From: Paramoeba atlantica
Lineage: Eukaryota; Protista; Discosea
Length of the DNA: 64,000 bases
NCBI GenBank assembly: GCA_977017575.1
Contig: CDRNVI010000054.1
Span: 726,496-790,495 of the forward strand
Reading direction: 5' to 3'
In this document: positions 1 to 64,000 of the stretch, piece by piece
Position numbering within the stretch: position 1 is the first letter of the stretch
Layout: each line of letters starts with the position of its first letter
Notes under the pieces: model-generated
The model's database searches: none
What the model was told of the DNA's origin: nothing
The model's input: the letters and a program-made list of their open reading frames with translations, nothing else
Translations under genes and position numbers: made by a program

Positions 1-281
1 TTCTTAGAGATCGATTGATTAGGAGGCTTGAAATTGAAAGTCTGTTTGTTTTTGAAAAATTTTCTGTAAGTGTGTTCTGTGTTGATATTTTGAAGGTGGA
101 AATATTTAGGGGAAATTTTTGAAACCTTTAACTGGGCTAACATCTCAGTGTTGGTTGGTTGGTTCACTTGGGGTACCTAGCCCTCGCGAGCTAGGCGGGA
201 GCATAGACTCTTTCGACCCGACCAGCACCCGTCCTGGATATTATGGCGTCTTCGTGCTGAAACTGGGCTTTCAGTAGAGGC

Positions 282-974
282 TTAAGCCTCTACCAAAGGA
301 TCCGCTGGGTCCTCTACGCGGATGCGCGAAACCATCATCCTGACTTGAGAACGCATTAGCGTCACGTTCAGATCCGTTAGGAGATCGTTTCGCGCTTGGT
401 CTCGTGAAAGGATCCCTTTGGACGCATTCGCCCGTTGGGTTCCGATGTCCCGGAGTAACGCTAGCGCACTCTCGCTCCAGGAACCAAAGGATTCCACCAC
501 CATCGCTGTGAAGAGGTGTCCTGCTTTTTCTGCTTCTTGTCGCTGTCGCGCCTTGGTCTCCGCGAAGTGCTCAGCAAAAGACCCCGGGGTCACCCAGCTA
601 GCATTGTGGACTGAGTCCAAATACTTTGTTTGCTGTGCGCGAGTGACCGCAAAATCGAGGACCATGCCTTGCGCTAAAGATCCTTTGGCGATGGAGGCAG
701 TTGGCAGAAATACGTCTGCTGGTCTCGTGAGAGCCCCCCCAGGACCCCGATTTCCCAAACTCTTCTCTCTCTGTGGCGCCAGGAAGGCTCTGCTGCAGAA
801 CGATATAAATTGTTGGGCCAGAGCGTTGTGCCGTGAGATGATACCATGGCCGTTCTTGCAGAGAAAAGCGTGCTCCCCATTCTTGAGAAAGGGAAGGGTG
901 CACCAGTCAGCTGGGCAAGGCCGCACTTTTACACACCAGGGCATGGTTCCCCTCGCGCCCGAGAGGCTGCGCAC
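282..974 (-). pseudogene. C-terminal CCHC and restriction-like endonuclease domain of the CRE-like element
   Basis: CPADWC...HAFLC, RHNAL, RPADVFLP, DFAVT, VVESFGSWSE. Confidence 0.9.
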
Positions 975-1012
975 ACTTGGTCATAGGACAGGGTCGAGAT
1001 TCCACGTAGACG

Positions 1013-3330
1013 TCAGCTCCCAGCCACCAACGGGTGAGAGCGCGAAACTCGGTCGACGTGAAGGCATAACCCCTCCCCTTTGAAGGTACGACCAACCCCC
1101 TCACCCGTTTCGGAGAGCCATCTGGCGCGTGTATGGGGGTCGGCAGAGAGGTACGCCACCTTGTATTCCCGAGCTAAGATTGCTCGGGAGAGTGCTTGCT
1201 GCCTCGCTGTCGGGGGCTTTTCTTCCGGCATGTTCTCGGGTTTTGGGCTGGGAAGCGGGACGGGATCTGTTAGTGGGCGTGGTGGGAGCGTCACTGTAGG
1301 GCAACTGGACGGGTGAGAGGAGGAGCCTTTGGAGATAGAAAAAGTTTCCGGGGTATACTGATACCGCCCTGACAATTCGTCAATGAAGAGGGTACCAGAG
1401 AGCTCGTTTACATGGCGTGCCGCCTCGGAAAAGCCTGCAGCATGCGCCGCGTTCCACTCGTCGCACGATGCTGCAAAAGCTACGGATGACACGTACGCTG
1501 CGGCAGCGTGCATGAAGGAGGATAGCAGACCGAGGCCGCCGTACTTTTTGCTGCGCTGAGCCTGCATGCGTGACGAGGGGGTAAGCGAATTGATGGCCCT
1601 CTGCTCTGGGACTGCTTCTAGGCCTAGCGTTTTAGAGAGTTCTAAGATTACCTGAGGAGGGGTAGTGCGCATGGCGAATACGAGTTGACAGAAACCAGAG
1701 CATTGTCAGATTAGTGTCAACGCGACTTGCGGGTCTTCGATTCTCTTTATTGCCCGCATTGTAGATATCGCGGGGAGTAACGCATTCGTGTCCTGAAAAG
1801 CGCTGCAGTGATTTGCCGAACCAATCGGGCTTCCTAATAGATCAAAATTACCATTAATGTTTATCTTGTCTGGGGGAATGTCTGCGAAAAGAGCAGCGTT
1901 GTGCGCTGAGGCGGGGTGGAGGGCTACCTCACATTTTTGTTTGGTAAGGAGAAGACCAAGTTGTGTCCCCTCGCTAGAGGGGACTGCCAAGGGCCTTCCG
2001 GACTGATGCCTGGCTACCCGCTAAGTCCCCGTCATCAAGGTACCAGAACTGAAAGAAAGTGTCCTCTGGGAGTTCTGAAACGATTTTTTCCGTAATTAAG
2101 TGAAGAACGAGAGAGAAGAGCAGATGTCCGAGCGGGCCCCCTTGCTGTACGCCTTCTGCTGAGAGAACGGGGTGTGGGCCGTAGGTGAGTGAGCTGTCTG
2201 TCTCATAACACCACGAAATCCAGTCCGATAATTCTGGGAAATTTTCGCGTGTCAGGGAAATGAGAACGGATCGAGAAACGTTGTTAAACGCGTTGGCCAG
2301 ATCGACTTTACAGAAGACGAAGTCTGGGTCGTCAATGTGGGCGGAGAACGTCTGTCAGCAACGGTGTATCATCCGTTCCGACCCTGCAGGAACCGCGAAG
2401 CCGTATTGTGTTCCGCAAAAGATGGCTTGCGCTCGCAGTTTGAGTGCTGCACATGCTCCTTTGCTCGCTAGGCGACGAAGAGTTTCACCGACAGCAATCG
2501 GGCGGACGTCTTGCTCTCCTTTCTGCAAGGCGCAGAGGCGGGCGCCTGCGAAATGGTTTTGGGATTCGAGCGGAGCTTTCCCCGCCAAGAGATGGTTGAC
2601 TAACTTTGCGAGGGCCGTGAGTGGGTTGACATTCGAGTCGACGTTCGCGTAGAATGCCTCCTGTATGTGTTCTGGGCACAACCCCATCGTGCCTCCCGAG
2701 GAGCCTCTGTGGAAGCTTTTGACTGCGGCAGAAGTTTCTTGTTCCGTGAGCTGCAATGGCGGGCACTTTGTTGGGGGTGGTTCGGTGGCGAGGAATTCTG
2801 TCAAAAAGGCGGGGCAGGGCAGCCGACAAGGGTGTTTATTTCGAAGTTTTGAGAGGGTTTCTGGGCTTTCGGGCGCCATCGGAGAGGCCGTAAGGGCTGC
2901 CATACCCCGAGAAAATTCGCCTTGTCGTGCGAGGAGCTCTGTACGAATGGCTGCTCGCTTCTCGTCGTTGTGAGGGGTTTTCGGAGAACTATGTTGCTTG
3001 TTATTGAAGGAGGAAATTGCATCATACCATAGGGAAGCGTACTCGCGCGCTTGCCAACGCTCTAGGCACTTGAGAACGTGGTTGGCGTACGAAGTGTGCC
3101 CTTTGCGGCCCCCACGATAAGGGGCATGGAGGACGAACTTCGGGAGCATCGCTAGGAGGGTCCAAGCGCAAGTAGTGTTTTCCTTCCCCGCCGCAGCCAT
3201 CGCCTCGGAGAGAGCCGACGCCCAAAGTTGACGGCATCGGTATTGGATTTGTTTGCATGTCGAAATTGGGATGGCACATACGATAGGTAAGGGCGGCAGA
3301 GGTGGGTCGTTGTTTCACACTACCCCCGAG
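1013..3330 (-). pseudogene. Reverse transcriptase and thumb region of element A (disrupted)
   Basis: The 281-aa ORF 2355-3200 continues in frame past TGA into KVDLANAFN...QQGGPLG...WYLDDG. There is a frameshift near 1990 and a TGA at 1706-1708, followed by QCSGFCQLVFAMRTTPP. Confidence 0.92.
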
Positions 3331-3674
3331 AGATTAAGGGGTAGAACTGGAGTTGAGCTGGGCGACTGGGAGGGGTCAGTGGGGTGAGGGGAGGCGTGAT
3401 TTCGGAATTTACACTCTCAAGGTGTGAGATCTGTTTTGAAATATCGTAATTTTTTCTACATGGCCTGCAGAGGAAGCGACCTTGTTCACCCCACCACTGT
3501 GCGGAAACCGCGTCACCGTGTCGTGATTATAGAAGGCCTGCCAATGCCCTCCATGGGACGTTGTACTCCAAGTGCATCCTTCCGCTGGAAAAACACGAGA
3601 TTCTGTGGGCATGAAGAGGGGAAGTGTGATTTCGGAGAGATTATTGGAATGGAGAAGACGCGATCGTCGTGCAG

Positions 3675-4050
3675 GGTGGAGGTGGCGGAGTAGCAAGAAC
3701 TCAAAGTTTGAAGCACATGGTGCTCAAACGGCGAGTTCAAACCCGCTCATCGCAATTTTCCTGGCGGCCTCACTCTAAGAGGCTGGGCTGATACCCGACT
3801 AGGCCCAGTACTCGGATGACCGTCCCCTCAGTGAACCAGCTCCCTTACCCGGCTTACACCTCTTGGGTAAGCCGTGTTGACGTGCTGTTCGTTGACGCAG
3901 CGTGTTGGAAACAGCACGTTGGTGTCGCCTTGGACAAGCGGAAACTGGTAGAGGACGTCGGCCTCGGAACTTCCAAATCTGTCTGTGAAGGGTCTGGCTT
4001 GCCAGTGACCATCCGGAGCAATCCGGAATGATTTGGATTTTTTTGGATTG
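3675..4050 (+). mobile_element. tRNA-derived SINE nested in element A (copy 1)
   Basis: A-box TGGCGGAGT(A/G)GC, B-box GAGTTCAAACC, 3' hairpin TCCGGA-GCAA-TCCGGA and a GGATTT/T-rich tail. Flanked by GATCGTYGTGCAG (3662-3674 and 4051-4063). Confidence 0.85.
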
Positions 4051-5908
4051 GATCGTTGTGCAGAGTGCGGGGTATCGGGTCCCGGATTCTGTTCCACTCC
4101 GCCTCGCACAAGTTCGTTTTTTACGCTCGCTTGGGTCCACCCTGTGCTGGCCTCTAGCTCTATGGCAGGCGAGGTGAGGTTTTGCAATACGCGGGGGGGG
4201 CCTCGGTTCCACTCCAATCCCCCTCGTAAAAGACCGATATCTACCTGGGTCTTGCTCCACCCTGAGTTCGCTATAAACTTCTCGCTGGGCGTGAAACAAC
4301 AGAGCGGTCCTGAGGGGGAGGGCACTTCGCACCACGCAGGGGCGAATTCTGGGTCGATACCTAAATGTGAACATATAGCAACCGATAATTTGTTAGTAGG
4401 CACGCTGGAGGGGACAGTGATCTGCGTCTCACCTGTCGGGTATCCGTAAATGAGGACTCTGTTTTTTGACGGCTTTGCGGCGTTATAAGGTACCCGAAGA
4501 GCAGTGCCTAAAGTAACTAGGGGCGATATGTTGCTGAGCTTCTCGGTTAGATCCATAGTGGCCCCGGTTGCTGAAGCAACGAGTGTCACGAGCTCACTGC
4601 GGAGCCCCAAACAGAGCGCGATCTTGTCTCTAACTGAATCCAGATGGGCGTGAGACGGAACAACTGGGAAGGTGAGATTTTCCCAAGGCGATGGGCAAAG
4701 AAGGAGACGAATTGTAACGTCGACGGTGCTGTCTTCATCTAGATCTTCATCCCAGCCGGGCTGATCCAGTCCTCCAATTCAGTTTCCTTCATGTTTCTCT
4801 CGGCCTTTTGCATAAAAGGCGAGTTAGCAGACGGCGTTCTTGAGAGGGCTTGAAGTTCCCGGTGGAAGGTCTCTTACTTTCTCTACAATCTCGGAGCTTT
4901 CCTCTAACAGGATACTTCTTTTGGCGTCCATAGCTTTGCGAAACGCAACCTTGATGTCGTGTTCAAGGTGTACTTTCTTGTGCTCACTCAGTTGGTCGGC
5001 ATCCATCAGTTGCTTTGAACAGGTGTTGCAAACGTGTCCCTTCTTCTCTGTAATGGAGAGCTTTCGGGCAAGAGCGAGATGCCACTCGCGTCTTGCGTTA
5101 AGGTTTTCGAGAAAGAGATTGTGTCTGGAGACGAGCTCCTGGGCGACTAATTGAACGAATGAGAGATCTTTTTCTGTTGAACGGATCTCGTACTCTATGT
5201 CCGCTATGAAACCGTTTTCAGGCTTCTCTTTAGAGTGGAATGTGATTCTTTATTTAGCTTCTCAAACAGGGAAAAGCGTTCCTCCAATGAAAGAATGTGT
5301 TTCGTCTTCCCCGTAGTGGTTTCGCTTTCGTTAGAGGAGAAGGGGAAGTTACTGCGCGTTACTCCCTTTAGTGCTTGGACGAATGTTTTCTTCGGCCGTT
5401 CGGTGTGTGAAGCGAAGTAAGTTGCAGTTCTGGCAGGAGGGCGTGAGGGGAGCTCTGAAGTTCCCATAAATCGGGGAGGCTTCGAGGACGGAGTTCCGGT
5501 GTGATCCCGTGGGGCATGAGGGGATTCGAAGTCGCACGCATCACAGCGATTGAAATAGGGACGTTTAGGGCTGAAAGGGGATGAACACACTTCGCAGGGT
5601 TTGGTGAGACCCTGGGAAGTGTTTGAACAAGACAGTGCGCAGGACTCACACCACCGAAAGTAAGGCCTAGCGGGAAAGAACGGGGAGGAGCAAGCATCAC
5701 ATGATTTTTGGTGAGTGCTGTGTGGGCTTGGAGGGTTCGTCGCCGCGCGTGGCTGGACGGAAGGGTACGAGCGAATGGTGGGATGTAATGGGGGTTGTGA
5801 GAAATTGGGCGAGCATTTCGCGCAAAATCGGTGGGCGCGGTTATGTGGGACAAAACGTGTGCCACAGTGGCAAAACCAGAACTTCCCACCTGATCGAGGG
5901 TCATTCAT
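3828..5908 (-). pseudogene. N-terminal part of the element A polyprotein (zinc ribbons, C2H2, Ubl-like region, 2A-like motifs), frameshifted
   Basis: ORF 5204-5908, then a -1 frame encoding CNTCSKQLMDADQLSEHKKVH, then ORF 3828-4610. This copy has an additional private 1-nt deletion near 4757. Confidence 0.75.
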
Positions 5909-6199
5909 CGAGGGTCATTCATATGTAAAGTCAATAGGAATGGAAAGAGAAATAATTCAACAAGGCACAGAAACTGCATCTTTATCGTTGTTTTTTTTTT
6001 TGCAATAAATGGGGGGGGAGAAGTATAAAACGCGGCATTGCCTCTATATTTTTACCCAGAGACGAACCAAGTAGGTCCATTGGGGGGGGTATATGATTGA
6101 ACAAGCAATCAAATTGGCAATTTCACATGTTGTAGCCCAAAACTATTAATTCAACCTGCCTTAAGTTATTTATGATTTTGATAACAATAATAATAAAAA

Positions 6200-7220
6200 G
6201 AAGCAATTCATTCCCAATCCATTCGCTCGTTCCGGACCGGGTCTTTCGACCACTCCTCGGCCTGACTTGTGAACCCTTCCCTTGTTATATGGGAAGGTTT
6301 TTTTATTTTAACTTCACAGCTTTAGCAACAACAACAACAACTTACTTCCACACTTTACGCGCCCTTTCATGCGCAACGAAAGACGCAGGTTTTCTGCGGG
6401 CATCCGGAGTACCAACATGTGCGCTTGGGCTCGCATAAGGGTCACGTTCACTTCCGTGAGGAGGCGTTGGAAGGCCTTTCCACGCGAAAGTGTGCCCTTC
6501 GAGGCAGCTGAGCGGCGCTCGGCAACTTCTCGGAGAATTCCCCGCGCGCTCTCCGACCAGGGCCCGAAGGATTCCACCGCCATCCCGGTGAATCTATACC
6601 CTTGGGGTTCGGCCTCGAGGCGCTCCGAACGTTTGTGTTCCGTATCGTACCGTTCGACAAAGGATCCTGCGTTTCCCACACGTTAGCGCCTCGGACTGAG
6701 TCCGTATATGTATGTGGGTTGCTGAACGTGAGTTACGCAGAAGTCCAATACCAAACCGGTAGCTAGGCCAAAGTTTGGGAGGAAGACATGGCCCGGTCTG
6801 GTGGGGCCGCCGCCCGGGCCGTGGTTGCCTAGACCGACCTCTCGTTGCGGGGCGAGGTGTGCCTTGGCGCACACATCGCAGAAGTGCTCGACCAGGGCGT
6901 TGTGCCGGGAGATGAGGCCGTAGACGCTTTTTCATGCTAGGGCATGCTGGCCATCAGATCCTAGCGGTTGTTTACACTGGTCTCTAGGGCAAGGGCGGGG
7001 GGTGTCTTAGACGTCTGCCCCGAGCCACCAGCGTGCCAGGGTGCGGAACTCCGTAGGGGTAAGGGCGTACCCCAGCTCTCTGGATGGGAGGACAAAGGAC
7101 CAGCTTCCGACCCCTTCCCCGCTTTGAGAGAGCCATCTCGCTCTCTTTTCTTTTTGGCTCGTGTATCACATGTAGTCGGATCTTTTGCTTTCGGACAAGA
7201 ACCTGGTATCTCTCTCTTCC
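6200..7220 (-). mobile_element. 3' fragment of related CRE-like element B (unit 1)
   Basis: ARWLSQSGEG, RWWLGADV, CPRDQC, RHNAL, RPGHVFLP, DFCVT and VESFGPW, interrupted by stops. Clearly diverged from element A. Confidence 0.88.
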
Positions 7221-9111
7221 TTTCGTGTCCTGAAAAGCGCTGCAGTGATTTGCCGAACCAATCGGGCTTCCTAATAGATCAAAATTACCATTAATGTTTA
7301 TCTTGTCTGGGGGAATGTCTGCGAAAAGAGCAGCGTTGTGCGCTGAGGCGGGGTGGAGGGCTACCTCACATTTTTGTTTGGTAAGGAGAAGACCAAGTTG
7401 TGTCCCCTCGCTAGAGGGGACTGCCAAGGGCCTTCCGGACTGATGCCTGGCTACCCGCTAAGTCCCCGTCATCAAGGTACCAGAACTGAAAGAAAGTGTC
7501 CTCTGGGAGTTCTGAAACGATTTTTTCCGTAATTAAGTGAAGAACGAGAGAGAAGAGCAGATGTCCGAGCGGGCCCCCTTGCTGTACGCCTTCTGCTGAG
7601 AGAACGGTGTGTGGGCCGTAGGTGAGTGAGCTGTCTGTCTCATAACACCACGAAATCCAGTCCGATAATTCTGGGAAATTTTCGCGTGTCAGGGAAATGA
7701 GAACGGATCGAGAAACGTTGTTAAACGCGTTGGCCAGATCGACTTTACAGAAGACGAAGTCTGGGTCGTCAATGTGGGCGGAGAACGTCTGTCAGCAACG
7801 GCGTATCATCCGTTCCGACCCTGCAGGAACCGCGAAGCCGTATTGTGTTCCGCAAAAGATGGCTTGCGCTCGCAGTTTGAGTGCTGCACATGCTCCTTTG
7901 CTCGCTAGGCGACGAAGAGTTTCACCGACAGCAATCGGGCGGACGTCTTGCTCTCCTTTCTGCAAGGCGCAGAGGCGGGCGCCTGCGAAATGGTTTTGGG
8001 ATTCGAGCGGAGCTTTCCCCGCCAAGAAATGGTTGACTAACTTTGCGAGGGCCGTGAGTGGGTTGACATTCGAGTCGACGTTCGCGTAGAATGCCTCCTG
8101 TATGTGTTCTGGGCACAACCCCATCGTGCCTCCCGAGGAGCCTCTGTGGAAGCTTTTGACTGCGGCAGAAGTTTCTTGTTCCGTGAGCTGCAATGGCGGG
8201 CACTTTGTTGGGGGTGGTTCGGTGGCGAGGAATTCTGTCAAAAAGGCGGGGCAGGGCAGTCGACAAGGGTGTTTATTTCGAAGTTTTGAGAGGGTTTCTG
8301 GGCTTTCGGGCGCCATCGGAGAGGCCGTAAGGGCTGCCATACCCCGAGAAAATTCGCCTTGTCGTGCGAGGAGCTCTGTACGAATGGCTGCTCGCTTCTC
8401 GTCGTTGTGAGGGGTTTTCGGAGAACTATGTTGCTTGTTATTGAAGGAGGAAATTGCATCATACCATAGGGAAGCGTACTCGCGCGCTTGCCAACGCTCT
8501 AGGCACTTGAGAACGTGGTTGGCGTACGAAGTGTGCCCTTTGCGGCCCCCACGATAAGGGGCATGGAGGACGAACTTCGGGAGCATCGCTAGGAGGGTCC
8601 AAGCGCAAGTAGTGTTTTCCTTCCCCGCCGCAGCCATCGCCTCGGAGAGAGCCGACGCCCAAAGTTGACGGCATCGGTATTGGATTTGTTTGCATGTCGA
8701 AATTGGGATGGCACATACGATAGGTAAGGGCGGCAGAGGTGGGTCGTTGTTTCACACTACCCCCGAGAGATTAAGGGGTAGAACTGGAGTTGAGCTGGGC
8801 GACTGGGAGGGGTCAGTGGGGTGAGGGGAGGCGTGATTTCGGAATTTACACTCTCAAGGTGTGAGGTCTGCTTTGAAATATCGTAATTTTTTCTACATGG
8901 CCTGCAGAGGAAGCGACCTTGTTCACCCCACCACTGTGCGGAAACCGCGTCACCGTGTCGTGATTATAGAAGGCCTGCCAATGCCCTCCATGGGACGTTG
9001 TACTCCAAGTGCATCCTTCCGCTGGACAAACACGAGATTCTGTGGGCATGAAGAGGGGAAGTGTGATTTCGGAGAGATTATTGGAATGGAGAAGACGCGA
9101 TCGTCGTGCAG

Positions 9112-9487
9112 GGTGGAGGTGGCGGAGTGGCAAGAACTCAAAGTTTGAAGCACATGGTGCTCAAACGGCGAGTTCAAACCCGCTCATCGCAATATTCCTG
9201 GCGGCCTCACTCTAAGAGGCTGGGCTGATACCCGACTAGGCCCAGTACTCGGATGACCGTCCCCTCAGGGAACCAGCTCCCTTACCCGGCTTACACCTCT
9301 TGGGTAAGCCGTGTTGACGTGCTGTTCGTTGACGCAGCGTGTTGGAAACAGCACGTTGGTGTCGCCTTGGACAAGCGGAAACTGGTAGAGGACGTCGGCC
9401 TCGGAACTTCCAAATCTGTCTGTGAAGGGTCTGGCTCGCCAGTGACCATCCGGAGCAATCCGGAATGATTTGGATTTTTTTGGATTG
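9112..9487 (+). mobile_element. tRNA-derived SINE (copy 2)
   Basis: Same structure as copy 1, with an intact A-box TGGCGGAGTGG. TSD at 9099-9111 and 9488-9500. Confidence 0.85.
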
Positions 9488-10251
9488 GATCGTTGTGCAG
9501 AGTGCGGGGTATCGGGTCCCGGATTCTGTTCCACTCCGCCTCGCACAAGTTCGTTTTTTACGCTCGCTTGGGTCCACCCGGTGCTGGCCTCTAGCTCTAT
9601 GGCAGGCGAGGTGAGGTTTTGCAATACGCGGGGGGGGCCTCGGTTCCACTCCAATCCCCCTCGTAAAAGACCGATATCTACCTGGGTCTTGCTCCACCCT
9701 GAGTTCGCTATAAACTTCTCGCTGGGCGTGAAACAACAGAGCGGTCCTGAGGGGGAGGGCACTTCGCACCACGCAGGGGCGAATTCTGGGTCGATACCTA
9801 AATGTGAACATATAGCAACCGATAATTTGTTAGTAGGCACGCTGGAGGGGACAGTGATCTGCGTCTCACCTGTCGGGTATCCGTAAATGAGGACTCTGTT
9901 TTTTGACGGCTTTGCGGCGTTATAAGGTACCCGAAGAGCAGTGCCTAAAGTAACTAGGGGCGATATGTTGCTGAGCTTCTCGGTTAGATCCATAGTGGCC
10001 CCGGTTGCTGAAGCAACGAGTGTCACGAGCTCACTGCGGAGCCCCAAACAGAGCGCGATCTTGTCTCTAACTGAATCCAGATGGGCGTGAGACGGAACAA
10101 CTGGGAAGGTGAGATTTTCCCAAGGCGATGGGCAAAGAAGGAGACGAATTGTAACGTCGACGGTGCTGTCTTCATCTAGATCTTCATCCCAGCCCGGGCT
10201 GATCCAGTCCTCCAATTCAGTTTCCTTCATGTTTCTCTCGGCCTTTTGCAT
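9265..10251 (-). CDS. 328-aa ORF fragment of element A with a Ubl-like region and 2A-like motifs; it runs into the antisense SINE
   Basis: LLRGGLEWNRGP and ELVRGGVEQNPGP. Near-identical ORFs at 14703-15689, 20141-21127 and 25579-26565. Confidence 0.6.
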   Translation of the reverse strand: MQKAERNMKETELEDWISPGWDEDLDEDSTVDVTIRLLLCPSPWENLTFPVVPSHAHLDSVRDKIALCLGLRSELVTLVASATGATMDLTEKLSNISPLVTLGTALRVPYNAAKPSKNRVLIYGYPTGETQITVPSSVPTNKLSVAICSHLGIDPEFAPAWCEVPSPSGPLCCFTPSEKFIANSGWSKTQVDIGLLRGGLEWNRGPPRVLQNLTSPAIELEASTGWTQASVKNELVRGGVEQNPGPDTPHSAQRSNPKKSKSFRIAPDGHWRARPFTDRFGSSEADVLYQFPLVQGDTNVLFPTRCVNEQHVNTAYPRGVSRVRELVP

Positions 10252-10641
10252 AAAAGGCGAGTTAGCAGACGGCGTTCTTGAGAGGGCTTGAAGTTCCCGG
10301 TGGAAGGTCTCTTACTTTCTCTACAATCTCGGAGCTTTCCTCTAACAGGATACTTCTTTTGGCGTCCATAGCTTTGCGAAACGCAACCTTGATGTCGTGT
10401 TCAAGGCGTACTTTCTTGTGCTCACTCAGTTGGTCGGCATCCATCAGTTGCTTTGAACAGGTGTTGCAAACGTGTCCCTTCTTCTCTGTAATGGAGAGCT
10501 TTCGGGCAAGAGCGAGATGCCACTCGCGTCTTGCGTTAAGGTTTTCGAGAAAGAGATTGTGTCTGGAGACGAGCTCCTGGGCGACTAATTGAACGAATGA
10601 GAGATCTTTTTCTGTTGAACGGATCTCGTACTCTATGTCCG

Positions 10642-11346
10642 CTATGAAACCGTTTTCAGGCTTCTCTTTAGAGTGGAATGTGATTCTTTATTTAGCTTCT
10701 CAAACAGGGAAAAGCGTTCCTCCAATGAAAGAATGTGTTTCGTCTTCCCCGTAGTGGTTTCGCTTTCGTTAGAGGAGAAGGGGAAGTTACTGCGCGTTAC
10801 TCCCTTTAGTGCTTGGACGAATGTTTTCTTCGGCCGTTCGGTGTGTGAAGCGAAGTAAGTTGCAGTTCTGGCAGGAGGGCGTGAGGGGAGCTCTGAAGTT
10901 CCCATAAATCGGGGAGGCTTCGAGGACGGAGTTCCGGTGTGATCTCGTGGGGCATGAGGGGATTCGAAGTCGCACGCATCACAGCGATTGAAATAGGGAC
11001 GTTTAGGGCTGAAAGGGGATGAACACACTTCGCAGGGTTTGGTGAGACCCTGGGAAGTGTTTGAACAAGACAGTGCGAAGGACTCACACCACCGAAAGTA
11101 AGGCCTAGCGGGAAAGAACGGGGAGGAGCAAGCATCACATGATTTTTGGTGAGTGCTGTGTGGGCTTGGAGGGTTCGTCGCCGCGCGTGGCTGGACGGAA
11201 GGGTACGAGCGAATGGTGGGATGTAATGGGGGTTGTGAGAAATTGGGCGAGCATTTCGCGCAAAATCGGTGGGCGCGGTTATGTGGGACAAAACGTGTGC
11301 CACAGTGGCAAAACCAGAACTTCCCACCTGATCGAGGGTCATTCAT
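10642..11346 (-). CDS. 234-aa N-terminal ORF fragment with three CxxC-x(~12)-CxxC type zinc-ribbon repeats
   Basis: CHCGTRFVPHNRAHRFCAKC, CDACSSPFFPARPYFRWCES(C/F), CEVCSSPFSPKRPYFNRCDAC. Copies at 5204, 16080, 21518 and 26956. Confidence 0.6.
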   Translation of the reverse strand: MNDPRSGGKFWFCHCGTRFVPHNRAHRFCAKCSPNFSQPPLHPTIRSYPSVQPRAATNPPSPHSTHQKSCDACSSPFFPARPYFRWCESFALSCSNTSQGLTKPCEVCSSPFSPKRPYFNRCDACDFESPHAPRDHTGTPSSKPPRFMGTSELPSRPPARTATYFASHTERPKKTFVQALKGVTRSNFPFSSNESETTTGKTKHILSLEERFSLFEKLNKESHSTLKRSLKTVS

Positions 11347-11637
11347 CGAGGGTCATTCATATGTAAAGTCAATAGGAAGGGAAAGAGAAATAATTCAACA
11401 AGGCACAGAAACTGCATCTTTATCGTTGTTTTTTTTTTTGCAATAAATGGGGGGGGAGAAGTATAAAACGCGGCATTGCCTCTATATTTTTACCCAGAGA
11501 CGAACCAAGTAGGTCCATTGGGGGGGGTATATGATTGAACAAGCAATCAAATTGGCAATTTCACATGTTGTAGCCCAAAACTATTAATTCAACCTGCCTT
11601 AAGTTATTTATGATTTTGATAACAATAATAATAAAAA

Positions 11638-12658
11638 GAAGCAATTCATTCCCAATCCATTCGCTCGTTCCGGACCGGGTCTTTCGACCACTCCTCGGCC
11701 TGACTTGTGAACCCTTCCCTTGTTATATGGGAAGGTTTTTTTATTTTAACTTCACAGCTTTAGCAACAACAACAACAACTTACTTCCACACTTTACGCGC
11801 CCTTTCATGCGCAACGAAAGACGCAGGTTTTCTGCGGGCATCCGGAGTACCAACATGTGCGCTTGGGCTCGCATAAGGGTCACGTTCACTTCCGTGAGGA
11901 GGCGTTGGAAGGCCTTTCCACGCGAAAGTGTGCCCTTCGAGGCAGCTGAGCGGCGCTCGGCAACTTCTCGGAGAATTCCCCGCGCGCTCTCCGACCAGGG
12001 CCCGAAGGATTCCACCGCCACCCCGGTGAATCTATACCCTTGGGGTTCGGCCTCGAGGCGCTCCGAACGTTTGTGTTCCGTATCGTACCGTTCGACAAAG
12101 GATCCTGCGTTTCCCACACGTTAGCGCCTCGGACTGAGTCCGTATATGTATGTGGGTTGCTGAACGTGAGTTACGCAGAAGTCCAATACCAAACCGGTAG
12201 CTAGGCCAAAGTTTGGGAGGAAGACATGGCCCGGTCTGGTGGGGCCGCCGCCCGGGCCGTGGTTGCCTAGACCGACCTCTCGTTGCGGGGCGAGGTGTGC
12301 CTTGGCGCACACATCGCAGAAGTGCTCGACCAGGGCGTTGTGCCGGGAGATGAGGCCGTAGACGCTTTTTCATGCTAGGGCATTCTGGCCATCAGATCCT
12401 AGCGGTTGTTTACACTGGTCTCTAGGGCAAGGGCGGGGGGTGTCTTAGACGTCTGCCCCGAGCCACCAGCGTGCCAGGGTGCGGAACTCCGTAGGGGTAA
12501 GGGCGTACCCCAGCTCTCTGGATGGGAGGACAAAGGACCAGCTTCCGACCCCTTCCCCGCTTTGAGAGAGCCATCTCGCTCTCTTTTCTTTTTGGCTCGT
12601 GTATCACATGTAGTCGGATCTTTTGCTTTCGGACAAGAACCTGGTATCTCTCTCTTCC
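11638..12658 (-). mobile_element. Element B 3' fragment (unit 2)
   Basis: Near-identical to 6200-7220. Confidence 0.88.
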
Positions 12659-14549
12659 TTTCGTGTCCTGAAAAGCGCTGCAGTGATTTGCCGAACCAAT
12701 CGGGCTTCCTAATAGATCAAAATTACCATTAATGTTTATCTTGTCTGGGGGAATGTCTGCGAAAAGAGCAGCGTTGTGCGCTGAGGCGGGGTGGAGGGCT
12801 ACCTCACATTTTTGTTTGGTAAGGAGAAGACCAAGTTGTGTCCCCTCGCTAGAGGGGACTGCCAAGGGCCTTCCGGACTGATGCCTGGCTACCCGCTAAG
12901 TCCCCGTCATCAAGGTACCAGAACTGAAAGAAAGTGTCCTCTGGGAGTTCTGAAACGATTTTTTCCGTAATTAAGTGAAGAACGAGAGAGAAGAGCAGAT
13001 GTCCGAGCGGGCCCCCTTGCTGTACGCCTTCTGCTGAGAGAACGGTGTGTGGGCCGTAGGTGAGTGAGCTGTCTGTCTCATAACACCACGAAATCCAGTC
13101 CGATAATTCTGGGAAATTTTCGCGTGCCAGGGAAATGAGAACGGATCGAGAAACGTTGTTAAACGCGTTGGCCAGATCGACTTTACAGAAGACGAAGTCT
13201 GGGTCGTCAATGTGGGCGGAGAACGTCTGTCAGCAACGGTGTATCATCCGTTCCGACCCTGCAGGAACCGCGAAGCCGTATTGTGTTCCGCAAAAGATGG
13301 CTTGCGCTCGCAGTTTGAGTGCTGCACATGCTCCTTTGCTCGCTAGGCGACGAAGAGTTTCACCGACAGCAATCGGGCGGACGTCTTGCTCTCCTTTCTG
13401 CAAGGCGCAGAGGCGGGCGCCTGCGAAATGGTTTTGGGATTCGAGCGGAGCTTTCCCCGCCAAGAGATGGTTGACTAACTTTGCGAGGGCCGTGAGTGGG
13501 TTGACATTCGAGTCGACGTTCGCGTAGAATGCCTCCTGTATGTGTTCTGGGCACAACCCCATCGTGCCTCCCGAGGAGCCTCTGTGGAAGCTTTTGACTG
13601 CGGCAGAAGTTTCTTGTTCCGTGAGCTGCAATGGCGGGCACTTTGTTGGGGGTGGTTCGGTGGCGAGGAATTCTGTCAAAAAGGCGGGGCAGGGCAGTCG
13701 ACAAGGGTGTTTATTTCGAAGTTTTGAGAGGGTTTCTGGGCTTTCGGGCGCCATCGGAGAGGCCGTAAGGGCTGCCATACCCCGAGAAAATTCGCCTTGT
13801 CGTGCGAGGGGCTCTGTACGAATGGCTGCTCGCTTCTCGTCGTTGTGAGAGGTTTTCGGAGAACTATGTTGCTTGTTATTGAAGGAGGAAATTGCATCAT
13901 ACCATAGGGAAGCGTACTCGCGCGCTTGCCAACGCTCTAGGCACTTGAGAACGTGGTTGGCGTACGAAGTGTGCCCTTTGCGGCCCCCACGATAAGGGGC
14001 ATGGAGGACGAACTTCGGGAGCATCGCTAGGAGGGTCCAAGCGCAAGTAGTGTTTTCCTTCCCCGCCGCAGCCATCGCCTCGGAGAGAGCCGACGCCCAA
14101 AGTTGACGGCATCGGTATTGGATTTGTTTGCATGTCGAAATTGGGATGGCACATACGATAGGTAAGGGCGGCAGAGGTGGGTCGTTGTTTCACACTACCC
14201 CCGAGAGATTAAGGGGTAGAACTGGAGTTGAGCTGGGCGACTGGGAGGGGTCAGTGGGGTGAGGGGAGGCGTGATTTCGGAATTTACACTCTCAAGGTGT
14301 GAGGTCTGCTTTGAAATATCGTAATTTTTTCTACATGGCCTGCAGAGGAAGCGACCTTGTTCACCCCACCACTGTGCGGAAACCGCGTCACCGTGTCGTG
14401 ATTATAGAAGGCCTGCCAATGCCCTCCATGGGACGTTGTACTCCAAGTGCATCCTTCCGCTGGACAAACACGAGATTCTGTGGGCATGAAGAGGGGAAGT
14501 GTGATTTCGGAGAGATTATTGGAATGGAGAAGACGCGATCGTCGTGCAG

Positions 14550-14925
14550 GGTGGAGGTGGCGGAGTGGCAAGAACTCAAAGTTTGAAGCACATGGTGCTC
14601 AAACGGCGAGTTCAAACCCGCTCATCGCAATATTCCTGGCGGCCTCACTCTAAGAGGCTGGGCTGATACCCGACTAGGCCCAGTACTCGGATGACCGTCC
14701 CCTCAGGGAACCAGCTCCCTTACCCGGCTTACACCTCTTGGGTAAGCCGTGTTGACGTGCTGTTCGTTGACGCAGCGTGTTGGAAACAGCACGTTGGTGT
14801 CGCCTTGGACAAGCGGAAACTGGTAGAGGACGTCGGCCTCGGAACTTCCAAATCTGTCTGTGAAGGGTCTGGCTCGCCAGTGACCATCCGGAGCAATCCG
14901 GAATGATTTGGATTTTTTTGGATTG
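14550..14925 (+). mobile_element. tRNA-derived SINE (copy 3)
   Basis: Same as copy 2. Confidence 0.85.
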
Positions 14926-17075
14926 GATCGTTGTGCAGAGTGCGGGGTATCGGGTCCCGGATTCTGTTCCACTCCGCCTCGCACAAGTTCGTTTTTTACG
15001 CTCGCTTGGGTCCACCCGGTGCTGGCCTCTAGCTCTATGGCAGGCGAGGTGAGGTTTTGCAATACGCGGGGGGGGCCTCGGTTCCACTCCAATCCCCCTC
15101 GTAAAAGACCGATATCTACCTGGGTCTTGCTCCACCCTGAGTTCGCTATAAACTTCTCGCTGGGCGTGAAACAACAGAGCGGTCCTGAGGGGGAGGGCAC
15201 TTCGCACCACGCAGGGGCGAATTCTGGGTCGATACCTAAATGTGAACATATAGCAACCGATAATTTGTTAGTAGGCACGCTGGAGGGGACAGTGATCTGC
15301 GTCTCACCTGTCGGGTATCCGTAAATGAGGACTCTGTTTTTTGACGGCTTTGCGGCGTTATAAGGTACCCGAAGAGCAGTGCCTAAAGTAACTAGGGGCG
15401 ATATGTTGCTGAGCTTCTCGGTTAGATCCATAGTGGCCCCGGTTGCTGAAGCAACGAGTGTCACGAGCTCACTGCGGAGCCCCAAACAGAGCGCGATCTT
15501 GTCTCTAACTGAATCCAGATGGGCGTGAGACGGAACAACTGGGAAGGTGAGATTTTCCCAAGGCGATGGGCAAAGAAGGAGACGAATTGTAACGTCGACG
15601 GTGCTGTCTTCATCTAGATCTTCATCCCAGCCCGGGCTGATCCAGTCCTCCAATTCAGTTTCCTTCATGTTTCTCTCGGCCTTTTGCATAAAAGGCGAGT
15701 TAGCAGACGGCGTTCTTGAGAGGGCTTGAAGTTCTCGGTGGAAGGTCTCTTACTTTCTCTACAATCTCGGAGCTTTCCTCTAACAGGATACTTCTTTTGG
15801 CGTCCATAGCTTTGCGAAACGCAACCTTGATGTCGTGTTCAAGGTGTACTTTCTTGTGCTCACTCAGTTGGTCGGCATCCATCAGTTGCTTTGAACAGGT
15901 GTTGCAAACGTGTCCCTTCTTCTCTGTAATGGAGAGCTTTCGGGCAAGAGCGAGATGCCACTCGCGTCTTGCGTTAAGGTTTTCGAGAAAGAGATTGTGT
16001 CTGGAGACGAGCTCCTGGGCGACTAATTGAACGAATGAGAGATCTTTTTCTGTTGAACGGATCTCGTACTCTATGTCCGCTATGAAACCGTTTTCAGGCT
16101 TCTCTTTAGAGTGGAATGTGATTCTTTATTTAGCTTCTCAAACAGGGAAAAGCGTTCCTCCAATGAAAGAATGTGTTTCGTCTTCCCCGTAGTGGTTTCG
16201 CTTTCGTTAGAGGAGAAGGGGAAGTTACTGCGCGTTACTCCCTTTAGTGCTTGGACGAATGTTTTCTTCGGCCGTTCGGTGTGTGAAGCGAAGTAAGTTG
16301 CAGTTCTGGCAGGAGGGCGTGAGGGGAGCTCTGAAGTTCCCATAAATCGGGGAGGCTTCGAGGACGGAGTTCCGGTGTGATCTCGTGGGGCATGAGGGGA
16401 TTCGAAGTCGCACGCATCACAGCGATTGAAATAGGGACGTTTAGGGCTGAAAGGGGATGAACACACTTCGCAGGGTTTGGTGAGACCCTGGGAAGTGTTT
16501 GAACAAGACAGTGCGAAGGACTCACACCACCGAAAGTAAGGCCTAGCGGGAAAGAACGGGGAGGAGCAAGCATCACATGATTTTTGGTGAGTGCTGTGTG
16601 GGCTTGGAGGGTTCGTCGCCGCGCGTGGCTGGACGGAAGGGTACGAGCGAATGGTGGGATGTAATGGGGGTTGTGAGAAATTGGGCGAGCATTTCGCGCA
16701 AAATCGGTGGGCGCGGTTATGTGGGACAAAACGTGTGCCACAGTGGCAAAACCAGAACTTCCCACCTGATCGAGGGTCATTCATCGAGGGTCATTCATAT
16801 GTAAAGTCAATAGGAAGGGAAAGAGAAATAATTCAACAAGGCACAGAAACTGCATCTTTATCGTTGTTTTTTTTTTTGCAATAAATGGGGGGGGAGAAGT
16901 ATAAAACGCGGCATTGCCTCTATATTTTTACCCAGAGACGAACCAAGTAGGTCCATTGGGGGGGGTATATGATTGAACAAGCAATCAAATTGGCAATTTC
17001 ACATGTTGTAGCCCAAAACTATTAATTCAACCTGCCTTAAGTTATTTATGATTTTGATAACAATAATAATAAAAA

Positions 17076-18096
17076 GAAGCAATTCATTCCCAATCCATTC
17101 GCTCGTTCCGGACCGGGTCTTTCGACCACTCCTCGGCCTGACTTGTGAACCCTTCCCTTGTTATATGGGAAGGTTTTTTTATTTTAACTTCACAGCTTTA
17201 GCAACAACAACAACAACTTACTTCCACACTTTACGCGCCCTTTCATGCGCAACGAAAGACGCAGGTTTTCTGCGGGCATCCGGAGTACCAACATGTGCGC
17301 TTGGGCTCGCATAAGGGTCACGTTCACTTCCGTGAGGAGGCGTTGGAAGGCCTTTCCACGCGAAAGTGTGCCCTTCGAGGCAGCTGAGCGGCGCTCGGCA
17401 ACTTCTCGGAGAATTCCCCGCGCGCTCTCCGACCAGGGCCCGAAGGATTCCACCGCCACCCCGGTGAATCTATACCCTTGGGGTTCGGCCTCGAGGCGCT
17501 CCGAACGTTTGTGTTCCGTATCGTACCGTTCGACAAAGGATCCTGCGTTTCCCACACGTTAGCGCCTCGGACTGAGTCCGTATATGTATGTGGGTTGCTG
17601 AACGTGAGTTACGCAGAAGTCCAATACCAAACCGGTAGCTAGGCCAAAGTTTGGGAGGAAGACATGGCCCGGTCTGGTGGGGCCGCCGCCCGGGCCGTGG
17701 TTGCCTAGACCGACCTCTCGTTGCGGGGCGAGGTGTGCCTTGGCGCACACATCGCAGAAGTGCTCGACCAGGGCGTTGTGCCGGGAGATGAGGCCGTAGA
17801 CGCTTTTTCATGCTAGGGCATTCTGGCCATCAGATCCTAGCGGTTGTTTACACTGGTCTCTAGGGCAAGGGCGGGGGGTGTCTTAGACGTCTGCCCCGAG
17901 CCACCAGCGTGCCAGGGTGCGGAACTCCGTAGGGGTAAGGGCGTACCCCAGCTCTCTGGATGGGAGGACAAAGGACCAGCTTCCGACCCCTTCCCCGCTT
18001 TGAGAGAGCCATCTCGCTCTCTTTTCTTTTTGGCTCGTGTATCACATGTAGTCGGATCTTTTGCTTTCGGACAAGAACCTGGTATCTCTCTCTTCC
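17076..18096 (-). mobile_element. Element B 3' fragment (unit 3)
   Basis: Near-identical to 6200-7220. Confidence 0.88.
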
Positions 18097-19987
18097 TTTC
18101 GTGTCCTGAAAAGCGCTGCAGTGATTTGCCGAACCAATCGGGCTTCCTAATAGATCAAAATTACCATTAATGTTTATCTTGTCTGGGGGAATGTCTGCGA
18201 AAAGAGCAGCGTTGTGCGCTGAGGCGGGGTGGAGGGCTACCTCACATTTTTGTTTGGTAAGGAGAAGACCAAGTTGTGTCCCCTCGCTAGAGGGGACTGC
18301 CAAGGGCCTTCCGGACTGATGCCTGGCTACCCGCTAAGTCCCCGTCATCAAGGTACCAGAACTGAAAGAAAGTGTCCTCTGGGAGTTCTGAAACGATTTT
18401 TTCCGTAATTAAGTGAAGAACGAGAGAGAAGAGCAGATGTCCGAGCGGGCCCCCTTGCTGTACGCCTTCTGCTGAGAGAACGGTGTGTGGGCCGTAGGTG
18501 AGTGAGCTGTCTGTCTCATAACACCACGAAATCCAGTCCGATAATTCTGGGAAATTTTCGCGTGCCAGGGAAATGAGAACGGATCGAGAAACGTTGTTAA
18601 ACGCGTTGGCCAGATCGACTTTACAGAAGACGAAGTCTGGGTCGTCAATGTGGGCGGAGAACGTCTTTCAGCAACGGTGTATCATCCGTTCCGACCCTGC
18701 AGGAACCGCGAAGCCGTATTGTGTTCCGCAAAAGATGGCTTGCGCTCGCAGTTTGAGTGCTGCACATGCTCCTTTGCTCGCTAGGCGACGAAGAGTTTCA
18801 CCGACAGCAATCGGGCGGACGTCTTGCTCTCCTTTCTGCAAGGCGCAGAGGCGGGCGCCTGCGAAATGGTTTTGGGATTCGAGCGGAGCTTTCCCCGCCA
18901 AGAGATGGTTGACTAACTTTGCGAGGGCCGTGAGTGGGTTGACATTCGAGTCGACGTTCGCGTAGAATGCCTCCTGTATGTGTTCTGGGCACAACCCCAT
19001 CGTGCCTCCCGAGGAGCCTCTGTGGAAGCTTTTGACTGCGGCAGAAGTTTCTTGTTCCGTGAGCTGCAATGGCGGGCACTTTGTTGGGGGTGGTTCGGTG
19101 GCGAGGAATTCTGTCAAAAAGGCGGGGCAGGGCAGTCGACAAGGGTGTTTATTTCGAAGTTTTGAGAGGGTTTCTGGGCTTTCGGGCGCCATCGGAGAGG
19201 CCGTAAGGGCTGCCATACCCCGAGAAAATTCGCCTTGTCGTGCGAGGGGCTCTGTACGAATGGCTGCTCGCTTCTCGTCGTTGTGAGAGGTTTTCGGAGA
19301 ACTATGTTGCTTGTTATTGAAGGAGGAAATTGCATCATACCATAGGGAAGCGTACTCGCGCGCTTGCCAACGCTCTAGGCACTTGAGAACGTGGTTGGCG
19401 TACGAAGTGTGCCCTTTGCGGCCCCCACGATAAGGGGCATGGAGGACGAACTTCGGGAGCATCGCTAGGAGGGTCCAAGCGCAAGTAGTGTTTTCCTTCC
19501 CCGCCGCAGCCATCGCCTCGGAGAGAGCCGACGCCCAAAGTTGACGGCATCGGTATTGGATTTGTTTGCATGTCGAAATTGGGATGGCACATACGATAGG
19601 TAAGGGCGGCAGAGGTGGGTCGTTGTTTCACACTACCCCCGAGAGATTAAGGGGTAGAACTGGAGTTGAGCTGGGCGACTGGGAGGGGTCAGTGGGGTGA
19701 GGGGAGGCGTGATTTCGGAATTTACACTCTCAAGGTGTGAGGTCTGCTTTGAAATATCGTAATTTTTTCTACATGGCCTGCAGAGGAAGCGACCTTGTTC
19801 ACCCCACCACTGTGCGGAAACCGCGTCACCGTGTCGTGATTATAGAAGGCCTGCCAATGCCCTCCATGGGACGTTGTACTCCAAGTGCATCCTTCCGCTG
19901 GACAAACACGAGATTCTGTGGGCATGAAGAGGGGAAGTGTGATTTCGGAGAGATTATTGGAATGGAGAAGACGCGATCGTCGTGCAG

Positions 19988-20363
19988 GGTGGAGGTGGCG
20001 GAGTGGCAAGAACTCAAAGTTTGAAGCACATGGTGCTCAAACGGCGAGTTCAAACCCGCTCATCGCAATATTCCTGGCGGCCTCACTCTAAGAGGCTGGG
20101 CTGATACCCGACTAGGCCCAGTACTCGGATGACCGTCCCCTCAGGGAACCAGCTCCCTTACCCGGCTTACACCTCTTGGGTAAGCCGTGTTGACGTGCTG
20201 TTCGTTGACGCAGCGTGTTGGAAACAGCACGTTGGTGTCGCCTTGGACAAGCGGAAACTGGTAGAGGACGTCGGCCTCGGAACTTCCAAATCTGTCTGTG
20301 AAGGGTCTGGCTCGCCAGTGACCATCCGGAGCAATCCGGAATGATTTGGATTTTTTTGGATTG
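19988..20363 (+). mobile_element. tRNA-derived SINE (copy 4)
   Basis: Same as copy 2. Confidence 0.85.
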
Positions 20364-22513
20364 GATCGTTGTGCAGAGTGCGGGGTATCGGGTCCCGGAT
20401 TCTGTTCCACTCCGCCTCGCACAAGTTCGTTTTTTACGCTCGCTTGGGTCCACCCGGTGCTGGCCTCTAGCTCTATGGCAGGCGAGGTGAGGTTTTGCAA
20501 TACGCGGGGGGGGCCTCGGTTCCACTCCAATCCCCCTCGTAAAAGACCGATATCTACCTGGGTCTTGCTCCACCCTGAGTTCGCTATAAACTTCTCGCTG
20601 GGCGTGAAACAACAGAGCGGTCCTGAGGGGGAGGGCACTTCGCACCACGCAGGGGCGAATTCTGGGTCGATACCTAAATGTGAACATATAGCAACCGATA
20701 ATTTGTTAGTAGGCACGCTGGAGGGGACAGTGATCTGCGTCTCACCTGTCGGGTATCCGTAAATGAGGACTCTGTTTTTTGACGGCTTTGCGGCGTTATA
20801 AGGTACCCGAAGAGCAGTGCCTAAAGTAACTAGGGGCGATATGTTGCTGAGCTTCTCGGTTAGATCCATAGTGGCCCCGGTTGCTGAAGCAACGAGTGTC
20901 ACGAGCTCACTGCGGAGCCCCAAACAGAGCGCGATCTTGTCTCTAACTGAATCCAGATGGGCGTGAGACGGAACAACTGGGAAGGTGAGATTTTCCCAAG
21001 GCGATGGGCAAAGAAGGAGACGAATTGTAACGTCGACGGTGCTGTCTTCATCTAGATCTTCATCCCAGCCCGGGCTGATCCAGTCCTCCAATTCAGTTTC
21101 CTTCATGTTTCTCTCGGCCTTTTGCATAAAAGGCGAGTTAGCAGACGGCGTTCTTGAGAGGGCTTGAAGTTCCCGGTGGAAGGTCTCTTACTTTCTCTAC
21201 AATCTCGGAGCTTTCCTCTAACAGGATACTTCTTTTGGCGTCCATAGCTTTGCGAAACGCAACCTTGATGTCGTGTTCAAGGCGTACTTTCTTGTGCTCA
21301 CTCAGTTGGTCGGCATCCATCAGTTGCTTTGAACAGGTGTTGCAAACGTGTCCCTTCTTCTCTGTAATGGAGAGCTTTCGGGCAAGAGCGAGATGCCACT
21401 CGCGTCTTGCGTTAAGGTTTTCGAGAAAGAGATTGTGTCTGGAGACGAGCTCCTGGGCGACTAATTGAACGAATGAGAGATCTTTTTCTGTTGAACGGAT
21501 CTCGTACTCTATGTCCGCTATGAAACCGTTTTCAGGCTTCTCTTTAGAGTGGAATGTGATTCTTTATTTAGCTTCTCAAACAGGGAAAAGCGTTCCTCCA
21601 ATGAAAGAATGTGTTTCGTCTTCCCCGTAGTGGTTTCGCTTTCGTTAGAGGAGAAGGGGAAGTTACTGCGCGTTACTCCCTTTAGTGCTTGGACGAATGT
21701 TTTCTTCGGCCGTTCGGTGTGTGAAGCGAAGTAAGTTGCAGTTCTGGCAGGAGGGCGTGAGGGGAGCTCTGAAGTTCCCATAAATCGGGGAGGCTTCGAG
21801 GACGGAGTTCCGGTGTGATCTCGTGGGGCATGAGGGGATTCGAAGTCGCACGCATCACAGCGATTGAAATAGGGACGTTTAGGGCTGAAAGGGGATGAAC
21901 ACACTTCGCAGGGTTTGGTGAGACCCTGGGAAGTGTTTGAACAAGACAGTGCGAAGGACTCACACCACCGAAAGTAAGGCCTAGCGGGAAAGAACGGGGA
22001 GGAGCAAGCATCACATGATTTTTGGTGAGTGCTGTGTGGGCTTGGAGGGTTCGTCGCCGCGCGTGGCTGGACGGAAGGGTACGAGCGAATGGTGGGATGT
22101 AATGGGGGTTGTGAGAAATTGGGCGAGCATTTCGCGCAAAATCGGTGGGCGCGGTTATGTGGGACAAAACGTGTGCCACAGTGGCAAAACCAGAACTTCC
22201 CACCTGATCGAGGGTCATTCATCGAGGGTCATTCATATGTAAAGTCAATAGGAAGGGAAAGAGAAATAATTCAACAAGGCACAGAAACTGCATCTTTATC
22301 GTTGTTTTTTTTTTTGCAATAAATGGGGGGGGAGAAGTATAAAACGCGGAATTGCCTCTATATTTTTACCAAGAGACGAACCAAGTAGGTCCATTGGGGG
22401 GGGTATATGATTGAACAAGCAATCAAATTGGCAATTTCACATGTTGTAGCCCAAAACTATTAATTCAACCTGCCTTAAGTTATTTATGATTTTGATAACA
22501 ATAATAATAAAAA

Positions 22514-23534
22514 GAAGCAATTCATTCCCAATCCATTCGCTCGTTCCGGACCGGGTCTTTCGACCACTCCTCGGCCTGACTTGTGAACCCTTCCCTTGTT
22601 ATATGGGAAGGTTTTTTTATTTTAACTTCACAGCTTTAGCAACAACAACAACAACTTACTTCCACACTTTACGCGCCCTTTCATGCGCAACGAAAGACGC
22701 AGGTTTTCTGCGGGCATCCGGAGTACCAACATGTGCGCTTGGGCTCGCATAAGGGTCACGTTCACTTCCGTGAGGAGGCGTTGGAAGGCCTTTCCACGCG
22801 AAAGTGTGCCCTTCGAGGCAGCTGAGCGGCGCTCGGCAACTTCTCGGAGAATTCCCCGCGCGCTCTCCGACCAGGGCCCGAAGGATTCCACCGCCACCCC
22901 GGTGAATCTATACCCTTGGGGTTCGGCCTCGAGGCGCTCCGAACGTTTGTGTTCCGTATCGTACCGTTCGACAAAGGATCCTGCGTTTCCCACACGTTAG
23001 CGCCTCGGACTGAGTCCGTATATGTATGTGGGTTGCTGAACGTGAGTTACGCAGAAGTCCAATACCAAACCGGTAGCTAGGCCAAAGTTTGGGAGGAAGA
23101 CATGGCCCGGTCTGGTGGGGCCGCCGCCCGGGCCGTGGTTGCCTAGACCGACCTCTCGTTGCGGGGCGAGGTGTGCCTTGGCGCACACATCGCAGAAGTG
23201 CTCGACCAGGGCGTTGTGCCGGGAGATGAGGCCGTAGACGCTTTTTCATGCTAGGGCATTCTGGCCATCAGATCCTAGCGGTTGTTTACACTGGTCTCTA
23301 GGGCAAGGGCGGGGGGTGTCTTAGACGTCTGCCCCGAGCCACCAGCGTGCCAGGGTGCGGAACTCCGTAGGGGTAAGGGCGTACCCCAGCTCTCTGGATG
23401 GGAGGACAAAGGACCAGCTTCCGACCCCTTCCCCGCTTTGAGAGAGCCATCTCGCTCTCTTTTCTTTTTGGCTCGTGTATCACATGTAGTCGGATCTTTT
23501 GCTTTCGGACAAGAACCTGGTATCTCTCTCTTCC
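22514..23534 (-). mobile_element. Element B 3' fragment (unit 4)
   Basis: Near-identical to 6200-7220. Confidence 0.88.
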
Positions 23535-25425
23535 TTTCGTGTCCTGAAAAGCGCTGCAGTGATTTGCCGAACCAATCGGGCTTCCTAATAGATCAAAATT
23601 ACCATTAATGTTTATCTTGTCTGGGGGAATGTCTGCGAAAAGAGCAGCGTTGTGCGCTGAGGCGGGGTGGAGGGCTACCTCACATTTTTGTTTGGTAAGG
23701 AGAAGACCAAGTTGTGTCCCCTCGCTAGAGGGGACTGCCAAGGGCCTTCCGGACTGATGCCTGGCTACCCGCTAAGTCCCCGTCATCAAGGTACCAGAAC
23801 TGAAAGAAAGTGTCCTCTGGGAGTTCTGAAACGATTTTTTCCGTAATTAAGTGAAGAACGAGAGAGAAGAGCAGATGTCCGAGCGGGCCCCCTTGCTGTA
23901 CGCCTTCTGCTGAGAGAACGGTGTGTGGGCCGTAGGTGAGTGAGCTGTCTGTCTCATAACACCACGAAATCCAGTCCGATAATTCTGGGAAATTTTCGCG
24001 TGCCAGGGAAATGAGAACGGATCGAGAAACGTTGTTAAACGCGTTGGCCAGATCGACTTTACAGAAGACGAAGTCTGGGTCGTCAATGTGGGCGGAGAAC
24101 GTCTTTCAGCAACGGTGTATCATCCGTTCCGACCCTGCAGGAACCGCGAAGCCGTATTGTGTTCCGCAAAAGATGGCTTGCGCTCGCAGTTTGAGTGCTG
24201 CACATGCTCCTTTGCTCGCTAGGCGACGAAGAGTTTCACCGACAGCAATCGGGCGGACGTCTTGCTCTCCTTTCTGCAAGGCGCAGAGGCGGGCGCCTGC
24301 GAAATGGTTTTGGGATTCGAGCGGAGCTTTCCCCGCCAAGAGATGGTTGACTAACTTTGCGAGGGCCGTGAGTGGGTTGACATTCGAGTCGACGTTCGCG
24401 TAGAATGCCTCCTGTATGTGTTCTGGGCACAACCCCATCGTGCCTCCCGAGGAGCCTCTGTGGAAGCTTTTGACTGCGGCAGAAGTTTCTTGTTCCGTGA
24501 GCTGCAATGGCGGGCACTTTGTTGGGGGTGGTTCGGTGGCGAGGAATTCTGTCAAAAAGGCGGGGCAGGGCAGTCGACAAGGGTGTTTATTTCGAAGTTT
24601 TGAGAGGGTTTCTGGGCTTTCGGGCGCCATCGGAGAGGCCGTAAGGGCTGCCATACCCCGAGAAAATTCGCCTTGTCGTGCGAGGGGCTCTGTACGAATG
24701 GCTGCTCGCTTCTCGTCGTTGTGAGAGGTTTTCGGAGAACTATGTTGCTTGTTATTGAAGGAGGAAATTGCATCATACCATAGGGAAGCGTACTCGCGCG
24801 CTTGCCAACGCTCTAGGCACTTGAGAACGTGGTTGGCGTACGAAGTGTGCCCTTTGCGGCCCCCACGATAAGGGGCATGGAGGACGAACTTCGGGAGCAT
24901 CGCTAGGAGGGTCCAAGCGCAAGTAGTGTTTTCCTTCCCCGCCGCAGCCATCGCCTCGGAGAGAGCCGACGCCCAAAGTTGACGGCATCGGTATTGGATT
25001 TGTTTGCATGTCGAAATTGGGATGGCACATACGATAGGTAAGGGCGGCAGAGGTGGGTCGTTGTTTCACACTACCCCCGAGAGATTAAGGGGTAGAACTG
25101 GAGTTGAGCTGGGCGACTGGGAGGGGTCAGTGGGGTGAGGGGAGGCGTGATTTCGGAATTTACACTCTCAAGGTGTGAGGTCTGCTTTGAAATATCGTAA
25201 TTTTTTCTACATGGCCTGCAGAGGAAGCGACCTTGTTCACCCCACCACTGTGCGGAAACCGCGTCACCGTGTCGTGATTATAGAAGGCCTGCCAATGCCC
25301 TCCATGGGACGTTGTACTCCAAGTGCATCCTTCCGCTGGACAAACACGAGATTCTGTGGGCATGAAGAGGGGAAGTGTGATTTCGGAGAGATTATTGGAA
25401 TGGAGAAGACGCGATCGTCGTGCAG

Positions 25426-25801
25426 GGTGGAGGTGGCGGAGTGGCAAGAACTCAAAGTTTGAAGCACATGGTGCTCAAACGGCGAGTTCAAACCCGCTCA
25501 TCGCAATATTCCTGGCGGCCTCACTCTAAGAGGCTGGGCTGATACCCGACTAGGCCCAGTACTCGGATGACCGTCCCCTCAGGGAACCAGCTCCCTTACC
25601 CGGCTTACACCTCTTGGGTAAGCCGTGTTGACGTGCTGTTCGTTGACGCAGCGTGTTGGAAACAGCACGTTGGTGTCGCCTTGGACAAGCGGAAACTGGT
25701 AGAGGACGTCGGCCTCGGAACTTCCAAATCTGTCTGTGAAGGGTCTGGCTCGCCAGTGACCATCCGGAGCAATCCGGAATGATTTGGATTTTTTTGGATT
25801 G
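25426..25801 (+). mobile_element. tRNA-derived SINE (copy 5)
   Basis: Same as copy 2. Confidence 0.85.
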
Positions 25802-27951
25802 GATCGTTGTGCAGAGTGCGGGGTATCGGGTCCCGGATTCTGTTCCACTCCGCCTCGCACAAGTTCGTTTTTTACGCTCGCTTGGGTCCACCCGGTGCTG
25901 GCCTCTAGCTCTATGGCAGGCGAGGTGAGGTTTTGCAATACGCGGGGGGGGCCTCGGTTCCACTCCAATCCCCCTCGTAAAAGACCGATATCTACCTGGG
26001 TCTTGCTCCACCCTGAGTTCGCTATAAACTTCTCGCTGGGCGTGAAACAACAGAGCGGTCCTGAGGGGGAGGGCACTTCGCACCACGCAGGGGCGAATTC
26101 TGGGTCGATACCTAAATGTGAACATATAGCAACCGATAATTTGTTAGTAGACACGCTGGAGGGGACAGTGATCTGCGTCTCACCTGTCGGGTATCCGTAA
26201 ATGAGGACTCTGTTTTTTGACGGCTTTGCGGCGTTATAAGGTACCCGAAGAGCAGTGCCTAAAGTAACTAGGGGCGATATGTTGCTGAGCTTCTCGGTTA
26301 GATCCATAGTGGCCCCGGTTGCTGAAGCAACGAGTGTCACGAGCTCACTGCGGAGCCCCAAACAGAGCGCGATCTTGTCTCTAACTGAATCCAGATGGGC
26401 GTGAGACGGAACAACTGGGAAGGTGAGATTTTCCCAAGGCGATGGGCAAAGAAGGAGACGAATTGTAACGTCGACGGTGCTGTCTTCATCTAGATCTTCA
26501 TCCCAGCCCGGGCTGATCCAGTCCTCCAATTCAGTTTCCTTCATGTTTCTCTCGGCCTTTTGCATAAAAGGCGAGTTAGCAGACGGCGTTCTTGAGAGGG
26601 CTTGAAGTTCCCGGTGGAAGGTCTCTTACTTTCTCTACAATCTCGGAGCTTTCCTCTAACAGGATACTTCTTTTGGCGTCCATAGCTTTGCGAAACGCAA
26701 CCTTGATGTCGTGTTCAAGGCGTACTTTCTTGTGCTCACTCAGTTGGTCGGCATCCATCAGTTGCTTTGAACAGGTGTTGCAAACGTGTCCCTTCTTCTC
26801 TGTAATGGAGAGCTTTCGGGCAAGAGCGAGATGCCACTCGCGTCTTGCGTTAAGGTTTTCGAGAAAGAGATTGTGTCTGGAGACGAGCTCCTGGGCGACT
26901 AATTGAACGAATGAGAGATCTTTTTCTGTTGAACGGATCTCGTACTCTATGTCCGCTATGAAACCGTTTTCAGGCTTCTCTTTAGAGTGGAATGTGATTC
27001 TTTATTTAGCTTCTCAAACAGGGAAAAGCGTTCCTCCAATGAAAGAATGTGTTTCGTCTTCCCCGTAGTGGTTTCGCTTTCGTTAGAGGAGAAGGGGAAG
27101 TTACTGCGCGTTACTCCCTTTAGTGCTTGGACGAATGTTTTCTTCGGCCGTTCGGTGTGTGAAGCGAAGTAAGTTGCAGTTCTGGCAGGAGGGCGTGAGG
27201 GGAGCTCTGAAGTTCCCATAAATCGGGGAGGCTTCGAGGACGGAGTTCCGGTGTGATCTCGTGGGGCATGAGGGGATTCGAAGTCGCACGCATCACAGCG
27301 ATTGAAATAGGGACGTTTAGGGCTGAAAGGGGATGAACACACTTCGCAGGGTTTGGTGAGACCCTGGGAAGTGTTTGAACAAGACAGTGCGAAGGACTCA
27401 CACCACCGAAAGTAAGGCCTAGCGGGAAAGAACGGGGAGGAGCAAGCATCACATGATTTTTGGTGAGTGCTGTGTGGGCTTGGAGGGTTCGTCGCCGCGC
27501 GTGGCTGGACGGAAGGGTACGAGCGAATGGTGGGATGTAATGGGGGTTGTGAGAAATTGGGCGAGCATTTCGCGCAAAATCGGTGGGCGCGGTTATGTGG
27601 GACAAAACGTGTGCCACAGTGGCAAAACCAGAACTTCCCACCTGATCGAGGGTCATTCATCGAGGGTCATTCATATGTAAAGTCAATAGGAAGGGAAAGA
27701 GAAATAATTCAACAAGGCACAGAAACTGCATCTTTATCGTTGTTTTTTTTTTTGCAATAAATGGGGGGGGAGAAGTATAAAACGCGGAATTGCCTCTATA
27801 TTTTTACCAAGAGACGAACCAAGTAGGTCCATTGGGGGGGGTATATGATTGAACAAGCAATCAAATTGGCAATTTCACATGTTGTAGCCCAAAACTATTA
27901 ATTCAACCTGCCTTAAGTTATTTATGATTTTGATAACAATAATAATAAAAA

Positions 27952-29230
27952 GAAGCAATTCATTCCCAATCCATTCGCTCGTTCCGGACCGGGTCTTTCG
28001 ACCACTCCTCGGCCTGACTTGTGAACCCTTCCCTTGTTATATGGGAAGGTTTTTTTATTTTAACTTCACAGCTTTAGCAACAACAACAACAACTTACTTC
28101 CACACTTTACGCGCCCTTTCATGCGCAACGAAAGACGCAGGTTTTCTGCGGGCATCCGGAGTACCAACATGTGCGCTTGGGCTCGCATAAGGGTCACGTT
28201 CACTTCCGTGAGGAGGCGTTGGAAGGCCTTTCCACGCGAAAGTGTGCCCTTCGAGGCAGCTGAGCGGCGCTCGGCAACTTCTCGGAGAATTCCCCGCGCG
28301 CTCTCCGACCAGGGCCCGAAGGATTCCACCGCCATCCCGGTGAATCAATACCCTTGGGGTTCGGCCTCGAGGCGCTCCGAACGTTTGTGTTCCGTATCGT
28401 ACCGTTCGACAAAGGATCCTGCGTTTCCCACACGTTAGCGCCTCGGACTGAGTCCGTATATGTATGTGGGTTGCTGAACGTGAGTTACGCAGAAGTCCAA
28501 TACCAAACCGGTAGCTAGGCCAAAGTTTGGGAGGAAGACATGGCCCGGTCTGGTGGGGCCGCCGCCCGGGCCGTGGTTGCCTAGACCGACCTCTCGTTGC
28601 GGGGCGAGGTGTGCCTTGGCGCACACATCGCAGAAGTGCTCGACCAGGGCGTTGTGCCGGGAGATGAGGCCGTAGACGCTTTTTCATGCTAGGGCATTCT
28701 GGCCATCAGATCCTAGCGGTTGTTTACACTGGTCTCTAGGGCAAGGGCGGGGGGTGTCTTAGACGTCTGCCCCGAGCCACCAGCGTGCCAGGGTGCGGAA
28801 CTCCGTAGGGGTAAGGGCGTACCCCAGCTCTCTGGATGGGAGGACAAAGGACCAGCTTCCGACCCCTTCCCCGCTTTGAGAGAGCCATCTCGCTCTCTTT
28901 TCTTTTTGGCTCGTGTATCACATGTAGTCGGATCTTTTGCTTTCGGACAAGAACCTGGTATCTCTCTCTTCCCCAAAATTCTCTTTCAGCAAGTCCCTCT
29001 GACCCTCTCCTTGTTCCTCCATCAATATACCGCAGAAAATACTTGTCGGTGCAAGACGAGTTGTGCGTGTGTCGTTCTTCGTCTTCCGTATCAAAACTTG
29101 CGAAGTCATAATATTGCCGAGGAGACCATACGGAAAATAAAGCGAGTCGGAGAAAAAGATTATCAATCAAGAATGAATCGTGGAGGTCGCGACCGGAAGC
29201 GTGAGCGAGCCTTCAATAGCTCGCGACAAG
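27952..29230 (-). mobile_element. Element B, parental 5'-truncated copy
   Basis: Matches the B fragments up to 28972, then continues in non-A sequence (QRDLLKENFGEERDTR). The 5' boundary is uncertain. Confidence 0.75.
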
Positions 29231-29240
29231 ATGTTATGGC

Positions 29241-29290
29241 AAAATCCAAATCCAAATCATTCCGGATTGCTCCGGATGGTCACTGGCACA
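29241..29290 (-). mobile_element. Isolated SINE-type 3' tail
   Basis: AAAATCCAAATCCAAATCATTCCGGATTGCTCCGGATGGTCACTGGC is the reverse complement of the SINE 3' end. Confidence 0.7.
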
Positions 29291-29384
29291 AACCTGGAAA
29301 CTTGTCTAGTGGCAGGACGTGCTTTTCGGAGGCTGACGAACCAAACTCCTGGTTCGATACCCGCCCCGTCAATTTTAAGGCGGA

Positions 29385-29505
29385 CGTGGCGGAGTGGCAA
29401 AAATTCAAAGTTTGAAGCACATGGTGCTTCAAGCTTAAAGACGGCGAGTTCAAACCCGCTCATCGTAATATTCCCGGCGGCCTCACTCTAAGAGGTTGGG
29501 CTGAT
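29385..29505 (+). mobile_element. SINE 5' (tRNA head) fragment
   Basis: GTGGCGGAGTGGCAA...GAGTTCAAACCCGCTCATCG...TGGGCTGAT. Confidence 0.8.
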
Positions 29506-29899
29506 AAAAAAAAAAAATCCAAAAATCCAAATCATTCCGGATTGCTCCGGATGGTCGCTGGCAAGCCAGACCCTTCACAGACAGATTTGGAAGTTCCGAG
29601 GCCGACGTCCTCTACCAGTTTCCGCTTGTCCAAGGCGGCACCAACGTGCTGTTGCCAACACGCTGCGTCGACGAACTGTACGTCAACACGGCTCACCCAA
29701 GAGGTGTAAGCCGGGGTAAGGGAGCTGGTTCCCTGAGGGGAGGGTCCGGGACGGTCCTCCGAGTACTGGGCCTAGTCGGGTATCAGCCCAGCCTCTTAGA
29801 GTGAGGCCGCCGGGAATATTGCGATGAGCGGGTTTGAACTCGCCATCTGAGCACCATGTGCTTCAAACTTTGAATTCTTGCCACTCCGCCACCTCCACC
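29506..29899 (-). mobile_element. Full-length SINE copy
   Basis: Reverse complement of the nested SINE with several substitutions, an extra ~10-nt segment and an A12 tract at the tail. Confidence 0.85.
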
Positions 29900-29954
29900 T
29901 ACACTCCGCCACCTCCACCTCCTCTGGGCTGATAACCGACTAGGCGAAGTACTC

Positions 29955-30240
29955 TACCAGTTTCCGCTTGTCCAAGGCGGCAAAAACGTGCTGTTGCCAA
30001 CACGCTGCGTCAACGAACTGTACGTCAACACGGCTTACCCAAGAGGTGTAAGCCGGGTAAGGGAGCTGGTTCCCTGAGGTGAGGGTCCGGGGCGGTCCTC
30101 CGAGTACTGGGCCTAGTCGGTTCTCAGCCCAGCCTTTTAGAGTGAGGCCGCCAGGAATATTGCGATGAGCGGGTTTGAACTCGCCGTCTGAGCACCATGT
30201 GCTTCAAACTTTGAATTCTCGCCACTCCGCCACTTCCTCC
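29955..30240 (-). mobile_element. 3'-truncated SINE copy
   Basis: Repeats 29610-29890 with substitutions. Confidence 0.82.
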
Positions 30241-31260
30241 TAGGTGGCAGCCTCCCCGAGGTTACGCAAGATGTCCTCTACAACCTTTCTCCCGATACCA
30301 CGGTTCCTGCAAATCTGTCCAGTGTATAAATGGTTGGCAATATCCGCCCAGACCAAGAGAAGCATGCTCGGAGTCAGCAAAGTGCGCGTTGAAATATATG
30401 GAAGAAATCTACTAACGTGCGCTCGGCAAGAATTCCGATCACCAGGTTCACGGTGCACACAAAGCCGCATCCAATCATTACCCGGGATGTCAAAAATGAA
30501 CTGGTTCACATGATCGGGGCATTCGGGGAGGGCAAACAGACCATGACACTTCATCCACTTCTCCGCATCATTCCCCTGAGGAATAGCGGCAACGCTTCGC
30601 CATAACCTCACGCAGGCGTATCCCGGACACCCCCTACAAACCGGCCGAACCTCAAAATACACGTACGGCGCGGTGTACCATTAGTTTCAACAAGGTCTGG
30701 CTGAGTCCCATCACGTTGATCATCACCCTGCCGGTCATCATTCCCCCGTTGCGCAATGTATTCGAAGGCCGCTAGAAACCGCGCAAACAACCTCTCTGCA
30801 CCCTGAGAAAACAAATCCGCGTCCCCAAGATCCATAAAAGGTGAGCGTAGAAAAAAAGCCTTACGGAAGCAAAATAATTCATACTAATTATTGCCTCTGG
30901 TCAACCCTACGGAAGTGGCAGACACAGGTTCTCAGTGCGCGACTCGCGCGCTGGAGCGCGCTGGTCGCCAAAAAATATAATTATGTCCCAGTGCTACGCT
31001 CACAGTTGGGCCTTGCCTCTGGACAATCCTGCGGGATTCGCAGACACAGGTTCTCAGTGCGCGACCCGCGCGCTGGAGCGGTGAAGAAGCCCGATTTTTA
31101 GGCCAATAATCCGAACTTTTAACCCAAAATTCGGCCGCTTTTTAAGCCTTAACAGTAGCGGTAGGAGGCGATACCAGTAGCTGAGGTCCCAAACTCAGCT
31201 CTTTTTTTTATTCTTTTTTTTTGAGGCCCCAAACTCTAGATACGTTTTGGGAGTCGATTT

Positions 31261-31433
31261 GAAAAAAAAATCCTATTTTTTGGTCACAAAACGTTTTTAT
31301 TGGTCATCCCAAAATTTTTGAAAATTTTGACCTTGTCGGACCTCTCCTGCGCGTGCCAGGTGGGGTCATCCCCAAATAAGCGGGTGGAAAACCATCGCCG
31401 TGGCATACTCTACCACTTCCCTGCGCTCGATTT
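31261..31433. repeat. Dispersed repeat, reverse-complement homolog of ~53803-53950 (partly 61965-61993)
   Basis: GCATACTCTACCACTTCCCTGCGCTCGATT versus GAATCGAGCGCAGGGAAGTTGTAGAGTATGC, with flanking similarity. Confidence 0.65.
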
Positions 31434-31587
31434 TGAAAATCAAAATTTTGAATATTTTAAAACAAAACGACGTATGCCCCCCCATCCATTCTCCCTAGAC
31501 CCCGCCACCCATGGACCTCCCATTTTTTTGATTTCTTTTCAGTTTTGGACCACCGGAGCCCCCTTTTACATATATGTTTTTCTTCCA

Positions 31588-31695
31588 TTAGGCTCTTCGT
31601 TAAACGCGGTGGTTGCTTTCAACTTAGAAGTCACTCATGCTGCGCGCTTCGCGTTGAAAACTACCGCCGCGTTTAACGAAGAGCCTAAAAAAGAA
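31588..31695. mobile_element. ~110-bp palindromic MITE-like element
   Basis: TIR TTAGGCTCTTCGTTAAACGCGG / CCGCGTTTAACGAAGAGCCTAA. Further copies at 53046 and 63149. Confidence 0.75.
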
Positions 31696-32632
31696 AATTT
31701 AGCCTGGAAAACGGAAAGATTATAGCCAAAAATAGCCGAATTTCGGGTACAAATGGGGTCATTTTCGCATATTTTTCCTCTCAGAGCACTAAATCCGACA
31801 TTTGCGCGTGGGAAATCACTCGCAGGCATGAATGAAAGCCTACCGAACGTATTGGGTAGAGAATGCGACTCCAACCATACCATTCTTTCGACACAAAAAT
31901 GCCCCTTTAGGTCCGAAAAATACTTTTTCACCTTTTTTAATCAAAAATGGGTCATTTTGAGGGGCGCACCACAGTTCGAAGAAGTGATACCTTGCGAAAA
32001 CAACTGCGTAGAAAGCTAGTGTAGGTCCCAAACTATCAAAATACAATAGGGCAAAGGATTTTGAAAGAATATTTTTTCTGCCATTTTTTTCACCAAGTTC
32101 AATTTTTTTTCAGTTTTTTTCCGAAAAAATCCGAACTTGGCGGACCCGTCCTGCGGATACGCGGGGGGGGTCACCCCCGGGTAGGGGGGTGGAAAATGCG
32201 CGCCAAGACCCCGGCTACCCTTTCTGCGGTTTTTTTTCGAAAACTAATTTTTTCGAAGAAATTTGCTCGACCATGCCCCCCCCCCGTGGACCCCCCCCCT
32301 GGACCCCCCCCCCTGGACCCCCCCCATGGACCCCCCCCATGGACCCCCCATTTTTTTCAATTTTTTTTTCAGTTTTGGACCACCGGAGCCCCCTTTTATA
32401 TTTTTTTCTTCTATTATATTACTGTGTTCCCCTTTATATTTTCACTGTTTTTGTTCACTTTTTTTGCAATAATCGAGTGTAGAGCGGTAGTTTCACAACC
32501 ACCGCAAGTATAATTTTATTGAGGGAGATACTACTCCCTCGCTACCGTAGGTTAATTCGTCGTGCCCGATTTGTGGCCCGATTTCGTGCCCGATATCGTT
32601 TCAGGTGAGTTTTCGAAAAAAATGTTTACAAA

Positions 32633-33154
32633 GACGTATGAATCGAATTTAGTGACAAGATGACTAGTTTGTCAACAATTCCGATGGGTACCCCCTGCCC
32701 CCACCTCCCCACCAGGGTGATCATAGCAAATTTTGAAATTTTGAAAAAAAAACTAAAAATTTATGGGTGAAAGTGAAAAAATATATTTTTCCCAAATCAA
32801 CTCCTAGACCGTTTTTTGAGAGTTTGGAGCCTTCTATACCTGTATACTCTTTGATTTCATTCGATATTTCTCCACCCTGTGCCGATAATATACCTACATA
32901 GTCCAAAATTTATCCGGAAGTGTGTGACACGCAAGGCCGATGAGGAAGGAGGAGGCGCAAGGAAAAAAGGCAGACGTATGAATCGAATTGAGTGACAAGA
33001 TGACTAGTTTTTCAACAATTCCGATGGGTATCCCCTGCCCCCCCTCCCCACCAGGGTGATCATAGCAATTTTTGAAATTTTGAAAAAACTGAAAAATTAT
33101 GGGTGAAAGTGAAAAAATATATTTTTCCCAAATCAACTCCTAGACCGTTTTTTG
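32633..33154. repeat. ~185-bp direct duplication (32633-32819 and 32974-33154)
   Basis: GACGTATGAATCGAATT...CCTAGACCGTTTTTTGA occurs twice. Confidence 0.85.
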
Positions 33155-33173
33155 ATTACACTGGAAATATTAA

Positions 33174-33258
33174 GAGCTTTCGAATGGGCTATTGCTTTCC
33201 AAAATTGGTCAAGTTTTACGAATTTTAGATCCCCCCACTCTGAAGGCGCCCACCCCTG
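33174..33258. mobile_element. Solo right TIR of the CAGGGG-terminated Tc1-like family
   Basis: GAGCTTTCGAATG...TTCCAAAATTGG...TTTTAGATCCCCCC...CACCCCTG followed by TA. Confidence 0.6.
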
Positions 33259-34819
33259 TATGCTTTACGAAGATTTGAACCTATTAGCGTGTATGTTATG
33301 ATGCGAACTTTAAGGCTAACTCAGAAGGAAATGACAGAAGAAAATAGAAAAAGCTCCGTCATCTGTTTTGTGCCTTGCTTCTCCTCCTTCCTCTAAGGTC
33401 TCGCGAATAACAAATGTCGCAGATCCAATGTCGTAACTGGGAACGTCGGGTTCACAAATTGCTTCCCACGAATGACACGAGGGTACGGCTCAGGCTCTTT
33501 CTGCTTTTCGCCTTGTTCCCCCCTTCCTCTGTGATCTTCTGAAGTCCGTTGTGGTACTATAAAAGTTGTGGTAATATAAAAATTCCATCCTTGTGAGGTA
33601 ATAAAATAAATCATGAGTGTGATAAAATGTTTGTAGATTGTTGCATTGTCATTTCAATCAAATCAAGATTGTTGTAGGCGATAACATGCGCACAAATGAG
33701 AGGATAGATATTCTTCCAGAGAAAAAGAATCTTACGAGTATATTAAACCCTGTTCCGGGTTATTGTGCCTAGAGCTACTTATTGTGCAGGGCGGGCACAA
33801 TAAGTGGAAACGACCGCTATTATTGTGCCCCCCTCCAAAATATGGCGCCGCCAGGCGGCGCCGTAATTTTTTGGTTGTTTTTTGTTCCCTTTTTCTCGAA
33901 AATAACGTAGTTTGTTCAACAACGCATCCCTTAAATAGAACTTTCTCTGCACATGAACGTGTTTGTCCATAAGAAAGGCGCCGCGAAGCGGCGCCAAATT
34001 GTTTTTACCCCTTTTTTGGTTTTCCAATATTTGGTTATTGTGCCTAGAGCCAGTTATTGTGCAAGGGGGGGGGGGCACAATAACCCGGAAGGGGGTTTAA
34101 AACAAAATAGTAAAAAATGATAAAATGAACAATTGGTACATTGGCCGAGAAAGAAACGTTCCAGTACAGTATATTCAAATTTTTGGTTTGAATTACGGTT
34201 TTCGAAAACACCTGTAAAACCGTTCAGTAACAAATCATGGAGGGTGTCACATAGACAAAGAATAAACAACTTTAATGAGTGCGGAAGATTCTACAAAATG
34301 AATTGCTGCACAAATTGCGTTGATGGTAGTAGAAGGGCGAATAATAATTCGACCTCCCTATACCGTGCGCGTAAAAGTTATGTATAATTTTGTATAATTA
34401 TGTATAATAATTGCAGTAAAAATTAGTGCAGTAAAAATTAGTGCAGTAATTAGTTTTTAAAAACGCTCTGCATTAATTAATATTATTCTAGAAAAGTGAT
34501 TTTCCACGTGTATTCTACACTACCTATGTCTCCAGCGCAGTCGAAACTTGCAAGACGCACTTTTTGCGTCTCAAGAACGGTTGTCGATCTTGTGGAAGGT
34601 CATGAAGATACGCAGTCTTCTCGCAAATTAAGACACACGTGGAGTTCAGAGGAAATTAGTGAATTCCAATCTCTCTGCAAAACTCGGTCAACTGTATCGA
34701 GCATGCATTTGTGGAATCAAACGCATGATAACCTCTCTATACATAAAGGACCAACGAGAAATTAACGACGCTGATTTCAAGTATTCATTCAGTTTGTCAG
34801 AAAATATAACTAGAACTTG

Positions 34820-35750
34820 TCATCCATTTTGGGAAACTAATCTCCCGAAATACACGCCTGGAGGATGGTTGCTTTTATATCGATCCTTCGGCCCCCAATC
34901 CGTGATTTGATTTCCCTCTAAATTAATGATAATGTTTCCACAAGATCTTCGCAAAATTCCGTGTTGATGGATGGGACTAAAATCAACGTAACCTGAAAGC
35001 CTGTTGTTTCTTAGACGAAGATAGTGCAAACCTGGAGGTAAATTCTCTGGAAATATCAAAGGACCTTCAAACCTATTAAAACCAAGATCCAGGGGAACGA
35101 TATTCCGAGGCAAACCGTTTAGATCGAGGAGACCGGTAAAACGGTTAGATGCGAGGTCTAGTCGTCGTAGATTTAAAGGCAGCGCGTTTAGTAATATAGG
35201 TCCTGTAAGGCGGTTTCGGCTCAATCGCAATTCTCGTAAGCTCATGTGGAGAATCGACAGATCGAGATTTCCGGAGAATCGGCCTCCCTCAAGTGCGAGA
35301 TTCATCATTGTCATCGAAAGGTCAGAAATCGCTAAGGGACCGGACATTGCAGTATTAATTAAGAAAAATTGATGCGTTCGCACAGGTAAGAAGGAAAGAT
35401 TCATTTCACCCATCAGATCGGGATAATATGAAAGCTCCAATCTGAGCACTGTTGGCGGAAGAGCGCTCCAACTCAGATTTCCGGCTAAATTGAGATGCGA
35501 GAATTTCCCGATGATACTAATCACATTTTGATTGCCATCACAGTTGACACCTTTCCATGTACAAGGAGACACTTTCTTAACACCCGAACAATCTTCTTTT
35601 TTCTGTAATCCACGTACGATCTCGAACCGTTGCTCCCATTAGAAATTCTTCAAGCACATTTTCGTGATGTATTAACTCACGCCGTACTTTTCCACATCGC
35701 AGGTCTGACCCATCGTCAATCGCATTCAGAGATATCATCACGACTGGAAA
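34820..35750 (-). pseudogene. Short LRR protein with CxWxGVxC cap; N-terminus in a different frame
   Basis: SPCTWKGVNC plus LxLxxNxFxG repeats. The family N-terminal motif GKVRRELIHHENVL lies in ORF 35577-35774. Confidence 0.8.
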
Positions 35751-35871
35751 GTGCATGATAAATTGGAAATACATACAGGCCTTGTAATTTTTTGTGAAAT
35801 AGCGTAAAATAAAGATTTGTGAAATATTAATTCGTGAGCAAATTTCGATATGGCGTTCGGCCTTTTTTTAT

Positions 35872-37800
35872 TTGTTTAATGGTTTTTCTAAAACTTTTGT
35901 GCATTTTTCAATGGGGGATGTTGGAGAAATGATTGTTTTGAGATCCCGTGTGGAGAACTCAATAAGCACGTCGACGAATTCTGACCGGAGCAGAAGAAGT
36001 GGCTTTTCGCCAAAACAAGATGAAAAAATTAGCGGAGAATCCATTCAGCTAAAATTTGAGCGAAAATTCGAGCGATGCCCTAGCTCTGCTGCAGTAACAA
36101 AGTACAAAAATCTGTCTACTCTTGATACATTGGTCGAGCGCGGTAAAACCTCTATCTTGACATCAGAGGAGGAAAAACAACTTCTGAAAGCCTTCGCTTC
36201 GGTTCGTCAATCAGGGTCGCCACTTGACGCTCGAACATCGAATTGCCGACATGATGTGGGAAGACATTCGACGAACCATAGGTGGAGCTAAATTCTTTGG
36301 ACTCGACATAGACGGTGGAGTTGGCAGGGTTCTTAGCGAACATGTACTTATCGCCATTTTGTATGTTGTGGATCGCCACTTTCTTCTCCCACCTATCTAT
36401 CACCCTAAGCACAAATCATTTAACGGTAGCGAGATGGCACAATCCCTGATAGAAGTACTTCGGTCATGCCTCTCCGAGAGCCGACTCCTAAAGTTGCGAT
36501 TCAGAATGGCAGACGGAGCTCCAGTAAATAATGTGGCTAGGCAGGAAATGTTAGGCATTCGCGACTCTCTTGTTTCCGCAGAGGAAGAATTTTATTCGCG
36601 CGTCAGCTCTATCGGAAGCACGGACCGGGAGAACATTGTAATTGGCGTGACGAAGCACTGTCCGCGGGTCGCGCTATTACCATGCTTCGGACACTTGTTT
36701 CATAATATGGCCAAAGATGCAATGCAGCACTACGCAAATCTGCCAATTATGAAAGCAAGAACATACATGTATTTCTCCATGGTTTTCTACGCAGGAGACC
36801 GTGTGGGGACAAAGAAGGGGAAGTATTTCGGAAAAGCTCTTGAAGATATATCGACGAGGAAACTCAAAAAGCTGAATCATACTTTAAATCTTTCTAATAG
36901 AAAGTTTCTAGTCTGATAGCAAGTTTCTATCGTTCTGTGAACAGCGAAAAACTTGACAAGAAGGGTTGCAGCGACATCATAGCTCATCTGAAGGAAGCAT
37001 TGCAAACTCTCTCAAAAGTATCTTTGAAGGCACGCGATGTGTTCACCAAACTAAATCAAACTCTGAAACTAGAAGACCAATGTGAGATTCTAACTGCGAA
37101 AGGTGCTAGTGTGGTGAAATCCCCTGCGCATTCTCATGAAATTCGAGCCGTCACTTCTCCCAAACTTGGTGGGGTCACGCGATGGCTCGCGGATAAATTC
37201 GAAAGCATGAGGTTTTTGGCTGATCACCCACTGTCGCATCCCTCATAAAAAGTAAACTGGAAACGCTGCGAGCCCCTCAATCTGTTCACCATTGGGCTGA
37301 TTTGTTCGAGAACAACTCTTTGAACGACTTGATGTGGTCTGTGAAGGATTACCCGAAAGACTGCATACCGTTACGCATCGCACAAGAAAAATGCTCTGAC
37401 ATGCAGGATCGTCCTATGGCAACTCTTGTTCATCCAACTTTGCGTCAGCTTGTCGAGTCTGCTGAGCATGCACCCAGGCATTTCTTAGAGTCGATACATT
37501 GGCACGTAAGAAGAGTGCGCTCTAACCACGAGATGAAGGTATGGGTAGCTGTAATGTGCTTTTCGCTTGAGTGGATCGTCGTATCCGCGCGAGCTCGCAA
37601 AAAGGCATCCATTTCAGTGGAACGGGTAAATGATTTGCTGAAACTGGCGACCTGATTTTCGAAATTACTATTGAGGAATGCAACACGTCCATAAACTGAG
37701 AAGATTACCAGTGTGAAGATGACCAAGTGGCAAACACTTGGGTTGAAACATTTTTTGACCATTTTTGAAGCCGTATTGCATTACCTATCGCTTCCTCGAC
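35872..37800 (+). pseudogene. hAT-like transposase relic
   Basis: FGLDIDGG, MADGAPVN, PCFGHLFHN and GGVTRW motifs spread over several frames. Confidence 0.6.
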
Positions 37801-38099
37801 TAGTGACTGGGTCCTTCCGGTGCTTTCTTGGAAATCTAGTGCCCGTCAAGCTCGCATTGAAACAGATGTTGTAGCAACAGAAATGTTTGTTTTCAGAAAC
37901 GAGAACTCGCTATCCGGTACGTATTTGCCGTACACGGTCAAGGTATCTATTGCGGTAGAATCCCGAACTCAGAAAAAATCGAGATCGACGGATTCACAAG
38001 GAAAGAATAAGAATTTTGCAAGACGTAGAGAGATAAAATCGCAAGTCGCTGAAGAGTAATTGGAAATGGGTACTTGAGTTTAAGTGAAAGTGTAGGGAC

Positions 38100-38556
38100 A
38101 CACGATATTCACACAGGATGCTTCTCGTTAAAGATTACGAGAACAGTTGCGACATCTTGAATAACTTTAAGAAAGATGGTACAAACCCGGACAATAGGAC
38201 TGAACGTTCGTATTTTATTGAAAAGGCGGTTGATTACATCAAAACCGATGGTCATGGCATTCTAATCAACATTTTAAACAGTATGCCCGGCGTTTTCACA
38301 TAGTAGTAGAAAAAGGGGGACAATTTTATATATTTAAGGTACGAAACGTTTCCTTCATTTTTTGAATTTTGAAGTTTTTGGACTACTGTTCAGTTGAACA
38401 CCCCCTTACAACCCGGGGAACTGCGTATTCAAAAACATGGATCTCTGCGAGAGTTCTTGAATGCGCTATTATTTTCCAAAATTGAGCAAAAATTACAAAT
38501 TTGAGATCCCCTTTTTGATATTTGTTTGCAAATTTTATATCCAATTGGCACTCCTG
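38100..38556 (+). mobile_element. Tc1-like C-terminal remnant with right TIR
   Basis: GTNPDNRTERSYFIEKAVDYIKTDGH matches 54421-54660. The TIR ends CCTG-TA. Confidence 0.65.
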
Positions 38557-38567
38557 TATACACCACA

Positions 38568-39295
38568 CAGGGGTGAAAACTTCCATCTGGGCGGGTGTCT
38601 AAAATTTGTAAAATTGGCTCAATTTTGTAAAATAATTGCGCATTGGAGAGCTCTCGCAGAGTTGTTTGTCTTCGGCGTAATCGGAACGTTCGACTTGAAA
38701 GATTTAGTCCGATGAGGAAAAGAAATAGTTTTTTTTCGTGTGAAAATACGTAAATTCTTCATTGTTCCCCCATTTTATGCCCCAAAAGCAAGTTTGTTCA
38801 AGAACTTCTAGTGGTGTTTTAAATGCCCGTTCCTGTTCTTTGCCAGAGAAGATTAAAGAACACCAACGGATGCTTCTTGTGACAGACTTCGAGAAAACAT
38901 AGTCTTATTCCCGGACTTACCAAAGTGTTTGGGTGGAACGATTCATGTTTTTTACGATAAACATCAGGCGAAACACAAAGATAAATTTGAGAATACGTAA
39001 AAAAACTTTAATAAACGTTGTAGAATCATTGTAGAAAAGAAGGATGTATATTTTGGATGCTACACGGCTTTAAAATAATGTTTCCTGAAAATATTTGAGA
39101 TCTTTTATCATTTCTTTAAGTGACAATTCGCTTTTTTGGTCTGTTCGGCATGTGTAATTCTAATTCGATATGTTAAAAGCTATCAGTGCAAAGACATACA
39201 ACTCGGCGAGAGGTCTCGAATGCGGTATTATTCTCCGAAATTGAAAAGTTTTCGCATATTTTAGACCCCCTCCCACATGGAAGTTTTCACCCCTC
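38568..39295. mobile_element. Non-autonomous Tc1-like element (MITE)
   Basis: CAGGGGTGAAAACTTCCAT...TCTAAAAT at the left and ATTTTAGACCCC...ATGGAAGTTTTCACCCCT at the right. Confidence 0.7.
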
Positions 39296-39423
39296 TATGT
39301 ACACTGTATATTGTACACTGTACATGCATACATGTAGATGCTCCTATTAGAACACCTAGGAGTGTAAATAAACATTATTTATATTTACATTATATATTTA
39401 TACAGTATTTGCATGCATGTTTC

Positions 39424-40104
39424 TCAATGCTCTACATTTTTCAAACGGTGTTCACCAACGATTTCACTAAATGAGTTGCGCTCAAAGGTTATCGATGTAA
39501 TGCTATCCGGAAGAAAACGCAGATCTAATATACCGTTGAACCTGTTCCCTTCAAGCAGTAGCTCTTTCAATGTTTTAGGCATTTTATCAAGTTCTAACAC
39601 GCCTGTGAATTGATTTTCCTGGAGCCACAGCCACTGTAACTTTGAAGGAAGCTGTTTCAACTGCAGTTCCCCACTGAAAGAATTCGCATTTACACAAAAA
39701 TATAGCAATAAAGCAGGGAGGTCAGTCAAATCTATGGAGCCGGTAAATTGATTATTGTTCAAATATATTAGGGATAAGTTCCGAGGCAAACACGAACAGT
39801 CGACACGTCCCTCGAGACGATTGCCTTGTAGTTGAATCTGATAAATTTCGCGTGGGAGATGTTCCCAGGTCAATGTACCCTTCAGGCCCAGATAACTTGC
39901 GTCGCACTCGTGAAGCGATTCACCTTTAGAATCATTCTCAGACTCCTCCATAGTCATGCCACGCCACTGATGCAGCAGATTCGTTTCTTTCCATGATGGG
40001 TCCAATTGGGTTACATTCCGGAAGAAGAGGGAAAGCTGAATTTCTAACGGGAGTGTCACGCTTCGTACTTTATGGCCAGAACGTGAAGCGGTGTAGTCTG
40101 ACAT
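39424..40104 (-). CDS. Short leucine-rich repeat protein (226 aa)
   Basis: Uninterrupted ATG-initiated ORF with about six LxLxxNxFxGxLDLxxLP repeats. Confidence 0.85.
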   Translation of the reverse strand: MSDYTASRSGHKVRSVTLPLEIQLSLFFRNVTQLDPSWKETNLLHQWRGMTMEESENDSKGESLHECDASYLGLKGTLTWEHLPREIYQIQLQGNRLEGRVDCSCLPRNLSLIYLNNNQFTGSIDLTDLPALLLYFCVNANSFSGELQLKQLPSKLQWLWLQENQFTGVLELDKMPKTLKELLLEGNRFNGILDLRFLPDSITSITFERNSFSEIVGEHRLKNVEH

Positions 40105-40941
40105 GCGAATAATGCCTAGAACGTAACTCTGACAAATGCTACAAAAATAAACGATTCGTACTAAGCTATGTGTCGTATAGGATGTGAAAGATTCTAAATA
40201 CTTTGTTCAAGACGTTTAAAACATTCCCGAGTAAATTTAACCTTCAACCTTTTTTCACTGAAAAAAGTGGTCAAGAGTCTTCAGTCAAGGCTTTGCAGTA
40301 GAAAGCATTCGGAAGAGACCCTCGGAAAAGCAAATCCAATCCAGCATCAGTCGTAGTGAGTTAATCGGGTAAACCAGGGTAAAGTGGACGAAGGAGATAC
40401 CAGTAGTGTAGGTGCGGCAGTTTTCCAAAGGACAAACGGCATCTCCACCTTTTTAGGCGCCCGTCTTCATACTAAACCCCAACCCACCACTTTTTTTAGT
40501 GACCCACCACTTTTTTTGTACAACTATCCGTATGATCTGATTTTTGTTGCATTTTGCAGATCTCAACGCAAAGACTTTGCACATCAAAACACGGAACCAA
40601 AAATCTCAAATGTGTGCATCCGATAGACGGATTATCACTTTCTTCACACTTTTCAAGAGACCAATTTCTCACCCTTTCACGTAGTAAAATCTTCTTATCG
40701 CCTGAGAAATTCAAATTTCTCACTTATTCGTTGGGGAGGGTTTACACTGTATAATCGTTGGGAGGATGTATGGGAGATATCGCTTTTCCTGTGGGAAACG
40801 GCCTCACCTACACTATTGGTATCTCCCTTTCAGGCCAAATTTATTAATATAGGATAGCGAGGGAGTAGTATCTCCCTCAATAATCCCAGTCTAAAGTTCG
40901 TAGACCATCTGTAATCAATCCGCAATTGTACAATCGTCTTT

Positions 40942-42250
40942 TCAGAGTTTGAATATTTCTTTGAAAGTTAAGCACGGCACAGTGTGTTCGATCCAATTTT
41001 GTGGCGGAAGCGTGTCATTTTTGTAAATATACCCCGAAAATCTATTCCTGCGAAGATCCAGCGTAAATTCTTCGTCCGAACGGTTTGCCATCTCACGAAG
41101 ATCCACCACTCCAGAGAAGCGGTTGAAAGAAAGCTGAAGATGTACCACACTTGGAGGCAATCGCGCAAGTTCGACGCTGCCCTCGAGGTGATTACGTTTG
41201 AAATTCACAGCTTCCAACACGGAAGGAAGTCTTGAAAGGTCAAGCGTTCCGGATAACTCATTGTCCGAAGCAAACAAGTATTCTAGAGACATCGGAAGAG
41301 ACGATAAATCTACACCCCCATAAAATCTATTCCCTCCAATATCCAACCACACCATATTTTGGGGCAAAGCGGTCAAGTCACATTTCCCCCAAAACCCATT
41401 GTAACTTAAATCCAAATGCGTCACATTCCTAGGAAGGGTCGTGAAATCCAAACCCTCCTCACGACTCGAGGTGAAACCATTATGTTTCACATCCATCATT
41501 TCAAGCCCCAGGGAAAGTTCCTGGAACTCCAGCCCCCCCCCATATCCCCTCCCCGATCAAGGGGTCCAACCGTAGGCTATTCAGCCTACGCAGGGAGGAG
41601 GGCATGAAACCCCAGGTGAAGTTACCCGTGAGCGCGAGCCCGGAGGTCACGAGGTGGAGGGGGGTACGCTCCCCCCCGCACCGGGTCAGATTCAGCCAAT
41701 ATTGCACACTTTCCAAAAGCACAATTGAAAATCAATCATTTCTTTCTCAGAAGCGCATAAAATCAACTAGCATGAATTTATCTCGAAATAGAAGTGCTGC
41801 ATGCCTTCAAATAATCTTATTCGCGGGTATTTATAATACTTTTTTTGTTGACCCGTTGCACTTTCCAAACTGGCTCATGACCATTGTTCTAGCACACGAA
41901 ATATCTGAACACCATGCACAAATCATAGTAACCTCGTCGCTAGACATACAGAAATAACACTCGTATAAAGCAAAAATGGTCCAAAAAATGCTAAACAAAG
42001 GATGCCTAATAGTTTTACAAAGCAATAATAAGGAAAAGAAAACATAGGATTTTTTTGTGCAATATTGGCTTAATTCCCACCACCACCGCACCCCCTCCCA
42101 CCGGCACACGTCCCCACTCTCCCGCTCCCAACTCCCAGGGCGGGGTTGAATGAGATGGAGGAAGCGACGAAGGGACTCGTCGTGGGGGAGGGTGAGGGGG
42201 GAGACCTTGTGACCGTATCGTTTACGGTGGGGTATGGGCTGAAGGGGGTC
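40942..42250 (-). pseudogene. LRR gene disrupted by a 400-bp insertion and a frameshift
   Basis: HKVSPLTLP...VCRWEGVR (42090-42240), CGGERTPLHL...MPSSLRRL (41500-41683) and LRR ORF 40942-41499. Confidence 0.8.
41684..42083. mobile_element. MITE-like insertion in an LRR gene
   Basis: Subterminal inverted repeat AGCCAATATTGCACA / TGTGCAATATTGGCT, flanked by a CACCG direct repeat. Confidence 0.65.
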
Positions 42251-42564
42251 GAGCGTGGAGGCGGATTTCATGGGTTTAGGGTAGAGATTTTTAATTAAAA
42301 AAGTTTCAAAACTTTTACAACTGTTTTCTTTTTGGTGTGAATACTGTAGAAACGGAAATGAAGGAAATTTAAAAGTAAGAAAGCTTTCATGAAGGAAACT
42401 TAAATGAAGGAAATCATTTCGTGTCACTGACTTTTTCTTTCTAAAATCTTTGGAATTTTCTTGAATTGATTTTTGTCGCTTCTTTAAATGCGGTGGTTGT
42501 TTTCAACGTAGAAATGATCTCTGCTGTATGAACATGAGTTTATCATTTCTTACTGCGAAAGATA

Positions 42565-43366
42565 CTTAAACGGGGGTATGACTTAATGTACAGGGGGGGT
42601 ATAATAAAGTGTACCCTATGTATTAAGGGGAGGTATATTGCTTCGTTAAAAAAGTGGAAAAGAAAGTTGTTGTTAAACGGGGCTTCGCAAATTGCTTCCC
42701 ACTAACGACGTTCGTGCTTCATGTAGTTTGTGCAAAAACTACGAGTAGCGGGTTCGAACCCCATTCCAACGCGCATGCTAATGGGTGGGATAGGCAAAAG
42801 GGCCAGTCCGTTCGGATATCGTGGACCCAAGCTTCTTAGCTAATCCCTGTGTAGTCGGACGAAAAGTACGTTAATGGGAATCGAGCCCAACCCTCTCAGA
42901 TGTAGAGTCGCTGGACCTGACGACTTGGCTAATCAGACCCTCTGGGGAAATGAAAATCAACAGTATCCCTTTCATCGACCATACCCCCCCTTTTTCGGGA
43001 TTTTATCACCCGCCTCGATTCACCCCCATGCGGCCACCACAAAGACGAAGAGGCAGAGGTTGTAAAAACCCCCGCAATATTCGCTCACCGTTTATACCGG
43101 GTGGGGGGTATAATGCGGGGGGTGGGGGGTATATTAGCTCCAATGTTTTTTTTGCGGTAACCAAAGAGGTTAAAAGGGGCAATACATGATGGCACCGTGG
43201 AAAACAAGGGGGTGGTGGGTATAAATGCTCTTTTTTTTGAGCGTTTAAACCCCCCACCCCCTTGTTTTCCACGGTACCCAGGGGGGGGTATATTGGGGAG
43301 CGATTATACCCCCCCCCCGAGATATAAAAGGGTACCCGGTACATTAAGTCGTACCCCCGTTTACTG
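42565..43366. mobile_element. MITE-like element with an internal long hairpin
   Basis: Inverted repeat AAACGGGGGTATGACTTAATGTAC (42568-42591) / GTACATTAAGTCGTACCCCCGTTT (43339-43362). Confidence 0.6.
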
Positions 43367-45792
43367 TAAAAAAAACACTTGCTGTACTGTATTAAAATTA
43401 AGGAAGACGAAAACTAAGAAAATTTTAATTAAGGAAATATTTTCTTGTCACAAAAAAATCTTCCTTAATTTCCGTGTCACCGGTAAAAAACGCCTTATTC
43501 AAAAACGCCTATTCAACGTAAATACACAGTCTTCATTCCGTGTGACCTCAACACAACTCATGGCCCCTCGCTCCAGGAGGGAGCTGGGAGACCATTCCGA
43601 GGGGTGTACTGAATACAGTATCTCATTATTACAGCGTTTTTCTTAATATGCAATAGAACAAAGAATTACTATTGCAAAGCTTACAAAAAGATTTCTTTTG
43701 AGGACGAAGAAATTAAGGTTAATTTAACCTTACTTAACCTTACTGAAAGTTTAACGTAAACATTCAAATTATTTAGTACATTAAGAGTTAACGTCGAACG
43801 GCGCGTACAGGACGGGTAATTGGTGGTTATATACTGCTTACATCCGGCGAAATAGTGAAGTACACAAGCATAGGCGGTCGTCCCTCATTAAAATGGATCG
43901 AAAAAAGTCTAGTGGTTTACGAACTTTTCCAACAGGATGAAAAACGCAATGAATCTACGGTCGTATTGAACGAATAATGTACAAAATTTTGAATCGAGTT
44001 TTGAGAACGATATTTTCCCTCCGACGATATTTTCCTTCCGATCATTATCTGACAAGAAAAATGCTTCTTACGGCAGAACATAGTGCGCATAATACACTTG
44101 GTTAACAGTGAGTTTGTGGTTTCGCATCCACAGCATACACGTTTCCTCTGTGGCAGAGCCGACTGAAGTCAGGCGAATTTGAGCAGCGCACTCAAAACGA
44201 GGGCAACCTGTGCAGTTCATTGAAACCATGGAGAGGCAATGCTAGCCGTAATCTTAAGAAACAAATTGACTAATAATCCAAAAAATTCATACATATCACC
44301 CTAGGGAACACAACAAAGGATTTCATAAAAAATTGAAATTATTTTAAGAAAGTGTACATTATTCGTTCATTCCCACCGAAGTCCAAGATAGTTCAAAAGT
44401 GTTTTTTCTTAAAAAATGGGCGGTATGAAATAATTTCCAAAAAGTATGAAACAACGCTTCACTTTGACCAATGTTTCTTGCATCCCTGGCAAAGCTCATA
44501 ATGCTGCGTACGGATAAACGTTCCAGAGCGCAAGAGCTGGAAAGCCGTAGTTTGCCAGTGGTGTACTTTGTTGTTTGCGTTAAAAGTGGACGAACACCCA
44601 GTTTTTTGGGAATTCTATTGAGCCCCAGTGAAGCTATGGTTGTCAGTAGCTCTCCCATACCTTTGTTCCCACTTGTTAATGAAGATTCGGAAAAGATCGA
44701 AATCGCTTTCGCCGTGGTAGCGGCGTGATTTCTTCACTCGTTTTAGACATCTTCTGTACAAGGGTTTTGGAACCGTACTTGTACTGGTACGTACACATTG
44801 GTATGCACTGATCGGCATTTGCTGCATTTTACCACGTAATTTGGGTTTTCTAAAATCTTGTTTTTGGTCGATTTCCGGGTCGCCGTTTGAGCACCGGGGG
44901 GTCTCTACAAAATATAAGTATAAAAAAGTCGGCAAAGCTCTTCGCTAGGACGACGAGATATCTCGAATGCTGCAAAGATGAGCAAAAACGGATAAAAAAA
45001 TTAATTTTCCGTGGGGGGGGGGGGAATATTTCTGTTCTCCCCTGTATACACCCTGTATGTGTGCATGTTGATTGTCTCCAACAGACACTCGGGAACAATG
45101 ATTATCCCCTACGTGTCATCAACAATCTAAATAGTAATCAAAATGTTGAAAATGACAGAACGTAAGCAACGCAATTTACATTTGTAGGACTGGTAACTAT
45201 TTTCCATGTCTTTTACCAAAAAAAAGAAAGTCTAAGTTTTCAGCATTTTGGCCAGTTTTGATAACCCCATGACTTCGCAGATCAGTAAATTTTCAATAGA
45301 ATAATGTGCAAAGACAGGGGGGATGTAAAGTCACAGTGTGCATACGGTACCTAACAGCATCATATGCGCAGGTTCGTTACATTTAAAAATCTCTATATCT
45401 AAAGTACTGTACTCGCACACTTTTATAATAGCCTCGCTTTTGCACTAATGAACCTACACTGGTTTCAATTAAACTTCCCCCCCCGCGGGGGAGGATTAAA
45501 AGTTGGCACAGAAATTGCCCTACATTTGGGAGCGAGGAACCAGGGATTTTCCAATCGCTAAGTGGGCCCCGGCGCTCTCCCAAAGTAAAATGTCCAGCCC
45601 GACCCCGCGCTATCCCTCGATGAACCGTTTGAAAATAGATATCAAAACATGTAAGACGGTTCAAGAAAAGTAAACCTTTTTTTCTTCCTCGGTTTGCCAA
45701 ACAAAGCCCCTATAAAGGGGGTAGGTGTGGAGGCAATTATAAACGGATGGAATTTTCTCTATCTTTAAAGAAATGATACCACCAAAATTTTC

Positions 45793-45967
45793 ATGTACGG
45801 TATTTTATACCGTCGTTTGTCTTAATCAGTGTGTCCTGAATGTCATAGAACAAGGATTGTCGATCGTCTGTGACGTTTAGTGTGCCTGTGAGATTTGGAT
45901 TCATATTTAAGAACAAACAACTTAAAAATTTAGGGAGCGTCTCAAAGTTGATCCATCCATGAAATTC
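45793..45967 (-). repeat. Duplicated 3' end of the 46319-46924 LRR gene
   Basis: Matches 46326-46498 (GAATGTCATAGAACAAGG...GTTGATCCATCCATGAAATTC). Confidence 0.8.
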
Positions 45968-46318
45968 TCAAAATAATGTCGCATTGGCGGTGCCCCCCCT
46001 CTAAACATTTCATGGTACATTACAAAGCGTTTTTCACAAAGCGGGTCCATGTGGGTCCGTGCAGGTCCATGGACCCGGGTTCGGAACCATAGATCCGCAA
46101 GAGGTATGTATTTTTGGTAAATAATTTACTAAAAATCTTGTTTAGGCTATTTTTCGGGTCACCACATGAGCATCAGGGGGTCCCTGCGAAAAAAAGGCGG
46201 CAAAACTCTTCACGAGTGGAAGGAGATCCCTCGTTTGCAACAAAAATGAGCAAAAAACAGATAAAAAAAGTTTCCGCGGGGGAAAGTTCAATTAAACCAC
46301 TGTACGATACCATCACGA

Positions 46319-46924
46319 TTAATACATACGGCATTTTATACCGTTATTTGACGTAATCATTGTGTCTCGAATGTCATAGAACAAGGCTTGTCGATCGCCT
46401 GTGACAATTAGTGCACCTTCGACATTTGGATTCATATTTAAGAACAAACAACGTAGAAATTTAGGGAGCGTCTCAAAGTTGATCCATCCATGAAATTCGT
46501 TACTCTGTAAACGAATCGTATGCAGCAAAGGCAATTTCGAAAAATTTGGTGTTCCACTAAATTTATTGTGGGGGAGCGAAAGATATTGCAAGGTGGCTGG
46601 AAAGTATTCAAAAGGGACTTCCCCGCAAAGCTGGTTCAATCCTACATCGAACTCAGTTAGTTGATTGGGAAAATATGCCCAGTTCAAGGGCCCATTAAGA
46701 TTCCGAGCGCTCCATTTCACAGCGACTATGGTTTCCATCTCGTCACACGAAACGCCGACCCACTTACAGGCCGGAATATCTGTCCCCATTGAACTGTGTA
46801 GATTTTCTACCCTTTCTAAGAGGCGCGCCAAATGATATTCCTGCGGGAGTGAAACTCGGCTCACTTTAGCCGGGCGTAATTTCGGCAAAATCGGTGAGTC
46901 TTGAGAAATAATAGCAAATAACAT
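46319..46924 (-). CDS. Short leucine-rich repeat protein (201 aa)
   Basis: KVSRVSLPQEY, CKWVGVSC cap and LRR repeats in an intact ORF. Confidence 0.85.
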   Translation of the reverse strand: MLFAIISQDSPILPKLRPAKVSRVSLPQEYHLARLLERVENLHSSMGTDIPACKWVGVSCDEMETIVAVKWSARNLNGPLNWAYFPNQLTEFDVGLNQLCGEVPFEYFPATLQYLSLPHNKFSGTPNFSKLPLLHTIRLQSNEFHGWINFETLPKFLRCLFLNMNPNVEGALIVTGDRQALFYDIRDTMITSNNGIKCRMY

Positions 46925-47563
46925 GATTCTCTAAAGTTTGAAACAATGCTAAAGAAACTATGAGAAACTATGAGAAAAACAGTGAATGTGCTAAGCGGGT
47001 GAAAAAGTACCTGTTTGTAAAACTCAAAGAAAGTCTGATGTCACGTGACCTCACTAATTTTCATACGCATATACTCTCGTGTGATATCATTGTGAATTCC
47101 TTTTGAAATTATAATTTGATCTTACTGATTCATTACACCTCTTTATGAATGGCACTCTGAGACGATGTCGAGAACACATCAAATGTCCACGATCAGTTAC
47201 TCCTACTAGAAAAGATTTGTTTTATTCCCTTAATTTAAATAAGAACTTCATTCCGATGTGTAGAAGTAAAACCTCCGGGAAAAAAACTTTCTCCGGAATT
47301 AATTCCACGAAAAATCATCCGTAGGATGAGTGGAAGAGTGTCCGATGGAGGGGAATAATGATTCCTTCTCACCAGCGTGACTTTTTATGCAAGAAAGTGT
47401 ACTCACTATATTGCGACAACTTTCCTCTGAATAATGTTGAACTTGTGAGCCTGGATGACATGTGTTTTATCCTAGGTCGGGGACAGTTCCCCCGCCAGTT
47501 ATCTAACAGGACGTCCGCAATAGAAAGCAGGGGTCTCAAAATATATTATATATTTATAGTATA

Positions 47564-48500
47564 TAAACCCCTCCGCACCAATAAGGCACCCACCCTTAAC
47601 TTTTCAGCCAATTGTCCGTTTGGGCTGATTTTTGTTGCATTTGCAGATCTCAACACAAAGACTTTGCGCGTGAAGAAATGAGACAAAAAGAAACGAATAC
47701 GTATATTTTAGGTAGAGATTACCATTTTGTCACTTTTTCTCCGTTACTCGCCACACAAGCTTTGAGGCGAGCATCGAAGCTCTAAACCGAATCATCAATA
47801 TATTCTTGAGGAAATTTGCGCCAAGCTTTACGTACGCTTTTTATGAGATCTTCTTTAGTTGCAGGATTGTATTCATCTACAAGATTTTGTGCTGTGCTCC
47901 ACACGTTTTCTATTGGTGAGAGATCGTGGGAGTTCAGCGGACAATTTTTCAATAATTTCATGTTGCCGTCCTCAAGGTACGCTTTTGTATCCTTGGCAGT
48001 CTAAGGTGTTGCCCCATCTTGCTGAAAAATACAGTTTGAGGGGAATGGCACTTTTTTTAATGTTTTAATGTACGAAACACATGTAATTGAGATGGGTGGG
48101 AGAACAACAAGGTGTCTTTTGATTCTGTTTTTTACTTCAGGGCTCAGAGTATAAACATTTTCAGGCGAATGGTTTTTCAAATATTTTCGAATATGTTTCA
48201 CATTGACATTAAACTCGCGGGCTACTTGCCTTATCGCAACCCCTTGGCCAAGCCTCATGCGCAATAACACCTTTCCACTTTCTGTAAGACCACCCCTGGG
48301 GAGTCGATACGTATTTCTTGGCATGAAAAGTGTTTTTTTTATAAATATAAATTCAACTTTTTTTTATTTTTCGAAATGACCTAAAGACAACGGGAACGAA
48401 CAGATCTCAAAATTTTGCACGATAAAGTGGTGGGATAACCCCCCTAGCCCCCCTCGTGCAAAAAATAAGGGTGGGTGCCTTTTTGATGCGGAGGGGTTTA
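47564..48500 (-). mobile_element. Internally deleted Tc1-like element
   Basis: ~35-bp TIRs TAAACCCCTCCGCA..AAGGCACCCACCCTTA. An HTH-like N-terminus is fused to FQQDGATP*...SHDLSPIENVW (35 residues between D and E), with stops. Confidence 0.8.
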
Positions 48501-48540
48501 CACGGGGTTTACATGCGGAGGGGTTTGTATTTATAGTATA

Positions 48541-50092
48541 CAGGGGTGCGGGTCTAAAGGTGGGGGGGGTCTAAAATTCGTAAAAGTTGTCCAATTTTGG
48601 AAAATAATAGGGCATTGGATAGCTCTCACAGAGTTGTATGTTTTAGGCGAATTAAAATCCTGCGATTTTAACGTACATATTTTTTAATACCATATTTCGC
48701 TTTTTTCCTCTGCAGAAAATACATTTTTTACTAGAAAATGCCCCAAAAGCGCGCTCGCTCGACGACTTCCCGTGGAGTACTGAGCGATAGATCGTATTCT
48801 TCCCCCGCCCCCGTCAAAGAGAGCCACCGCATGCTTTTGGTGGCGGAATACGAGCGCACAGGATCGTACTCCGCTACGGCGCAGCACTTTGGTGTTCATG
48901 AGAACACTGTAAAACGTTGGGTTGAACGTTTTACCCTTACGGGTGACGTGTTAACGGCATCCCGAGAGCGTGTTTCGACGGTGTTTACCCCTGCGTTCCT
49001 GGATGTGGCTCTTAAGCTTGTCGAAGAGGGGTATCGCGACCTTGTTTACAGCGTAGAGAGCTGGAGCGATCTTCTGCGAGAGATCCGTAGCCAAGGATTC
49101 ACCTGCAGTCGACGGACCCTAGTCGACACATTGAAGAAGCAAGGCGTTGTGCTCCGCACTCTTCGGCGACGACCATCACTCACACTCGAACACAAGGAGA
49201 AACGGTTGCAATTTTGTAAGGCGATGCTCGAGAAGAGCGACATTTAACTTCTACATTTTGATTATTGTGACGAAAAGAAGTTTACTTGCGGTCGTGGGCG
49301 TTCCGGGCGAACTTACCTTTGTCGAAGGACGGACCCCCATAAGGAGCAACGAGGCGAGCTAGAATCATGGTACGGCGGAAATGGGATTAATAATCCCAAA
49401 TTATGGTTTGGATGGGTGTTAGCCTCAAACACGGCTTCCATCTTCATATTTTCCCTCCTCGAAATTCAGAAGGCCAGAAACTCACCGTTACGGGTGAAAT
49501 TTTTGATCAGGCTATGAAAAAGCCACGGGGCTTTCTTCAATATCTAAAGCGACATCCAGCGGCCACGATTGCCATGGACAACTGCCCGGCCCACAACAAG
49601 GCGCGTGCCACGTTCCGTGATACAGGAATTTCCGTTCTTCCCTGGCCTGCAAAATCTCCAGACCTGAATCCGATCGAAAATTTGTGGTCTGTAATGGACA
49701 CAGACAAAAATCTTCTTCGACCCCGAAATCGACAGCAAATGGAAGCCGCTATTGAGGGGTCTTTCCTTAATTTGAAACAGACCCACTCTGCAACGGTTCA
49801 GAAAACGTTGAAGAGCTTCAGGAAGCGTTTTGAAATTGTTATTAGTCGGAACGGGGGGCACTGTGGTTACTAATTGTCTTTTGCAATCCAAAATACAGAA
49901 ATTATTGACACCACTAAAGTATTGCAATATGTGTTTTTGACCCTTACATGAAAGGGGGGTACCCCCCAAACCCCGGAAGCTACCTATCCTAAAACATACA
50001 ACTCTGTGAGAGCTATCTAATGCGCTATTATTTTCCAAAATTGGACAACTTTTACGAATTTTAGACCCCCCCACCTTTAGATTCGCATCCTG
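48541..50092 (+). mobile_element. Tc1-like (IS630-Tc1-mariner) element with a pseudogenised transposase
   Basis: ~105-bp TIRs (48541-48647 and 49988-50092). ORFs 48738-49247 and 49403-49873 are joined through one TAA and one frameshift. Motifs CDEKKF, MDNCPAH and SPDLNPIE. Confidence 0.9.
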
Positions 50093-50151
50093 CATATTTA
50101 TAGTATTTGAAAAAAAAAATATAGTACTACAGTGGTGTTCAGCGTCTTATA

Positions 50152-50914
50152 CAGGGGGTGGCACGAAAATATGGGGGGGTCAAAGTTTTTATAACTTGTC
50201 CAATTTTGGAAAGTAGCACCGCATTCGAGAGCTCTGGCGGAGATACGCGTCACCTGATATTGCGTTTCCCGTATCCAGGGGGCTAGGTCCCTATGCCAAA
50301 GGGGTTGAATACAGCAATTGCAAGTTTGAAATTTTGAAAAATATGTCATTTAATATCCACAATGACCTTCATTTTTGGTAACGTAATCTTAATACGAGTT
50401 CGAACAGTCTTCAAAGTGTCTAAAAATGTTTTGTTCTGTTCTCCTTTCAACAATTCAACACCAGATGCGATCGCCGATCGCAATTCTGACCAATTTGTGG
50501 GGCATAATGAGCTTTTGTGGGCATCAATTATTTTTGATCCAGTTTCTTCATAGTTATTTACTAAAAGTATGCAGTAGGTGACTTTAAGCTGTCCACGAAG
50601 ACTGTAGCAATGCCGATCACGGTGCTGTACACCCCTGTTATTGGAATAAGTCCGTTCCTGTGGCGTAACGCAGCGGAAAGGTCAAAAAATAGAAGGAAAA
50701 TACCTAAAATTTTGAAAAAAATCGATGAAATTGATGAAAAAAACAAGTTCCAAAAATGTATTTTTTTGTCCAAAATAATAAATTTTAAAAACACGGGAAA
50801 CGCAATAGTAGGTGACACGTATCTCTGCGAGAGCTCTTGAATGGGGTGCTACTTTCCAAAATTGGATAATTTATACGATTTTTGACCCCCCCCATATTTT
50901 CGTGCCACCCCATG
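50152..50914. mobile_element. Tc1-family MITE
   Basis: ~100-bp TIRs CAGGGGGTGGCACGAAAATATGGGGGGGTCAAA / TTTGACCCCCCCCATATTTTCGTGCCACCCC, TA-flanked. Confidence 0.8.
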
Positions 50915-53045
50915 TAGTACTATATAGTATTATAAATCTATAAAAATCTATAACAGGAAAAATGTTCAAAAACGTTTTAATGCTCTTGTGCTTTTTCTTC
51001 TTGTGCTTTTTCCGCCAAAGGAAAAAAAGAAGCTACAAGGCCTCTCTTTTGAGGAGAAAAATCATCCAAACCCGCCAAAAATCCCTCAAAAAATTATAGA
51101 TTTTTATATATACTGTCCCCCCCACAGAAGCGCAACCAGGTTTTGGCCTAAAATTGCGCATAAGTAGCCGGGTCAAAAAAAGGGGTGAAAAAAAAATTTC
51201 GCGCTGCTTCGCGGCCCGTGCTTCAATCATGAGTTATATACGCGGGGTGCCCTTGGGGGCTGTTTTTTATATACTATCCCCCCTATCCTAGCGTGCCCTT
51301 GCTGGGATGAAGTGCAACGCTAGGAGGGGGGCAAAAACTGGGGCCGAAGAATTGCTAAGCCGAAGATGTTGTGGGATTACTGAGGAAGATTTTCAAAAAA
51401 ATCGCTGTTTAGGGTACATTTTTACCATAGCTTCGCAACAAGAGAAAGTCTAGAAAGCAACGCTAATGAGGGGGGCTACCGAGGCAACGATAGGATAGGG
51501 GGGATAGTACTGTACCCCCTTAGTTATCTGTCACAACTTTTCGTGGAAAGGTTTAAAGATTTTTTTGTAAAACAATAGCTATGAAAGTGACAGATAACTA
51601 GGGGGAGTAATTGACGAAAAAAAATTGAAGGACCGAAAAGTGGCAGATAACTAGGGGGGTGACGTGTGAGAGATATTTAGGGAGGAGGTACAGTACTTCA
51701 CTTGTATGGTTACGTATGCCCGCGAATGACCACATCACGGGGTGAGTGGCTTTTTTTCGAGAACCCGATCAATTGTAGGAAAAGAACGGACTTTTAAGAG
51801 CATGGGTCCGAAATATAAATTAAAGTTTAGTTTTTGATGCACTTGTAGTGCAGTTACCCACGTTGTCTTTACCCGCCCCACATCTAGACGGTGCCGCACG
51901 CTGGTGCGCTGATCATTTCAAAAGCGTACAGTACGTGGCAGGAGAGTTCCTCTGATGTACAGTACAGTATAGTATGCAAAGACTAGCCGTACAGATCGGT
52001 GGAGGTCAGTGTGGATCAGAAGAGATCGCTGGAGATCGATGAAGATCATTTTTGAACGCCCAAAGGGACTACCTGCAGACTCTCCATTTCAACAGCGGCG
52101 AAAATTGGTACAAAAATTCGTACCACAAAAACAATATCGCGCCGCTTTGCGGCGCTGTTCTTCTTAACGATGCGTCAAAATTGCGCTTAAGTGGCCGGGT
52201 CAAACGGTTGCGCATAAGTAGGGGGGGATAGTAGTATTGAAAATTTATAATACTACACTGTATATACTACACTGTATATAGTACTATAATTATAGATTTT
52301 GTAGATTTTCAGACCCCTGATAGAAAGCAGGATAAAACACTTGTGCCCTACATGTAGTAAATAATATGTATCGTGCGGTGTTCAAGGCGTAGTGCAGAGA
52401 TGTGTTAACGCATGGAGATCATTGTGAGGCTTAGACACCTATTGCTCCTCCAGAATAGCACATTAACGACATTATAAAACTAGTTTGCAGTTTAAATACA
52501 CACATAGGTGTTAAAACTACAGTACATCATACATGTATGGGTCAGTCGAAACGGGAGAAAACAATTCCCTACAAACGGTATCGATACTGTTTCTGTAATT
52601 ACAGGCCTACAGTTTGCGTGCTAGTACCTCCGTTAGAGGTATGCCTATACAAGGACCCCCCCCATTTTCTTGAAAATTTGGTACCTCCCTACGGAATTGT
52701 TCTTTTCCCCGAAAAGCGGTGACAATTACCGTCCTCTTTCTAGTTACTTGTCCTCTTTAGCCCAAAGTCTGGGTTTTCTGGATAATTACCGTACATGGAT
52801 CGAAAAATCAGCTCAAAGGGCCGACTTGTCTAAAAAACATTAGGTAATTAGGTAAGTAGGGGGGGGGGTACGCAATGCACAATTAGGGGAAAGTCAAGGA
52901 ACATTGCGCAAGTCAAGGATATTGCTTAATCAGTAAATTGTGTTATTTCCTTTTTTTCATGCCTCAGCGTCGCGCGCACGGGTTTCGTGAGTAAAGCATC
53001 ATGGAACACCTTTTTAGCCTTGCCACCTGCAGCCCTTCAAATTAA

Positions 53046-53154
53046 TTCTTTTTTAGGCTCTTCGTTAAACGCGGTGGTTGTTTGTCAACTTAGAAGTCAC
53101 TCATGCTGCGCGCTTCGCGTTAAAAATTATAACCACGTTTAACGAGGAACCTAA
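53046..53154. mobile_element. ~110-bp MITE, right end truncated
   Basis: Same family as 31588-31695. Confidence 0.75.
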
Positions 53155-53828
53155 CGACACGGCACTGACTTTGGATGGACGAGATATTCCAGTCACATTA
53201 GAACTACTCGTTGAAAGTGTCGTGTCGGATGAGTTCGTTTCTCTCCTGGCTTTCTTTCTTAACGGTTCCGTTACATCGGCCGAGAGCATAGAGACAATCA
53301 TAATTATGAATATAAATCAAGAAAAAAGAAAATTTCAGAGAAAAAGACGTAAAAATGCATTTTGTTTTTTTAACACAGATTTCTGTCGGGCCAAATATTT
53401 TCGAGTTAACACAGATTAATATCATACAGATTAATGTTCTCCAGATTAGTATTACACAGACAAATGTCCCCCCTGTATACCATTTATATAGCATTATAGA
53501 ACATAAAGCTCCCAGATAAGGTAGCGCGGGATGAGCATTACGTTAATCTACACGAACATGCCCAGATAAGGGACTTCGAACGTCAACGCGGTGGTGTTGA
53601 AATTGAGTTGCAAAAACTTTGGTAAAAGAATGAGAAGAGGGGACTCTCGACATAGCCGCGGAGCTTTGTCCCAAATTGCAGACGCCATCAGCGAAGAACG
53701 GAAGCTACAAGAAGACTACAGGCGCACAAAGAAGTTGTATTCAGAAACGAGAGTCCAATCATGGACTGAGATGTTTGACCCGGACTGTATAGAGGTGGAT
53801 GAATCGAGCGCAGGGAAGTTGTAGAGTA
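53152..53828. repeat. Segmental duplicate of 61289-61993, including the LRR gene 5' end and upstream region
   Basis: About 680 bp of high identity, encoding the same MIVSMLSADVTEPLRKKARR N-terminus. Confidence 0.9.
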
Positions 53829-54143
53829 TGCCGCGGGGATGATTTTCCATCCTCCACACCTGGGTGTGACCCCCCCTGGCCCGACAAGTTCGAAATTTTT
53901 GGGATGACGCAAAAAAAATATTATTGACCAAAAAAAGTAGAATTTTTTTCACGAAGCTTGTGTCATACTAATAAACAAGAAAGTGTTAATAAACAAGAAA
54001 CGATTCTACGACGACGTCTTAAAGACTCAAGATTGATTTTCGATAGTGTACACCTCCAGAAATGAAGTGCCCTATCTTCGCCCATATCAAAGCCTATGTT
54101 GAAGAGTTTTGTCTCTTCCCATACATGTAGTATATTCTATATA

Positions 54144-54854
54144 CAGGGGGGTAAATCAGATGCTGCGGGGGGTCTAAAAATTGCAAAACCCTTCCAATTT
54201 TGGAAGGTGATAGCGCATTCGAGAGCTCTCGCAGAGTTCTATGTTTTTGCGCTATTTTCACCCCAAAAGAAGGCAATTTTGTTTATTGTATTTTTTTTAA
54301 AGTTTTTTTGCCCCTCTATAATTTGTAGTTTTTCCCAAATTTGCTCATTTTTTCGTTTTCGGATAATGCTCCTTGCCACAATGGCAGTTTTAGAACCTTA
54401 AAAAAAACGAAGTCGTTGTTTTGGACTTTCCCCCAAAATCCCCAGATCTTAACCCCATTGAAAACATTTGGGAAATTATGAATGCCTTTATTAAAAATGG
54501 TACAAATCCAGAAAATAGGACTGAACTCTTGTTTTCTATTGAAAGAGCGGTTGATTACATTAAACCAGATGGTCATGACACGCTCATTAACACTTTAAAC
54601 AGCATGCCGCTGCGTTTCGACATAGTAGTAGAAAAGAAAGGAGAAAGTTGTAATTATTAGTCGTCTAAAACCTTTCTCACAATTTTTGCATTTTGACGTT
54701 TTTGGGCTTCTGGTCAGTTGAACACCCCCCTATACCCCGGGAAACTGCCTTTTCTAAAAGATAGAACGAGAGCTCTCGAATGCGCTATCATTTTCCAAAA
54801 TTGGAAAGGTTTTGCAATTTTTAGGCCCCCCGCAGCATCTGATTTACCTCCCTG
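54144..54854 (+). mobile_element. Internally deleted Tc1-like element
   Basis: ~90-bp TIRs CAGGGGGGTAAATCAGATGCTGCGGGGGG, with the remnant PPKSPDLNPIENIW. Confidence 0.85.
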
Positions 54855-54860
54855 TATATA

Positions 54861-56420
54861 CAGGGGTGGTCACGAAAAGAGTGGGGGGTCTAAAATTTGT
54901 ACCGTGCGAGCTTTTGACCTAATTCCTTCGGCATTCAACAGATCTTGAAATTTTAAGACTACGTGAGTTATAACTACTTAGGCATATAAGGTTGAGTGAT
55001 AATGGTGAGTCGGCAAAAAATAGGTTTTTTTGTTTTTTGCATATTTGGATTTTCTCATTATTTCATTATTGATCCCCCGTTTTTTTCTCGAAGAAGTCTG
55101 ATTCGGGACGGGAAGCTCGTCAAAGTATTATTATACGATGCTTTCATATCAGATAATAGATAATTAAGCGCTTTTGGAATTGCAGCTTGTAGTTCCTTAC
55201 GGTTTGTGGGGCGGAGAGTAAATTTTATGTGGTGATCCATCATGCTCCACAAATTTTCAATTAAATTTAAATCCGGCGACTTGGCAGGCCAATCAGGAAT
55301 GCTGATACCCATGTCTCTGCCGACGCGGCGAGCGTGATTATGGCCCGGAGCGTTATCCATGATCACTGTTGCCGCTGGTTTACGCTTTAACCAGTTGTAG
55401 AAACCATTTCGTTTTGTCATGGCAGAGAGAAACGTTTCATTAGTGACCGTCTCATTCTCCGCAAACTCATGAAAACAGTGAACCTTGGGAACCCCCCATT
55501 CAAGGCTCACCGCCATCCAAATATGAACCCCCTTTCCTCCGAAATATTTCTCAACATCTTTTGGTACCTCAAGGGGTTCATCTGACCTTTTGCAAATGTA
55601 CCAAATATTGCGTGAGTGGTACCCGCATTTAAAAATCTTTTCATTCGTCCACAGAATACGGGCGTATTGAAAAGGGGTGAACCTCTCCAAACGATTTGCC
55701 AACTCCAGGCGGTCGAATTTGTGCTGAGGCGTGAGATGAGGAACTTTCCTCATTTTTCTGCTTATGTACCCGCTCCTTTTCAGTGATCTTTTCACAGACG
55801 AAAGAGAGCATGGGTACTTGGTTTGATCGATCTGGCGGTGAACCCACCTCCAAGATGGACAGCCAATGGGACTACGTTGATTTTCTTCATCTACAATAGA
55901 TTCTAACATTATTCGAAACTCTTCATTATCAATCGCATTCTTACGTATGTATTTTATACGTTCTAACCCTCCTGTCTCCCGGTGGCGTTTAACCCATCGA
56001 GAGACAGTTGCTTCACTGCATTTCATAAGAGCAGCAGTGTCTGTAATCGAACGTCCCTGGTTTTGTACCTCATGGACGCAAATTACACGTGTTTCATAAG
56101 TGATTTGTTGCGTCGAGAGGGTGCGCCTCTGGCGGCGAAGTGTTTTCGGCATAAAAGATGTGTTAGAAAGAGTTAAGTGGTATTTTATTCATAGATTAAT
56201 GGGCTAAAATGATAAAAAATGATAAAAATCCGATTTTTTGCAGAATTTTCAGGTAAAAAATTCAGTAAAATTTTATCGTGACGTCTTATCAGCTTTGGGG
56301 GCGGCAACAATGGTGCCAGTAGTCTTAAAATTTCGAGATCTGTTGAATGCCGAAGGAATTAGGTCAAAAGCTCGCACGGTACAAATTTTAGACCCCCCAC
56401 CTTTTTCGTGATCCCCCCTG
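54861..56420 (-). mobile_element. Tc1-like element, structurally complete
   Basis: 102-bp TIRs (54861-54962 and 56319-56420), TA on both sides and an uninterrupted transposase ORF. Confidence 0.93.
55058..56152 (-). CDS. Tc1-like DDE transposase (364 aa); first catalytic D appears as N
   Basis: HTH N-terminus, WTNEK, MDNAPGH and WPAKSPDLNLIE. Confidence 0.88.
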   Translation of the reverse strand: MPKTLRRQRRTLSTQQITYETRVICVHEVQNQGRSITDTAALMKCSEATVSRWVKRHRETGGLERIKYIRKNAIDNEEFRIMLESIVDEENQRSPIGCPSWRWVHRQIDQTKYPCSLSSVKRSLKRSGYISRKMRKVPHLTPQHKFDRLELANRLERFTPFQYARILWTNEKIFKCGYHSRNIWYICKRSDEPLEVPKDVEKYFGGKGVHIWMAVSLEWGVPKVHCFHEFAENETVTNETFLSAMTKRNGFYNWLKRKPAATVIMDNAPGHNHARRVGRDMGISIPDWPAKSPDLNLIENLWSMMDHHIKFTLRPTNRKELQAAIPKALNYLLSDMKASYNNTLTSFPSRIRLLREKNGGSIMK

Positions 56421-56796
56421 TATAGGCGTGATATAGGCATGTTAAACCGTGCCCTCGTTTATATAAAATGGTTACAATCACGAGGGCAATGAGAAGTTAC
56501 ACCCCCGCCAAAAAGTATTGTAATTTACTAGTATCGACCACGAATTTTTGGTCGATACTAATAAATGCAATGCTTTTTGTCGATTTCCACGAGTTGCCAC
56601 TCACCTCCAAAAAGTTGCACATTATCATATCGGATCTGTGTAAACGTATAGTGAAGCATAAAAATGGGAGAGAAATCACTGCACTAGAGAAATTACGGGC
56701 GTGTCCTCAATTCCTATGGATGATTTACTAGCCAGAAAGGCTCAAAGCCTGGCACCGCTACGCGCCCCAGGCCCCATGGGGTAGACCAAAGAACTT

Positions 56797-57570
56797 TTGA
56801 CCCCAGTGTTAATGGACGACGGCCCACGTGACACAGTCACGTGGATTATTCATGGGATACTTATCAACTCTCTCCCTCCCTCAATGCGCGAGTCACTTAC
56901 GGGGGAATCTCTGAAACTCTTCACAAAGCCGGGTGCCCCAGCAGGACATCACTCCTCTTACCGCCCCATAGCCATGGGGGAATGCTTTCTGAAGGTGGCC
57001 GGACTTCTGGCCCTGGAGAAAGTAAGAGAGCATCTCCCCACCTTCTTCCAAGGACTTCAGTTCGGAGCGCGATACACCCAAGGGTGTGTATCTTATAATA
57101 CACCCAAGGGTGTGTCCTTTAGTACCTCCCTCGTCCACTGTAGCCTGGGTTACATAGCCATCGAGACATGCTCCCTAGGACTCCTTACGACCTGCTGTAC
57201 CTGTCCAGCAGAAGGTTGCACTCTTCCCTTGCTAAAGAACGGAGAGCACGCATTATTATGTAAAAAAGGACACGGTTTGATAGCTCGACACAACGCCCTG
57301 GCACACCAATTCACATCTTTCTGCAGTAAGGCCTTTCTTCAACCACAGAGAGAAACCACAGAGAGGGAAACCGTGGCCCAGGAGGCGCTCTCACTAGACC
57401 CGCGGACGTTTTTCTGCCCACTGGCTCTCTTGTGAAACGGGATCTGGCGAAAGGCATGGTATAGATTTTGCGGTCACACTTGCACAGCAAAAGACGTATT
57501 TGGACTCAGTCCGTACTGCTAGCTGGGTGGCACCAGGATCTTTTGCCGGGCATTAGGGGGGCGGCGGAAG
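56797..57570 (+). mobile_element. Internally deleted CRE-like retrotransposon fragment
   Basis: YRPIAMGE...GLQFG is joined to CPAEGC..HALLC..RHNAL. RPADVFLP..DFAVT follows in another frame. Confidence 0.85.
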
Positions 57571-58039
57571 GGGAGGCGGGGCGGGAGCGTGGCGGGTGGC
57601 GCGGCGGGAGCGTGGCGGGTGGCACTGCAGGAGCGTGGCGGGGAGCACGGTGGGAGAGCGCCGTGGGCTTCATTACTAAGGGCAACTTGAGTGGGACTTT
57701 CTTCAAGGCGATTAGAAATGGCAACAGCACGCTCGCGATGCTCTTCTGCAGAAGGCTTTTGTGGTCGACGAGTGTTGCTTGGCACAGGTGAATAAACTTC
57801 ATTTTCGGGATCCCTTTCAACTATTGGTTCAACTTCCAGACAGATAATAAGAAGTCAATAGCTAATAATTTTATTAATATGAGAGACACTACAGACACCG
57901 CTAAAGTTAATGACATATCCCTTAAATTTTGATGAAAGGGGACTTCTTTTCCTCCTAAAAAAATGAATTTTTTCCACGGTGGTTGCGCAGACAAAATTTC
58001 AGTTCGCCAATATCACAAAGCATGATGACGTATTGGCCG

Positions 58040-59400
58040 ACCAAACAGGACAACCCAACTTGGTCGAAACCACATTACCTGTTTCCAGAGACGCATTTTC
58101 TGATTCTTAAAAAACAACTGTAATATAACTTATCTAGTCTTATTTTGTGGTGCAAAAGGGATGATCGTAATCCTTGTGGTGCTCCTGTACCTTCGGAAAT
58201 TTCGTATAGATGCTCCAACATTTGGCAAACGTGTGTGGCCATAGGAGTATCCTTGCTTTCACTAAATTCCTTGAGTGCCGCATGTTCACTACATTCGCTC
58301 AAAAAAAAATTTCACTGCTTCTGAATGCATTGTGAGCCGTATTTAGTCAAGATTTTCTGACACCGCTTAATGGAATTAGAATCTCGTCGCCCTTTTTTTG
58401 CTTCTTCGATGAATAACTGAATAGTTTGCAAAAAGGTTTGCCAGAAATTCCATGGACGTGAACTTGTCGGAGCACCAGCGAGTAACCCCTCCAAGTTTCG
58501 GAGTAACGACGCCACGCTTCATGCGAGCACTGGTCATGGCGTTCAAAAATTTTGGACCACACTCTGAAAATATTCGATGTTTTTCCTGGAAATCGTTTTC
58601 CCCAAGGTTCAAAAGTTTCTCCTTCACTCCACTAACTTCCTGTGGTATCACTTGCTTGAGCACACAAAGTGTGCTTAACTTACTTCGTGCCTATGCGTCT
58701 GGCACCTTATTTTACATTCGTCAGATTTGAGTACAGAAACGCGGACGTACTCTTTTGAACGAGCTTCTCGTTCCTCAGATGCATTTATTACCCTCCTGTG
58801 AATCAGCAGGCTCTTCTTTAAACGTTTTATCGCATTTCTCTGTGCCTGCACAGTTCGATTTAGCGAACTAATTGTTTTTTTAAGAGTGGCTAAAGGTGTG
58901 GTTGAGTTAGAAGCCTCATTTTCGGAAGGGGGTTCCAACGAATCACCGGTAATCTCAAATGGCTCCATCACATGTACGTCCGGGGTTCTAAGGCGGGGGA
59001 TGCTAAAGTGGATGCTAAGTGATGTGATATACTCTGAGTGATTTCCAATAGATCTGCTTGAAAAGTATGGTCCGCTATGCACTTCGTTGAATGGTGCGTC
59101 TGTTGCGATTTTTGAAAAAGAAAGGGGAAAGTCATATCTTCGGAATCGCAACTTTCCGAACCGATACCTTCACCTACAACGAAAGCGATATCTGAACCAC
59201 TTTCGTGGTAGACAGATTCGCATTCTTCAGAATCCCCCGAAGTCGAGCAAGAGGAATCATACTCCGTTTCAGAAGCTTCCGAAGGTTCCCAGTCGGTATC
59301 CGTTGCGGAAGACGCGAAAAGACTCTCTGCAGAGAGACTTGAGTCCGTTTGTGACATTGAAAAATAAGAACAAATCACTGAAAGTAGATAATTTTCAGAT
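58040..59400 (-). pseudogene. Second hAT-like transposase relic
   Basis: TPKLGGVTRWCSDKFTSMEFLA matches SPKLGGVTRWLADKFESMRFLA at ~37150. Confidence 0.55.
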
Positions 59401-59699
59401 AAAATTTTGACATAAAAATTTCTCTGGTCAAGTACTGCAAAATGATGAATTCTGACTATTTTTCCGTTGTTATCCTAACGTATCCGAGTAACTACGAAAA
59501 AAAACTAGCTAAAAAGCTCCTTCCATGCTCTCAAAACTTTTGTAACATTTTTTCTGAACGGGGGTATACAGTATATCAGGACCCGACGTCAGTTTGTATT
59601 TACATACTGTTTACTTCAAGTTTATCACAATACGCTATACCTAGCTACATTTCTAACTTTTTTCGGGTTCCTTGCATTGTATGGATAATAGTTATTCAC

Positions 59700-59850
59700 C
59701 CCCACCACCCTTCCCTTCTCCCCTCCCTGCGAAACGTCGTTGTCCTTCATCACCACTCCCTTCTTCTCCCCTTCGTGCGAACAACCGTTCCCCACCATCA
59801 CCACCCCCCTCTTCCCTCACTGCGAACAGTCATTCCCCACCACCATCCCG
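59700..59850. repeat. Degenerate C-rich tandem repeat, ~45-50-bp unit, about three copies
   Basis: CACCAC..CCCTTC..CTGCGAA..GT recurs. Confidence 0.5.
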
Positions 59851-60700
59851 GTCGTCTCGCCCACGTCGCCTTGATGCTTGGGTTATAATATGCCCTCCTG
59901 ACCCACGAGTCGGTGCTTTATCAGACCCCATACCTTTGAATATCCGTATCACAACATCACTAGATCCCCATACCTTTGAATATCAGCATCCTGCGCTCAT
60001 CCTCCTAGCTTCAGACAATACTGTTGTAGGTCGGTGTATGGAAAAAGGCTACTCGGAACACGACCACTTATGAATTACCCGGAAGAAGATGTTAAAACTC
60101 GTTTGTCCAGCACTGTAATCTGCTTGCGATGGTCGCTGGCTCAATACATAGATAAGGCTGTGACGTTCGTACCACGCAATGAATTTCTTGTGGATGGTGG
60201 CCTTGATAACAAAAAAGATGGTAATTAAAGTCTGGCATCAAATAATAACAATAATAGAAATGAACTAAACGTTATCTGATCTCAAGGACCTGTCTACAGG
60301 TCCTACAAGGTCTAGGTGTGTATCCATGTACACACGCGACTACATGTACTCAGTAAGCGAGTATCACTCAAAATTAAGTGAGTCTCACTAAATCGATGTC
60401 TCACTTAATCAGATTGCTAAAAAGTACTTCACCGTGGATTTATCTGCATATCCATTTTCTTAATCACATGGCAGACACTATGGTCGACATGCTTCGCATG
60501 ATGTCCTACCTTTTCATGCCTACCCGAAAGAAAACAAATAATGTATTGCATAAGTTACTTATGTAAAATCGGGCCGTCTAATACTATAATATTCAAATTC
60601 CAATCAAAATAATATCCCACCGCAAAATTAACTATTTCTTTGTCAAGTATTTTTTGTATGCTGACGCTTTTCGTGCCTATTTCCCATTATAGAGATCACT

Positions 60701-61438
60701 TTACCTTAGTCCACACATTCCATAAACACGCGGACTCGGTCTGTCGCGTGTCATCTCACCGTTGCTTACCGTAATCTTTGTTCGCGCTACAGTATAATAC
60801 AGATTTTTTAACTCGTCTCTGATGTTTAGGAAGCCTTCAAGTTCTGTATTAAAAGCTAAAATTATGTCGCGCAAGTTTTCGTGCACGAAATCGAATTCAA
60901 TATGACCAGAAAATTTATTGTCACACATATTAAGATAGACTAGAAAGGGTGGCAGGTGACGAAAATCTGGAGTACCCGTGAACTGATTGAAGGATATGTT
61001 AATGTCTTTCAATTTCGGAGGCAACTGATCAAAGGGAAACTCACCCGATAGAGAATTGAACGTTAGCCGTAAAATTTCCAATTCGTACGGCAAATATTTT
61101 ACATTGAACTGGCCTTGTAGTTTCTCGCTAGAGAAACTAGTAGTAGAGCCCATCATGTGACCCCAGGTTATCCAAATCACGTCGCCCTTGTCGTTACATG
61201 TGACCCCATCCCAGCTACATCCCGGGGTATCGGTGGACCATGACGGTGGAGGGTTTTCTACGAGTCTCATCAAATCGTACTCCACGGGTAACGACACGGC
61301 ACTGACTTTAGATGGACGAGATGTTCCAGTCACATTAGAACTACTCGTTGAAAGTGTCGTGTCGGATGAGTTCGTTTCTCTCCTGGCTTTCTTTCTTAAC
61401 GGTTCCGTTACATCGGCCGAGAGCATAGAGACAATCAT
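60701..61438 (-). CDS. Short leucine-rich repeat protein (245 aa)
   Basis: KVSAVSLPVEY, CSWDGVTC cap and LRR repeats in an intact ORF. Confidence 0.85.
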   Translation of the reverse strand: MIVSMLSADVTEPLRKKARRETNSSDTTLSTSSSNVTGTSRPSKVSAVSLPVEYDLMRLVENPPPSWSTDTPGCSWDGVTCNDKGDVIWITWGHMMGSTTSFSSEKLQGQFNVKYLPYELEILRLTFNSLSGEFPFDQLPPKLKDINISFNQFTGTPDFRHLPPFLVYLNMCDNKFSGHIEFDFVHENLRDIILAFNTELEGFLNIRDELKNLYYTVARTKITVSNGEMTRDRPSPRVYGMCGLR

Positions 61439-62296
61439 AATTACAAATACAAATCAAGAAAAAAGAAAATTTCCGAGAAAAAGACGTAAAAATGCATGGA
61501 AAAAGAAGAATTTCGCCTGCGGCGCATTCTTGTTTTTTTAACACAGATTTCTGTCGGGCCAAATATTTTCGAGTTAACACAGATTAATATCATACAGATT
61601 AATGTTCTCCAGATTAGTATTACACAGACAAATGTCCCCCTGTATATCATTTATATAGCTTTATAGAATATAAAGCTCCCAGATAAGGTAGCTCGGGATG
61701 AGCATTACGTGAATCTACACAAACATGCCCAGATAAGGGACTTCGAACGTCTACGCGGTGGTGTTGAAATCGAGTTGCAAAAACTTTGGTAAAAGAATGA
61801 GAAGAGGGACTCTCGACATAGCCGTGGAGCTTTGTCCCAAATTGCAGACGCCATCAGCGAAGAACGGAAGCTACAAGAAGACTACAGGCGCATAAAGAAG
61901 TTGTATTCAGAAACGAGAGTCCAATCATGGACCGAGATGTTTGACCCGGACTGTATAGAGGTGGATGAATCGAGCGCAGGGAAGTTGTAGAGTAAAAAGA
62001 TGAAAGATGAAATATGAAAAGGAAAGTTGTAGAGTAAAAACATGTTTTTTTTTGGCCCGAGCTACAGCTTGTGTATTGGGTATCGGTCCGATACACCACG
62101 CACGGCTAGGTAAACGGATATGTATACCAGTCCGATTGGGTGTACGAACGTTTGTTATACTAGGATTGCTACTTAAGAATTCATCTGCATTAAGATCTAT
62201 GGTATTATGAATTGTGCGTGGATTGATTTGACTGATATTACATGTAGATCATGTATATCATATACATGCATACATGTATTTGTCCCTCCCATGCTA

Positions 62297-62754
62297 AGTG
62301 CCAGCACACTTTAGAACTTTCCAGGTGGCTGAATCTCGAAAATAATTAGTCTCTACTCCTCGCCAGGGTGGATCGGCTGCATTCAGGTCTCCTGCTATCC
62401 ATAACAGTTCAAGATCTATTTCATGTGCTGTTTTGGCTCGGAAAATGATTCTTATTTCCTTTAGGGCCTCACTCGACGTTGAATAGCCCACATTGATCGC
62501 GTGCTGAGCCGCCTGGTTGTCCGTAACCAGAACAATTCGCTTTATCTTCGCCTCTTTGTGCAGGTGAATCGCGTGGTCAATGGCGATTCTAAGAGCTCTT
62601 ACTTCAAGAATGAAGGCACCACTTCCACTTTCCTCTGTCGCATTTGTTTCACTCCATTCACCGTATGGAGTGCCGTTCGTATCAAAGAATAGTCCTCCTT
62701 TACCATAGGTTTTCGACGCATCCGCGGCTCCAATACCATTCGTATTGGGCGTTA

Positions 62755-62760
<6 letters not shown>
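62297..62760 (-). pseudogene. Retroelement-type RNase H domain relic
   Basis: ADAS, LEVRAL, LVTDNQA and WIAGDLNAAD have the spacing of the RNase H catalytic residues. Confidence 0.65.
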
Positions 62761-62975
<215 letters not shown>

Positions 62976-63148
62976 GCCCCAAAGGCATGCCTGTCACCCA
63001 CCGGCCTGGAACCAGTGTCTAGGTGCCTACGTAGGTGGTGATAATGACGGGTTGGTGGACCCTCTCTGGGTAAGCCCAGATTAGGACTACCAACCCTGAC
63101 ATTTTTGGCTCAAATCCTCCCTTTTTCTTCAGCTTTCGAAACGAATTT

Positions 63149-63264
63149 TTCTTTTTTAGGCTCTTCGTCAAGCGCGGTGGTATTTTTCAACGCGAAGCGC
63201 GCAGCATGAGGGGACTTCTAAGTTGAAAACAACCACCGCGTTTAACGAGGAACCTAAAAAAGAA
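63149..63264. mobile_element. ~110-bp MITE, complete, opposite orientation
   Basis: TTCTTTTTTAGGCTCTTCG...CGAGGAACCTAAAAAAGAA. Confidence 0.78.
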
Positions 63265-63440
63265 TTTAGAGTAACCCGGGGTGCGGAATAATTTTTAAAT
63301 GCGGATTAATATTTAAATTCTCTTTAATATTTAAACTGCAAGTTAATATTTAAATTTTATTTAAATATTACTATCCCCCCCCTTTTTACCAAAGCCTCTC
63401 GCAGAATGTAAAAGATTCCAAAAAAGGTCTTATACCCCAC

Positions 63441-64000
63441 ATGAATGCTTTCATTGCTGAAAAGTGGTCAAACGAACGATTTCAAGTATGCCACAAAGAG
63501 CAATTGCTTTCTTGGGGTTCGATTGATCGTAGCAAAGGGATGCGTAAAGCACACCACAAGAAACACCCATTGTTGCGCACCAAAGAAGTCCTTGAAGGTT
63601 ACATACGAGGCAGACGTCATTCGAATGCACTTGTTACTTTTGAAAACGTTAAATCAGAAGCAATTCGAATTCTCCGACGACAACCCGAGGCCCAGCAGCA
63701 CAACATTCGCACTGTTAGTGATTCTTGGGTATCCAGGTTTTTGCACCGATACGCATTCAGTCAACGCATTGTGCAAAAAAAACGCAACTTTCTAGGGAGC
63801 AACTTCGGGAAAAGGTGGGAAGTTTTTTTACTTTCATTTGCTGCTCTCTGAGAACAAAACTTTTCAGCTGTATCTTCAATTTCGATGAAATACCGTTGTC
63901 CCCTCCAGAGGATCCATGAAATCCTTGAAGACCGTCTCTGAAAAAGGAGAAAAAGATGTACACGCTTTGGTGAATCCGGCTGACGAAAAGAGGTGCGCCA
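63441..64000 (+). pseudogene. pogo/Tigger-like transposase relic (CENP-B-type HTH plus start of the DDE domain), running off the window
   Basis: SDSWVSRFLHRY, then IFNFDEIPL after a frameshift. Confidence 0.65.

Follow-up and report, generated by a model that had tools for sequence, protein, structure and literature searches.

Putative StopGo (2A) sites, often in tandem, between the ORF1-like and ORF2-like halves of RLE-type retrotransposons in a spliced-leader-using protist

Elements of the RLE type are usually described as carrying a single ORF which gives a single protein. In the window analysed here, a stretch of 64,000 nucleotides, two short peptides resembling 2A (StopGo) sequences lie just upstream of the reverse transcriptase of an apparent element of this type, and an earlier note suggested that the element might split one polyprotein into ORF1-like and ORF2-like products by ribosomal skipping. 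The question is whether these peptides are indeed sites of this kind, in this copy of the element and in its relatives.

The two 2A-like motifs claimed at positions 9514-9669 are present and are encoded on the minus strand; a plus-strand reading of the region was rejected, there being no motif on that strand. LLRGGLEWNRGP is the translation of positions 9669-9634 and ELVRGGVEQNPGP that of positions 9552-9514; 27 residues separate the two, and translation also bears out the distance of 40 codons given in the earlier note, counted from final proline to final proline. The second motif is the end of a module, TGWTQASVKNELVRGGVEQNPGP (9514..9582, minus strand), which is identical in the sister copies L006 and L007 and conserved in L031, L008 and L009. 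Its core GVEQNPGP is intact and fits the core (D/G/C/N)(V/I)ExNPGP as defined in PMC12846837. A spacer of 17 residues (9583..9633, minus strand) separates it from the first module, SGWSKTQVDIGLLRGGLEWNRGP (9634..9702, minus strand), which is decayed: V is changed to L at p13 and P to R at p17, and the resulting GLEWNRGP no longer fits this core. In L006, L007 and L031 the same motif reads GVEWNPGP. The window has the codons TTG (L) and CGA (R) where L006 and L007, which are 91% identical to it, have GTG (V) and CCA (P). The first motif had been described as one base away from NPGP, and this is correct for CGA versus CCA, but with the second changed residue it is two residues away from its sister copies. 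All three public DNA runs have identical letters at the first module, and no other letters occur between 9437 and 10407.

In the window the DNA pattern for ExNPGP has five occurrences, one in each unit of the repeat described below, compared with 0.03 expected from shuffled sequence. In the 45.7-Mb genome the pattern for GGVExNPGP is found 20 times and its reversed control not at all, the chance expectation being about 0.09 by our own estimate, and every occurrence that could be mapped sits within a copy of these elements. A chance origin of the motifs is excluded.

About 20 nt past the second NPGP the element is interrupted by a nested SINE, which lies antisense to it and occupies, together with one copy of the target-site duplication, positions 9106..9494 on the plus strand as judged from an alignment with the SINE-free copy L032. 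The insert measures 389 bp including the one copy of the 11-bp duplication CTGCAC[A/G]ACGA. This SINE is present in more than 100 copies in the genome, and the contig depth over 9106-9494 is very high. ARAGORN called no tRNA in the SINE or the window and an Rfam scan of the window was blank, and the head of the SINE is therefore tRNA-like by eye only. The remainder of 389 divided by three is two, which is exactly the offset between the frame of the 2A motifs and the frame of the zinc finger downstream, so that removal of the insert restores the frame. In L032 the sequence runs directly from NPGP through DTPYSARRSLLLHSNNLS to CPADGCTW and into the zinc finger. The SINE-free joint 9105->9495 was moreover found in the public DNA runs X1 and X2, and the X1 contig carrying it differs from the window in 3 of 2031 letters. 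The earlier statement that the second motif leads in frame into the downstream region after removal of the SINE is thus confirmed.

The copy in the window has accumulated several lesions. Its first motif is mutated, the SINE follows the second, the reverse transcriptase contains a stop codon and frameshifts, and the ORF1-like part is frameshifted as well. It is a dead fossil and is incapable of a scheme with two products. A Pfam scan of the window's own ORF pieces returned nothing except one weak zinc-finger match because the copy is broken, and the reverse transcriptase was instead demonstrated via intact relatives. In X5, the one possible RNA run, nothing of the element was present.

All parts of the element are nevertheless still recognizable on the minus strand. 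It is headed by a spliced-leader-like stretch (11428-11396), identified from the sequence of an equivalent junction. The ORF1-like N-terminal part (10262..11346), defined from the ORF list, a three-frame reading and tblastn with the L032 ORF, comprises three CX2C...CX2C knuckles, a coiled-coil-like stretch and a C2H2 finger and is spread over three frames in the window copy. In L032 the ORF1-like residues belong to a single ORF of 693 aa, and the frame changes in the window are visible by tblastn; in relatives this part gives weak matches to C2H2, zf-met and jaz. An acidic stretch separates the ORF1-like region from two ubiquitin-like (beta-grasp) domains (9703..10164), which were recognized with AlphaFold2 and Foldseek and are located directly upstream of the first module. 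Downstream of the second module and the SINE, the ORF2-like part begins with a CCHH zinc finger, CPAEGCTW...H...H (8960..9028, within the ORF 8846-9133), which gives only a weak zinc-finger match in Pfam and is kept in L031, in L032 and in many long ORFs of the genome. The reverse transcriptase follows (RPIAVGE...YLDDG, 7182..8718; 46-58% identity by tblastn with residues 366-873 of the L031 ORF), and in the window it contains the in-frame stop RRC*QTF and is truncated at a duplication junction. A CCHC knuckle and a restriction-like endonuclease are found at 6521..7159 (tblastn with L031 aa 1039-1249, 68% identity). These belong to the 3′ part of the neighbouring upstream element, which was caught in the duplicated segment. 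The head-to-tail junction at 11396..11439 was defined from the equivalent junction 5958-6000 and a genome pattern search; here the 11-nt poly(A) of the upstream element is followed by the 33-nt spliced-leader-like stretch, with the core CAGTTTCTGT, that heads the next element.

Several findings bear out the earlier assignment of the element to the RLE type. The intact relative and 12 of the 22 database homologues have the C-terminal motifs CxxC...H....C...RH and then RP(A/G)D-x17-D-x-(A/C)-V. The best solved relatives of the reverse transcriptase by sequence are R2 proteins (E=1e-6). The modelled C-terminal domain of the intact relative (pTM 0.67) also matches R2 proteins best (probability 1.00, E 3e-5 to 1e-4), other PD-(D/E)xK nucleases being matched weakly. 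An APE endonuclease domain was absent from Pfam scans of the long ORFs, which returned RVT_1 and zinc fingers only. On account of the CCHC/RLE motifs, the R2 fold match and the missing APE domain we consider the assignment to be right. For an affinity to the CRE clade the sole pointer is the 33-nt spliced-leader-like stretch after the poly(A) at the junction. The elements of this clade (SLACS, CZAR, CRE1/2; PMC12278014) share with ours one or more zinc fingers, the reverse transcriptase, the tail of CCHC knuckle and RLE, the poly(A) and an association with spliced-leader or spliced-leader-like sequence, but for none of them does PMC12278014 mention a 2A or a ubiquitin-like domain.

The motif pair is part of a segment that is present in five tandem copies (1785..28972, minus strand) with a period of 5437-5438 bp and 99.6-99.8% identity in a self-BLAST comparison; the other intact second modules are found at 4077-4145, 14952-15020, 20390-20458 and 25828-25896. 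Judging from the self-BLAST boundaries the junction of the duplication lies at 7220..7222 inside the reverse transcriptase, where about 165 residues of the thumb region are missing, and in units 2-5 the match to the L031 protein jumps from aa 873 to aa 1039. The lowest copy continues beyond 1785 through the missing part of the reverse transcriptase to the RLE near 435, and a contig from run X2 terminates exactly at 7222, as expected at a branch point. The repeat unit is thus not an element; it extends from within the 3′ part of one element through its poly(A) and the 33-mer into the 5′ two-thirds of the next. Five separate insertions were rejected, as the repeat boundary falls inside the reverse transcriptase and the SINE and the stop codon are common to all units. 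One segment has been duplicated five times as DNA, which explains why the five copies carry identical lesions: there is one genuine head-to-tail junction of elements with its spliced-leader-like stretch, and the five-fold stacking is DNA duplication. Upstream of 28972, sequence resembling the reverse transcriptase region of an element was noticed by eye.

Related copies are numerous in the genome. L031 has an open frame of 1266 aa (a 1247-aa ORF if counted from a TTG start) which holds the motifs, the zinc finger, the reverse transcriptase (RVT_1, Pfam E=3e-16) and the RLE in one frame. The order in this relative is part of the first ubiquitin-like domain, the second ubiquitin-like domain, LMRGGVEWNPGP, a spacer, LFRGGVEQNPGP, the CCHH finger, the reverse transcriptase, the CCHC knuckle and the RLE, and in its family the spacer is longer, with the motifs 63 residues apart as compared with 40 in the window. 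L053, a member of a different family, combines a C2H2 finger, two ubiquitin-like domains, LIRGGIESNPGP and the reverse transcriptase in a single frame, which is at least 1078 aa long and still open where the locus ends on either side. The family L055-58 has three sites in series, RGGIESNPGP, RGCIESNPGP and STIEENPGP, and L059-68 as well as several database proteins have RRGCIEANPGP. Among the longest open frames of the genome that bear a 2A motif are C12:830034 with 1465 aa, C4:632036 and C19:20814. None of the copies read from the window's own subfamily was both full-length and uninterrupted.

What these families have in common is a module of 23 residues, (S/T)GW(S/T)x8-9 R-G-(G/C)-(V/I)-E-x-N-P-G-P, present in one to three copies between the halves of the element. 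The search of related elements for a GxExNPGP-type motif at the same position, which had been proposed as a check, finds it conserved in at least five divergent families of the genome, where the module is the best conserved stretch of the N-terminal region. Twelve members were aligned; over some 215 residues their identity with the window is 28-45%, except for L007 at 92%, and of the 11 positions that are invariant nine fall into the module (G, W, L, R, G, E, N, G, P). With one row per family the invariant columns amount to 9 of 23 in the module versus 5 of 165 outside (Fisher p=1.7e-6), figures which overstate the independence of the families because these are related to one another. From family to family the module's residues R, G, E, N, P, G and P are specified by different synonymous codons, for example AAC/AAT, CCA/CCG/CCC/CCT, GGC/GGA/GGT and CGA/CGG/CGT/AGA. 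Broken motifs do occur, namely NRGP in the window, NLGP in L010, NQDP in L042, NPDP in L025 and in addition NPRP, all of them in otherwise defective copies. The tandem duplication of sites affected the 23-residue module only and not a whole domain. The proposal of a polyprotein that is split is thus supported at the level of the family, with L031 and L053 in one frame, the module as the most conserved part and its codons synonymously variable, but not for the broken copy in the window.

A profile of the module was compared with 1.84 billion representative proteins and gave 20 matches. Nineteen of these apparently come from the same lineage: they have the same variants of the module, and six clusters that were looked up are ENA-only. 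The remaining match, weak and to an unrelated bacterial repeat protein, was rejected, and outside the apparent lineage the module was not found by this profile search. In word-index protein searches only the organism's own proteins matched, and these cannot show the motif because their gene calls start downstream of the 2A.

The domains directly upstream of the first module were modelled with AlphaFold2 as a fragment of 217 residues ending at the second motif. The model contains two beta-beta-alpha-beta-beta units with a pLDDT of 80-89 over residues 1-155, and the best Foldseek matches are ISG15 and linear di-ubiquitin (probability 1.00, E 2e-6), FAT10 being matched also. On the sequence level there is no such resemblance: Pfam ubiquitin (PF00240) had no match in any of the 12 members, and an hhalign comparison of the second domain with the organism's own ubiquitin showed no similarity (probability 0.15%), while the first domain gives a weak match to a redesigned ubiquitin (E=0.023). 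Confidence is low over the module itself (pLDDT below 50), and the segment before RGG is drawn as a helix and not as a last strand; the strand that the model places immediately ahead of the module lies too near to the third one for it to be the fifth. Counting from the 'GID' loop that follows the helix up to the last glycine of RGG gives 48 residues, and the equivalent span of the organism's ubiquitin, 'GIPP' to G76, has 42. By this count RGG would fall about where ubiquitin has its tail. The second ubiquitin-like domain probably ends in the module's own ...LLRGG, and from the sequence it seems on balance somewhat likelier than the opposite that KTQVDIGLL is the missing last strand with RGG at the site of the ubiquitin tail. 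It would go considerably further, and we think it unlikely, that the upstream half of the StopGo site doubles as last strand and LRGG tail, so that an ISG15-like pair would be freed with a six-residue stub VExNPG after GG and trimming by a deubiquitinase could give a C-terminus that might be conjugated or recognized by the ubiquitin system of the host. ISG15, linear di-ubiquitin and ubiquitin-fusion precursors resemble our elements in having a tandem beta-grasp pair and an RGG just ahead of the point where the chain is divided; in the elements, however, there is no detectable sequence homology and the division is probably brought about by the ribosome and not by a protease.

Taken together, the peptides are in our judgement probably StopGo (2A) sites of RLE, CRE-like non-LTR retrotransposons in a spliced-leader-using protist. 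From the sequence, frame, conservation, architecture and folds set out above we infer the skipping itself, the stoichiometry of the products and the role of the tandem arrangement as follows. Active members would have one long ORF for an ORF1-like protein (CX2C knuckles, coiled coil, C2H2 finger and two ubiquitin-like domains) and an ORF2-like protein (CCHH finger, reverse transcriptase, CCHC knuckle and RLE nuclease). With the module in the exit tunnel the ribosome would fail to join the glycine to the proline, the upstream protein would be set free with an end in ...NPG and translation would resume at the proline, and two proteins would therefore be made from one ORF. Since some ribosomes are proposed to drop off at this point, the front protein would be in excess over the enzyme, and a StopGo site probably lowers the yield of the reverse transcriptase-endonuclease. 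A second site in tandem could catch read-through and would increase drop-off; if both sites were skipped, a free peptide of 40 residues would be produced, reaching from the last proline of the first site to the glycine of the second. Some points count against StopGo sites: the upstream context agrees with neither described class, as a Leu-rich tract like that of class A is missing and the invariant W is at position 21 from the C-terminus and not at 16 as in class B; the W at p15 is unusual; and the outcome of a high-throughput screen with a heterologous reporter, taken up below, as well as the lack of an uninterrupted full-length member of the window's subfamily among the copies read, also weigh on this side.

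The same peptides could be interpreted in other ways. They might be a ubiquitin-type processing site where a deubiquitinase cuts behind GG, replacing StopGo or acting later to trim VExNPG. The domain pair upstream does fold like ISG15 and di-ubiquitin, p10 and p11 are always R and G, with RGG in most families, and the 48- versus 42-residue spans would put RGG roughly in place of the ubiquitin tail. One large family and several others have RGC and not RGG, however, the second module has an RGG without a ubiquitin-like fold in front of it, and the VExNPGP after GG is conserved beyond what a cleavage site would need. As the pre-RGG segment is moreover a low-confidence helix in the model and not a last strand, and sequence similarity to ubiquitin is lacking, we regard such a processing site as rather improbable.

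It is likewise unlikely, in our estimation, that the peptides act mainly by stalling or attenuation, that is by giving less of the downstream reverse transcriptase-endonuclease or less of the whole protein without two stable products. This would agree with a screen of eukaryotic 2A-like peptides in which 59-70% of the tested peptides associated with ORF1p or ORF2p fell into the 'reduction' class (bioRxiv 10.64898/2026.06.17.732966), and tandem sites would compound any drop-off. The reporter system of that screen is not the native host, though, and the core found here fits variants for which skipping in reticulocyte lysate exceeds 90% (PMC12846837); an ORF with two functional halves, too, needs or at least tolerates their separation. 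Very improbable is the view that NPGP plays no part in recoding and is only a linker or structural element retained through descent. All copies stem from one lineage and ancestry alone accounts for some of the conservation, but it leaves unexplained why an eight-residue match to the StopGo core persists in families which are only 28% identical elsewhere, why the codons of the module vary synonymously, why so short a module has been duplicated repeatedly and why decay of the motif is confined to dead copies.

How do these putative StopGo sites compare with known 2A sequences? Earlier given as D(V/I)ExNPGP, the consensus now reads (D/G/C/N)(V/I)ExNPGP, and in RNA-virus data G is as frequent as D at p12 while C at this position is more than 95% active (PMC12846837). 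The concern in the earlier note that G in place of D may reduce activity is therefore not borne out, G, like C, being a natural variant at this position that is known to be active. Class B 2A sequences have an invariant W at position 16 from the C-terminal proline and EEG(I/V)E before (N/H)PGP, and their register is critical (Rao et al. 2025; PMC12338488; bioRxiv 10.64898/2026.09.24.754024). Our modules have the W at position 21 and the stretch L.RG(G/C)(V/I)E, and because of this position of the W their upstream context is distinct from class B. With the viral StopGo sequences that have G or C at p12 and with class B (PMC12846837; PMC12338488) they share the core (G/C)(V/I)ExNPGP and an invariant upstream W at a fixed spacing; they differ in the position of this W (21 and not 16), in the missing EEG(I/V)E, in the invariant R-G at p10/p11 and in having a retrotransposon as host.

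In retrotransposons 2A sequences have been documented for APE-type clades (PMC3708506). The APE-type elements, L1Tc and ingi of trypanosomes as well as Rex1, Crack, L2 and CR1 of animals (Odon et al. 2013, PMC3708506), resemble ours in having ...ExNPGP in frame upstream of the enzymatic part, in the single ORF that is thought to yield separate products and in the existence of related elements free of the site. Our elements, however, have a C-terminal RLE as their nuclease in place of an N-terminal APE, and the site is preceded by a large ORF1-like protein that contains two ubiquitin-like domains. At p12 they have G or C and not D, the upstream context GW...L.RG is different, and the sites come in twos and threes. 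Kinetoplastids are known to support StopGo, examples being L1Tc and the 2A vectors developed for T. cruzi (PMC3708506, PMC10830525). RNA viruses have active tandem 2As, and those of picornaviruses, dicistroviruses and totiviruses are similar to ours in having two or more modules before one coding region and in their local duplication (PMC11512398; bioRxiv 10.64898/2026.09.24.754024), but here the host is a retrotransposon and the modules are separated by spacers of 17-40 residues and do not stand back-to-back. In a high-throughput screen with a heterologous reporter system most 2A-like peptides from retrotransposons lowered protein abundance and gave no clean skipping (bioRxiv 10.64898/2026.06.17.732966). 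Two preprints of 2026 extend 2A to many 'non-LTR-like' contigs; one of them names mostly APE-type elements (bioRxiv 10.64898/2026.06.17.732966), and the second, in the parts read, does not name the type of endonuclease. Our literature search found no paper on 2A in CRE, R2 or other RLE elements and none on a 2A adjoining or fused to a ubiquitin-like domain, and a search for the exact peptides returned nothing. As far as we found, the fusion of a 2A to a ubiquitin-like pair ending in RGG has not been described.

With GW...L.RG(G/C) and its W at position 21, the modules extend the catalogue of natural 2A sequences by a distinct upstream context, and they should be of use to studies of the nascent chain and the exit tunnel and as 2A tools for kinetoplastid-like organisms. 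If the upstream half of the site did double as a ubiquitin-like tail, this would be a new link of translational recoding with ubiquitin-like modification and would suggest a route from a ubiquitin tail to 2A sequences of the type G-G-(V/I)-E-x-NPGP. For the elements themselves, a StopGo module may be a simple means of setting the ratio of ORF1-like to ORF2-like protein, and its conservation, often in tandem, suggests that two proteins from a single ORF are also within the reach of early-branching, site-specific elements.

The five apparent elements at window positions 1785-28972 (minus strand) are a single segment that was tandemly duplicated at the DNA level. The junctions between the units of about 5438 bp (7221/7222, 12659/12660 and so on) have their breakpoints inside the RT, and the duplicated segment starts in the 3' part of one element and ends in the 5' part of the following one, with a poly(A) and then a spliced-leader-like 33-mer between the two. 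A full-length RT-RLE continuation, reaching to about position 435, is found only in the lowest array copy, where it is frameshifted. Outside the array there is also a direct repeat pair of 470 bp with 97% identity (53357-53828 and 61524-61994).

The head-to-tail junction between the elements, seen on the minus strand at 5958-6000 and 11396-11439, consists of an 11-nt poly(A) followed by the 33-nt stretch, which lies directly at the head of the next element and includes the kinetoplastid-type spliced-leader core CAGTTTCTGT. The variant ...CAGTTTCTGTACCTTGTTG occurs at four other sites in the genome. Just upstream of the array, at 29240-29300 on the minus strand, we observed the end of another SINE copy, at the place where the element upstream is apparently cut short.

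All five assembled array units carry the SINE that follows the second 2A motif. The corresponding joint without the SINE, at window position 9105/9495, is present in the two public DNA runs X1 and X2, and the X1 contig with this joint differs from the window in only 3 of 2031 letters. We therefore conclude that an allele or a further copy without the SINE exists.

Three consecutive 2A-like sites characterize the family of copies at loci L055-L058 of the same genome (G000 contigs C2:391k, C4:632k, C9:88k and C12:582k). The third site reads STIEENPGP and has a T at p12, a rare variant of 2A that is reported to be active in viruses; AT-hook-like KRGRPPG motifs lie downstream of the sites. On two of these contigs, about 22-25 kb from the family copies, the Pfam ubiquitin profile matches above its cut-off inside long open frames of 573 and 635 aa (C9:110996-111166 and C4:606563-606733, respectively). 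These matches may represent element-encoded Ub-like domains closer in sequence to ubiquitin.

The 2A and Ub-like part is absent from related RLE elements, namely the one at 1847-2821 (minus strand) of locus L032 and those represented by the proteins P0002, P0009, P0015 and P0018. In its place these relatives have an N-terminal stretch ..GSWDQF.GN..L....STYNE.LYT.., for which P0018 has a precomputed Pfam LsmAD match (PF06741). A 585-aa ORF at L032 7380-9137 (minus strand), which adjoins the 2A-bearing copy of this locus and gives weak RVT_1 and RNase H-like (RVT_3) matches, is of a different retroelement class. Among the genome's long ORFs that are intact, most appear to belong to the 2A-free kind of RLE element described above.
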